From Ferroglobus placidus DSM 10642 (GTDB taxonomy: Archaea > Halobacteriota > Archaeoglobi > Archaeoglobales > Archaeoglobaceae): 32,000 bases of DNA. The stretch spans positions 51,250-83,249 of the forward strand of contig NC_013849.1 of assembly GCF_000025505.1 (NCBI RefSeq). Reading direction: 5' to 3'. Shown here one piece after another: positions 1-32,000 of the stretch. Position 1 is the first letter of the stretch. Every line of letters begins with the position of its first letter. Made by a program: the position numbers and the translations under genes. The notes under the pieces were generated by a model. That model saw only the letters and a list, made by a program, of their open reading frames with translations. It made no database searches and was not told the origin of the DNA.

Positions 1-593
1 TTCTGCTCGACGATCTTTTCACTTCCCAAACTCTGCAGAAGCATCGGCGTTGCGAAGAGTCCAGTTAGGAGGGGAAAGTAGAAATCTCCAGCCTCTAAAG
101 CTTTAAAGCCGAGAATTCCCGAGACAAAGAAGACCGCGAGAAAGTAAAGTCTTCTTTTTAACGTCGACAGCGAGCCTCCGAATGTGTCCTTTTCGTACCT
201 GAGAAAAAATATAAGAGCGAAAATTATGGCGAATTTGTAGAAGAACGAGAGATCGAAGCTGCTTATCGCGGCGACAACGTAAAAGAGCGGTAGTGAGAGA
301 ATTGCTGAAAAAAGTGAGGAGAAAGCTGAAATGGATATAGCTTTCCCTCCTTCACCTCTGTTAACGAGCTCGTGGGCTGGGAAGATAGTCAAAGCGGTGT
401 CTTCTTCCGGAACTCCCACAAACGTTGCCGGAATTATGTTGAGGAATGTGTGAGTTACGAGCATCGAAACTAAAATCACAGCCTCTTCGCTGTTTGCCGA
501 GGAGTAAAGAGAAGCTATCGTATTCGGATGAATACCGGGAATTAATCCCGTTAAACAGCCGAGAAAAATTCCTATCAAGCTTTCGAGAATCAT
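1..593 (-). CDS. Membrane protein, TctA/DUF112-like (N-terminal part; C-terminus lies beyond the window edge)
   Basis: Absent from the ORF track because it runs off the window. My reverse-strand translation from ATG 593..591 reads MILESLIGIFLGCLTGLIPGIHPNTIASLYSS...LFATPMLLQSLGSEKIVEQ. It is open to position 1 and strongly hydrophobic. The GLIPGIHPNT segment resembles TctA/DUF112 permeases (from memory). The start overlaps the upstream gene stop as ATGA (590..593). Confidence 0.55.
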   Translation of the reverse strand, partial: MILESLIGIFLGCLTGLIPGIHPNTIASLYSSANSEEAVILVSMLVTHTFLNIIPATFVGVPEEDTALTIFPAHELVNRGEGGKAISISAFSSLFSAILSLPLFYVVAAISSFDLSFFYKFAIIFALIFFLRYEKDTFGGSLSTLKRRLYFLAVFFVSGILGFKALEAGDFYFPLLTGLFATPMLLQSLGSEKIVEQ

Positions 594-1213
594 TTAATGA
601 ATCTCCTGACGAAATCCTCGCTGACGTTCGAAACTTCGGAAATTTTTGCAGCGTCTCTGCTCCCTATTCTCTTGGAAATCATTTCGAAGTAGTCCAAAGC
701 AACTTCTTCATCCTCCAGATCCCACATCCCCGAGAACATCGGGTGAGCGTCTTTTAGGAAGTCGCTAATCCACTCTATGTTCTTACCCTCCATAAATCGC
801 TCCAGGTACCCTTCTTCGTAGAGTAGGCAATCTTTAAGGATGAGCTTGACCGATTGAATTACTCTCTCGTAGTCGTACTTTCTGTTTGGAGGAGAGTACT
901 TCTCGATTATTCTATCAATTTCCTCCTTCGTGAAGTCGAAAACCTTCTTTTTCGAGCTTTTTGAAACTTCTTTTAAAACGTAAAACGTTCTCTCATCTAC
1001 CGGCGATTTCCTCGACTTGCCCCCACTTCTGAGCACCACGTAGTAAATAGAGTTGGCTACTCCCAAATCTCTCTTCGTGAAGTTCTCGATTTCCTCGTAG
1101 CTTGCCAGAGTCGACAGTATTAGCCTTATCAAAGCGTGCTCTTTCAAGTCCTTTCGCGAGGATATGCATATGTGCTGGAGATCCTCTTCGACCATTATCA
1201 GTTCTTCGTGCAT
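590..1213 (-). CDS. Hypothetical protein with a degenerate tyrosine-recombinase-like half-domain and an HTH-like C-terminal tail
   Basis: 207-aa ORF. Segment KEHALIRLILSTLASYEEIENFTKRDL...VVLRSGGKSRKSPVDERTFYVLKE follows the first half of the integrase catalytic-domain pattern (ALxxLLxSTGxRxSExxxLxxxD...GKGGKxRxVP). The catalytic Arg position is Ser/Tyr and no HxxR...Y half is visible. A TTAAAATAT box lies about 25-35 nt upstream of the ATG on the minus strand. The stop is coupled (ATGA) to the next gene. Confidence 0.45.
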   Translation of the reverse strand: MHEELIMVEEDLQHICISSRKDLKEHALIRLILSTLASYEEIENFTKRDLGVANSIYYVVLRSGGKSRKSPVDERTFYVLKEVSKSSKKKVFDFTKEEIDRIIEKYSPPNRKYDYERVIQSVKLILKDCLLYEEGYLERFMEGKNIEWISDFLKDAHPMFSGMWDLEDEEVALDYFEMISKRIGSRDAAKISEVSNVSEDFVRRFIK

Positions 1214-1251
1214 AGTAAAAGTGATAATGCAGTAGCTGATATTTTAATCTT

Positions 1252-1530
1252 GTGAAGCATCCAGCCATAGTTCAGGTGAGAACGGAGATCGAAAAAGCCT
1301 TGGAAATAGCTAAAAAATTCGTTACTGAGGTGGAAAGAAGAGAGGATGGCGTGGACATATACTTTGAAGACGTTAACGAGGCGAGAAGGTTTATAAGCGT
1401 ATTTAAAAGAGCGACGAAAAAGAAAATCCTCGTAAAATCGAGCACTAGTTACGCTGGTTTGAGAAAGGGGAGAGTCAGGTACCTCTTTACTTACTCTCTG
1501 AAGGAGAATGAAGGTAGAAGACTACGTTAA
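1252..1530 (+). CDS. Small hypothetical protein (92 aa), NMD3-domain-like
   Basis: GTG-initiated ORF (alternative GTG at 1276). REDGVDIYFEDVNEARRFISVFKRA...KSSTSYAGLRKGRVRYLFTYSL resembles the DG-x-D-F-Y-F ... S-x-K-L-x-G ... Y-x-x-T-x-S stretch of the NMD3 N-terminal domain (memory-based, needs an HMM search). It lacks the Zn-finger Cys pairs. Its 3' end overlaps the next gene by 23 nt. Confidence 0.4.
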   Translation: MKHPAIVQVRTEIEKALEIAKKFVTEVERREDGVDIYFEDVNEARRFISVFKRATKKKILVKSSTSYAGLRKGRVRYLFTYSLKENEGRRLR

Positions 1531-2428
1531 GATAAGGAACGAACTGAAAAGGATCGAGGATTTAAACAAAGTCGTCAGAAGGTATGGGATTAGAAGGGGG
1601 ACTGCTTTCAGCATTCTCGTTCAGAAAAAGGTTAGTTACGTAAGGAAAAACTACTACAAGTTTGAGAGGAGAGCTGAAGAGATCCTCGAGTACTGGGAAA
1701 CGAACAAAAGCTTTCCGAGCTGGTTGAAGCTTCCGCCGGTTATGAAGCTAAGACTGCTCTTTAAGGCTATGGGTATGAGCAAGAAGAGGATTGCGAAAGT
1801 TCTTAAAAATCCGGAGGAGTTGAGTGAATTCGAGGATTTAATTTACGACGCTATGTATAGAGATTACGTCTACTCCCCCGTAGCAGCTGAAAATCTGGCT
1901 GCGAGGGGAAAAATTGGTGAGAAAATAGTTGAAAGATATTTGATAGCTCGAGGGGTTGATTTTATCTCTGAGAAAGAAATTCGAGGAGACAAAACGCCGG
2001 ACTTTCTGATTCAAAGCGAGCTGAAAATTGGAGGAAGAAAAGTTCGCTGGATAGAAAGCAAGTCGATGTTTGGCGATGTTTTTGCCTACGAGGACAATCT
2101 CAAGCAGTTTGAAAAGTATTCGAGCGAATTTGGGGAAGGCGCTGTAATTTTCTGGCACGGCTTTTTGGACGTTTTGAGGGATAAGGAGTTTCTAATAATC
2201 TCGGATATCGGGCATCCAAGCGGGGAGAAGAGATTTCTGAAGGATATGGTGGTCAAAATTAGCGACGAAGGGGAGTTTTCTTGGAAGGGCGGAGAAGAGA
2301 TGAGGAGCGGAAAATTCGTCAGAGAGCTAATAAGATTTTTCAAAAGCTGCTCGACTTCGATTGCTGCTGAAGAGAAAATGGCTGTGAAGAAAGCGCTTGA
2401 AAAATTTGGGTATGTTGTCACTGCTTAG
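1508..2428 (+). CDS. TPD-motif PD-(D/E)xK nuclease-fold protein, CDIN1 (C15orf41)-like, with N-terminal HTH regions
   Basis: 306 aa. KTPDFLIQ...VRWIESKS gives the TPD motif plus a D...E-x-K nuclease core. Upstream HTH-like segments are GIRRGTAFSILVQ and GMSKKRIAKVLK. The family assignment (Pfam TPD / CDIN1) is from memory of the motif. Confidence 0.7.
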   Translation: MKVEDYVKIRNELKRIEDLNKVVRRYGIRRGTAFSILVQKKVSYVRKNYYKFERRAEEILEYWETNKSFPSWLKLPPVMKLRLLFKAMGMSKKRIAKVLKNPEELSEFEDLIYDAMYRDYVYSPVAAENLAARGKIGEKIVERYLIARGVDFISEKEIRGDKTPDFLIQSELKIGGRKVRWIESKSMFGDVFAYEDNLKQFEKYSSEFGEGAVIFWHGFLDVLRDKEFLIISDIGHPSGEKRFLKDMVVKISDEGEFSWKGGEEMRSGKFVRELIRFFKSCSTSIAAEEKMAVKKALEKFGYVVTA

Positions 2429-3251
2429 CCACTCTTTCCGATCTCGGTACGAACTCAACGACCTCTCTTTGAAACATGGGCTGCGGATACAGCTCCATTA
2501 ACTCGTAAACCTCCTTAGGAACTTCCGTCTTCACGTTGAACCCCATTTTTTTCAACTCTTCTGGAGTTAGAGGGTAATCGTGAGTCCACCTACCTTCCGT
2601 GAGGGTCTTTGCTATTTCTTCCGCTTTTTCTCTACCCATTCTGTCTTCGAGAAGTTCCACTATAAATTCTCTCAGCTGTTTTATCGCCTTTTCAGCAACA
2701 TCTGCGAGAATCAAAGTTTGGTCGTCAACTTCGTTAACATCTTTTCTTTCAACAGCCTTCAGTATCGAAGGGGCTGGGTAGCCCATAATTTGAGGGTCGA
2801 GAGGTCCAAGGACAGCGTGAGGATCCATTATAATCTCATCAGCCGCTATCGCTATCAAAGTTCCTCCGCTCATCGCATAGTGAGGGACTATAACTGTCGT
2901 TTTAGCCGGGTGGTCCTTTATCGCTTTAGCTATCTGCGTTGCAGCAAGAACCAATCCACCGGGAGTGTGGAGAATCAGGTCTATCGGCGTGTCTCTCGGA
3001 GTCATTCTTATCGCTCTCAAAACCTGCTCCGAGTCTTCGATGTTTATAAAGCGATAAAAGGGGATGCCGAGCAAACCGATTCTTTCCTGTCTGTGTATTA
3101 GCGTTATAACGCTACTCCCCCTCACTCTGCTCAACCTTTCCATCGCCTTTACTCTCATCATCTGAAGCCTTCTGTAGTTTAACTGGGGAGATATTAGCAG
3201 ATAAAAGAACAGGAGAAACCAGAATATCGAAAACGGGTCGAAGTAGTTCAT
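2418..3251 (-). CDS. Membrane-anchored ClpP-fold serine protease, SDH (serine dehydrogenase proteinase)/SppA-like family
   Basis: 277 aa. It has an N-terminal TM segment (FSIFWFLLFFYLLISP), then ITLIHRQE...IDLILHTPGGLVLAATQIAKAIKDHPAKTTVIVPHYAMSGGTLIAIAADEIIMDPHAVLGPLDPQ, typical of the SDH_sah/ClpP-class periplasmic serine protease family. Confidence 0.8.
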   Translation of the reverse strand: MNYFDPFSIFWFLLFFYLLISPQLNYRRLQMMRVKAMERLSRVRGSSVITLIHRQERIGLLGIPFYRFINIEDSEQVLRAIRMTPRDTPIDLILHTPGGLVLAATQIAKAIKDHPAKTTVIVPHYAMSGGTLIAIAADEIIMDPHAVLGPLDPQIMGYPAPSILKAVERKDVNEVDDQTLILADVAEKAIKQLREFIVELLEDRMGREKAEEIAKTLTEGRWTHDYPLTPEELKKMGFNVKTEVPKEVYELMELYPQPMFQREVVEFVPRSERVAKQ

Positions 3252-3289
3252 GTTTGATTATATCTCTATCTCTCATATATTTGCTTTTT

Positions 3290-3298
3290 GACGGCGAA
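3290..3298. repeat. Target-site duplication of ISA1214, left copy (GACGGCGAA)
   Basis: The identical 9-mer GACGGCGAA directly abuts both outer ends of the element (3290..3298 and 4513..4521). Confidence 0.85.
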
Positions 3299-3315
3299 GG
3301 TTTTGGGACAAAATT
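3299..3315. repeat. ISA1214 left terminal inverted repeat
   Basis: GGTTTTGGGACAAAATT. The reverse complement of 4496..4512 is GACTTTGGGACAAAATT. Confidence 0.85.
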
Positions 3316-3318
3316 CCT

Positions 3319-3492
3319 TTAATCCCTGACAACAATCACATACGCTCTCCACCCAATATACCTCTTGGGCACATCAACCTTTGCTGAATTACCGAAAGGC
3401 GTGACTCTCTTCTCGAAAACAACCTCAACCTCCTCTTTCAGAACAAAATCTCCCTTCTTCACTTCAACCCTCCTCATGTTAAGTATATCCAT
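3319..3492 (-). CDS. Small transposon-encoded protein, DUF2080-like (57 aa)
   Basis: This is the last 57 codons of the 136-aa track ORF, starting at ATG 3492: MDILNMRRVEVKKGDFVLKEEVEVVFEKRVTPFGNSAKVDVPKRYIGWRAYVIVVRD. The TPFGNS-x-KV-x-VPK...G motif matches my memory of the archaeal putative transposon-encoded protein family (DUF2080). The upstream part of the track ORF overlaps the transposase start and looks non-coding. Confidence 0.6.
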   Translation of the reverse strand: MDILNMRRVEVKKGDFVLKEEVEVVFEKRVTPFGNSAKVDVPKRYIGWRAYVIVVRD

Positions 3493-3528
3493 AGAAATAC
3501 TTAAATACTTTTTGGTTGGAATCAGAAC

Positions 3529-4497
3529 ATGAACCTTGGATTCAGAGTGACAGGGAAGTTTGTAAGGGAACTTCTGGATGTTTTGGATGAAATTGCAGAG
3601 GAGATAAGACAGGAGGAGAAGGAAAAGTATCCGTACACAGAATGGGAGAGGAAGAGAGAAGTTGTTAAGGAAAGGCTGAGAAAACTCCCTGAATACGTTA
3701 GAGAGGCTATTTCTGTGATAACCGTGCAAAAGAGGGTGGGAAGACCAAAGAAAGTTGATCTGGAGAAGAGAGTTATGCTCTTTCTGTTTGCAAGGCTGAT
3801 GGACAAATCAAACAGAGATATTGAGGAGCTTTTAGAGCTGTTTGAACCTTTATTCGGGATAAAGGTTAGCTACAAAACGATAGAAAGATTATACTCGGAT
3901 GAAGAAGTTAGAATGGCTTTACACAACCTCTTCATCCTTCTGCTTAGAGAGGAAGGAGTTTCAGGAGATTTTTCAGGAGATGGGACAGGATACAGCCTAA
4001 CCATCACTAAGCACTATAGAAGCAATCCTAAAAGGAAAGGTAAAGACTTCAGATACGTTTTCAGGATAATTGACATCGATACGGGAATGTACGTTGGCTT
4101 TGGCTATTCTGACAGATCTGAGAAAGATGCCTTTGAGAAGGCTTTAGGAATGCTCAAAAGCATGGGGGTGAAGGTAAACTCGATTTCTCTGGATAAGTAT
4201 TACAGCAGTAGGAAGACTCTGAGGCTGTTTGATGCTGAGACAGCTGTCTACGTCATTCCAAAGCGAAATCTTGCCAGAATAGGATTTGACTGGTTGAGGG
4301 TTATCGAGAGGATTGTTGAAGCTCCTTATAGGTTTCTGAAGAGGTACTTCAAGAGGAACTTAAGTGAGGCAGGATTTTCTGCTGATAAGAGGAGATTTGG
4401 ATGGTTGATAAGGCAGAGGAGGGAGGACAGGAGAGAGATGGCTTTGTTTGCTGTCGGGCTTTGGCACAACATATTTGCTGTGAGGGTGATGAGGTAA
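3529..4497 (+). CDS. ISA1214-type transposase (322 aa)
   Basis: A full-length ORF inside the IS whose stop codon lies inside the right inverted repeat. Candidate DDE residues sit in GDGTGYS, ISLDKYY and a downstream E. It has a basic C-terminal tail. Confidence 0.85.
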   Translation: MNLGFRVTGKFVRELLDVLDEIAEEIRQEEKEKYPYTEWERKREVVKERLRKLPEYVREAISVITVQKRVGRPKKVDLEKRVMLFLFARLMDKSNRDIEELLELFEPLFGIKVSYKTIERLYSDEEVRMALHNLFILLLREEGVSGDFSGDGTGYSLTITKHYRSNPKRKGKDFRYVFRIIDIDTGMYVGFGYSDRSEKDAFEKALGMLKSMGVKVNSISLDKYYSSRKTLRLFDAETAVYVIPKRNLARIGFDWLRVIERIVEAPYRFLKRYFKRNLSEAGFSADKRRFGWLIRQRREDRREMALFAVGLWHNIFAVRVMR

Positions 4498-4512
4498 TTT
4501 TGTCCCAAAGTC
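4496..4512. repeat. ISA1214 right terminal inverted repeat
   Basis: AATTTTGTCCCAAAGTC, the inverted copy of 3299..3315 (15/17). Confidence 0.85.
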
Positions 4513-4521
4513 GACGGCGAA
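4513..4521. repeat. Target-site duplication of ISA1214, right copy (GACGGCGAA)
   Basis: Identical to 3290..3298 and directly abutting the right IR. Confidence 0.85.
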
Positions 4522-4573
4522 AATTAACTTAAAAATCGAAACGTTAATAGTCGTATCAGCGGGGTTGAAAGTG

Positions 4574-4714
4574 ATGATTAGCAGAGCTGAGAAAATCCTT
4601 ACCCCGCTTATGATTGGAGTTCTGATCTTTCTTGTGAACTTCTCTATTCTGACCTACGTCTTTTCAGCGTTTCCTTGGATCGTAAGCTTGTTTTTTGGGG
4701 TTCAGCAGACTTAG
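4574..4714 (+). pseudogene. 5' fragment of a CPBP (CAAX/Abi) intramembrane protease gene, interrupted by the IS607-family element
   Basis: My translation from ATG 4574 is [46 protein letters not shown], two hydrophobic helices with host-like codon usage. It stops 6 nt into the inferred IS end. Joining 4708 to 6595 is in frame with the CPBP 3' fragment. Caveat: the stretch is antisense to the tail of the TnpB ORF, so the open frame could be a mirror artefact. Confidence 0.45.
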
Positions 4715-5948
4715 TGACAGACGTACGTCCGCCTTGGGACACATCAACCTCAGCCCCCTCAGGGTTCATCGGGAGCATATCATCGGTCTCGTCCCCTTTC
4801 AGGGTAACCCCACTCCTTCTCAGGATCGGGAGGATTACTTCCTCCCAAACCTTCATAGAAGGAGGGAAACCCCACATCTTTAGGTAGAGATTTATCGAAG
4901 CATTCAATTGTCTGTTAATCTTTAGTCCGCATTTACATTCCAAAACCTGTCCCTTTCGGTGCTTCATTTTTCCACCACATCTGGGACAGGTTTTGGTAGA
5001 GTTTTTAGGGTTGAGCAATTTGATTCGGGATTTGTAGCTCATTAAAAACACTATTTGCTTCCAATTTTGCTTAGAAATAACCCTATTATGAGTTCTCCTA
5101 TCGTTGTACATTCCTTGCTTATCTAAATTCTCGAAGCCGAGCTCGTAATCCTTAAACTCTTCAGCAAGCTTCGTGGTAAGCTTGTGCAGAAAGTCCTTAA
5201 CCTTGTTCCTATATCTCTTGGAATACTTCTCCATTAATCTTTTGGCGGTCTTCGGCTTAGTTTTACTTAAACTCTGGATTTTCCGCCTCTTGTTCTCGTA
5301 AGTTATGTGTAAAGTGTATAGAAGCTTCAAATCGACTTTGATCCATCCTCTATCGCAGAATCCGTCCATACTAAGTAGATTTAAATCCCACGCAATTTTC
5401 TTCTTAGGATTTCTTTCAACGGGTTTTCTGAACGTGATAATTAGCTCGTTCTCTTTCAGAATCAGCTCACCGAGATTGCAACCCTCCACCTTCTTCTTAA
5501 ACCAAATCCTCGATAGATCGAATTCGAGATAAGTCTTTCTCGGTTCTACTGTAACCTTAATTTTGTCATCTCTGAAAGTGTAAAGAGTCTCCTTAACCCT
5601 AACAAACTTCCTTTTGACGGTGGGTTTGTTCCTACCCCTTTTACCCCTTAGGTAGTTTTTCCTCCAAGAGTTCAGAATCGAGTAAGCTGTTTTTATTGCC
5701 GAATCGACATAATGAGATGCATAGCTCCAATCTTTCAGCAACTTGTTTCTCAGATTTCTCTTAAAATCTCTCGATTTTGGAATTGTCGGAATGAGTCTTT
5801 TACCTTTTCTCTTCCACTCAATTTTATCCCAGATCTCATCTATCGCTCTCTGCAAAAGACACCTGTAGCTACTTAGAAATTCCTTCACATCGTAGTCGTG
5901 CTTGATCTTGTAGCTAAGGATCACTAATGAGCTGTTTTGCACCTTCAA
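4644..5948 (-). CDS. tnpB: TnpB (IS605 OrfB-family, RNA-guided-nuclease lineage) with a non-canonical RuvC-III motif
   Basis: 434-aa ORF with a TTG start (alternative GTG starts nearby). RuvC-I is KIAWDLNLL (D188) and RuvC-II is ELGFENLD (E273). The zinc finger is CPRCG...CKCG (C321/C324/C338/C340), followed by [11 protein letters not shown] where DRDxNAAxNI is expected. The last ~21 codons lie beyond the inferred IS end. Confidence 0.85.
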
Positions 5949-6594
5949 CCACCTTCTTATACTTATGACTCCTCATCCCGTAAAGCTTACCGGCGAAATG
6001 GGAAATTATAGTGATCAGATCTTCGATCAGCTCTTCTTGAGGTGTTTTAGCTCTCTTGTTTATCACTACGATCTCAGTCCCGTAACTTTTGAAAAATTCT
6101 TCCAGAATCTTGAATCCAAACCTCGTTAGTCTGTCTGGGTAAGCTACGATAACTTTGGAAACTTCTTTGTTCATTACCATCTTCAATAACTTTTGGAAAT
6201 TTTTCCTATCCTCTTTTAACCCAGATCCAACATCTTTAAGAATTTCTATATCATCCCATCCCTTCTCCTTAGCGTAAGCTTTGATCAGCTCAATCTGTCT
6301 CTCCAAATCGTCTTTCTGAGTATGTGACGAAACTCTCGCATATCCTACTACTTTCCTCTCCTCGTAGATCCCTAAAATCCTCTTTATCTCAGATTCTGGA
6401 ACTCTCCTCTTCCCTCCTATAGTTCTAATACATCTTATCTTCCCTGCTTTGTCCCATCTTTGAAGAGTTCTTACACTTACTCCAAGTATTCTCGATGCTT
6501 CTTTCATCGTGTAATGTTTTTCCATTAATGTGCATATTTGTCTATCAAATATTTAATAGTTCCGCAAAGCAAAGGCAGCTGGTGGATTCACCAG
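4709..6594 (-). mobile_element. IS607-family insertion sequence (tnpA serine recombinase + tnpB), about 1.89 kb; boundaries approximate
   Basis: It has the overlapping tnpA (MerR-HTH + serine recombinase) then tnpB pair typical of IS607. I saw no terminal inverted repeats or long target duplication, as expected for serine-recombinase IS. The boundaries are inferred from the split CPBP gene. Both junctions carry a similar TTCA-x-CAG sequence (GGTTCAGCAG|ACTT at 4708/4709; GATTCACCAG|CCTT at 6594/6595), so the ends are ambiguous by up to 3 bp, or more if the CPBP inference is wrong. Confidence 0.7.
5914..6525 (-). CDS. tnpA: IS607-family TnpA: MerR-like HTH fused to a serine-recombinase (resolvase) catalytic domain
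   Basis: 203 aa. The N-terminal MerR-type HTH is [24 protein letters not shown]. The catalytic region is [19 protein letters not shown] followed by [10 protein letters not shown]. It overlaps the tnpB start by 35 nt. Confidence 0.9.
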
Positions 6595-6900
6595 CCTTTT
6601 AACGTGAAAGTTCTTTACGTCGTTGGAGTCGCTCCTCTCTTGGAGGAGATTATTCACAGAAGAATCGTTCTTCAGTTCTTTCTCAGCAAAAATCTGATGT
6701 TTGCCGGACTTGTCGTTTCGAGTTTAACCTTCGGCTTCCATCACGTAATTTTCGGCTGGGGATGGCTCAAGGCTGTGGACATGTTCTTTGTAGGCTTGGT
6801 GTTCGGAGTTGTCTATATCAAATACAAACTCTTCGGTAGCTGGTTAAGTCACTTTTCGAATAACCTGATGTCGATACTATTTACGATCTTAATGAGCTAA
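6595..6900 (+). pseudogene. 3' fragment of the CPBP (CAAX/Abi) intramembrane protease gene
   Basis: The track ORF 6538..6900 contains all CPBP motifs: APLLEEIIHRR (EExxxR), SLTFGFHHVIF (FxxxH) and WLSHFSNNL (HxxxN). It lacks the upstream TM helices and any credible start. Its first 19 codons ([19 protein letters not shown]) read out of the IS end. Confidence 0.7.
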
Positions 6901-7080
6901 TCTTTATTTTAATCTCCCCGAAATTTGAAACTTTCACATCTGAAATTTTAAAAATGAAAAAGGAGTGTAGAACTGGGAATAAAAGTTCCTTGTAAATCTC
7001 AGATGACTGAGCATTTTGCTTAGAACTTTGGCTGTTTTCTAAGTCTGTAATGCTTTTTAAAATTACGAGTTTGACGAAGG

Positions 7081-7088
7081 TTTATATA
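7081..7088 (+). promoter_or_regulatory. Candidate TATA box of the ABC transporter operon
   Basis: TTTATATA lies 36-43 nt upstream of ATG 7124. A GGTGGT ribosome-binding site sits 5 nt before the ATG. Confidence 0.35.
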
Positions 7089-7123
7089 CGACTATTAATC
7101 GTTTTAAATTTAGCGGTGGTACT

Positions 7124-8425
7124 ATGGGAAAGTTGAAAGTGTTGGTGGCTTTAGCTCTTGCAGTACTTATAATCGGATGCGCTCAGCAAGCGACGAAGCC
7201 GAAGGAAGAAGAGAAAGCTGAAGTTGAACCTATCGTCATCGGCTTACCACTGCCAATAAACTTCCCCGACGGCTACGCTCCCTATCGAGGGGCAGTTTTA
7301 GCTGCTGAAGAGATTAACGCTAAAGGAGGAGTCAACGTTGGCGGAGTGAAAAGACCGATTAAGCTTGAGCTGGTGGATACGAGAGACCTCGAGCCGGGAG
7401 TTCCGATTTCGGAAGCTTTAGCAGCGGTGGAGAAGTTAATTCTCGAAAAGAAAGTTCACGTTCTCGTTGGAGGACCCGCGAGAAGTGAAGCTGCTTTGGC
7501 AACTCTTGACATTGTTGCGAAGTATAAAGTTCCTTGGATCGTCAGCTGCGGAGTTTTGACGCCAGCTTTCCACAAGAGAATAGAGGAGAACTACGATAAA
7601 TACAAGTACGCTTTCAGGCTTAACGCTCACGCTGTATGGCTGGCTAAAGAAAACGTTGACATCTTGGAGAAGCTCAGGGAAAAGTACGGATTTGACAAAG
7701 TTTACGTGATGGTTCAGGATGTCGAGCATGCGAGAAAGTTCGGAGAAGTTATAGCGAAGATGCTTGAAGAGAAGGGATGGAAGGTAGTTGGTTTCGACAG
7801 GTATCCCACCGGAACGACGGACTTCTCTTCCGGATTGCTGAAGGCGAAAAGCGAAGATGCTGACATCCTTCTCATTCAGATGGATATGCCCGAAACAATG
7901 ACGTTGATAAAGCAGTGGGCTGATTTGAAGGTTCCGGCTTTGCCAATCGGATTCATAAGGGCTGCTCAGGAACAAAAAGCTTGGGAAGCTACTGAAGGAA
8001 AAGTGAACTACTTCGTAGTCTCAGCCGGAGCCTTCACCGGAAACGCTCCGTCAAATGCTACGGAGTGGACGATGAAGTTCTACAACGCTTACACCAAGAG
8101 ATGGGGAACTCCTCCACAAGGACACGGAACTTCAGCAAGCTATATGGCGATATACGTCGTTGCCGACGCGATTGAAAGAGCCGGTAGCTTGGATCCGGAC
8201 AAAATCGTCAAAGCTTTGGAAGAGACGGACATGATGGGAGTTTTCGGAAGAATCAGATTCGATCCGAAGAGCCATCAGGTGATTTTAGCAGAGGATCCGA
8301 AGGAAGGTGCGGTAACATGCTGGTTCCAGTGGCAGGACGGAAAGAGAGTGACGATATATCCTCCTTCGATTGCTGAGGGAGAGATAAAGCTCCCACCGTG
8401 GATGCTTGAAAAGGCGAAGAGGTGA
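7124..8425 (+). CDS. ABC transporter substrate-binding lipoprotein, LivK/BraC (Peripla_BP_6) family
   Basis: 433 aa. The signal peptide has a lipobox-like LIIGC. IVIGLPLPINFPDGYAPYRGAVLAAEEINAKGGV is typical of branched-chain amino acid/aromatic acid type binding proteins. It is the first gene of a 5-gene transporter operon. Confidence 0.85.
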   Translation: MGKLKVLVALALAVLIIGCAQQATKPKEEEKAEVEPIVIGLPLPINFPDGYAPYRGAVLAAEEINAKGGVNVGGVKRPIKLELVDTRDLEPGVPISEALAAVEKLILEKKVHVLVGGPARSEAALATLDIVAKYKVPWIVSCGVLTPAFHKRIEENYDKYKYAFRLNAHAVWLAKENVDILEKLREKYGFDKVYVMVQDVEHARKFGEVIAKMLEEKGWKVVGFDRYPTGTTDFSSGLLKAKSEDADILLIQMDMPETMTLIKQWADLKVPALPIGFIRAAQEQKAWEATEGKVNYFVVSAGAFTGNAPSNATEWTMKFYNAYTKRWGTPPQGHGTSASYMAIYVVADAIERAGSLDPDKIVKALEETDMMGVFGRIRFDPKSHQVILAEDPKEGAVTCWFQWQDGKRVTIYPPSIAEGEIKLPPWMLEKAKR

Positions 8426-8428
8426 AGT

Positions 8429-9307
8429 ATGGAAGCTCTTTTAAATTTTTTAATTTACGGTTTAGTGCAGAGCGCGTTTCTATCTCTTGTCGCTATAGGG
8501 TTTTCGTTAACCTACGGCATAAGCAGGCTGCCGAACTTCGCCCACGGAGCTTTGTACATTCTTGCAGGCTTTTTAATCTGGAACGGGCTTAACGTCTGGA
8601 AGATAGGCTATCTACCTTCGGTAGTTTTGGCAATAATTTTCACGGCTTTGATAGGCTATACTCTCTACTACGGAATAATCATAAGAGTTAGAGGAATGGA
8701 GGTTTCGGAGGTAATAGCAACCTTTGCTTTCAGCTTCGTAGTCGTTGAACTTCTCAGATACTTCGGCTTGTTCGGACTTTCCTACACTCTGCCACCATTT
8801 TTGAGGGGAAGCTTGGAATTTGCTGGAATTGTGTTGGATTACCAGAGACTGATAGTTATCGTATCTACTCTTGCCCTCGTCGCCTTCCTCTACCTCTTCA
8901 CCCACTACACGAAGACCGGTTTGGCTTTTAGGGCTATAGCTCAGGATGAGCAAGTGGCTATGATGCTGGGAATAGACTCGGACAGAGTTGCAGCTTTAAG
9001 CTTAGCTTTCGGTTCGGCTTTAGCAGCTTTAGCAGCAGCAATCTGGATTCCCGTAAGCCAGCTGGCATCTGAATCAGCGTTGGAAATACTCCTTTACGCT
9101 TTAGTTGTCAGCATTCTCGGCGGACTTGGAAGCGTGGCTGGAGTGATAGTAGCCAGTTTGATCATAGGCTACGCTCAAGTCTTTACGGCTTCGTTTATAG
9201 CTCCCCATTACCAGATGATAGTTGCTCTTGTTGCAATAATAATCCTGCTTCTTACCAAGCCTTCTGGCATATTCGGAAAGCAGAAAGAGCTGGAGGAGAG
9301 AGTATGA
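8429..9307 (+). CDS. livH: ABC transporter permease, LivH/BraD family
   Basis: 292-aa polytopic membrane protein with the FAHGALYILAGF and AIAQDEQVAMMLGID motifs typical of LivH. There is a 3-nt gap to the preceding gene and a 4-nt overlap with the next. Confidence 0.85.
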   Translation: MEALLNFLIYGLVQSAFLSLVAIGFSLTYGISRLPNFAHGALYILAGFLIWNGLNVWKIGYLPSVVLAIIFTALIGYTLYYGIIIRVRGMEVSEVIATFAFSFVVVELLRYFGLFGLSYTLPPFLRGSLEFAGIVLDYQRLIVIVSTLALVAFLYLFTHYTKTGLAFRAIAQDEQVAMMLGIDSDRVAALSLAFGSALAALAAAIWIPVSQLASESALEILLYALVVSILGGLGSVAGVIVASLIIGYAQVFTASFIAPHYQMIVALVAIIILLLTKPSGIFGKQKELEERV

Positions 9308-10311
9308 ACGAGCTGAGAAGGGAAAGAATAGATCGACCTATTAAAGCAAGGACAGATGACATATACGCTTTGATGAGCTATAGGGAGTTGAGCTACCTTT
9401 TACTTCCGAGAATTTTACCAGTAGCGATTCTTCTCCTACTCCCGCTGATAGTTCCCAACCTATACTACCTGAGAGTTCTCAACATAGCTTTATCTTTCGC
9501 GATCCTCGCGGCAAGCTGGGATTTCTTGGCAAATTACGTCGGATTGGTCTCTCTTGGTCACGCTCTCTTTTTCGGAATAGGCGCTTATACAGCCGGAGCT
9601 CTCTCAGCCTACTTCGACTTGCCTATCTTTGTCACGATACCCTTAGCAACTTTGGCTGGAGGTGCGATTTCAACAGCGCTAATCTACCCAACTTTGAAGG
9701 TTCGAGGAATATACTTCTCCCTTATAACCCTCGCGTTCCCCTTGCTTTTAGCCAGGTTAATAGAAGCTACGGACATCCTCGGCGGGACTCTCGGAATAAC
9801 CGACGTTGAAGGCTTTCCAAATCCGTGGATAGAAAGTTACCTACTAATCTTCTCGCTAATCGTCGTAGTTTTCGGATTGAGAAGGTTGCTTGGAGAAGAC
9901 CTCGGAATAGTCCTGAGGGCTATAAAGGACAACGACTTAACTGTGGAAGCTTCCGGAATCAACGTGAATAAGTACAGAGCTGTTGCGGTTTTCATCTCCT
10001 CAGCCATAGCATCTTTCGTTGGCGCTTACACAGCCCACTCCTACATGTTCGTCGGTTTGCCCTACCTCAATCTTGAGTACTCGATTTTCCCTATAGCAGC
10101 TACAGTCGTCGGAGGAATGAGCTCCATAGCCGGAGCTGCTATAGGAGCTTTCGTTCTCGTTCCGCTGAGCGAAATGCTGAGAGAATTCGGAACGTTGAGA
10201 ATAGCGATATACTCCCTTCTGCTAATGCTCTTCATAGCTCTTCGTCCCGAGGGAATCTACATGTTCCTCTGGAGGAAATATCACCAGATCGAGAGGTGGG
10301 TGAAAGCTTGA
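9304..10311 (+). CDS. livM: ABC transporter permease, LivM/BraE family
   Basis: 335-aa polytopic protein with GLVSLGHALFFGIGAYTAG and LRAIKDNDLTVEASGINV, typical of LivM. Confidence 0.85.
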   Translation: MNELRRERIDRPIKARTDDIYALMSYRELSYLLLPRILPVAILLLLPLIVPNLYYLRVLNIALSFAILAASWDFLANYVGLVSLGHALFFGIGAYTAGALSAYFDLPIFVTIPLATLAGGAISTALIYPTLKVRGIYFSLITLAFPLLLARLIEATDILGGTLGITDVEGFPNPWIESYLLIFSLIVVVFGLRRLLGEDLGIVLRAIKDNDLTVEASGINVNKYRAVAVFISSAIASFVGAYTAHSYMFVGLPYLNLEYSIFPIAATVVGGMSSIAGAAIGAFVLVPLSEMLREFGTLRIAIYSLLLMLFIALRPEGIYMFLWRKYHQIERWVKA

Positions 10312-11048
10312 TAAGAGTTGAAAATCTGACGAAGAGGTTCGGAGGAGTCGTTGCGGCAAACAACATAAGCTTTGAGGTGAAAAAGGGAGAGGTTCTCGGA
10401 ATTATAGGACCTAACGGGAGCGGAAAAACTACTGTGGTGAATCTCATAACCGGATTCATAAAGCCAGACTCTGGGAAAGTGTTTTTTGCCGGAAAAGATA
10501 TAACTTCAAAACCTCCCCACGAAATAGCTAACCTCGGCGTTGTTAGGACTTTTCAAAACGTCAGACCTTTCTACAACTTGCCAGCTTACAAGAATCTCAT
10601 AATTCCTCTTTACTCCCCAAGGGCTAAAAGCTTCGAAGAGTTCAAACATGGGGATAGAGACCACATAGCTTTGGATCTTCTTGAAGAGGTCGGATTCGAA
10701 AGAGATTCTCCGATTCCGTACAAACCAGCCTCAGCTCTACCTCACGGATACATAAAAAGGCTTGAGCTTGCGAGGGCTTTGGCTTTAAAGCCAGAAGTTT
10801 TGATTTGCGACGAACTTTTCAGCGGTTTGAGTCAGGCTGAAATAGCGAGCTTGCTGCCGATACTTGAAAAGCTAAACGAGAACGGTTTGACGCTTATAAT
10901 GGTAGAGCACAGACTCAAAGAGCTTTTCGAGTTAGCTGACAAAGTTGTGGTTTTGGAGTACGGGGAAAAGATAGCCGAAGGAAAGCCGGAGGAAATCGTT
11001 GAGGACGAGAAGGTTAAGGAGGCTTTTCTCGGTGCGGAGGTGATTTAA
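10296..11048 (+). CDS. livG: ABC transporter ATP-binding protein, LivG/BraF family
   Basis: Walker A is GPNGSGKTT, the signature-like segment is LPHGYIKRLELARAL, and Walker B is LICDE. The start is GTG 10296 or TTG 10308 (TTGA overlap with the livM stop). Confidence 0.9.
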   Translation: MGESLIRVENLTKRFGGVVAANNISFEVKKGEVLGIIGPNGSGKTTVVNLITGFIKPDSGKVFFAGKDITSKPPHEIANLGVVRTFQNVRPFYNLPAYKNLIIPLYSPRAKSFEEFKHGDRDHIALDLLEEVGFERDSPIPYKPASALPHGYIKRLELARALALKPEVLICDELFSGLSQAEIASLLPILEKLNENGLTLIMVEHRLKELFELADKVVVLEYGEKIAEGKPEEIVEDEKVKEAFLGAEVI

Positions 11049-11794
11049 TGCTTAAAACGAATGAGCTCACGGTGTTCTACGAAAACGCAATAGCCGTTAA
11101 CAACGTTGACATTGAGGTTGAGGAGGGAGAGATCGTCGGGTTATTCGGACCTAACGGAGCCGGAAAATCGACGCTGATGTACACGATTTCCGGGATAATA
11201 CTTGATAAGAAAAAGAAGGAGGAGATGAGGGGTGGAGAGAGAATAACGATTCTCGGAAGGATAGAGTACGAAAAAAAAGATATAACTTTTCTCAAGCCGA
11301 ATAAGAGAGCGGAAATGGGCATAATTCTCTGTCCGGAGAGAAGAAGGGTTTTTCCGGAAAGCAGCGTTGTTGAGAACTTGAAAATCGGAGGTTACCTTAG
11401 AAGCTGGAGGGAGGTGAAAGAAGATATAGAAAAGATGTTCGAGATATTTCCGGAGCTTGAAAAGCATAAAAACAAGCCTGCAGGCTTTTTAAGCGGAGGA
11501 GAACAGCAGATGCTTGCGATAGCGAGAGCTTTAATGGCGAAACCCAAGCTGTTACTTTTGGACGAACCCCTGCTCGGACTGGCTCCTCTCGTTCAAAAAA
11601 GGATAGTCGAAGTCGTAAAAAGAATAAGGGATGAGCTTGGAGTTACCGTCCTCGTGGCTGAGCAGTACGCGAGACCCGTCTTTCCGATAATCGACAGAGG
11701 TTACATCATCGAGCGGGGAACTATCTCCTTCTCCGGCACTTCCGAGGAGTTGATGAGTAACCCGAACGTTAAAGCAGCATATTTGGGGGTGTGA
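11048..11794 (+). CDS. livF: ABC transporter ATP-binding protein, LivF/BraG family
   Basis: Walker A is GPNGAGKST, the signature is LSGGEQQMLAIARAL, and Walker B is LLLDEP. It carries a Lys/Glu-rich insertion (LDKKKKEEMRGGERITILG) after Walker A. Confidence 0.9.
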   Translation: MLKTNELTVFYENAIAVNNVDIEVEEGEIVGLFGPNGAGKSTLMYTISGIILDKKKKEEMRGGERITILGRIEYEKKDITFLKPNKRAEMGIILCPERRRVFPESSVVENLKIGGYLRSWREVKEDIEKMFEIFPELEKHKNKPAGFLSGGEQQMLAIARALMAKPKLLLLDEPLLGLAPLVQKRIVEVVKRIRDELGVTVLVAEQYARPVFPIIDRGYIIERGTISFSGTSEELMSNPNVKAAYLGV

Positions 11795-11798
11795 GAGC

Positions 11799-13442
11799 AT
11801 GCTGAAAGATAATCTTCACGATAAAGTGCTGGAGATGACCGAGAAAGAAAAGACTGTTTTAACGAAAATTTACGAGATGAGCGAAAAGTATCCGGATCAA
11901 ACGGCGCTAATTTTCTTGGGAGAAAAGTACAACTACAAAAAGCTAATCAAACTAATAGAAAGCTTTTCTTCTGGAATTTCCGAGCTCGGAGTTAAAAAAG
12001 GAGATAGAGTAATGCTTTATCTTCCCAACTCCCCTCAGTTTCTCATCTCCTACTTCGGATTGATGAGGATAGGAGCTATTCCGGTGCCCGTCTCTCCCAT
12101 CTACACGAGTAACGAAATAAGGTACATGCTCGAAAACAGCGGAGCTAAAGTCGTTATCTGCAGCGATACGAACATAGGGTACGTTAGAGCCGTTGAAGAA
12201 GTTGGAGTTGAGAAAATCGTCGTTACGAACGTAGCTGATATGCTGCCAAAGTGGAAGAAAATTGTTGGAGAGCTTTTCGACAAAATTCCGAAGGGCAGCT
12301 ACGAAAAATCCGAGAAAGTATTTGAGTTCAAAAAACTGCTTAAAAAAGGAGAAAGCGTTGAAGAAGCAGAAATTGATCCGAAGAAGGATATAGCGCACAT
12401 TCTGTACACCGGCGGAACAACCGGAAGACCAAAAGGTGTCGTTCACACACACGCTTTTCTGCTAAGCGGAATAATCGGGTTGAGGGAGACTTACAAAGAA
12501 ATAAAAGAGCTTGAAAACAAGTTCGTCGTCGTCGTTCCCCTCTTCCACATGTTCGCATTGGACATGATAATGTCCACGACTCTCCACAAAGCCAACACCG
12601 CAATTTTGATGCCCAAGCCAAACATCGATGCAATCCTGGCGAGCATCGAGTACTACGAAGCTACTCTTTTTGCCGGAGTTCCGACTCTCTACAGGATGAT
12701 TCTCGAACACGATAGAGTCGACTATTACGACCTCTCCTCTCTCAAATTCTGCTGGAGCGCCGGAGACGTTCTTCCGGCTGAGGTTTACAAAATGTGGAAG
12801 GAGAAATTCGGAATTCCCCTCCACCAAGTTTACGGATCAACGGAAACCGTCGTCATTGCTGTAACGAGACTTTCTGAGGAGCCGAAGCTTGGTAGCGTTG
12901 GAAAGATAGTTCCGGGGAGAATCGCTAAGATTATCGATCCGGAAACGCTTGAGGAGGTTGAAGGGGAGGGGGAGTTGATCGTAACATCCGAATACCTCAC
13001 CATGGGTTATTGGAGAAACCCGGAAGAGACGGAGAAGGGATTCATAGAGAGCGGAGGTTATCTGTGGTGCAGAACCGGAGATTTCGTGAAAATTTACGAA
13101 GATAAGCTATATTTCGTCGATAGAAGGAAGGACATCATCAAGTACAAAGGGTACAGAATTGCGGCAAGTGAAGTTGAAGCTGTTTTGCAATCCCATCCGG
13201 CTGTTATTGCTGCAAGCGTTATTGGTGTACCAGACGAGAGAGTTGGAGAAAGAATTAAGGCTTTCGTGGTGTTGAAGGAGGACGCGAGAATTACAGCTCA
13301 TGATTTGAAGAGATGGTGCAGGGAAAGATTGGCACCTTACAAAGTTCCGGACTACATCGAGTTCAGGGACTTTCTTCCGAAGTCAAAAGTTGGAAAGATT
13401 TTGAGGAGAGAATTAAGAGATCAGGAACTCAGGAGGGGATGA
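11799..13442 (+). CDS. Acyl-CoA synthetase (AMP-forming), FadD-like medium/long-chain class
   Basis: 547 aa. The AMP-binding signature is YTGGTTGRPKGVVHTH, with YGSTE, the hinge TGDFV...DRRKDIIKYKGYRI, and a terminal PKSKVGKILRREL. It starts 4 nt after the livF stop, so it is the last gene of the transporter operon. Confidence 0.85.
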   Translation: MLKDNLHDKVLEMTEKEKTVLTKIYEMSEKYPDQTALIFLGEKYNYKKLIKLIESFSSGISELGVKKGDRVMLYLPNSPQFLISYFGLMRIGAIPVPVSPIYTSNEIRYMLENSGAKVVICSDTNIGYVRAVEEVGVEKIVVTNVADMLPKWKKIVGELFDKIPKGSYEKSEKVFEFKKLLKKGESVEEAEIDPKKDIAHILYTGGTTGRPKGVVHTHAFLLSGIIGLRETYKEIKELENKFVVVVPLFHMFALDMIMSTTLHKANTAILMPKPNIDAILASIEYYEATLFAGVPTLYRMILEHDRVDYYDLSSLKFCWSAGDVLPAEVYKMWKEKFGIPLHQVYGSTETVVIAVTRLSEEPKLGSVGKIVPGRIAKIIDPETLEEVEGEGELIVTSEYLTMGYWRNPEETEKGFIESGGYLWCRTGDFVKIYEDKLYFVDRRKDIIKYKGYRIAASEVEAVLQSHPAVIAASVIGVPDERVGERIKAFVVLKEDARITAHDLKRWCRERLAPYKVPDYIEFRDFLPKSKVGKILRRELRDQELRRG

Positions 13443-13922
13443 CTCAAAAATTTCGGGGGAGAAGCGGAACTTGTAAATGTCGTAGACGAACATTAGGTTG
13501 AGCTCGTCCACAAATTCCCCGTGCCTGTCTAAGAACTCGTGAATCCACATGGTAACCTCTTTAAAGCTTCTGAAAGCTGCTAACACCTTCCATCTTCTCA
13601 CCCCTCCAGTTACGGCGAACATAACAACGTGAGCTGAACCTATTAAATATTCATACGCTTTCTTCCATTTTTTGAAGTGGTGGTTGTTGAAGCTCATCTC
13701 GATAAAAGCGAAAATTAAGTTGTTCTCGTTTGGAATTATTACTTCCCTTATCGCACCGCTCTTTTTTAGTTCTTGCAAAATTCTCGCAACTCTCGTCAGA
13801 CTTATTTGTATTCCGTACTCTTTCAGCAAAATTTCTCTGAGCTCCTTGACGGTGACGTTCGGATTTTTCACCTTTTCTTTGATTATGATCGTCTTAACTT
13901 TATCCAGCTTCATACCTTTCAC
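13413..13922 (-). CDS. Lrp/AsnC-type transcriptional regulator (wHTH + RAM-like C-terminal domain)
   Basis: 169 aa. The N-terminal HTH is VTVKELREILLKEYGIQISLTRVARILQELKKSGAIRE. The C-terminal half has a beta-alpha-beta-like pattern (IFAFIEMSF...VLAAFRSFKEV). It overlaps the acyl-CoA synthetase stop by 30 nt (convergent). Confidence 0.65.
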   Translation of the reverse strand: MKGMKLDKVKTIIIKEKVKNPNVTVKELREILLKEYGIQISLTRVARILQELKKSGAIREVIIPNENNLIFAFIEMSFNNHHFKKWKKAYEYLIGSAHVVMFAVTGGVRRWKVLAAFRSFKEVTMWIHEFLDRHGEFVDELNLMFVYDIYKFRFSPEIFESSPPEFLIS

Positions 13923-13973
13923 CTTGCTTCTTAGTCACAAAGTGTTTAAAGGTGATAAAAAATTAATATTTAA

Positions 13974-15044
13974 TCATTTCGGAATCTTGAAAGGAGTTAA
14001 AGCTCGTTCCATGAGCAAATCGAAACCGCTCTTTTTGCCAATGACTGGCTCCTTCTTCTTTTGACTCCACACCGTCTCTGGACGAGCTTGAAGAATGAAA
14101 ACGTTCTTTGGGAAGTCGAAGTCTTTATCTATTGCCCACTCTATGTCCATTGGATGAGAGTAATGTTCCTCAATCTTCTTCCCTATCTCCGCCAAGTAAA
14201 CAATTTCCTCATCGCTCAAGGACGGCTTTTCCCTCAAATCCTCAGGAACTTCTTCGTGAACAACTTTCCCATCCTTGTAAACGCACCACACGAGTTTTGG
14301 AGAGATCGTTCTGTCCAATATTTCCTTCGTAACTTTATCTACGACGAACCTGTCTGGAGTTACCTCTCCACTTACAATAGCCTCTCCAAGCCCCCAAGCA
14401 GATTCGATAACGATCTGACTCTCATCTCCGTTTGTCGGATTGAGAGTGAACATAACTCCGCTGCTCCTCGAATTTACCATCTTCTGAACTACGACGGCGA
14501 TGGAAACCTCATAATGATCAAAACCTTTCGTCGCTCTGTAGGCTATCGCTCTCGGAGTGTAGAGACTGCTCCAGCACTTTAAAACGTGCTTCACTACTTC
14601 ATCCTCTCCTTTAATCCAGAGATAAGTTTCCTGCTGTCCGGCGAAACTTGCGTCGGGCACATCCTCTGCTGTTGCTGAGCTTCTTACAGCCACAGCCACT
14701 TCTTCGCCGACGATTTCGCACAGCTTTCTGTAAGCTTCTCTAATCTCTTCTTCGATTTTTTCCGGAATCGGAGTCGATTCCACAATCTCCCTCGCCAAAG
14801 CACTGACTTTTTCAAGCTCTTCCGTATTCTTTACGTCAACCTCGGATATTATCCTCGCTATCTGCGCTTTCTTCCCCCTCTCTTTCGCCCCTTCTAAGAA
14901 TTCCTCAAAAGCGTTTATTGTGATAACAAAGCCAGGTGGAATCGGAAAGCCAGCCTTTACCATCTCTCCTAAATTTGCCCCTTTTCCTCCTGCTATGCCA
15001 ACATCTTCTTTGCTTATTTCGTCAAACCACTTAACATACTTCAT
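13974..15044 (-). CDS. ATP-grasp nucleotide-binding subunit of a split PEP-synthase-like dikinase (PpsB-like)
   Basis: 356 aa. Residues FDEISKEDVGIAGGKGANLGEMVKAGFPIPPGFVIT, RSSATAEDVPDASFAGQQETYL and MDIEWA match the PPDK_N / PEP synthase N-terminal domain only. There is no His-swivel or TIM-barrel domain. A GGTGGT RBS precedes the ATG. Confidence 0.75.
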   Translation of the reverse strand: MKYVKWFDEISKEDVGIAGGKGANLGEMVKAGFPIPPGFVITINAFEEFLEGAKERGKKAQIARIISEVDVKNTEELEKVSALAREIVESTPIPEKIEEEIREAYRKLCEIVGEEVAVAVRSSATAEDVPDASFAGQQETYLWIKGEDEVVKHVLKCWSSLYTPRAIAYRATKGFDHYEVSIAVVVQKMVNSRSSGVMFTLNPTNGDESQIVIESAWGLGEAIVSGEVTPDRFVVDKVTKEILDRTISPKLVWCVYKDGKVVHEEVPEDLREKPSLSDEEIVYLAEIGKKIEEHYSHPMDIEWAIDKDFDFPKNVFILQARPETVWSQKKKEPVIGKKSGFDLLMERALTPFKIPK

Positions 15045-15094
15045 AGAGTACCACCTTCAACAATAGTCAATTATATATCGTTATATTTAAAACC

Positions 15095-15114
15095 TTGTCA
15101 AGTCTTAGCATTGA
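15095..15114. promoter_or_regulatory. Dyad motif copy A (TTGTCAA-N8-ATTGA) upstream of the PpsB-like gene
   Basis: TTGTCAAGTCTTAGCATTGA lies 51-70 nt upstream of ATG 15044. An A/T box TTATATTTAAAA (15081..15092) flanks it on the gene-proximal side. Confidence 0.45.
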
Positions 15115-15143
15115 TTAAAAATAATGGTGTAAAAAAAGTGGAG

Positions 15144-17015
15144 CTATTCTTCGGCTCTCTTCACAATCGTTACTACTCCCTTATCTCCGTCCACCCTGAT
15201 TATATCTCCGGTTTTTATCACCTGCGTAGCTATTCCCGTTCCGGTAACTGCTGGAATTCCGTATTCCCTACAAACTATCGCAGCGTGACTCGTCAATCCT
15301 CCTATGTCGGTCACAGCAGCTTTTATTTTCGTGAAAACGGGAGCCCAGCTCGGATTAGTATTTGGACAGACGAGAATCTCTCCCTCCTGCACCTGATCTA
15401 TCTCATCCAAGAACCTTATAACTCTGGCTTTCCCTTCAACAACTCCAGATGAAGATGCAAATCCTTTTATTTCCGTGACTTCCTCCGGTCGGTAGGTAAC
15501 ACCTTTAATCCACTCGCTGACTTTCTCCGAAGTTATTCCCCAGAGCATCACGGTAAATGGTTCCGTTACCTCTTCAGGAACGGTTCCCAAAGCTGGCGGA
15601 GGAGTCCAGTTCCTCGCTGCTTCGAGAATCTTCTTTCTCTTTTGAGCTTTTCTCTTCCAGTATTCAGCTCTCGGCGGCACGTTTTCTCCCAGAGCCCAAG
15701 CGGTGACGAGATCTTCAATGATCATTGGAATTTCGAAGCGATTGAAGAGGAAGATGTCGTCCACTTCGTTTAGCATTCCGTACCTGACGAAAAGTTTTCC
15801 GAACTCTCTCATTTTCTCAAAAACTATCGTGTGGAACCAGTGCTCGACCCAGAAGAGGTGGTTTTCGGCGTAATCGTAAATGTCTCTGACAATCTTGTAC
15901 GCTTCGTCGAACGCTTTTCTATCTTCGTCGGTTTTGATTAGCTTTCTGTACTCCTCAACGAGCTTTTCTCTCGCTTTGTGGATCTCGTCGATGTCTCTCT
16001 CTATCGTCTCACCTTTTTCAAGCATCTCTATGTAGCTTTTTAAGTAGCTGAAGGGGACTTCAAGGGTGTTTATCCAGCTTCCCTCGTAGTGGAACCATCC
16101 GCTACCGCAGGAGACGTAGAACCACGGATCTTTCGCCTCGTCAAATGCTCTAAGCCACTCTCTCCCTTCAGGAAAAATCTTTAATTCCTCAATCTTCTCC
16201 TCCGGGCTTTTGTCCGATTTCAGTATTTCCACAACCCTACCTCCAAGGGAAATGGCGAGCCTCGCAAGTTTTGCAAGCTCTTCTTGCGGTCGAAACATCA
16301 CCACGTCAGCTCCGGCTACCATCTTACCTATCGTGGACTCGCTTATTCCGGGGAAAAGCTTTCTGACAACGTCAGCAAAAGTCAGATAAGCCAAGTAGCT
16401 CAGATTTAGGTACTGGAAGTGGTACTGCCAAGCTTTGAATATCGCATCTATCAGCTTGTCGTAGGCTTCCATCAAGTCGTAGGAGGAATAGTACCCTCTT
16501 GGCTCCGGAATTACCCTTTCCTCTGGCTCAAAGGTTGGCAAATCAGGAACTTCTATGTTCTTAACGTACTCTCCGAGCTCTCTGAACTTCTTTTCCCACT
16601 TTTCATACAACTTCTCGCTCTTGTAATTCTGAAAAACCCAGAAAGCTCTTTTTTGAAACAGCTCGGCTTTCTTCTTAATCGTTTCCTCGCTTGGAGGCTC
16701 TACTGCGCAGATGTAGAAGTAGCAACCGAGAATTCTCTGGGCAACTCCCTGCGCTGGAGGAATGCAGAAGACCCTCGTGTTGTACTGAGATAAAGCGATC
16801 TGCCAAGCTTCGTGGAAGATCAAGTCGAAGGGATACATTGGATCTGGCGCGTGTATTTTGTCGAGGTACCAGAACTGCCTTTCTTCCCACTCTTTTCTCT
16901 CTTCGCTGAATATGTAGTGGGGTGGATACATCTCTTCCCATCCTTCAAGCTCCTTTGGAACTTCCACTTCCAGCGGTTTAGGAAATCCGTTTCCCAAAAC
17001 TACCACCTCACCCAA
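15144..17015 (-). CDS. Phosphohistidine-swivel subunit of a split PEP-synthase-like dikinase with a large unique N-terminal domain (PpsA-like)
   Basis: 623 aa with a TTG start (alternative GTG 9 nt downstream). The C-terminal ~90 aa is a PEP-utilising mobile domain (ILVCPNTNPSWAPVF...DIGGLTSHAAIVCREYGIPAVTG, His577). The N-terminal ~500 aa has no ATP-grasp and no PEP/pyruvate-binding barrel motifs that I recognise. Confidence 0.7.
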   Translation of the reverse strand: MGEVVVLGNGFPKPLEVEVPKELEGWEEMYPPHYIFSEERKEWEERQFWYLDKIHAPDPMYPFDLIFHEAWQIALSQYNTRVFCIPPAQGVAQRILGCYFYICAVEPPSEETIKKKAELFQKRAFWVFQNYKSEKLYEKWEKKFRELGEYVKNIEVPDLPTFEPEERVIPEPRGYYSSYDLMEAYDKLIDAIFKAWQYHFQYLNLSYLAYLTFADVVRKLFPGISESTIGKMVAGADVVMFRPQEELAKLARLAISLGGRVVEILKSDKSPEEKIEELKIFPEGREWLRAFDEAKDPWFYVSCGSGWFHYEGSWINTLEVPFSYLKSYIEMLEKGETIERDIDEIHKAREKLVEEYRKLIKTDEDRKAFDEAYKIVRDIYDYAENHLFWVEHWFHTIVFEKMREFGKLFVRYGMLNEVDDIFLFNRFEIPMIIEDLVTAWALGENVPPRAEYWKRKAQKRKKILEAARNWTPPPALGTVPEEVTEPFTVMLWGITSEKVSEWIKGVTYRPEEVTEIKGFASSSGVVEGKARVIRFLDEIDQVQEGEILVCPNTNPSWAPVFTKIKAAVTDIGGLTSHAAIVCREYGIPAVTGTGIATQVIKTGDIIRVDGDKGVVTIVKRAEE

Positions 17016-17054
17016 AAGTTTTCAAACAATAAATAATTAGAAATATTTAGCTCT

Positions 17055-17074
17055 TTGTCAACAATTGTCATTGA
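17055..17074. promoter_or_regulatory. Dyad motif copy B (TTGTCAA-N8-ATTGA) upstream of the PpsA-like gene
   Basis: TTGTCAACAATTGTCATTGA lies 40-59 nt upstream of start 17015, with an adjacent A/T box AAATATTTAG (17041..17050). The 25-mer 17053..17077 is 21/25 identical to 17175..17199. Confidence 0.45.
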
Positions 17075-17176
17075 AAAGTTTAAAAGCTAAGTGCTAATTC
17101 GAATTGATCGAATTTTTCTTTGGCAGCGGGTTAATTCACAAGCAGAGTCTTGGTGTGCTCGGAAACGTAAATAACT

Positions 17177-17196
17177 TTGTCAACACCTGACGTTGA
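17177..17196. promoter_or_regulatory. Dyad motif copy C (TTGTCAA-N8-GTTGA) in the PpsA-like/Nudix divergent intergenic region
   Basis: TTGTCAACACCTGACGTTGA lies 37-56 nt upstream of the Nudix ATG 17233, with an adjacent A/T box GTAAATAAC (17166..17174). Confidence 0.45.
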
Positions 17197-17232
17197 AAAA
17201 TCTTCTTATTGCTTCGCTCTTTTAAATTCTCC

Positions 17233-17652
17233 ATGAAGTTTGAGGTGATCGTCAGAGGCATTGTTAAGGATGGAGACAAAGTTCTCATCGGATTGAAGAG
17301 AAGGGACGATCCTCACCCGCTACAAGGTGAGTGGCACTTCCCCGGGGGAAGGTTGGAGTACGAAGAGAATCCTTGGGAGGCTGTTGAAAGGGAGATCGAG
17401 GAAGAGACCGGGTATAAAGTAAAGGCGGAGAGGATTATCGACGTCATTCCTAAAAAGCTCATCTGGCCGAACGAAATTGGAGAGCAGCAAACGCTACACG
17501 TAGTCTTTTCTTGCAAACTACTCGGAGGGAAAGCAAAAGCGGGAGACGATGTTGAAGAGGTCAAGTGGATTTCTGTGGAGGAGATAGACCGCTACTTGAA
17601 AAAAGAGTTTCTGCTGGAATCGAGTTTAGTTAGGGAGTTCATCGAATCTTGA
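17233..17652 (+). CDS. Nudix hydrolase (MutT family)
   Basis: The Nudix box GGRLEYEENPWEAVEREIEEETG matches GX5EX7REUXEEXGU. I prefer ATG 17233 (MKFEVIVRG...) over the TTG 17209 used in the ORF track. The 3' end overlaps the TrmB-like gene by 27 nt (convergent). Confidence 0.85.
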   Translation: MKFEVIVRGIVKDGDKVLIGLKRRDDPHPLQGEWHFPGGRLEYEENPWEAVEREIEEETGYKVKAERIIDVIPKKLIWPNEIGEQQTLHVVFSCKLLGGKAKAGDDVEEVKWISVEEIDRYLKKEFLLESSLVREFIES

Positions 17653-18402
17653 TAGGATTAGATCTCTTATCGCCCTCGATATGTCTCTGTTCTTCAAAAC
17701 TACGGCTTCGTCGTACCACCTTCTCTCTTTTAAGCTACCTTCCGAAGGCATTATTATCGCCTCTTCGCAGTCTCTAACGTACATCCTCGCGGAGGATTTG
17801 AATTCCGAGCAGATGGCTACTTTGCTCAAAGTCTCTACTATATCCTTCGGAAGCTCGCTGAGGGGGGCGAGCAGATATATTTTCACACCCCTTTCACTTG
17901 CTTCGAATATCTCGGGCTTGTACTCGTAAACTATCCTAATAGATTCGTTGCTTGTGGCAGCGATGGCGAGCTCTTCGTCGCTTCTGTTTATAAACTCCTT
18001 AATCGTGCTTATCAACACCCTCCTCCCCGTCACTTCGTAGGAAATCGTGTTCGATACGTTTCCCCTTACACCTATTGACCTTACAATGTTAAGAAATTCC
18101 TCTCTCAATTTGAACAAATTATACAGTCTCTTCTCAACATCTCTTATGAGCATCGAAGTAGCCACTTCCGGAGACACAGCGTAGTACCTTCTCGGCTTCT
18201 GCGCGGAAACGTAGATTAACCCTTTTTCACTCAAATTTTCCAGGATGTCGTAGATTCTCTGTCTGGTCAATCCAACTTCCTTGGCTAACTCGCTGACTGA
18301 AGCCCCGGACTTCTTCAGTAGGAGCAGGTATATTTCAGCCTCCGTCTTACTCAAACCCAGATCTTCCAGAATGTTTGTCAACCGTGACTTATATTCCTGC
18401 AT
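17626..18402 (-). CDS. TrmB-family transcriptional regulator
   Basis: 258 aa. The N-terminal wHTH is LGLSKTEAEIYLLLLKKSGASVSELAKEVGLTRQRIYDILENLSEKGLI, followed by a coiled-coil arm and a C-terminal effector-type domain, typical of TrmB-like proteins. Confidence 0.8.
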   Translation of the reverse strand: MQEYKSRLTNILEDLGLSKTEAEIYLLLLKKSGASVSELAKEVGLTRQRIYDILENLSEKGLIYVSAQKPRRYYAVSPEVATSMLIRDVEKRLYNLFKLREEFLNIVRSIGVRGNVSNTISYEVTGRRVLISTIKEFINRSDEELAIAATSNESIRIVYEYKPEIFEASERGVKIYLLAPLSELPKDIVETLSKVAICSEFKSSARMYVRDCEEAIIMPSEGSLKERRWYDEAVVLKNRDISRAIRDLILSRFDELPN

Positions 18403-18560
18403 TACAATGTATTGAAATTCAAAGCATTACTTAAACCTTTCCACCAGCCTCCATTTAAATTAAATGTTGGTTATGGAAACTTCCAAGCTAAATCTGTAAA
18501 ATTGAAAATTTGACACAATTTTATCTACATTAAACATTACGGTAGTTTTTAGGTGGTAGG

Positions 18561-20090
18561 ATGGGGGAGTTTATAGAAAAAAAGGACTACTTCGGAGTGA
18601 GGTTTCCGATACCGAGAGATCTGAGAGCTTTCATTGAAATACTTGAGAAGGAGGGAGAGTTGAAGAGAATAAAAGCGGAGGTCGATTGGAATCTCGAATT
18701 GTCGCACATAGCAAAGCTGAATGAAGAAAGAAGCGGTCCGGCTTTACTCTTCGAGAACATAAAGGACTACAAGCCGGGAGAGAAGAGGGGAAGCAAAGTA
18801 TTCACTTCAGCTTTCACAACTCCGAAAAGGGTTGCGATAGCTTTGGGAATGGACAGAAGCGCTGGGGTTGTTGACATAGCGAGAGAATGGATGACGAGAG
18901 TTACGAAGGGAGGAAAGATTCCTCCGAAGAAAGTTAGCGATGGACCAGTTATGGAGAACGTAGTTGAGGGGGACAAAATTAATTTGCTCGATTTTCCAGT
19001 GCCGCAGGTTTATCCTCAGGACGGTGGCAGATACTTCGGCACGGCAGTTTACTTATTAACTAAAGATCCAGAGAAGGGGAAGGAGTGGGTAAATCTCGGC
19101 ACATACAGAATGATGGTCCTCGACGAGAAGAGCTTGGGTGTTCAGATTCTCAAGGGAAAGGATGCCGACGTGATGATGCAAAAGTACAGGGAAATGGGAG
19201 AAAAGGAGATGCCAGCAGCAGCAGTTATCGGAGGAACCCCTCTCGGCTTCCTAACTGGAAGCACCCTCGTCGAATACGGGACGAGCGAGTACGAGATAAT
19301 CGGTGCTTTGCAAGGTGAGCCAGTAGAAGTTATCGAGAGCGATTTGACCGGTTTGCCTATAGATGCGAGGGCAGAAATTGTCGCGGAGGGATTCATTCCG
19401 GTTGACGAAAAAGAGTGGAGACCCGAGGGACCTTTCGGAGAGTACACTGGCTACTACTCAGGAAAAGCTAAAGAGGAATTTCCAAAGCCTTGGATTAGAG
19501 TGGAGAGGATAATGCATAGAAACGATCCGATATTCTGGGTGACAACTGTCGGAAGACCGGTTACTGACACGCACATGATTCAGTCTATAAACAGAACAGC
19601 CGAGCTATGGACTCAGCTCGAACAGATGGGAGTTCCGGGAATACAGTCCGTCTACATACCTCCAGAAAGCGGTGGAAGATTCTGGGCGATAATTTCTATA
19701 AAGCAGATGTATCCGGGACACGGAAGGCATGCAGGATTGGCAGCTTTCGCCACAGTCGTCGGAAACTACGGAATGAAGGGAGTCATTGTTGTAGATGACG
19801 ACATAAGAGCTGATGATTTGCCGAGAGTCTGGTGGGCTTTGTCGGTGAGGTACAACCCGGTCGAAGACACCGAGATTATAAAGAAGGGTAGGTCAACGCC
19901 TTTAGATCCCTCACTGCCGATATACAAGGACTGGTACGACAGAAGGTTGCTGGTTTCGAGAATCCTCATAGATGCAACGACTCCCTACGAATGGGAGAGG
20001 AAGCCGCAGGTTATAGAGCTCGACAAAGAAACTGTGGAAAAGCTGAAGCAGAGGTGGGACGAGTTCGGCTTCGACTGGAAGCCGGAGTAA
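18561..20090 (+). CDS. ubiD: UbiD-family prFMN-dependent (de)carboxylase
   Basis: 509 aa. UbiD-family hallmarks are NLGTYRMMV, EGPFGEYTGYYS and RFWAIISIKQ. An AGGTGGT RBS precedes it. It is the first gene of a 4-gene operon that ends with UbiX. Confidence 0.85.
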   Translation: MGEFIEKKDYFGVRFPIPRDLRAFIEILEKEGELKRIKAEVDWNLELSHIAKLNEERSGPALLFENIKDYKPGEKRGSKVFTSAFTTPKRVAIALGMDRSAGVVDIAREWMTRVTKGGKIPPKKVSDGPVMENVVEGDKINLLDFPVPQVYPQDGGRYFGTAVYLLTKDPEKGKEWVNLGTYRMMVLDEKSLGVQILKGKDADVMMQKYREMGEKEMPAAAVIGGTPLGFLTGSTLVEYGTSEYEIIGALQGEPVEVIESDLTGLPIDARAEIVAEGFIPVDEKEWRPEGPFGEYTGYYSGKAKEEFPKPWIRVERIMHRNDPIFWVTTVGRPVTDTHMIQSINRTAELWTQLEQMGVPGIQSVYIPPESGGRFWAIISIKQMYPGHGRHAGLAAFATVVGNYGMKGVIVVDDDIRADDLPRVWWALSVRYNPVEDTEIIKKGRSTPLDPSLPIYKDWYDRRLLVSRILIDATTPYEWERKPQVIELDKETVEKLKQRWDEFGFDWKPE

Positions 20091-20113
20091 ATTTCTAATT
20101 TTTTATTTTCGAG

Positions 20114-20821
20114 GTGGTAAATTTGGTTAAGTGGATCGGCTTCGATTACGGACAATGCTTGATGGACTCTTCGAACAGAAAAGTCGAGTACTGGATGGCA
20201 GCAGTTTTCATAGACGAAGAAAAGGAAAGACCGGGGATAATAAACGAGAAGGTGAAGCTTTACAACGAGCTGATAGAGAAGTACGGAGATTTTAGAAGGT
20301 TGCACGAAAAGGGGAGGCACGAGGTTGAGGAGAAAGTTCTCGAGAACAATCCGTGTTTGATAAAGAGGTATTACGAAGTGGAACAAAAGCTTCTAAAACC
20401 AGCGGATGGAGCTGAAGACGCTCTGAGGTATCTGAAAAAGAAGGGCTACGTTCTCGACGTAGTTTCTGATATGAGCACGGTGAACGTGATAATCAATTTC
20501 CTAAACAACTACAACCTCCGCCACTTCTTCTCCAACATCTACTCCCCTATTGGTGTTGTTAGAGAGAGCGGAGAAATCGACGAGAGCTTTAAAGGAGTTT
20601 CAAAGGAAGACGGAAGCCTTTACGAGAAGTTGAAGGAAGACCTCGAGAGGAGAGGAATTGACGTTTCCGAGGCTGTAATGGTTGGAGATCATCCGGTGAA
20701 GGATGTTGAAATGGCAAAGAAGTACGGATTCATAACCGTCCACTACGACGTGAAAGGAAAACCTTCGGACAAAGCGGATTACGTAATAAGCCACTTCTCG
20801 GAGCTTAAAAAGATATTTTAA
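20114..20821 (+). CDS. HAD-superfamily hydrolase-fold protein with a non-canonical motif I
   Basis: Motif I is WIGFDYGQCL (the nucleophile Asp is present; the Asp+2 position is Gly). Motif II is LDVVSDMS and motif IV is VMVGDHPVKDVEMA. The likely start is TTG 20123, 5 nt after the GAGGTGG RBS, rather than GTG 20114. Confidence 0.65.
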   Translation: MVNLVKWIGFDYGQCLMDSSNRKVEYWMAAVFIDEEKERPGIINEKVKLYNELIEKYGDFRRLHEKGRHEVEEKVLENNPCLIKRYYEVEQKLLKPADGAEDALRYLKKKGYVLDVVSDMSTVNVIINFLNNYNLRHFFSNIYSPIGVVRESGEIDESFKGVSKEDGSLYEKLKEDLERRGIDVSEAVMVGDHPVKDVEMAKKYGFITVHYDVKGKPSDKADYVISHFSELKKIF

Positions 20822-20830
20822 GGGGTCGAT

Positions 20831-22405
20831 ATGCCCATTTCCGGAGAAAAGTTCGAATTTAACGTTCCGGAAAGAATGAATTTAGCGGAGATCGTTGTTG
20901 ACAGGCAAGCTGAAAGGTTTCCAGAAAAAACGGCAATTGTTTGCGTTGGAAGCGAAAAAATGGGAATAAAAGAGGAGAAGGTAACATTTAAAGAGTTGAA
21001 AGATTTGACGAATAAAGCTGCGAACGCTTTTATTAATGAAGGAATGAGCTTTGACGACAGAGTTCTAATAGTTTTGCCCGACTCCATAGACTTCTACATC
21101 GCCTTTTACGGAGCTATAAAGCTCGGAGCCGTGCCAGTGCCTGTAAACACGTATCTTTTCGAGGAGGATTACGCTTACTTCTTGGAAGATTCCCGGGCTA
21201 AATTTGCGGTAATTTACAGCGGTTTCGAAAAAGCTTTGAAAGCAGCTGAAAATTCGAAGTATCTCAAAGAAGTTTTTACTGAAAAAGATTTGAGGGAACT
21301 TACGAATAAAGCATCTTCGGAATTCGAACCTTTAAAGCTCAGCAAGGATTCGATGGCTTTCTGGCTTTACAGTTCCGGAACGACCGGAAAGCCGAAGGGA
21401 GTTGTTCATCTCCACCACGATCCGATCTTCGTTTGCGAAAGCTATCACAGAAGAGTTCTCGGACTGAGCAGCGAAGACGTGTGCTACTCCGTTAGCAAGC
21501 TCTTCTTCGCCTACGGACTCGGAAGCTGCGGATACGGTAGTTTATACTTCGGGGCAACAGTGGTGGTTGATCCGGAAAGACCCGATCCGGAGAGAGCTGC
21601 AGAAATACTCGAAAAATACGGAGTTACAGCTTTGTTTACCGTCCCATCTTTCTACGCGAGGCTCGTAGAAATTGATAGGGATGTGAAGCATAAGTTAAGA
21701 ATCGCTGTGAGCGGAGGAGAGCCTTTGCCGGAAGCTGTATGGTACAAGTTCAAAGAGAAGTTCGGAGTTGAGATAGTTGAGCATATAGGATCAACCGAGG
21801 CTTTGTACGCTTTCATCGGTCACTATCCGGGGAAAGTCAAGCCCGGATACACCGGAGTCGTAATGCCCGGGTGGGAGGTTAAGCTTGTCGACGAGAACGG
21901 AAACGAAATAGTCGAGGACGGGATTCCCGGCAAACTTTTGATTAAGGGTGACTCGGTGGCTGCTTTTTACTGGGAAAAGCACGAAAAGACGAAAAAAGCC
22001 TTTCTCGGAGAGTGGTACGACACTGGCGACACCTTCGTTAAAGAGGGCGAATACTTCAAGTACCACGGAAGGGCAGACGACTTGATAAAAACGAGAGGGC
22101 TTTGGGTTTCTCCGGTTAAAGTTGAGAACGCTTTATTAAAGCATCCGGCGATAGAAGAATGCGCAGTTGTGCAGGGATTTAACGAGAAAAAACTCGAGGT
22201 CGTTGCGGCTTACGTTGTTCTAAGGAAAGGATACGACGAAAGCGTTGTGGATGATGTAAAAAGATTTTTGAGGGAGCAGGGGCTGAAAGGCTTCGAAATC
22301 CCTGAGAAATGGGTTTTTGTCAGAGAACTTCCGAGAACCGCTACTGGAAAAATTCAAAAATACAAGTTGAGGATGAAAGAGTTTGAGGAGGCGTTTGGGA
22401 AATGA
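20831..22405 (+). CDS. Aryl-CoA ligase, benzoate/4-hydroxybenzoate-CoA ligase family
   Basis: 524 aa. AFWLYSSGTTGKPKGVVHLHHD matches the FWLYSSGSTGxPKG signature I associate with benzoate-CoA ligases. It also has YDTGDTF...GRADDLIK and a C-terminal PRTATGKIQKYKLR. Confidence 0.75.
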   Translation: MPISGEKFEFNVPERMNLAEIVVDRQAERFPEKTAIVCVGSEKMGIKEEKVTFKELKDLTNKAANAFINEGMSFDDRVLIVLPDSIDFYIAFYGAIKLGAVPVPVNTYLFEEDYAYFLEDSRAKFAVIYSGFEKALKAAENSKYLKEVFTEKDLRELTNKASSEFEPLKLSKDSMAFWLYSSGTTGKPKGVVHLHHDPIFVCESYHRRVLGLSSEDVCYSVSKLFFAYGLGSCGYGSLYFGATVVVDPERPDPERAAEILEKYGVTALFTVPSFYARLVEIDRDVKHKLRIAVSGGEPLPEAVWYKFKEKFGVEIVEHIGSTEALYAFIGHYPGKVKPGYTGVVMPGWEVKLVDENGNEIVEDGIPGKLLIKGDSVAAFYWEKHEKTKKAFLGEWYDTGDTFVKEGEYFKYHGRADDLIKTRGLWVSPVKVENALLKHPAIEECAVVQGFNEKKLEVVAAYVVLRKGYDESVVDDVKRFLREQGLKGFEIPEKWVFVRELPRTATGKIQKYKLRMKEFEEAFGK

Positions 22406-22989
22406 GGATCGTCGTAGCTCTAACGGGAGCTTCCGGACAGATTTACGGAATAAGGCTTCTCGAATACTTAAGTAAAACGGATATCGAGACGCATCTTGTT
22501 ATCTCTCCGGCTGCCAAAGAAAATATAGAGATAGAGACGGAATACAGCGTAGAATACGTTGAGAGCTTGGCGGATTTCTGCTACGACTACATGGACTTCA
22601 CGGCTCCAATAGCAAGCGGAAGTTTCAAGCACGACGGGATGATCGTGATCCCCTGCTCGATCAAAACAGCTTCGGCGATAGCAAACAGCCTCAACTACAA
22701 CCTGATAATCAGAGCAGCAGACGTGACTTTGAAGGAGAGGAGAAAGCTCGTTCTCGTCGTTAGAGAGACTCCGCTTCATTCCGGTCACTTGAGGATGCTC
22801 GCCAAGCTTTCGGATCTCGGAGCGATAGTATACCCGCCAGTTCCAGCGTTTTACTCCAAACCGAAGAGCTTGGACGACATCGTAAATCACACGGTGGGAA
22901 GAGCCCTCGATCTTCTCGGAGTTGAGAACAACCTCTACAAACCTTGGATGGGCAGGGAGAGTATATCGGAGAAGGAGTTCAATTTGTAA
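22402..22989 (+). CDS. ubiX: UbiX flavin prenyltransferase (prFMN synthase)
   Basis: 195 aa. MRIVVALTGASGQIYGIRLLEYL, MIVIPCSIKTASAIANS and LVVRETPLH are typical UbiX/Pad1 motifs. Its ATG overlaps the ligase stop (ATGA). Confidence 0.9.
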   Translation: MRIVVALTGASGQIYGIRLLEYLSKTDIETHLVISPAAKENIEIETEYSVEYVESLADFCYDYMDFTAPIASGSFKHDGMIVIPCSIKTASAIANSLNYNLIIRAADVTLKERRKLVLVVRETPLHSGHLRMLAKLSDLGAIVYPPVPAFYSKPKSLDDIVNHTVGRALDLLGVENNLYKPWMGRESISEKEFNL

Positions 22990-23546
22990 TCGGCATCAAG
23001 CTCTGAAAATTTATTTTCCCCCTCCAAAACAGCTATTTTAATTCCGGCTCTTTTGCAAGCCTCCACATCTGATCTGCTATCACCTACGAAGAGAACATCT
23101 TTTTTGCTGACCTTAAGCGATTCGATCGCTTTTAATATTCCCATCGGAGACGGTTTTAAAAGCTGAACGTCCTTTCTTCCTATAACAACCTCGAAGCTGC
23201 CGGCTATTTGAAATTTTTCAAGAGCTTTTTTCAAAACGTCCTTGCTTACGTTAGAAACCACCGCCTTTTTAACCCTCAGCTTTTCGAGAACTTCCTTGAC
23301 TCCCTCTCTAAGCTTCCACCTCTTAAAAGCCTCTAAATCGTACTTGTCGTAGATATTGTCGATCAAAGAAATTAAGGATGGATGATATGAAGCTACGAAG
23401 TTGTATATCTCGGCGTAGTTGCTACTCTCGATCTCAATTCCCCTCTCTTCGAGAACGCTTTTCGCTTCTTTCACTGCCTTACTCAAATCCCAAGCGAAGT
23501 TGACAAGTGTCCCCTCAAAGTCGAAGATTAGTGCTTTGAACGTCAT
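22935..23546 (-). CDS. HAD-superfamily phosphatase (phosphoglycolate phosphatase-like)
   Basis: Motif I is LIFDFEGTLV, motif II is AVVSNVS and motif IV is LFVGDSRSDVEA. I prefer ATG 23546 (MTFKALIFDF), which overlaps the upstream gene stop as ATGA, over the track start 23582. Confidence 0.75.
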   Translation of the reverse strand: MTFKALIFDFEGTLVNFAWDLSKAVKEAKSVLEERGIEIESSNYAEIYNFVASYHPSLISLIDNIYDKYDLEAFKRWKLREGVKEVLEKLRVKKAVVSNVSKDVLKKALEKFQIAGSFEVVIGRKDVQLLKPSPMGILKAIESLKVSKKDVLFVGDSRSDVEACKRAGIKIAVLEGENKFSELDADYKLNSFSDILSLPIQGL

Positions 23547-25588
23547 TCTTTCCTCGCAAGGAGTGCTTTCAGCTCCGGGCATCCGGAAATCGGATCTCCG
23601 GGCTTGTTTGAGGTAAGAACGTTAACGTTCCCTTCGCTCCATCCGTGGGGGATGTTTATTACTCCCGGGGCTATGTCTTCGGTAACTTTAGCTCTGACGA
23701 CTATGCTTCCCCTCTCGGTTTTGACGATAACCTTGTCTCCGTCCTTCACTCCGAACTTCTCTGCAGTTTTCGGATTTATCTCAACGTAAGCCTCCGGAAG
23801 AATTCTTCTCATCTTCTCCACGTTTCTCATTTGGGAATGGGTGTAGTAAACGTCCCTCGCCCCGGTAGTTAGAATTAAAGGATATTCCTTGGCTTTTTCG
23901 CTGTACGGACTTTCGCTCGGCTCTTTCGGGGTTGGAATCGGATCGTAGCCGAGTTTTTTCAAAGTTTCCGAGTATATCTCGACTTTCCCGCTCGGAGTTT
24001 TGAATCCTCTCTTCTTGTACTCTTCGTACTTTACTTCTCCAGTCCAAACTCCTGAAGGATATTTTTCGTTCAGATCTTCGAAGGAGTAGCCGGTAGGCTC
24101 CAAAACGTAATCGAGAACTTCTTCAACGCTCGTCCACGGGAAGTAGTTATCGAATCCCATTTTCTTCGCAAGCTCAAGCCAGAATTCCACGTCACTCTTA
24201 GCCTCTCCCAAAGGCTCTATCACCTTCTTCCTCAGCATCATGTAGGGAATTCCGAATATCACGCTGTAGTAGTCGACGAGCTCGTATCTTTCAAGGAAAG
24301 AGGCGGCGGGTAAGAAAACATCTGCGTGTTTTGCTGTTTCCGTCATGAACATATCCATAACCGCCAGAAATTCCACCTTCTTCAGCATCTCCACGACTTT
24401 ATTCGAGTTGGGCCAGGTTAAAGCCGGATTTGATCCGGCGACAAAGATGCTTTTAATTGGGTACGGCTTTCCTTCGAGGACAGCGTCGTATAAATACATC
24501 CCCTGCCCCTCGCCAAGATGAGTTTCCCAGACTTGGTAGAATAGGGGGTGCTCCTTAATTCCGAGAGGCACGTCTTCCAGCATTTCCACGAGCCTGAGGT
24601 TTCTCGTGTGGACTCTTGCAGCTCTGACAAATCCTCCCTTTACATCGATGTTCCCCGTTAAAGCGTGGAGAATAGCCACGCTCCTCGCGTTCTGCACGCC
24701 AGTAGGAACCTGATCCAGAGCGTTCACCCCTTGGACTATGCATGCCGGCTTTGTTGTTGCGAAAGTTCTTGCAATCTCAGTAATCGTCTCTGCTTCAACC
24801 CACGTTCTTTCGGCTATTTCCTCCAGAGAATATTTGGCTACGTGATTTTTCAATTCTTCAAAGCCGACGCAGTAATTGGAGACAAATTCCTTATCGTAAA
24901 GCTCCTCTTCGATTATGACTTTCATCAACCCCAAAGCTAAGTAGGTGTCGCTGCCCGGTCTAATTGAGGCGTGTATGTCAGCCATCTTCGCAACCTTGGT
25001 TCTTCTCGGATCGATTACTATAAGCTTCGCTCCTCTTTCTCTGGCTTTGTCTATCCTCCAAGCCAAAGGTGGCTTGGAAGCGTGGGGATTGTGAGCCCAG
25101 ACGATTATGCAGTTAGCATTGTCTACATCAGCTACGTTGAACTTTCCGATCGTGAGAATGTAGCCTATTATCTGATGCCTGTAACACATGCTCTCGGGAG
25201 AGAAGCAGTTTGGAGTACCATAGACATCCATAAACCTCCTTATGAAGCCTACAGTAGATGAACCTCCGAGAAGTATCGGCATTCCGATTATCGTAGCAAA
25301 GTACCTCGGGTCCTCTTCTCTTATCTCCTTCAAATTCTCAGCCACGAGCTCTATAGCATAATCCCAGTCAACCTTTTTCCACTTCTCTCCTTCCTTGACC
25401 ATCGGACGCGTCACTCTTTCTTTCGAGTAGATGTAATCTGGAGCGACGCTTCCTTTCGGGCAGAGCCTTCCAAAATTGAGAGGGTGCTCCTTCATTCCCT
25501 TAACACTCGTTATTCTTCCCTTTTCAACTTTCACATCCATTCCGCAACTCCAAGCGCAAAGCTCGCAAGCTGTCTTGATTATCATCAC
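23543..25588 (-). CDS. Molybdopterin (Mo/W-bis-MGD) oxidoreductase catalytic subunit, cytoplasmic, with an N-terminal [4Fe-4S] motif
   Basis: 681 aa. CELCAWSCGMDV...GRLCPKG gives the C-x2-C-x3-C-xn-C cluster starting at residue 8, so there is no Tat signal. GTPNCFSPESMCYRH places a Cys at the usual metal-ligand position. The C-terminal molydopterin dinucleotide-binding barrel reads PLILTTGAR...VEINPKTAEKFGVKDGDKV. Confidence 0.85.
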   Translation of the reverse strand: MMIIKTACELCAWSCGMDVKVEKGRITSVKGMKEHPLNFGRLCPKGSVAPDYIYSKERVTRPMVKEGEKWKKVDWDYAIELVAENLKEIREEDPRYFATIIGMPILLGGSSTVGFIRRFMDVYGTPNCFSPESMCYRHQIIGYILTIGKFNVADVDNANCIIVWAHNPHASKPPLAWRIDKARERGAKLIVIDPRRTKVAKMADIHASIRPGSDTYLALGLMKVIIEEELYDKEFVSNYCVGFEELKNHVAKYSLEEIAERTWVEAETITEIARTFATTKPACIVQGVNALDQVPTGVQNARSVAILHALTGNIDVKGGFVRAARVHTRNLRLVEMLEDVPLGIKEHPLFYQVWETHLGEGQGMYLYDAVLEGKPYPIKSIFVAGSNPALTWPNSNKVVEMLKKVEFLAVMDMFMTETAKHADVFLPAASFLERYELVDYYSVIFGIPYMMLRKKVIEPLGEAKSDVEFWLELAKKMGFDNYFPWTSVEEVLDYVLEPTGYSFEDLNEKYPSGVWTGEVKYEEYKKRGFKTPSGKVEIYSETLKKLGYDPIPTPKEPSESPYSEKAKEYPLILTTGARDVYYTHSQMRNVEKMRRILPEAYVEINPKTAEKFGVKDGDKVIVKTERGSIVVRAKVTEDIAPGVINIPHGWSEGNVNVLTSNKPGDPISGCPELKALLARKE

Positions 25589-25657
25589 ATGAAGTTAAGG
25601 ATTAATAATTTATAAAGGTTTGTAAAGTAAATTTTTGGAAAATCGGAAGGTGTCGAC

Positions 25658-27331
25658 ATGATCGGAAGCAGACTTGCCGAAGTTTACAGAAGTTTGATAA
25701 ACGTTGCGATGGGAAGGGAAAAAGCGGATCTCTTAATCGAAAACTGCAACATCGTGGATGTTATAAGCGGGGATATTTTCGAGGGAAGTATTGCAATTAA
25801 AGGAGACAGAATAGCTCTCGTCGGTGAGAAAGTTGACGCCTACGAATTTTTCGACGCAAAAGGGCTTTACGCCGTTCCGGGATTTATTGATGCTCACGCA
25901 CACCCGGATTTTTACCTAACCCTCCCGGAGTATTCGAGTTTGGCAGTTAAACACGGAACAACAACGCTATTTTCCGAATGCGACGCAGCTTTAAATGCTC
26001 TTGGAACAGAAGGATTCGAGCTCTTCGTCAAGTGGGCGAGGGAATGTCCAGCTAGAATATATATAAACATCCCCTACATATTCCCTCAGGATCCGGCTGT
26101 CGAGGATGCTAACTTCGAGATAAGCTACGAGGAACTTGCTGAGATAGCCGGAGATCTTTTGGTTGGACTCGGCGAAGTTCTGTCTTGGAGCGGAGTTATT
26201 TCATTGGATGAGCAAATTCTGAAAAAGATCGACTTCGCGTTGGAAAAAGACCTCGTAGTTCTCGGACACACTGCCGGTGCTAAAAGGAACAAGCTGCAAG
26301 CGTATTCCATTATCGCAGGTTCCTGTCACGAAGCAATAACTCAAGAGGAAGCTCTGGAGAAGCTTAGGAGCGGCTTGCACTTAATGGTTAGGGAGGGGTC
26401 GATAAGGAGCGATCTGGGCATAATTAAAGGGATAAAAAACGTCGACAAATCCTGGATTTCAATTGTTTCCGACGGAGTCGATCCGAGGAAACTTGTGGGG
26501 GGTTACATGGATTCAATAGCGAGAAAGGCTGTTGAACTTGGGTTAGATCCGATAGATGTGCTGAGGATGATCACGGTGAATCCGGCGAAATACTACGGAA
26601 TGGAGAGAGATCTTGGCATAATCGCTCCTCCGAGATACGCTGACATAGTTTTGCTGAAAAGCCTTGAAAAGTTTGAGGTTGAGAGAGTTTTCGTTGGGGG
26701 AAAGATTCCGAAGGAGGCGAAGACGAAAGATGAACCTTACAGCGTCATGAACGTTGAGAAGATTGAAAGAGAGGACTTAAAGATTGACGCCGATGGAAAC
26801 GTTAAAATCAGGATGATGCGCCTTGTCACCGAGAGCGTAACAAAGGAGGTTATCAGAGAGGTGGAGGTGAAAAACGGAGAGACGGATTTCTGTAAAGCTG
26901 TTTTGGTGGACAGGTTTAAAGGAAACAGAATAGTTATCGGGTTGATCGAAAACCTCGAAATGGAAGGCACAGTTTCTTCAACCTTCAACTTCGACGAGTA
27001 CAATATTCTGACCATAGGCAGAGACTACGACGAGATAGCTAAGACGACGAACAAACTCATAAAAATGGGTGGGGGGATAATTTACTCCGGAAAAACAAAC
27101 GTAGAGCTAAGGTTACCCTACGGAGGAGTTATGAGCAACGATGTTGGGGATGTAATCCAGAAACTCGAAAAGCTGAATGAAGTTTTAAAAGACGATGGCT
27201 TCGAATTCGAAAATCCATTGAACGTGCTGTACTTCCTAACTTTCGTAACGCTGCCTGAATTGAAGATCAGCAATAAAGGATTGGTGAAGGTCAAGGAGAG
27301 GAAGATCGTGCCGCTTATAGTGGAAAGTTGA
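25658..27331 (+). CDS. Adenine deaminase-family amidohydrolase (divergent)
   Basis: 557 aa. The amidohydrolase core has PGFIDAHAHPDF, GLGEVLSW, LGHTAG, SCHEA and IVSDGVDP. A C-terminal region is laid out like the adenine deaminase C-domain (MGGGIIYSG...LRLPYGGVMS...LTFVTLPELKISNKGLV). Confidence 0.65.
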   Translation: MIGSRLAEVYRSLINVAMGREKADLLIENCNIVDVISGDIFEGSIAIKGDRIALVGEKVDAYEFFDAKGLYAVPGFIDAHAHPDFYLTLPEYSSLAVKHGTTTLFSECDAALNALGTEGFELFVKWARECPARIYINIPYIFPQDPAVEDANFEISYEELAEIAGDLLVGLGEVLSWSGVISLDEQILKKIDFALEKDLVVLGHTAGAKRNKLQAYSIIAGSCHEAITQEEALEKLRSGLHLMVREGSIRSDLGIIKGIKNVDKSWISIVSDGVDPRKLVGGYMDSIARKAVELGLDPIDVLRMITVNPAKYYGMERDLGIIAPPRYADIVLLKSLEKFEVERVFVGGKIPKEAKTKDEPYSVMNVEKIEREDLKIDADGNVKIRMMRLVTESVTKEVIREVEVKNGETDFCKAVLVDRFKGNRIVIGLIENLEMEGTVSSTFNFDEYNILTIGRDYDEIAKTTNKLIKMGGGIIYSGKTNVELRLPYGGVMSNDVGDVIQKLEKLNEVLKDDGFEFENPLNVLYFLTFVTLPELKISNKGLVKVKERKIVPLIVES

Positions 27332-27426
27332 CTCCGTAAATTTTATCTTAGCTTGAGATTTCAAATAATTATTAATTAATTTTATTAAAGCAAACAATTT
27401 AAATAGATTCCCGGCAAGAAGTCGTC

Positions 27427-29223
27427 ATGGGTTTTGAGGAGAAGGCTGAGAGGGATTTGGAAGAGGGAGGAATAGGTGATGTCTTAACTCAAAAGCACGA
27501 AATCAAGCATAGGTACACGAAAAGGCAGAAAATATCTTTATTCTTCGGAATTCTGTTATTCTTGGCTGTAATCCTCATGCCAACTCCCGCTACATTTGCA
27601 GAGTCGGCTCTGAAAAACTCCGAACTTCCGAAGGACTTAGTTTCGGAGATGGGAAAGCTCGGCTACGCCGAGGTTGAAGGGGGCAAGATAAAAAAAGTAA
27701 AGGATGTTGAGGCGGCTCTTTCTTACCTCAAGGAGAGAAGTCCGGAGAGTTACGAAAAAGTCGTAAAGAAAGCTAACGACATGAAAAGCGTCACGGCTTT
27801 AACGATCCTGATGGCTGTATGGTGGATTGGAGAAGCGATTCCGCTGCCAGCTACAGCTTTACTCCCCTTAGTCGCTCTACCAGTTCTTGGAGTTAGCAAG
27901 ATTAACGAAGTTGCCCCGAATTACGCCTCAAATGTGATTTTCCTCTTTATGGGAGGTTTCATGATCGCAGCAGCTATGATGAAGTGGAACCTTCACAGAA
28001 GACTTGCGTTGATAATAGTTAATGCGATGGGCACGAGTCCAAAAAGGATTATTCTCGGTTTTATGGTAGCAACGGCTTTCCTCAGCATGTGGATTTCCAA
28101 TACCGCTACGACGATGATGATGATGCCGATCGGTCTGTCGATAATTTTGCACATCGCAAAGGTTGGAGAGGAGTTGAAGAGAAAGGGAGAAATAAAAGGA
28201 GTTGACTTTAGAGCTGGCAGATTTAGATTTGGCACAGCTCTAATGCTCGGAATAGCCTACGCAGCATCGATAGGAGGGGTTGCAACGATAATAGGAACTC
28301 CGCCTAACGCTGTTTTTGTCGGGACACTTCCAAAGCTCTTCCCGAATGCTCCGGAAGTAACCTTCGTGGACTGGCTTTTTATAGGACTTCCAGTGTCAGC
28401 GATAATGCTTCTCCTGACTTGGATCGTCCTTGTGTACGTTCTGAACAAGCCGGAAATTGACGAAATTCCCGGAGGAAAGGAGTTAATAAGAAAGGAGCTG
28501 GAAAAGCTCGGTGCTTGGAGTAGGGGAGAAAAGATCGTTCTTTCTGTCTTCATTCTTACCGCTCTCGCATGGATTAACAGCAAACCGAAAAACATAGCGG
28601 GAGTAATTATTCCAGGAATTTCGAGCTATCTGCCCTTCGTGAACGATTACGTCATAGCGATGGCGGCTGCCATAGCTCTTTTCCTTATTCCGGTGGACTT
28701 AAAAAGAGGAGAATTCGCTCTCGACTGGGATCACGCCAAGGACATCCCGTGGGGCATCTTACTTCTCTTCGGAGGTGGAATAGCGTTGAGTAAAGCTTTC
28801 ACGTCCTCCGGACTTGCAAGCTGGTTGGCTGAGCAGCTTTTATTTTTAAAAGGTGCACCAACGATTCTCGTAATTCTTGCGGTGGTAACGCTTGTGATAT
28901 TTCTCACCGAGATGACGTCCAATACAGCAATAGCAACTCTGATGATGCCCATAATGGCTGGATTTGCCTTGGCTATGGGGGAAGATCCGAGAGCATTCAT
29001 GATTCCGGCAACGATAGCAGCGAGCTTCGCCTTCATGCTTCCGGTAGCGACGCCGCCAAATGCAATAGTCTTCGGGACTGGCTACGTGACAGTTCCTCAA
29101 ATGGTGAGAAACGGTTTTCTGCTGAACGTTATCGGCATAGCTCTCGTGACGACTCTTTGCTACCTTTTACTTCCAGTAGTCTTCGACGTAACTTGGGGTG
29201 TTAAGCCCGAATGGGTTCCCTGA
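27427..29223 (+). CDS. DASS (SLC13/INDY-type) sodium-coupled anion symporter
   Basis: 598-aa polytopic protein. It has two SNT hairpin motifs (WISNTATTMMMMP and MTSNTAIATLMMP), each followed by GTPPN/TPPNA, as in divalent anion:Na+ symporters. Confidence 0.8.
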   Translation: MGFEEKAERDLEEGGIGDVLTQKHEIKHRYTKRQKISLFFGILLFLAVILMPTPATFAESALKNSELPKDLVSEMGKLGYAEVEGGKIKKVKDVEAALSYLKERSPESYEKVVKKANDMKSVTALTILMAVWWIGEAIPLPATALLPLVALPVLGVSKINEVAPNYASNVIFLFMGGFMIAAAMMKWNLHRRLALIIVNAMGTSPKRIILGFMVATAFLSMWISNTATTMMMMPIGLSIILHIAKVGEELKRKGEIKGVDFRAGRFRFGTALMLGIAYAASIGGVATIIGTPPNAVFVGTLPKLFPNAPEVTFVDWLFIGLPVSAIMLLLTWIVLVYVLNKPEIDEIPGGKELIRKELEKLGAWSRGEKIVLSVFILTALAWINSKPKNIAGVIIPGISSYLPFVNDYVIAMAAAIALFLIPVDLKRGEFALDWDHAKDIPWGILLLFGGGIALSKAFTSSGLASWLAEQLLFLKGAPTILVILAVVTLVIFLTEMTSNTAIATLMMPIMAGFALAMGEDPRAFMIPATIAASFAFMLPVATPPNAIVFGTGYVTVPQMVRNGFLLNVIGIALVTTLCYLLLPVVFDVTWGVKPEWVP

Positions 29224-29227
29224 TTTT

Positions 29228-29884
29228 TTACCTTATTTTTCTTCCTCTGAAAGCGTCGTAAATTCTTCTCGCGTATTTCTCCCCTATTCCTTCGACTCTC
29301 ATGAGTTCGTAGAGTGAGGCGTTGGCAATTCTCTGCAAGTTTCCGAACTTTTCAAGAAGTCTTTTTGCTCTTTCCTCCCCTATTCCGGGAATTGCCGTTA
29401 GCATCGCTATTTGATAATCTTCCTTAGCTTTCACTCTCGGAAAAACTCTCAGCTCTCCTTTTCTTATCTTCGAATCTATGTACTTTAAAGCGAGGATAGA
29501 ATCGAACTCGTTCTCAAAAGTTATCGGAACTACTTGCCCCTTTTCTTTCTTCACGGCCAAAGATATAAGAGCTCCTATGACTGCTTCTCTCCTTATCTCC
29601 CTCCTCACAAGAACTTCTTCAATCGAGCCGATTATAAATATAAAGCTCAAGTTGTACCTTGAGGAGAGCAAGTAGTGCTGTCTGAAAATTCTGCCGTCGA
29701 TCGTTGAATTCACGAAGTCTTCTGCAGATTTTCTTTCGACGGCAACTTCGTAACTTTCGTGAACAACGAGGAAATCTCCAACCTCAAGTCTCCTGATTTC
29801 GTACTCAACTCCCGCTTCTTCAAGCATTCTGAAAACTTTTTCTGGCTCTCTGTCATCGACGAATATCATAAAAAGCCTCCGCAA
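29228..29884 (-). CDS. Short XPF/Mus81-family nuclease: ERCC4 domain + (HhH)2
   Basis: ERCC4 signature residues are all present: VDDREP, VGDFLV, VERKSAEDFVNSTIDGRIFRQ. The C-terminal tandem HhH is IPGIGEERAKRLLEKFGNL...VEGIGEKYARRIYDAF. There is no helicase domain. An alternative start exists at 29869 (MIFVDDRE). Confidence 0.85.
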   Translation of the reverse strand: MRRLFMIFVDDREPEKVFRMLEEAGVEYEIRRLEVGDFLVVHESYEVAVERKSAEDFVNSTIDGRIFRQHYLLSSRYNLSFIFIIGSIEEVLVRREIRREAVIGALISLAVKKEKGQVVPITFENEFDSILALKYIDSKIRKGELRVFPRVKAKEDYQIAMLTAIPGIGEERAKRLLEKFGNLQRIANASLYELMRVEGIGEKYARRIYDAFRGRKIR

Positions 29885-31463
29885 TCTTCTCGTATACTTC
29901 TTTTTCTCTACCTTTCGAAGTTCTTCTGAGCTTTTCGACTATCAGTTCCGGAGTGCTTCTACCTATTTTTCCGAAGATCGGTTGCCTGTTCACGATCAAT
30001 CTGAAATTCTCATCCAAACCAACAGCTTCAATTCCGTCTACCCTCACAAAATCCAGCTTCGAAAGCTCCTCGCCGAGATGAGATACGACGATTGCGTAAT
30101 CTCCAGCGGAGTGGATAAGTTCGAGGATCTTTTTCAGAATTTTAACCGCCGCACCCGGTTCTGTTATCGCTTCGAACTCGTCTACGAGAATTAACTTTCT
30201 GCCTTTACTCGAAATTGCTCTGGCAAAAGACTTTATCGTGTTTTCAAACGCCCCACTTCCGTAGCTCATTTTCTTCCTCTTGAAAAAGAAGAGCTCATCG
30301 AAAACCCGTACTTCTGCTCTTTCTGCATTCACCGGCAAACCCATGTGAGCTAATATCACAATTTGGCAAACGAGTTCAAGCAACGACGTTTTTCCTCCGC
30401 TGTTAGCTCCAGTTAATATTGCAATTCTGTTTCTCTCATCTAAGTAGTAGTCTATCGGCTGGGGATTATCTATGAACAGATTTTTTCCTTTGAATATTCT
30501 TAGTCCCTCACCTATTTCAGGGAAAGCGAAATCCTGAAGAACTTTGTAGAGTGCCAGCGACCTGTACTTCTTTATTTTTTCATTCAAACCCTTTAGGTCG
30601 TACTTTTCAACGATCCTCCTGCATGCGAAATAAAAGTCGATCGCATGCCTCTCTTCAAGCTTTTTCTTCAATTCTCTCAACTTCTCCTCGTTCACTTCGA
30701 TAGGGTAGCTGATTGTGAACACGTTTTCGTAGATTCCAAATTTTTCGTAGATTTTTTCCTCAGCGGCTTTTACCTCCTCCTCTATCACGTCCCTTATTTT
30801 TTCGAAAGCCCTCTCAGCGAGAGACAGAACTTCTTTTCCACTTAGAATTATCTTAACGTTCTCAAGCCTTTCCTCTATCCTTTCGTTGAGCTGAACGAGA
30901 ATTTCGTGAACAGCAGTTTCCATCTCTTCAACTTCCTTAACTCTTTCGTACAACTCTTTAACTCTCTCAACTTCTTCGAGAATTTTGGCTACCTCCTCCT
31001 TTCCGTCTACCTTCTTTTCCATTTCCGAAAGCAGCTTTAAAGAGTGTAGATTCTGAAGGAGAGGCACGACGAAAATTTCAGGTGCGAGGTGCTCTATTTT
31101 CGGCTCGGCTTCGATGTCGTAGTTTAGGAGCAGAGTAAAAGGAGCTGGGGAGAATCGAACCTCGCAAACCCCTATTTTTAAAGCCTTTTCGTACTCGTCC
31201 TCGTCTTTAGCGATGTAGCATCGATCTTCGAAAAATCTCTTTTTGAATTCGAAGTAACTGAGTTTCGTTAGATCCTCGAAGCTAACTTTCTGAGCTTTTT
31301 CTATTAGTTCTTTCACGACTTTTTGCCTTTTCAGAATTTCCTCTCTATCGGAGACCAAATCGAACTTTTTCAACTCTTCTTCTGCTTCTCTCACCTTTGC
31401 CTCAGTTTTTAGGTAGTTTACAACTTTTCCGTAGATTTCTCTCGCGTCACCCCTTAATTTCAC
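29853..31463 (-). CDS. MutS-related ATPase (domain V only; no mismatch-binding domain, no Smr domain)
   Basis: 536 aa with a GTG start, preceded at about -25 to -32 by TTTTTATC (a likely leaderless transcript). The N-terminal ~330 aa is Glu/Lys-rich and coiled-coil-like. The C-terminal ABC ATPase has Walker A (ILTGANSGGKTSLLE), Walker B (LILVDEFEAITEP) and VVSHL. Confidence 0.75.
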   Translation of the reverse strand: MKLRGDAREIYGKVVNYLKTEAKVREAEEELKKFDLVSDREEILKRQKVVKELIEKAQKVSFEDLTKLSYFEFKKRFFEDRCYIAKDEDEYEKALKIGVCEVRFSPAPFTLLLNYDIEAEPKIEHLAPEIFVVPLLQNLHSLKLLSEMEKKVDGKEEVAKILEEVERVKELYERVKEVEEMETAVHEILVQLNERIEERLENVKIILSGKEVLSLAERAFEKIRDVIEEEVKAAEEKIYEKFGIYENVFTISYPIEVNEEKLRELKKKLEERHAIDFYFACRRIVEKYDLKGLNEKIKKYRSLALYKVLQDFAFPEIGEGLRIFKGKNLFIDNPQPIDYYLDERNRIAILTGANSGGKTSLLELVCQIVILAHMGLPVNAERAEVRVFDELFFFKRKKMSYGSGAFENTIKSFARAISSKGRKLILVDEFEAITEPGAAVKILKKILELIHSAGDYAIVVSHLGEELSKLDFVRVDGIEAVGLDENFRLIVNRQPIFGKIGRSTPELIVEKLRRTSKGREKEVYEKIAEAFYDIRR

Positions 31464-31494
31464 GGAAAAAATTAGCTAAAATTGGGATAAAAAC

Positions 31495-32000
31495 TTAATC
31501 GAAGGCAGCTTCATAGACGAGTTCGATTACGTCCTTAACTTCAATTCTGTCGTCGAGTTTCTGCGTTTTAACGCCGTCCTCAAGCATTATTGCACAGAAC
31601 GGGCAAGCTACAGCCAGTATCTCTGCCCCAGTTTCTGCCGCCTCCCTCGCTCTTATGTTGTTCGGTCGATCCTCTCCGGGATATTCTCTCACGAGGTTCC
31701 CACCCCCGCCACCGCAGCAGAAGGATCTTTCTCTGTTCCTCGGCATTTCCACGAGCTCAATTCCCGGAATGCTTTTCAGGATCTCTCTTGGAAGATCGTA
31801 AATTCCGTTCCACCTTCCAAGGTAGCAGGGATCGTGGAAGGTCACCTTCTTGTTTATCTCCTTCTTGAACTTTAGCCTCCCGTCTTTTATAGCTTCGAGG
31901 ATGACTTCGAGCACGAATTTAGTGTTAATCTCGTACTCGTTTTTGAAGGTGTTGTAGCAGTGGGGGGAAACGGATATTAGCTTTTCAACTCCGTACTTCT
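31495..32000 (-). CDS. CCG-domain Fe-S protein, HdrD/GlpC/LutA-like (C-terminal part; N-terminus beyond the window)
   Basis: The track ORF starts at an internal GTG (31914). My reverse translation stays open to the window edge (...KYGVEKLISVSPHCYNTFKNEYEINTKFVLEVILE...). It has two cysteine-rich CCG-type motifs: SPHCY...FHDPCYLGR and SFCCGGGGG...VACPFCAIML. Confidence 0.7.
   Translation of the reverse strand, partial: KYGVEKLISVSPHCYNTFKNEYEINTKFVLEVILEAIKDGRLKFKKEINKKVTFHDPCYLGRWNGIYDLPREILKSIPGIELVEMPRNRERSFCCGGGGGNLVREYPGEDRPNNIRAREAAETGAEILAVACPFCAIMLEDGVKTQKLDDRIEVKDVIELVYEAAFD

Follow-up and report, generated by a model that had tools for sequence, protein, structure and literature searches.

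The probable pps-ppc phenol-activation cluster of Ferroglobus placidus DSM 10642 and its HAD-type proteins

The window analysed here, 32,000 nucleotides of the genome of the archaeal hyperthermophile Ferroglobus placidus DSM 10642, contains a gene cluster whose products fall in the consecutive accession run ADC64272-64282, four of the window proteins being exact matches of ADC64274, 64278, 64280 and 64281 from this strain. The open reading frames, domains, motifs and spacings given by a first-pass annotation of this DNA were all confirmed. The genes and features are:

13974..15044, minus strand: ppsB, ATP-grasp subunit of a two-component dikinase (356 aa; PPDK_N at 17-334; ADC64274.1)
15144..17015, minus strand: ppsA, phenylphosphate synthase alpha-type subunit (623 aa; Pfam PEP-utilizers; NF006153)
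17053-17077 and 17175-17199, no strand assigned: 25-nt direct repeat, CTTTGTCAACAnnTGnCnTTGAAAA, present twice between the divergent ppsA and nudix genes
17209..17652, plus strand: Nudix hydrolase (Pfam NUDIX), between ppsA and trmB
17626..18402, minus strand: TrmB-family transcription regulator (Pfam TrmB, 73.5 bits; ADC64277.1), divergent from the ppcB operon
18561..20090, plus strand: ppcB, phenylphosphate carboxylase beta-type subunit, UbiD family (TIGR02724; ADC64278.1)
20114..20821, plus strand: capped HAD-IA-type protein (Pfam HAD_2/Hydrolase; motif I variant Asp11-x-Gly13)
20831..22405, plus strand: aryl-CoA ligase, benzoate-CoA ligase family (AMP-binding; ADC64280.1)
22402..22989, plus strand: ubiX, flavin prenyltransferase providing prFMN for a UbiD-type carboxylase (TIGR00421; ADC64281.1)
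22935..23582, minus strand: second HAD-IA hydrolase (motif I DFEGT; Pfam HAD_2, 104 bits)

In the run from ppcB to ubiX the coordinates leave gaps of 23 nt and then 9 nt, and an ATGA overlap joins the ligase and ubiX genes. The gene set and its order are repeated in six other Archaeoglobi loci (L001-L006) and the core of the cluster is found in many bacterial loci too; the arrangement therefore exceeds chance. The ppsA-ppsB-ppcB-ubiX grouping was seen across dozens of genomes: a ppsB homologue shares the locus with ppsA in 72 of 80 related loci, and of the 41 with at least 8 kb of flanking sequence, 37 contain ppsB, 29 ppcB and 26 ubiX.

As canonical reference we used the cluster on plasmid pAZKH of Azoarcus sp. 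KH32C (L086; ppsABC-ppcBDAG), which is orthologous to those of Thauera aromatica K172 and Aromatoleum. PpsA, which in GenBank (ADC64275.1) begins six codons further in and has 617 aa, scores 1078 bits against NF006153 and contains PEP-utilizers (residues 543-613) as its sole Pfam domain; neither PPDK_N nor the PEP/pyruvate barrel was found in the 623-aa protein by Pfam search. It carries the motif GGLTSHAAIV, with His577 invariant across 11 aligned homologues, and it combines a helical region for substrate binding with a C-terminal swivel domain that holds this histidine. Rifampin phosphotransferases, in which three domains are fused in one chain whereas the window dikinase is split, were the sole significant matches in a fold search with a low-confidence PpsA model, in agreement with the mechanism described for two-component dikinases and their kinship with rifampin phosphotransferase (PMC12167813). 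PpsB has PPDK_N as its one domain and aligns with positions 1-341 only of the 784-position PEP synthase model. Identity to the Azoarcus proteins is 44% across 617 aa for PpsA and 50% over the full length for PpsB, and this full-length homology to the canonical pair bears out the first-pass description of a swivel protein and an ATP-grasp part as PpsA/PpsB-like.

The F. placidus pair resembles PpsABC of Thauera K172 and Aromatoleum in its subunit sizes (about 70 kDa for the His-bearing protein, about 40 kDa for the ATP-grasp one), in placing ppsB after ppsA, and in the GG..SHAAIV motif at the catalytic His. It differs in that the window has no CBS-domain PpsC and that a TrmB-type regulator stands in place of a sigma-54-dependent one. 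PpsA also belongs to a clade apart from the Thauera/Azoarcus type, common to Desulfobacterota (65-88% identity), and is 65-76% identical to PpsA of Desulfobacterota and other bacterial reduced pps-ppc loci.

With 44% identity to canonical PpsA and 41-42% to cresol- and acetovanillone-type kinases, PpsA is roughly equidistant from both and therefore does not by itself fix the substrate. The same enzyme logic could act on another aromatic nucleophile (aniline, cresol, hydroxyacetophenone, catechol or hydroquinone), with phenol as a side substrate; in the aniline variant, phenylphosphoamidate would lead to 4-aminobenzoate. Homologous two-component kinases use 4-cresol, hydroxyphenylethanones and acetovanillone (bioRxiv 10.1101/2022.04.28.489975; PMC12167813), Desulfatiglans anilini employs PpsAB-like and PpcB-like proteins on aniline (PMC7500099), and PpsA homologues at 40-48% identity, to which F. 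placidus PpsA is as near as to canonical PpsA, occur in differing contexts (biotin carboxylases, P450 with HD phosphohydrolase, others). HpeHI of Rhodococcus, AcvAB of Sphingobium and CreHI of Corynebacterium share the split architecture and the His-swivel mechanism, and their plasmid-borne relatives show about 40-43% identity. However, the products of these enzymes go to biotin-dependent carboxylases or to P450 oxidation, whereas the partner of PpsAB here is a PpcB equivalog. Moreover, the alpha subunit of the aniline kinase of D. anilini is only about 27% identical to that organism's own phenol PpsA (PMC7500099), and the window PpsA shares 65-70% identity with the PpsA clade of Desulfobacterota found beside PpcB. 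The growth substrates of F. placidus include phenol and 4-hydroxybenzoate (PMC3236036), and the literature ties its PpsAB to phenol (bioRxiv 10.1101/2022.04.28.489975). Because this published physiology shows growth on phenol, another phenolic substrate, which the first-pass annotation had raised as a caution, is unlikely, and we consider the whole family of other nucleophiles improbable.

The cluster's sole UbiD gene, ppcB, encodes a product with all three UbiD domains, labelled "phenylphosphate carboxylase, beta subunit" in GenBank. It scores 559 bits against the PpcB equivalog model TIGR02724 (cutoff 469), and lies below the cutoffs of the alpha-subunit model TIGR02723 (202 versus 565) and of the VdcC model for hydroxyarylic acid decarboxylases (308 versus 650). 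Identity within the Azoarcus cluster is 53% to PpcB, 32% to PpcA and 29% to PpcX, so that the comparison with PpcA and PpcB proposed in the first pass comes out on the side of PpcB. The UbiD active-site Arg/Glu/Glu and metal-ligand positions are kept: N178, R183, E289 and E294 are invariant among 51 PpcB-like sequences, and E243 lies within a conserved EY[ED] segment in PDB alignments. Position 201, a presumed metal ligand, is Asp in the archaeal clade, the window protein included, and His in bacteria.

Like PpcABCD of T. aromatica, the window combines a PpcB-type UbiD protein with an adjoining HAD gene and with UbiX and Nudix genes. Unlike it, the window has no PpcA paralogue, 85-aa gamma subunit or KdsC-type delta subunit, and its HAD protein is a capped HAD-IA with Asp-x-Gly where PpcD has DVDG. 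This protein (20114..20821; 232 aa in the GenBank version, P0145) had been taken for a PpcD-type phosphatase subunit. We rejected it as a PpcD orthologue: it has no TIGR02726 match at E<=10, no significant similarity to canonical PpcD (E=2.2) and another fold subclass, its structure model (pLDDT 92) being nearest to PH1655/PH0459 and dehalogenases. In the 29 members of its family the D, G and Q of motif I are invariant and GDxxxD is kept. The gene lies directly 3' of ppcB in 7 of 9 archaeal loci, and in L084 and L085 a Nudix gene sits between the two. Since the protein is unrelated to PpcD beyond the superfamily, its role in the carboxylation step is a guess, in which it would be a candidate phosphoryl-accepting partner of PpcB.

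The second HAD gene (22935..23582), absent from the first-pass annotation, is convergent with ubiX and overlaps its 3' end by 55 nt. Its orthologues adjoin ubiX in L003-L005 (48-58% identity), and it appears to be a conserved accessory gene. The sole match of canonical PpcD in the window was to this protein, and was weak and local (36 aa, E=8.5e-4).

That the HAD beside ppcB is not a PpcD could also suit a different reading, namely that UbiD, UbiX and HAD together decarboxylate 4-hydroxybenzoate reversibly or carboxylate phenol directly, with no phosphorylated intermediate, the dikinase serving otherwise. UbiD enzymes are described as intrinsically reversible (de)carboxylases, and PMC5946492 reads Holmes et al. 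as reporting a UbiD-like PpcX that is transcribed in F. placidus and carboxylates phenol directly. The window UbiD, however, is far under the VdcC cutoff and above that for PpcB, and ppsAB is linked to ppcB in 29 of the 41 well-flanked loci, in archaea and bacteria alike. Direct carboxylation of phenol is, moreover, thermodynamically unfavourable at physiological CO2, which is the established rationale for an ATP-consuming route. We regard this reading as very unlikely. The archaeal mevalonate pathway also requires a UbiD/UbiX pair, as trans-anhydromevalonate-5-phosphate decarboxylase system, and the nearby Nudix gene and HAD phosphatases could in principle concern isoprenoid phosphates. Yet the UbiD protein scores above the PpcB equivalog cutoff and is 53% identical to a bacterial PpcB, its gene is co-operonic with that of an aromatic-acid CoA ligase and adjoins ppsAB, and the cluster is present in bacteria without this pathway, which leaves a mevalonate role next to no credibility.

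The ligase contains FWLYSSGTTGKPKG, passes TIGR02262 (441 bits, cutoff 375), as its earlier assignment to the benzoate-CoA ligase type implied, and has benzoate-CoA ligases 4EAT and 2V7B as its best PDB matches (about 1e-96). It is presumed to be a 4-hydroxybenzoate-CoA ligase; for benzoate, F. placidus has a CoA ligase of its own, Ferp_1044 (PMC6500515). UbiX scores 262 bits against TIGR00421 (cutoff 109) and is 58% identical to UbiX of the Azoarcus cluster. The Nudix gene, which the first-pass annotation did not mention, has orthologues at the equivalent position in L001 and L005, and further Nudix genes occur in the clusters of Caldarchaeum, L084, L019 and canonical Azoarcus (33% identity to the latter), although outside archaea the gene is only weakly associated with these clusters (10 of 80 loci). 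By analogy with Nudix enzymes of E. coli that produce DMAP for prFMN (PMC12359138), it may convert DMAPP to dimethylallyl phosphate, the co-substrate of UbiX. The position of trmB is conserved in L001-L006 (50-98% identity) and L084 (41%), and the divergent TrmB-family protein is likely the cluster regulator. The 25-nt repeat (2 matches versus 0 expected from shuffles), of which the closest relative, L001, keeps one copy only, might be bound by a regulator or belong to a promoter.

Taken as the phenol-activation cluster, the locus would work in three steps. By homology, PpsB would present MgATP, His577 of PpsA would attack the beta-phosphate with hydrolysis of the gamma-phosphate, and the phosphorylated swivel domain would then reach the helical substrate domain of PpsA, similar to that of rifampin phosphotransferase, and phosphorylate phenol there (phenol + ATP + H2O -> phenylphosphate + AMP + Pi), a ping-pong dikinase reaction via phospho-His as in phenylphosphate synthase-type enzymes (PMC12167813; bioRxiv 10.1101/2022.04.28.489975). 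A reduced phenylphosphate carboxylase, a single PpcB-type UbiD protein that is probably a homo-oligomer with prFMN and Mn2+/K+, would then exchange phosphate for CO2 at the para position to give 4-hydroxybenzoate, the co-transcribed HAD probably accepting or hydrolysing the phosphoryl group. UbiX would supply the prFMN, with Nudix possibly providing DMAP from DMAPP. Judging from its family membership, the ligase would form 4-hydroxybenzoyl-CoA, which would enter a reductase and the benzoyl-CoA pathway encoded elsewhere; benzoyl-CoA reductase is Ferp_1184-1187. Family models and Azoarcus identities agree with the first-pass scheme of split dikinase, UbiD carboxylation with a HAD partner, CoA ligation and UbiX cofactor supply.

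PpsC, PpcA, PpcC (ppcG of the Azoarcus record) and PpcD are missing from the window, the CBS-domain protein, second UbiD paralogue and small carboxylase subunit having already been noted as absent. This counts against the phenol-cluster reading, as in Thauera full carboxylase activity needs all four subunits (PMC7500099). Most relatives lack them likewise, and reduced subunit sets with PpsA, PpsB, PpcB and a UbiX-like protein but no gamma subunit are documented in Geobacter metallireducens GS-15 and D. anilini, as well as Syntrophorhabdus (PMC5946492; PMC7500099). In bacterial loci the gene that follows ppcB usually encodes a stand-alone receiver-domain protein, a UPF0261 protein or a ligase in place of the Asp-x-Gly HAD, and the ligases are only about 25% identical.

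The evidence of Holmes et al. 2012 for the F. placidus pps and ppc genes is reportedly transcript abundance. In bioRxiv 10.1101/2022.04.28.489975, PpsAB of F. placidus is listed among phenylphosphate synthases with reference to that study, and PMC3236036 presents the organism as oxidising phenol, with its phenol genes and pathway characterised. The first-pass view that such a module was undescribed for Archaeoglobus thus falls away, the DNA being that of F. placidus, whose pps/ppc genes had been reported. We are confident that the window holds the pps-ppc cluster by which F. placidus converts phenol anaerobically to 4-hydroxybenzoyl-CoA. This cluster is already published and its functional reading is known, not new; the family of capped HAD proteins beside archaeal PpcB, small and with Asp-x-Gly invariant, may be a new detail.

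The region is the published phenol cluster of Ferroglobus placidus and is not new. Exact sequence matches assign the DNA to F. placidus DSM 10642; the genes carry the consecutive GenBank accessions ADC64272 to ADC64282, and the UbiD protein is deposited as "phenylphosphate carboxylase, beta subunit". The abstract of Holmes et al. 2012 reportedly places the genes for phenol carboxylation via phenylphosphate in a single cluster, with higher transcription on phenol. F. placidus oxidises both phenol and 4-hydroxybenzoate (PMC3236036), and "PpsAB of Ferroglobus placidus DSM 10642" is listed, on genomic and transcript grounds and citing Holmes et al. 2012, among the reported phenylphosphate synthases (bioRxiv 10.1101/2022.04.28.489975). 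The first-pass annotation had offered the module as undescribed for Archaeoglobus, a claim of novelty which fails because the source was taken to be Archaeoglobus, with F. placidus cited merely as a phenol-degrading relative, when the DNA is that of F. placidus itself, whose pps and ppc genes were already reported. Its phenol-type functional reading was nevertheless essentially right, and all the ORFs it named were found where it had placed them. The cluster comprises the following features.

13974-15044, minus strand: ppsB, 99 nt downstream of ppsA and on the same strand, 356 aa, with a PPDK_N ATP-grasp domain only
15144-17015, minus strand: ppsA, 623 aa, with PEP-utilizers (residues 543-613) as sole Pfam domain
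17053-17077 and 17175-17199: a 25-nt sequence, CTTTGTCAACAnnTGnCnTTGAAAA, present as two direct repeats in the intergenic region from which ppsA and the Nudix gene diverge
17209-17652, plus strand: Nudix gene, between ppsA and trmB, absent from the first-pass annotation
17626-18402, minus strand: trmB, encoding a TrmB-family regulator
18561-20090, plus strand: ppcB, encoding the UbiD protein
20114-20821, plus strand: HAD gene
20831-22405, plus strand: ligase gene
22402-22989, plus strand: ubiX
22935-23582, minus strand: second HAD gene

The split dikinase architecture was borne out by Pfam and by PEP synthase models. A Pfam scan of the 623-aa PpsA found neither an ATP-grasp domain nor a PEP/pyruvate barrel in addition to the swivel domain, in which His577, within GGLTSHAAIV, is invariant among aligned homologues, and PpsB aligns solely with the first 341 positions of the PEP synthase models. 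PpsA is 44% identical over 617 aa, and PpsB 50% identical, to the counterparts in the canonical ppsABC-ppcBDAG cluster of Azoarcus sp. KH32C. PpsA is a full-length homologue of the canonical protein; in a neighbour-joining tree the F. placidus clade is separate from the Azoarcus type. The kinase mechanism is known from Thauera PpsAB and Rhodococcus HpeHI (bioRxiv 10.1101/2022.04.28.489975; PMC12167813). In the F. placidus enzyme, the ATP-grasp subunit would present ATP, the swivel histidine would attack the β-phosphate and the γ-phosphate would be hydrolysed, after which the phosphohistidine would swing to a substrate domain likened to the rifampin-binding domain of rifampin phosphotransferase. 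PpsA was modelled poorly by AlphaFold (pLDDT 56.5, from an 11-sequence alignment), and the only significant PDB matches of the model are six rifampin phosphotransferase entries, with more than 500 aligned columns; as far as such a model can be read, the fold search is consistent with that likeness.

The predicted activity of PpsAB is the conversion of phenol and ATP to phenylphosphate, AMP and Pi; the sequence of PpsA by itself does not fix phenol as the substrate. Cre- and Acv-type relatives are 41-42% identical to it, and plasmid-borne relatives (40-48% identity) lie beside biotin carboxylases of the acetovanillone/hydroxyacetophenone type, beside P450 and HD phosphohydrolase genes of the cresol type, or in other contexts. 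Distant homologues serve aniline in Desulfatiglans anilini (PMC7500099), and therefore a substrate different from or broader than phenol remains a minor rival. Phenol is the supported substrate, backed by linkage to a PpcB equivalog and by the physiology of the organism.

That linkage rests on the UbiD protein, which contains the UbiD_N, UbiD and UbiD_C Pfam domains and, at 559.1 bits, exceeds the cutoff of TIGR02724, the PpcB equivalog model (468.95). It stays below the cutoffs of TIGR02723, the PpcA (alpha subunit) model (202 bits, cutoff 565), and of VdcC, the model for hydroxyarylic acid decarboxylases (308 bits, cutoff 650). Identity to the Azoarcus KH32C proteins is 53% for PpcB, 32% for PpcA and 29% for the extra UbiD. 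The first-pass annotation had also raised the possibility of an archaeal anhydromevalonate-phosphate decarboxylase, a reading argued against by the PpcB equivalog match, the operon context and the existence of bacterial orthologues. Residues N178, R183, E289 and E294 are invariant across 51 PpcB-like sequences, E243 lies within a conserved EY[ED] segment in PDB alignments, and position 201 is Asp in the archaeal clade versus His in the bacterial PpcB-like proteins. By spacing, we take the conserved residues to correspond to N168/R173/H191/E233/E277/E282 of Aspergillus niger Fdc1, presumably metal ligands and an Arg/Glu/Glu network. Carboxylation by the PpcB-like enzyme would use prFMN from the co-operonic UbiX.

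Several canonical subunits are missing from the window, much as the first-pass annotation had observed for a CBS-domain PpsC, a second UbiD and a small carboxylase subunit. No tblastn match to the CBS accessory protein PpsC was found within it; this protein is stimulatory but not essential in Thauera (bioRxiv 10.1101/2022.04.28.489975). The single UbiD gene in the window falls below the alpha cutoff, leaving no PpcA by tblastn or family models; the gamma subunit (~85 aa) has no tblastn match there and the intergenic gaps leave no room for it; and the delta subunit, PpcD (TIGR02726, capless KdsC-type, DxD), is not among the window genes.

A genome scan retrieved loci encoding the 80 closest PpsA relatives (65-98% identity), all from MAGs, a set to which Thauera and Geobacter do not belong. 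Six of these loci are from Archaeoglobi and nearly all others from bacterial MAGs, mostly uncultured Desulfobacterota. Of the 80, 72 encode a PpsB homologue, and of the 41 that are flanked by 8 kb or more, 37 contain ppsB, 29 a PpcB-like UbiD gene and 26 ubiX. The Archaeoglobi loci keep the full order of ppsB-ppsA, TrmB, ppcB-HAD-ligase-UbiX and second HAD gene, with the Nudix gene found in L001 and L005 (Archaeoglobus sp. JdFR-37) alone. Because PpsC, PpcD or a gamma subunit occurs in one locus only among the 80, and a single UbiD gene is present in 49 of 52 related loci, the set of PpsAB, PpcB and UbiX is the common form in this clade, dominant among the retrieved relatives. Reduced sets are likewise found in Geobacter metallireducens, D. 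anilini and Syntrophorhabdus (PMC5946492; PMC7500099). The Thauera-type cluster used as canonical comparison, on Azoarcus sp. KH32C plasmid pAZKH, has the order sigma-54 regulator, ppsA, ppsB, CBS protein, ppcB, ppcD, ppcA and ppcG, followed by UbiD, UbiX, DUF120, Nudix, an AMP-binding gene and a transporter.

The HAD protein is the one point at which the cluster parts from the textbook system, and its equation with the Thauera-type delta subunit in the first-pass annotation is not supported. The window protein has no TIGR02726 match even at E≤10 and no significant similarity to canonical PpcD (E=2.2). Whereas Azoarcus PpcD is a 169-aa capless KdsC-type HAD with a DVDG motif, the window protein has 235 aa, a cap and a D-x-G motif, and its model (pLDDT 92) shows a capped HAD-IA fold like those of PH1655, PH0459 and haloacid dehalogenases. 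The family it belongs to is small (29 proteins in a search of 5.8 billion sequences), with an invariant motif I, W-x-G-F-D-[YF]-G-Q, in which the nucleophilic Asp is retained, as is the Mg-binding GDxxxD, and the general-acid position D+2 is always Gly. The gene lies immediately 3' of ppcB in seven of nine archaeal loci, a Nudix gene intervening in the other two (L084 and L085), and in Candidatus Caldarchaeum the two genes share an ATGA-type overlap; bacterial relatives (38-39% identity) also lie beside PpsA/B-type genes. The window HAD protein is a member of a distinct Asp-x-Gly family tied to PpsAB-type kinases, and its candidate role is to handle an aryl phosphate.

A relative of this protein (39% identity) is also encoded in bacterial locus L081 (6836-8732), where its neighbours are genes for a PpsB-like ATP-grasp subunit, a receiver protein and an Amidohydro_2 protein. 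L081 contains no UbiD gene, and its putative decarboxylase is of the Amidohydro_2 type, a family with non-oxidative phenolic-acid decarboxylases among its members; the combination of kinase and HAD may serve another carboxylase family in the same way.

A tentative reading, which we regard as possible but rather doubtful, is that archaea and some bacteria use a minimal carboxylase made of homomeric PpcB and the non-orthologous Asp-x-Gly HAD, with recruitment of the HAD being lineage-specific and a Nudix enzyme providing DMAP. The nucleophilic Asp would then accept the phosphoryl group without protonating the leaving group, and the unprotonated phenolate would be passed to the prFMN site. Each lineage would have recruited its own Asp-phosphate-forming protein beside PpcB: Thauera a PpcD of the KdsC type, archaea the Asp-x-Gly HAD, and Desulfobacterota possibly a receiver domain that stands alone. 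In Desulfobacterota-type clusters the gene after ppcB mostly encodes a stand-alone response-regulator receiver protein of ~175 aa, an observation made in 31 loci (L018, L030-L035, L053-L075 and others). Among 50 loci with PpcB, 26 encode this protein, which has a conserved tail, RLP[ST]SYFE[RK]RWGAAWQD; its role may be regulatory or, as a speculation, that of an Asp-phosphate acceptor in place of PpcD.

The remaining operon genes could be assigned with the aid of family models, which confirmed that four tightly packed genes encode UbiD, the HAD protein, a benzoate-CoA ligase-family enzyme and UbiX; the gaps of 23 nt and 9 nt and the ATGA overlap between ligase gene and ubiX are likewise seen in the sequence. 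The ligase scores 441.5 bits on TIGR02262, the benzoate-CoA ligase family (cutoff 375.25), and its best PDB matches are benzoate-CoA ligases; 4-hydroxybenzoate specificity of such ligases is not readable from sequence (PMC5852087). A dedicated benzoate-CoA ligase, Ferp_1044, and a benzoyl-CoA reductase, Ferp_1184-1187, are located elsewhere in F. placidus (PMC6500515), in agreement with the earlier remark that downstream enzymes lie outside the window. UbiX scores 262 bits on TIGR00421 (cutoff 108.9) and is 58% identical to its Azoarcus KH32C counterpart, the Nudix protein 33%. DMAP, which UbiX uses as co-substrate, is made from DMAPP by Nudix enzymes in E. coli (PMC12359138). Nudix genes occur in the window, L001, L005, Caldarchaeum, L084 (where the protein is isopentenyl-diphosphate-isomerase-like), L019 and the Azoarcus KH32C cluster. 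In the latter (22841-24439), UbiX is flanked by Nudix and DUF120, the archaeal-type riboflavin kinase family, and in L019 (16201-18273) it is accompanied by Nudix, a PAC_bac-domain protein and a flavin reductase. A universal Nudix member was considered and rejected, as a strict motif search found it in 3 loci and a custom HMM in 10 of 80, 6 of them with UbiX. Given detection in just 10 of 80 loci, the Nudix-UbiX link is suggestive only, and we propose as a hypothesis that the cluster Nudix enzyme may supply DMAP to UbiX.

The 25-nt repeat occurs twice in the window, where no copy is expected by chance. We do not regard it as a shared operator: beyond the one copy kept by the closest relative it is not conserved, and it has no match upstream of ppcB. 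Two convergent gene pairs run into each other at the 3' end, with an overlap of 55 nt between ubiX and the second HAD gene (22935-22989) and of 27 nt between Nudix and trmB (17626-17652).

The flanks of the cluster contain the following.

4644-6525, minus strand: IS607-like pair, a 434-aa TnpB/OrfB-family protein preceded by a 203-aa serine recombinase with MerR-type HTH
7124-13442, plus strand: Liv-type ABC transporter (binding protein, two permeases, two ATPases), then a 547-aa acyl-CoA ligase
13413-13922, minus strand: 169-aa protein just downstream of ppsB, with a possible N-terminal HTH
23543-25588, minus strand: 681-aa cytoplasmic Mo/W-bis-pterin enzyme that has a 4Fe-4S motif at its N terminus and lacks a signal peptide

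The 169-aa protein has no match in Pfam or other family models; a protein with 56% identity occupies the same position in L005, and it may belong to the cluster. The best solved relative of the Mo/W enzyme is acetylene hydratase (2e7z, 2.9e-97), an activity it probably does not have, as an Ala after the second cluster Cys replaces the catalytic Asp, which we take to be Asp13 of acetylene hydratase. The L005 cluster has a 79% conserved counterpart at its side, and in L018, L048, L057 and L060 homologues of 33-37% identity are encoded no more than a few kb from ppsA. The transporter and 547-aa ligase resemble aromatic or fatty acid uptake-activation units in arrangement; we left them out of the module, since the related Archaeoglobi loci have only non-orthologous counterparts of 30-42% identity.

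This cluster is the only archaeal, hyperthermophilic case of anaerobic phenol activation driven by ATP, and it offers thermostable aryl kinases as well as UbiD enzymes that fix CO2. Its significance has been appreciated for over a decade, and so the finding alone brings no new biology. Our additions are modest, namely the assignment to the reduced type, the distinct HAD family and the cofactor-supply genes that travel with such clusters. The non-orthologous HAD and the genes for cofactor supply offer biochemists minor leads, and these additions could be of help when a minimal phenylphosphate carboxylase is first reconstituted in vitro.

Follow-up and report, generated by a model that had tools for sequence, protein, structure and literature searches.

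Are the dyads repeated in the promoter regions of two dikinase-like genes of Ferroglobus placidus operators, and, if so, which protein reads them? F. placidus is a model hyperthermophile for the anaerobic oxidation of aromatic compounds, and our literature searches found no regulator or cis-element described for archaeal anaerobic aromatic pathways. We analyzed a stretch of 32,000 nucleotides from strain DSM 10642 (NC_013849.1:51250-83249), called the window below. Coordinates are positions in the window unless the genome is named.

The genes next to the dyads are predicted to form a cluster for anaerobic phenol degradation, with a phenylphosphate synthase split into PpsA and PpsB, a UbiD-type carboxylase subunit and an aryl-CoA ligase:

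13974-15044, minus strand: ppsB-like gene, PPDK_N ATP-binding subunit
15144-16997, minus strand: ppsA-like gene, PEP-utilizers mobile domain
17233-17652, plus strand: Nudix hydrolase gene
17626-18402, minus strand: TrmB-family regulator, 258 aa, TrmBL2-like architecture, the proposed reader of the dyad
18561-22989, plus strand: operon for UbiD (phenylphosphate carboxylase beta-like), HAD, benzoate-CoA-ligase-family and UbiX proteins

The PPDK_N and PEP-utilizers domains are on separate genes. The ppsA-like gene matched NF006153 with a score of 1078 (cut-off 578), and the matches to TIGR02724 (phenyl_P_beta; 559 bits, cut-off 469) and TIGR02262 (441, cut-off 375) were likewise above their cut-offs. 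The start of ppsA is probably the TTG at 16997, as alignments with homologues begin at residue 8-9 of the longest open reading frame.

The initial annotation had described three copies of TTGTCAA-N8-RTTGA in the same orientation. We found all three where it had placed them, on the plus strand and with no mismatches (15095-15114, 17055-17074 and 17177-17196). As it had reported, the two copies near 17 kb are identical at 21 of 25 positions, the arms pair at 8 of 9 positions in the best copy, and A/T-rich boxes adjoin all copies (TTATATTTAAAA at 15081-15092, AAATATTTAG at 17041-17050 and GTAAATAAC at 17167-17175). The distances it gave between motif and gene start for ppsB and ppsA also hold. 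The motif is 51-73 nt from the ppsB ATG (15044), and it is 58-80 nt from the homologue-supported start of ppsA; measured from the longest-ORF start at 17015, the latter distance is 40-62 nt.

We found that the motif is better described as a 23-bp dyad, TTGTCAA-N9-TTGAAAA on the plus strand, with half-site centers 16 bp apart. Read toward ppsA and ppsB, its consensus is TTTTCAA-N9-TTGACAA. The sites are:

15095-17199, no strand: span of the three reported copies
15095-15117, minus strand: putative ppsB operator, TAATCAA-N9-TTGACAA, then GG and TATA box TTTTAAATATAA (15081-15092)
17055-17077, minus strand: putative ppsA operator, TTTTCAA-N9-TTGACAA, then AGAGC and TATA box TAAATATT (approximately 17041-17050)
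17177-17199, no strand: second copy in the divergent region between ppsA and the Nudix gene, 33 nt upstream of the Nudix ATG (17233), with its TTGAAAA half toward Nudix and its TTGACAA half toward ppsA

The geometry of these promoters is constant: dyad, 2-5 nt, TATA box, with the TTGACAA half always proximal to the predicted TATA box. TATA boxes and transcription starts are predictions throughout. Because TTGACAA(A) ends 2-5 nt from the TATA box, the dyad should abut or overlap the BRE, assuming standard archaeal promoter geometry. At ppsA, ppsB and ubiD, in several genomes, the dyad is in this same place, 2-5 nt upstream of the predicted TATA box, which is the position expected of a TrmB-family operator.

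Three copies of a short motif could arise by chance in A/T-rich intergenic DNA, and the loose matches are what chance would give. With up to two mismatches there were 38 dyad matches in the genome (G000) compared to 44-99 for control patterns; that is, the dyad was no rarer than the controls. With up to one mismatch, most Archaeoglobi genomes had one to five matches, like the reversed control, and the remaining matches of this kind that we inspected in Geoglobus MAGs were intragenic or beside no recognizable gene. The signal is therefore in the exact and near-exact matches, their clustering and their positional conservation, and with two-mismatch matches at background the extent of any wider regulon is uncertain.

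The exact and near-exact matches argue against chance. The strict pattern TTGTCAA-N8-RTTGA occurs five times in the whole genome (2,196,266 bp), and three of the five are here, within 2.1 kb. With up to one mismatch allowed, the window contains five matches versus 0.36 expected, a count reached by none of 100 dinucleotide shuffles of the window. Across the genome, also with up to one mismatch, there were four distinct dyad sites, all intergenic, whereas spacing and order controls gave 0-2 intergenic sites. In a scan of the genome with a position weight matrix, the sites in the window scored 25-31.5 bits (the ppsA operator was the top score of the genome, at 31.5 bits, and the copy at 17177-17199 scored 29.5 bits) and the next best match, inside a gene, scored 19.2 bits. 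The training set of the matrix included the three window copies besides orthologous sites, so their top rank is partly built in and the informative part is the ceiling of 19.2 bits elsewhere. A similar frequency throughout the genome, which the initial annotation had named as one outcome that would speak against its reading, was not what we found: by strict count, weight matrix and controls, the motif is unevenly distributed.

That reading had also been made to depend on conservation in related genomes. We aligned orthologous promoters and found that the dyad is kept in other genera: its half-sites do not vary, whereas its spacer does. It is present upstream of ppsA, at the equivalent promoter position, in eight of eight genomes from Ferroglobus, Geoglobus and two further lineages (G000, G036, G041-G044, G053 and G093), with eight different or partly different spacers. 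In the alignment of these eight promoters (A1), the only contiguous invariant blocks were TTTCAA and TTGACAAA. The dyad is upstream of ppsB in six genomes, and the TTGACAA block was invariant in an alignment of five ppsB promoters (A3). The Ferroglobus MAG G036 has the copy at 17177-17199 as well, there with an altered spacer.

A weaker form of the dyad precedes the ubiD operon, where the ubiD ATG is at 18561:

18494-18516, plus strand: putative weak operator of the ubiD operon, CTGTAAA-N9-TTGACAC, then AA and TATA box TTTTATCT (18519-18526)

In an alignment of six ubiD promoters (A4), T.AA...TTGACA and the TATA box were invariant. The Geoglobus ubiD promoter has TTTTAAA-N9-TTGACAT, and there are full dyads in the ubiD promoters of the genome G092 and the metagenome contig L064. 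Invariant half-sites around a freely varying N9 spacer are, at the level of sequence, a clean phylogenetic footprint. With the dyad conserved in position in at least four genus-level lineages while its spacer varies, a chance origin is effectively refuted already, and we give it almost no weight.

It is also conceivable that TTGACAA(A) is a specialized core-promoter element (for example a BRE variant for an alternative TFB) and that TTTTCAA is incidental A/T-rich sequence. The location of TTGACAA, 2-5 nt from the TATA box, is that of a BRE. In addition, about eight other promoters, which are functionally unrelated, have TTGACAA and then a TATA-like box (at -57 to -69), so the proximal half could partly be promoter (BRE-like) sequence. 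Three results speak against this account of the whole dyad. The distal TTTCAA lies 9 nt farther upstream, beyond the range of a BRE, and alignment A1 shows no more variation in it than in the proximal block, with a variable spacer in between. Together the blocks make an inverted repeat, and the match at genome position 783322 is a perfect palindrome. Lastly, TTGACAA is present in just 14 of 964 promoter regions, ranking 57 among 420 7-mers of the same composition. We consider a core-promoter element quite improbable.

If the dyad is an operator, two proteins encoded nearby could read it. The initial annotation had suggested a local regulator, either Lrp-type or TrmB-type. We found support for a local regulator, and the TrmB-like protein is favored by synteny, by its absence where the cluster is absent and by covariation of its recognition helix with the motif; the Lrp-like ORF lies elsewhere in Geoglobus.

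The TrmB-like protein has a TrmB-type winged helix (PF01978, 73.5 bits versus a cut-off of 25.6, residues 12-79). Its recognition helix, LTRQRIYDILE, includes Tyr51-Asp52, the counterparts of Y50 and D51 of Pyrococcus furiosus TrmB, which contact DNA (PMC4158304). In the orthologues the Tyr is invariant and is followed by D or N. An AlphaFold model (pLDDT 87.4) contains a long helix at 78-109 and an alpha/beta domain at 121-250. The best Foldseek matches were to TrmBL2 (5bqt/5bpd, E ~2e-15), TrmB (3qph, 3e-11) and the TrmB sugar-binding domain (2f5t, 4e-7). The modeled fold, a winged helix-turn-helix, a coiled-coil helix and a PLD-like effector domain, is that of the TrmB family. It is not that of the sugar-sensing TrmB/TrmBL1 equivalogs: the protein has 258 rather than about 340 residues, and all NCBIfam scores were below their cut-offs (NF047390, 50 versus 650; NF040851, 32 versus 600; NF041141 for TrmBL2, 24 versus 530).

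In all clusters examined, the gene for the TrmB-like protein is located between ppsA and ubiD. Orthologues with at least 50% identity were found only in genomes with the pps cluster and are absent where the cluster is absent. A search for the regulator in contigs of GTDB genomes and in JGI metagenomes yielded no lineages beyond Ferroglobus, Geoglobus and g13. All orthologues share the helix LTRQR(V/I)Y(D/N)ILE, and so does one paralogue in G092 with AAGTCAA-N9-TTGACAA and a TATA box in its divergent ubiD-like promoter. For three of the five paralogues with other helices, inspection of the flanks by eye showed no dyad. Likewise, no dyad was seen by eye in the promoters of the paralogous clusters of G092 (ppsA paralogues 1 and 2), G043 (C97) and G056. 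The recognition helix thus appears to track the motif across paralogues.

The spacing of the dyad fits the TrmB family less simply. The spacers of TrmB-family motifs listed in a review are N3, N5 and N7-8 (PMC4158304), and the half-site spacing of 16 bp exceeds these, so the geometry of a simple TrmB-like dimer may not fit. The dyad consensus matches none of the known TrmB-family motifs TACT-N3-AGTA, TATCAC-N5-GTGATA and TACT-N7-8-GAGTA (PMC4158304).

The other candidate is:

13413-13922, minus strand: divergent Lrp/AsnC-like ORF, 169 aa

It has an N-terminal HTH and a C-terminal alpha/beta domain, matched no Pfam family at E<0.001 and had a weak full-length phmmer match to the Lrp-type protein PH0061/2dbb (E=0.0064). 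The dyad could be a real operator read by this protein. The ORF is directly downstream of ppsB in G000 and G053, cluster-bearing Geoglobus and g13 genomes have orthologues with 51-55% identity, and an orthologue co-occurs with most cluster-bearing genomes. In Geoglobus, however, the orthologue is on other contigs, beside a molybdopterin oxidoreductase gene and with no dyad nearby. G093 has the dyads, yet its Lrp-like relative is only 44% identical, and a paralogue (~47% identity) is widespread in genomes that have neither cluster nor dyad. Lrp-type sites are usually palindromes of 13-17 bp, shorter than the 23-bp dyad. We regard the Lrp-like protein as an unlikely reader.

An unlinked regulator might also read the dyad, with the TrmB-like protein binding some other sequence in the cluster, for example the palindrome CATTTAAATTAAATG (18452-18466), which is conserved in the trmB-ubiD spacer. 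The TrmB wHTH profile has 34 matches in the genome, which also encodes many further wHTH proteins. Good dyad matches occur at two promoters far from the cluster: the one at genome position 783322 precedes a 2-oxoacid:ferredoxin oxidoreductase operon (at 783451), and the one at 1011965 precedes an ABC operon (at 1012006). Set against these are the strict synteny and co-occurrence of the trmB-like gene with dyad-bearing promoters in all lineages examined and the covariation of helix and motif across paralogues. In addition, the remote palindrome is missing from G037, which belongs to the same genus and has no copy of the regulator. An unlinked reader is in our estimate as doubtful as the Lrp-like protein.

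Based on these results we infer that the dyads are probably operators of one cluster-specific transcription factor, most likely the TrmB-like protein, that controls the anaerobic phenol pathway. The regulon would comprise the genes for the PpsA/PpsB phenylphosphate synthase, the UbiD/UbiX carboxylase operon and the Nudix gene. A LivK-type importer/CoA-ligase operon is probably a member as well, through this site:

7055-7077, plus strand: candidate operator of the LivK-type ABC importer/acyl-CoA ligase operon (7124-13442), TTTTAAA-N9-TTGACGA, then AGG and TATA box TTTATATA

The site has two mismatches and the geometry of the ppsB promoter. The evidence for it is clustering, since the ABC operons of other genomes are not orthologous.

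The TrmBL2-like protein (17626-18402) would bind through its winged helix, as a dimer or a dimer of dimers, and the signal (phenol, phenylphosphate or 4-hydroxybenzoate/-CoA) would be sensed by the C-terminal PLD-like domain and so alter occupancy. TrmB-family sites upstream of the BRE/TATA are activating (PMC4158304). Since the whole dyad is upstream of the TATA box, we favor ligand-dependent activation, through aid to the recruitment of TFB/TBP, and would put this at about an even chance. Repression by occlusion of the BRE, lifted by an inducer, ranks second and is a possibility of somewhat lesser weight.

The closest parallel is TrmBL1/Tgr with the Thermococcales glycolytic motif TATCAC-N5-GTGATA (P. 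furiosus and Thermococcus kodakarensis). There too a TrmB-family wHTH regulator acts on several operons of one pathway through an inverted-repeat operator at a fixed position relative to the BRE/TATA, and those of its sites that precede the BRE/TATA are associated with activation (PMC4158304). In contrast, the half-site here is TTGACAA with a spacer of N9 rather than N5, the regulator has 258 residues and no sugar-binding C-terminal subdomain (TrmBL1 equivalog score of 50 versus 650 bits), the pathway is anaerobic phenol catabolism rather than sugar metabolism, and the regulon is confined essentially to one gene cluster. TrmB of Thermococcus litoralis and P. furiosus, which acts at the trehalose/maltose malE promoter (TACT-N3-AGTA), is likewise encoded in its catabolic/uptake cluster. 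At malE it has a palindromic site at the BRE/TATA with occupancy controlled by the inducer (PMC4158304). The motif here differs, precedes the TATA box instead of overlying it, and would be read by a protein that lacks the sugar-binding domain and presumably has an aromatic effector.

TrmBL2 (TK0471/PF0496; PDB 5bpd, 5bqt), the nearest solved relative, is the best full-length match in sequence and fold (wHTH, long coiled-coil helix and PLD-like domain, ~260 aa). TrmBL2 is abundant and chromatin-like, and it binds DNA with little specificity, in coding as well as intergenic regions. The regulator here, in contrast, shares only about 21% identity with TrmBL2, occurs in cluster-bearing genomes alone and goes together with a specific dyad. 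In the bacteria Thauera and Aromatoleum, sigma-54-dependent or two-component regulators adjoin the pps/ppc genes. Those systems resemble this one in having a dedicated regulator beside the phenylphosphate synthase/carboxylase genes and substrate-dependent expression, but they use bacterial enhancer-binding proteins, and the protein here is an archaeal wHTH factor at a TATA/BRE promoter.

A regulator/operator pair of the TrmB-family kind is already known; the motif and the setting in aromatic catabolism are new. The hypothesis is specific: it singles out a protein of 258 aa, defines the critical bases of a 23-bp site and points to three to five target promoters. If true, it would add aromatic catabolism to the roles of the TrmB family, which have so far been mainly in sugar metabolism and chromatin, and offer a heat-stable candidate biosensor part that responds to phenol or hydroxybenzoate. 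More broadly, the TrmBL2-like subfamily in iron-reducing Archaeoglobi might represent recruited aromatic sensors, whose PLD-like domain detects phenol or an aryl-phosphate/aryl-carboxylate intermediate and which switch on the whole phenol regulon from a 23-bp dyad abutting the BRE. Paralogues with altered helices would then control paralogous dikinase/UbiD clusters for other aromatics. For aromatic catabolism in Archaea, no transcription factor/operator pair would have been defined before this one. We hold this wider proposal to be about as apt to be wrong as right.

Several other sequences resemble the dyad or half of it. Isolated TTGACAA half-sites were rejected as evidence for the regulon: they occur at 12 other promoters, with unrelated genes downstream. 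The half-site TTTGTCAAC in the first codons of the trmB-like gene, which had been placed at 18373-18381, is at 18374-18382. This 9-mer has 28 copies genome-wide. It encodes R-L-T-N of the TrmB-like protein and its DNA is not kept in Geoglobus, so the match is probably coincidental, and it is unsupported as a site. One further match is:

25620-25642, minus strand: doubtful weak match in the upstream region of a molybdopterin oxidoreductase gene, TTTTCCA-N9-TTTACAA, then ACC and TTTATAAAT

We found no counterpart of this match upstream of the orthologues in G053 or Geoglobus, and we rejected it.

The initial annotation had also raised the possibility that the Nudix gene is co-regulated with the dikinase genes. 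In G053 there is a single dyad between the divergent TATA-like boxes of the Nudix gene and ppsA, and co-regulation of the two is likely. The results as a whole suggest that the Nudix gene, and perhaps the LivK-type importer/CoA-ligase operon, is functionally part of the phenol pathway.

The window (bases 51250-83249 of a single 2,196,266-bp contig, 44% G+C) carries a gene cluster that, judging from the families it encodes, is a phosphorylate-carboxylate-thioesterify route of anaerobic phenol metabolism. Its UbiD protein scored 559 bits against TIGR02724 (phenylphosphate carboxylase beta; cut-off 469). The relevant features are:

7124-13442, plus strand: LivK-type ABC importer, the last gene encoding an acyl-CoA ligase
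13974-15044, minus strand: PpsB-like, PPDK_N protein (family profile)
15144-17015 (longest ORF), minus strand: PpsA-like, PEP-utilizers protein (NF006153, above cut-off)
17233-17652, plus strand: Nudix hydrolase (family profile)
17626-18402, minus strand: TrmB-family regulator (family profile)
18494-18516: ubiD-promoter version of the dyad, CTGTAAA-N9-TTGACAC
18561-22989, plus strand: operon for UbiD, a HAD protein, a benzoate-CoA-ligase-family enzyme and UbiX (profile matches)

Alignment of homologues favours 16997 (a TTG that follows GGTGAGGTGGT) over 17015, the TTG of the longest ORF, as the start of ppsA. The Nudix start codon is the ATG at 17233. A zinc-ribbon-like, Cys-rich N-terminal extension (MEECGVCGFRWEGEE...CPKCG) is present on UbiD orthologues of Geoglobus and of another Archaeoglobi lineage, G093 (starts at ~11215, ~11580 and ~5330 of loci L021, L022 and L024), and absent from Ferroglobus UbiD. 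At 4644-6525, an IS200/IS605-type TnpB (OrfB_IS605 plus a Cas12f1-like TNB domain) and a serine resolvase with a MerR-type HTH separate housekeeping genes from the ABC/phenol region.

The initial annotation reported three copies of TTGTCAA-N8-RTTGA near the dikinase genes. A sequence check and pattern scan found their coordinates exact, and the 21/25 identity, the 8/9 arm pairing and the flanking A/T boxes were all correct on re-checking. The genome scan that it proposed found the strict pattern five times in the whole genome, three of these within 2.1 kb here. With one mismatch or fewer, this pattern had 5 matches in the window versus 0.36 expected, and no shuffle reached 5. The unit is better written as a 23-bp dyad, TTGTCAA-N9-TTGAAAA on the plus strand, that is, TTTTCAA-N9-TTGACAA toward the minus-strand genes.

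Genome-wide, we found four distinct dyad sites with at most one mismatch, every one intergenic. Control patterns (halves reversed, swapped or re-spaced) had 2-6 matches at this threshold, 0-2 of them intergenic. At two mismatches or fewer there were 38 dyad matches, no more than for the controls (44-99); five of the nine distinct intergenic sites fell between 7 and 26 kb of the window. With a PWM trained on orthologous sites and the three window copies, these copies scored 25-31.5 bits and the next best genome site, within a gene, 19.2 bits, a ranking partly expected because the same copies helped build the matrix. Across 96 Archaeoglobi genomes, one-mismatch matches were common, much like those of the reversed control; among the matches listed, exact ones were almost confined to ppsA promoters. 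Thus, tight matches to the motif are specific, whereas loose ones are uninformative.

The decisive evidence for the dyad as a putative operator is its conservation. PpsA orthologues (82-98% identity) are found in nine other Archaeoglobi genomes, including one Ferroglobus MAG, four Geoglobus MAGs, two genomes of genus g13 and one from another family. Gene order is kept: ppsB and ppsA, then trmB, on one strand, with ubiD-HAD-ligase-ubiX diverging from trmB. Comparison of orthologous intergenic regions, also proposed earlier, revealed the dyad upstream of ppsA in 8 of 8 genomes with the region assembled, and its N9 spacer differs from lineage to lineage. In the alignment of these eight promoters (mean column identity 63%), the sole contiguous invariant blocks were TTTCAA and TTGACAAA; no column was invariant among the nine of the spacer or in the upstream flank. 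The ppsB promoter has the dyad, with TTGACAA invariant, in F. placidus, the Ferroglobus MAG, three Geoglobus MAGs (G041, G042, G044) and G093; none was found in the ppsA-ppsB gap (only 75 nt) of another lineage, G053. In 6 of 6 aligned ubiD promoters, TTGACA(A/C/T) lies 2-4 nt from the TATA box, and the distal half is degenerate, T(A/C)AA, at unchanged spacing. Full dyads occur at the ubiD promoters of a paralogous cluster in lineage G092 (AAGTCAA-N9-TTGACAA) and of a g13-like metagenome contig.

In genus g2 (G001-G009; e.g. G001:C1:2009507-2009529), at least seven genomes without the phenol cluster each have a single copy of a related sequence, TTTTCAAT(T/G)GTT(T/G)AACTTGGCAA, which may be a site conserved for a different regulator.

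There is a case for the TrmB-like protein as the predicted reader of the dyad, and a weaker one for the Lrp-like ORF (13413-13922). The TrmB-like gene alone among regulator genes is retained in the cluster across all lineages examined, and orthologues with at least 50% identity were found only in genomes carrying the pps cluster. The Lrp-like ORF adjoins ppsB in Ferroglobus and g13, but only there; its match to an Lrp-type structure is weak, and its Geoglobus orthologue is on other contigs, beside a molybdopterin oxidoreductase, with no dyad nearby. The TrmB-like protein has a TrmB wHTH domain (73.5 bits) and a Tyr-Asp pair equivalent to the DNA-contacting one of Pyrococcus TrmB (PMC4158304). 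Its predicted fold (pLDDT 87) comprises a wHTH, then a long dimerisation helix, then a PLD-like domain. TrmBL2 matches it along the whole protein, and TrmB is a further match; unlike TrmB, it lacks the sugar-binding subdomain. We compared recognition helices among 14 TrmB-like orthologues and paralogues. LTRQR(V/I)Y(D/N)ILE was present in 7 of 7 orthologues and in the single G092 paralogue adjoining a dyad-bearing promoter. Five paralogues carry other helices, and for three of these no such dyad was seen by eye in the flanking regions inspected.

In Geoglobus MAGs (L043:5380-8072, L044:3511-6196, L046:5069-7408), the Lrp-like orthologue directly adjoins the orthologue of the molybdopterin oxidoreductase at window 23543-25588, an adjacency that hints at linked functions.

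In every case the elements succeed one another toward the gene as distal half, N9, TTGACAA, 2-5 nt and TATA box, followed after about 35-45 nt by the Shine-Dalgarno sequence and start codon. In a standard archaeal promoter, TATA is centred near -26 with the BRE immediately upstream. With this geometry and the predicted transcription start, the proximal half would overlap the upstream BRE edge and the operator would be centred near -45. TrmB-family sites are palindromes at promoters, and those of TrmBL1/Tgr activate when upstream of BRE/TATA and repress when at or downstream of TATA (PMC4158304). Because the whole dyad is upstream of TATA at fixed orientation and distance, we lean toward a regulator that would activate from it in a ligand-dependent manner. 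A serious alternative, in view of strong-looking TATA boxes and a proximal half that touches the BRE, is repression, in which the regulator would block TFB until an inducer relieved the block, as for TrmB at malE. The half-site spacing (16 bp centre to centre) exceeds that of all described TrmB-family motifs and may reflect a different oligomeric arrangement.

Co-regulation of the Nudix gene with ppsA, raised in the initial annotation, is supported by promoter arrangement. In G053, where ppsA and the Nudix orthologue are divergent, two TATA-like boxes flank one dyad; the box on the Nudix side adjoins it directly (0 nt) and the one on the ppsA side is 5 nt away. The Ferroglobus region has two dyads, 122 bp apart, each adjoining one gene.

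The trmB-ubiD spacer contains a perfect palindrome, CATTTAAATTAAATG (18452-18466), with TTTAAATTAAATG in G093 and ATTTAAATG in G053 and no counterpart in Geoglobus; back-to-back TATA boxes or a further operator could account for it. At 18424-18437, ATTACTTAAA (TTTAAGTAAT toward trmB) is kept in 5 of 5 such spacers, about 25-35 nt from the trmB ATG. This element is probably the trmB TATA box, which would imply a leaderless or near-leaderless mRNA.

Further candidate sites may extend the regulon. A site before the ABC/ligase operon (7055-7077; TTTTAAA-N9-TTGACGA, AGG, TTTATATA) has the geometry of the ppsB promoter. At genome position 1011965-1011987 (L002:3966-3988), TTTTGAA-N9-TTGACAA, with one mismatch, abuts the TATA box AAATTTTTTAAAAA in the promoter of a second LivK-type ABC transporter operon, and is kept in the Ferroglobus MAG with one spacer change. 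The sole perfect palindrome elsewhere in the genome, TTGTCAA-N9-TTGACAA (783322-783344; L001:4323-4345), lies 3 nt past the stop codon of the upstream gene. The operon downstream of it, for a four-subunit 2-oxoacid:ferredoxin oxidoreductase, has its TATA box about 75 nt further on. In G037, of the same genus and without the regulator and cluster, a roughly 90-nt segment with this palindrome is missing. A match at 25620-25642 was rejected as weak and not conserved. Isolated TTGACAA half-sites at other promoters were rejected as evidence for the regulon, the genes behind them being unrelated. The half-site noted earlier in the trmB codons is probably coincidental, based on genome counts and orthologue comparison.

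Full-text literature searches turned up neither a report of the TTTTCAA-N9-TTGACAA motif nor, for Archaea, any described regulator or cis-element of the catabolism of phenol or other aromatic compounds. The putative pairing of a TrmB-family regulator with an operator is an already known type of system; what appears new is the motif, its spacing and its likely physiological target, and a TrmBL2-like architecture predicted to serve specific rather than general DNA binding.

TrmBL2-like paralogues (33-42% identity) repeatedly adjoin paralogous ppsA/ppsB-like dikinase and UbiD-like genes (neighbourhoods in L025 [G092:C3:6000-25999], L026 and L027), an arrangement suggesting that clusters for different aromatic substrates have their own specific regulators from one family. 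A 322-aa protein without a Pfam family (window 3529-4497) has an 83%-identical homologue in genome G056 (L027:2251-3216), flanked there by two TrmB-like paralogues and a ppsB paralogue.
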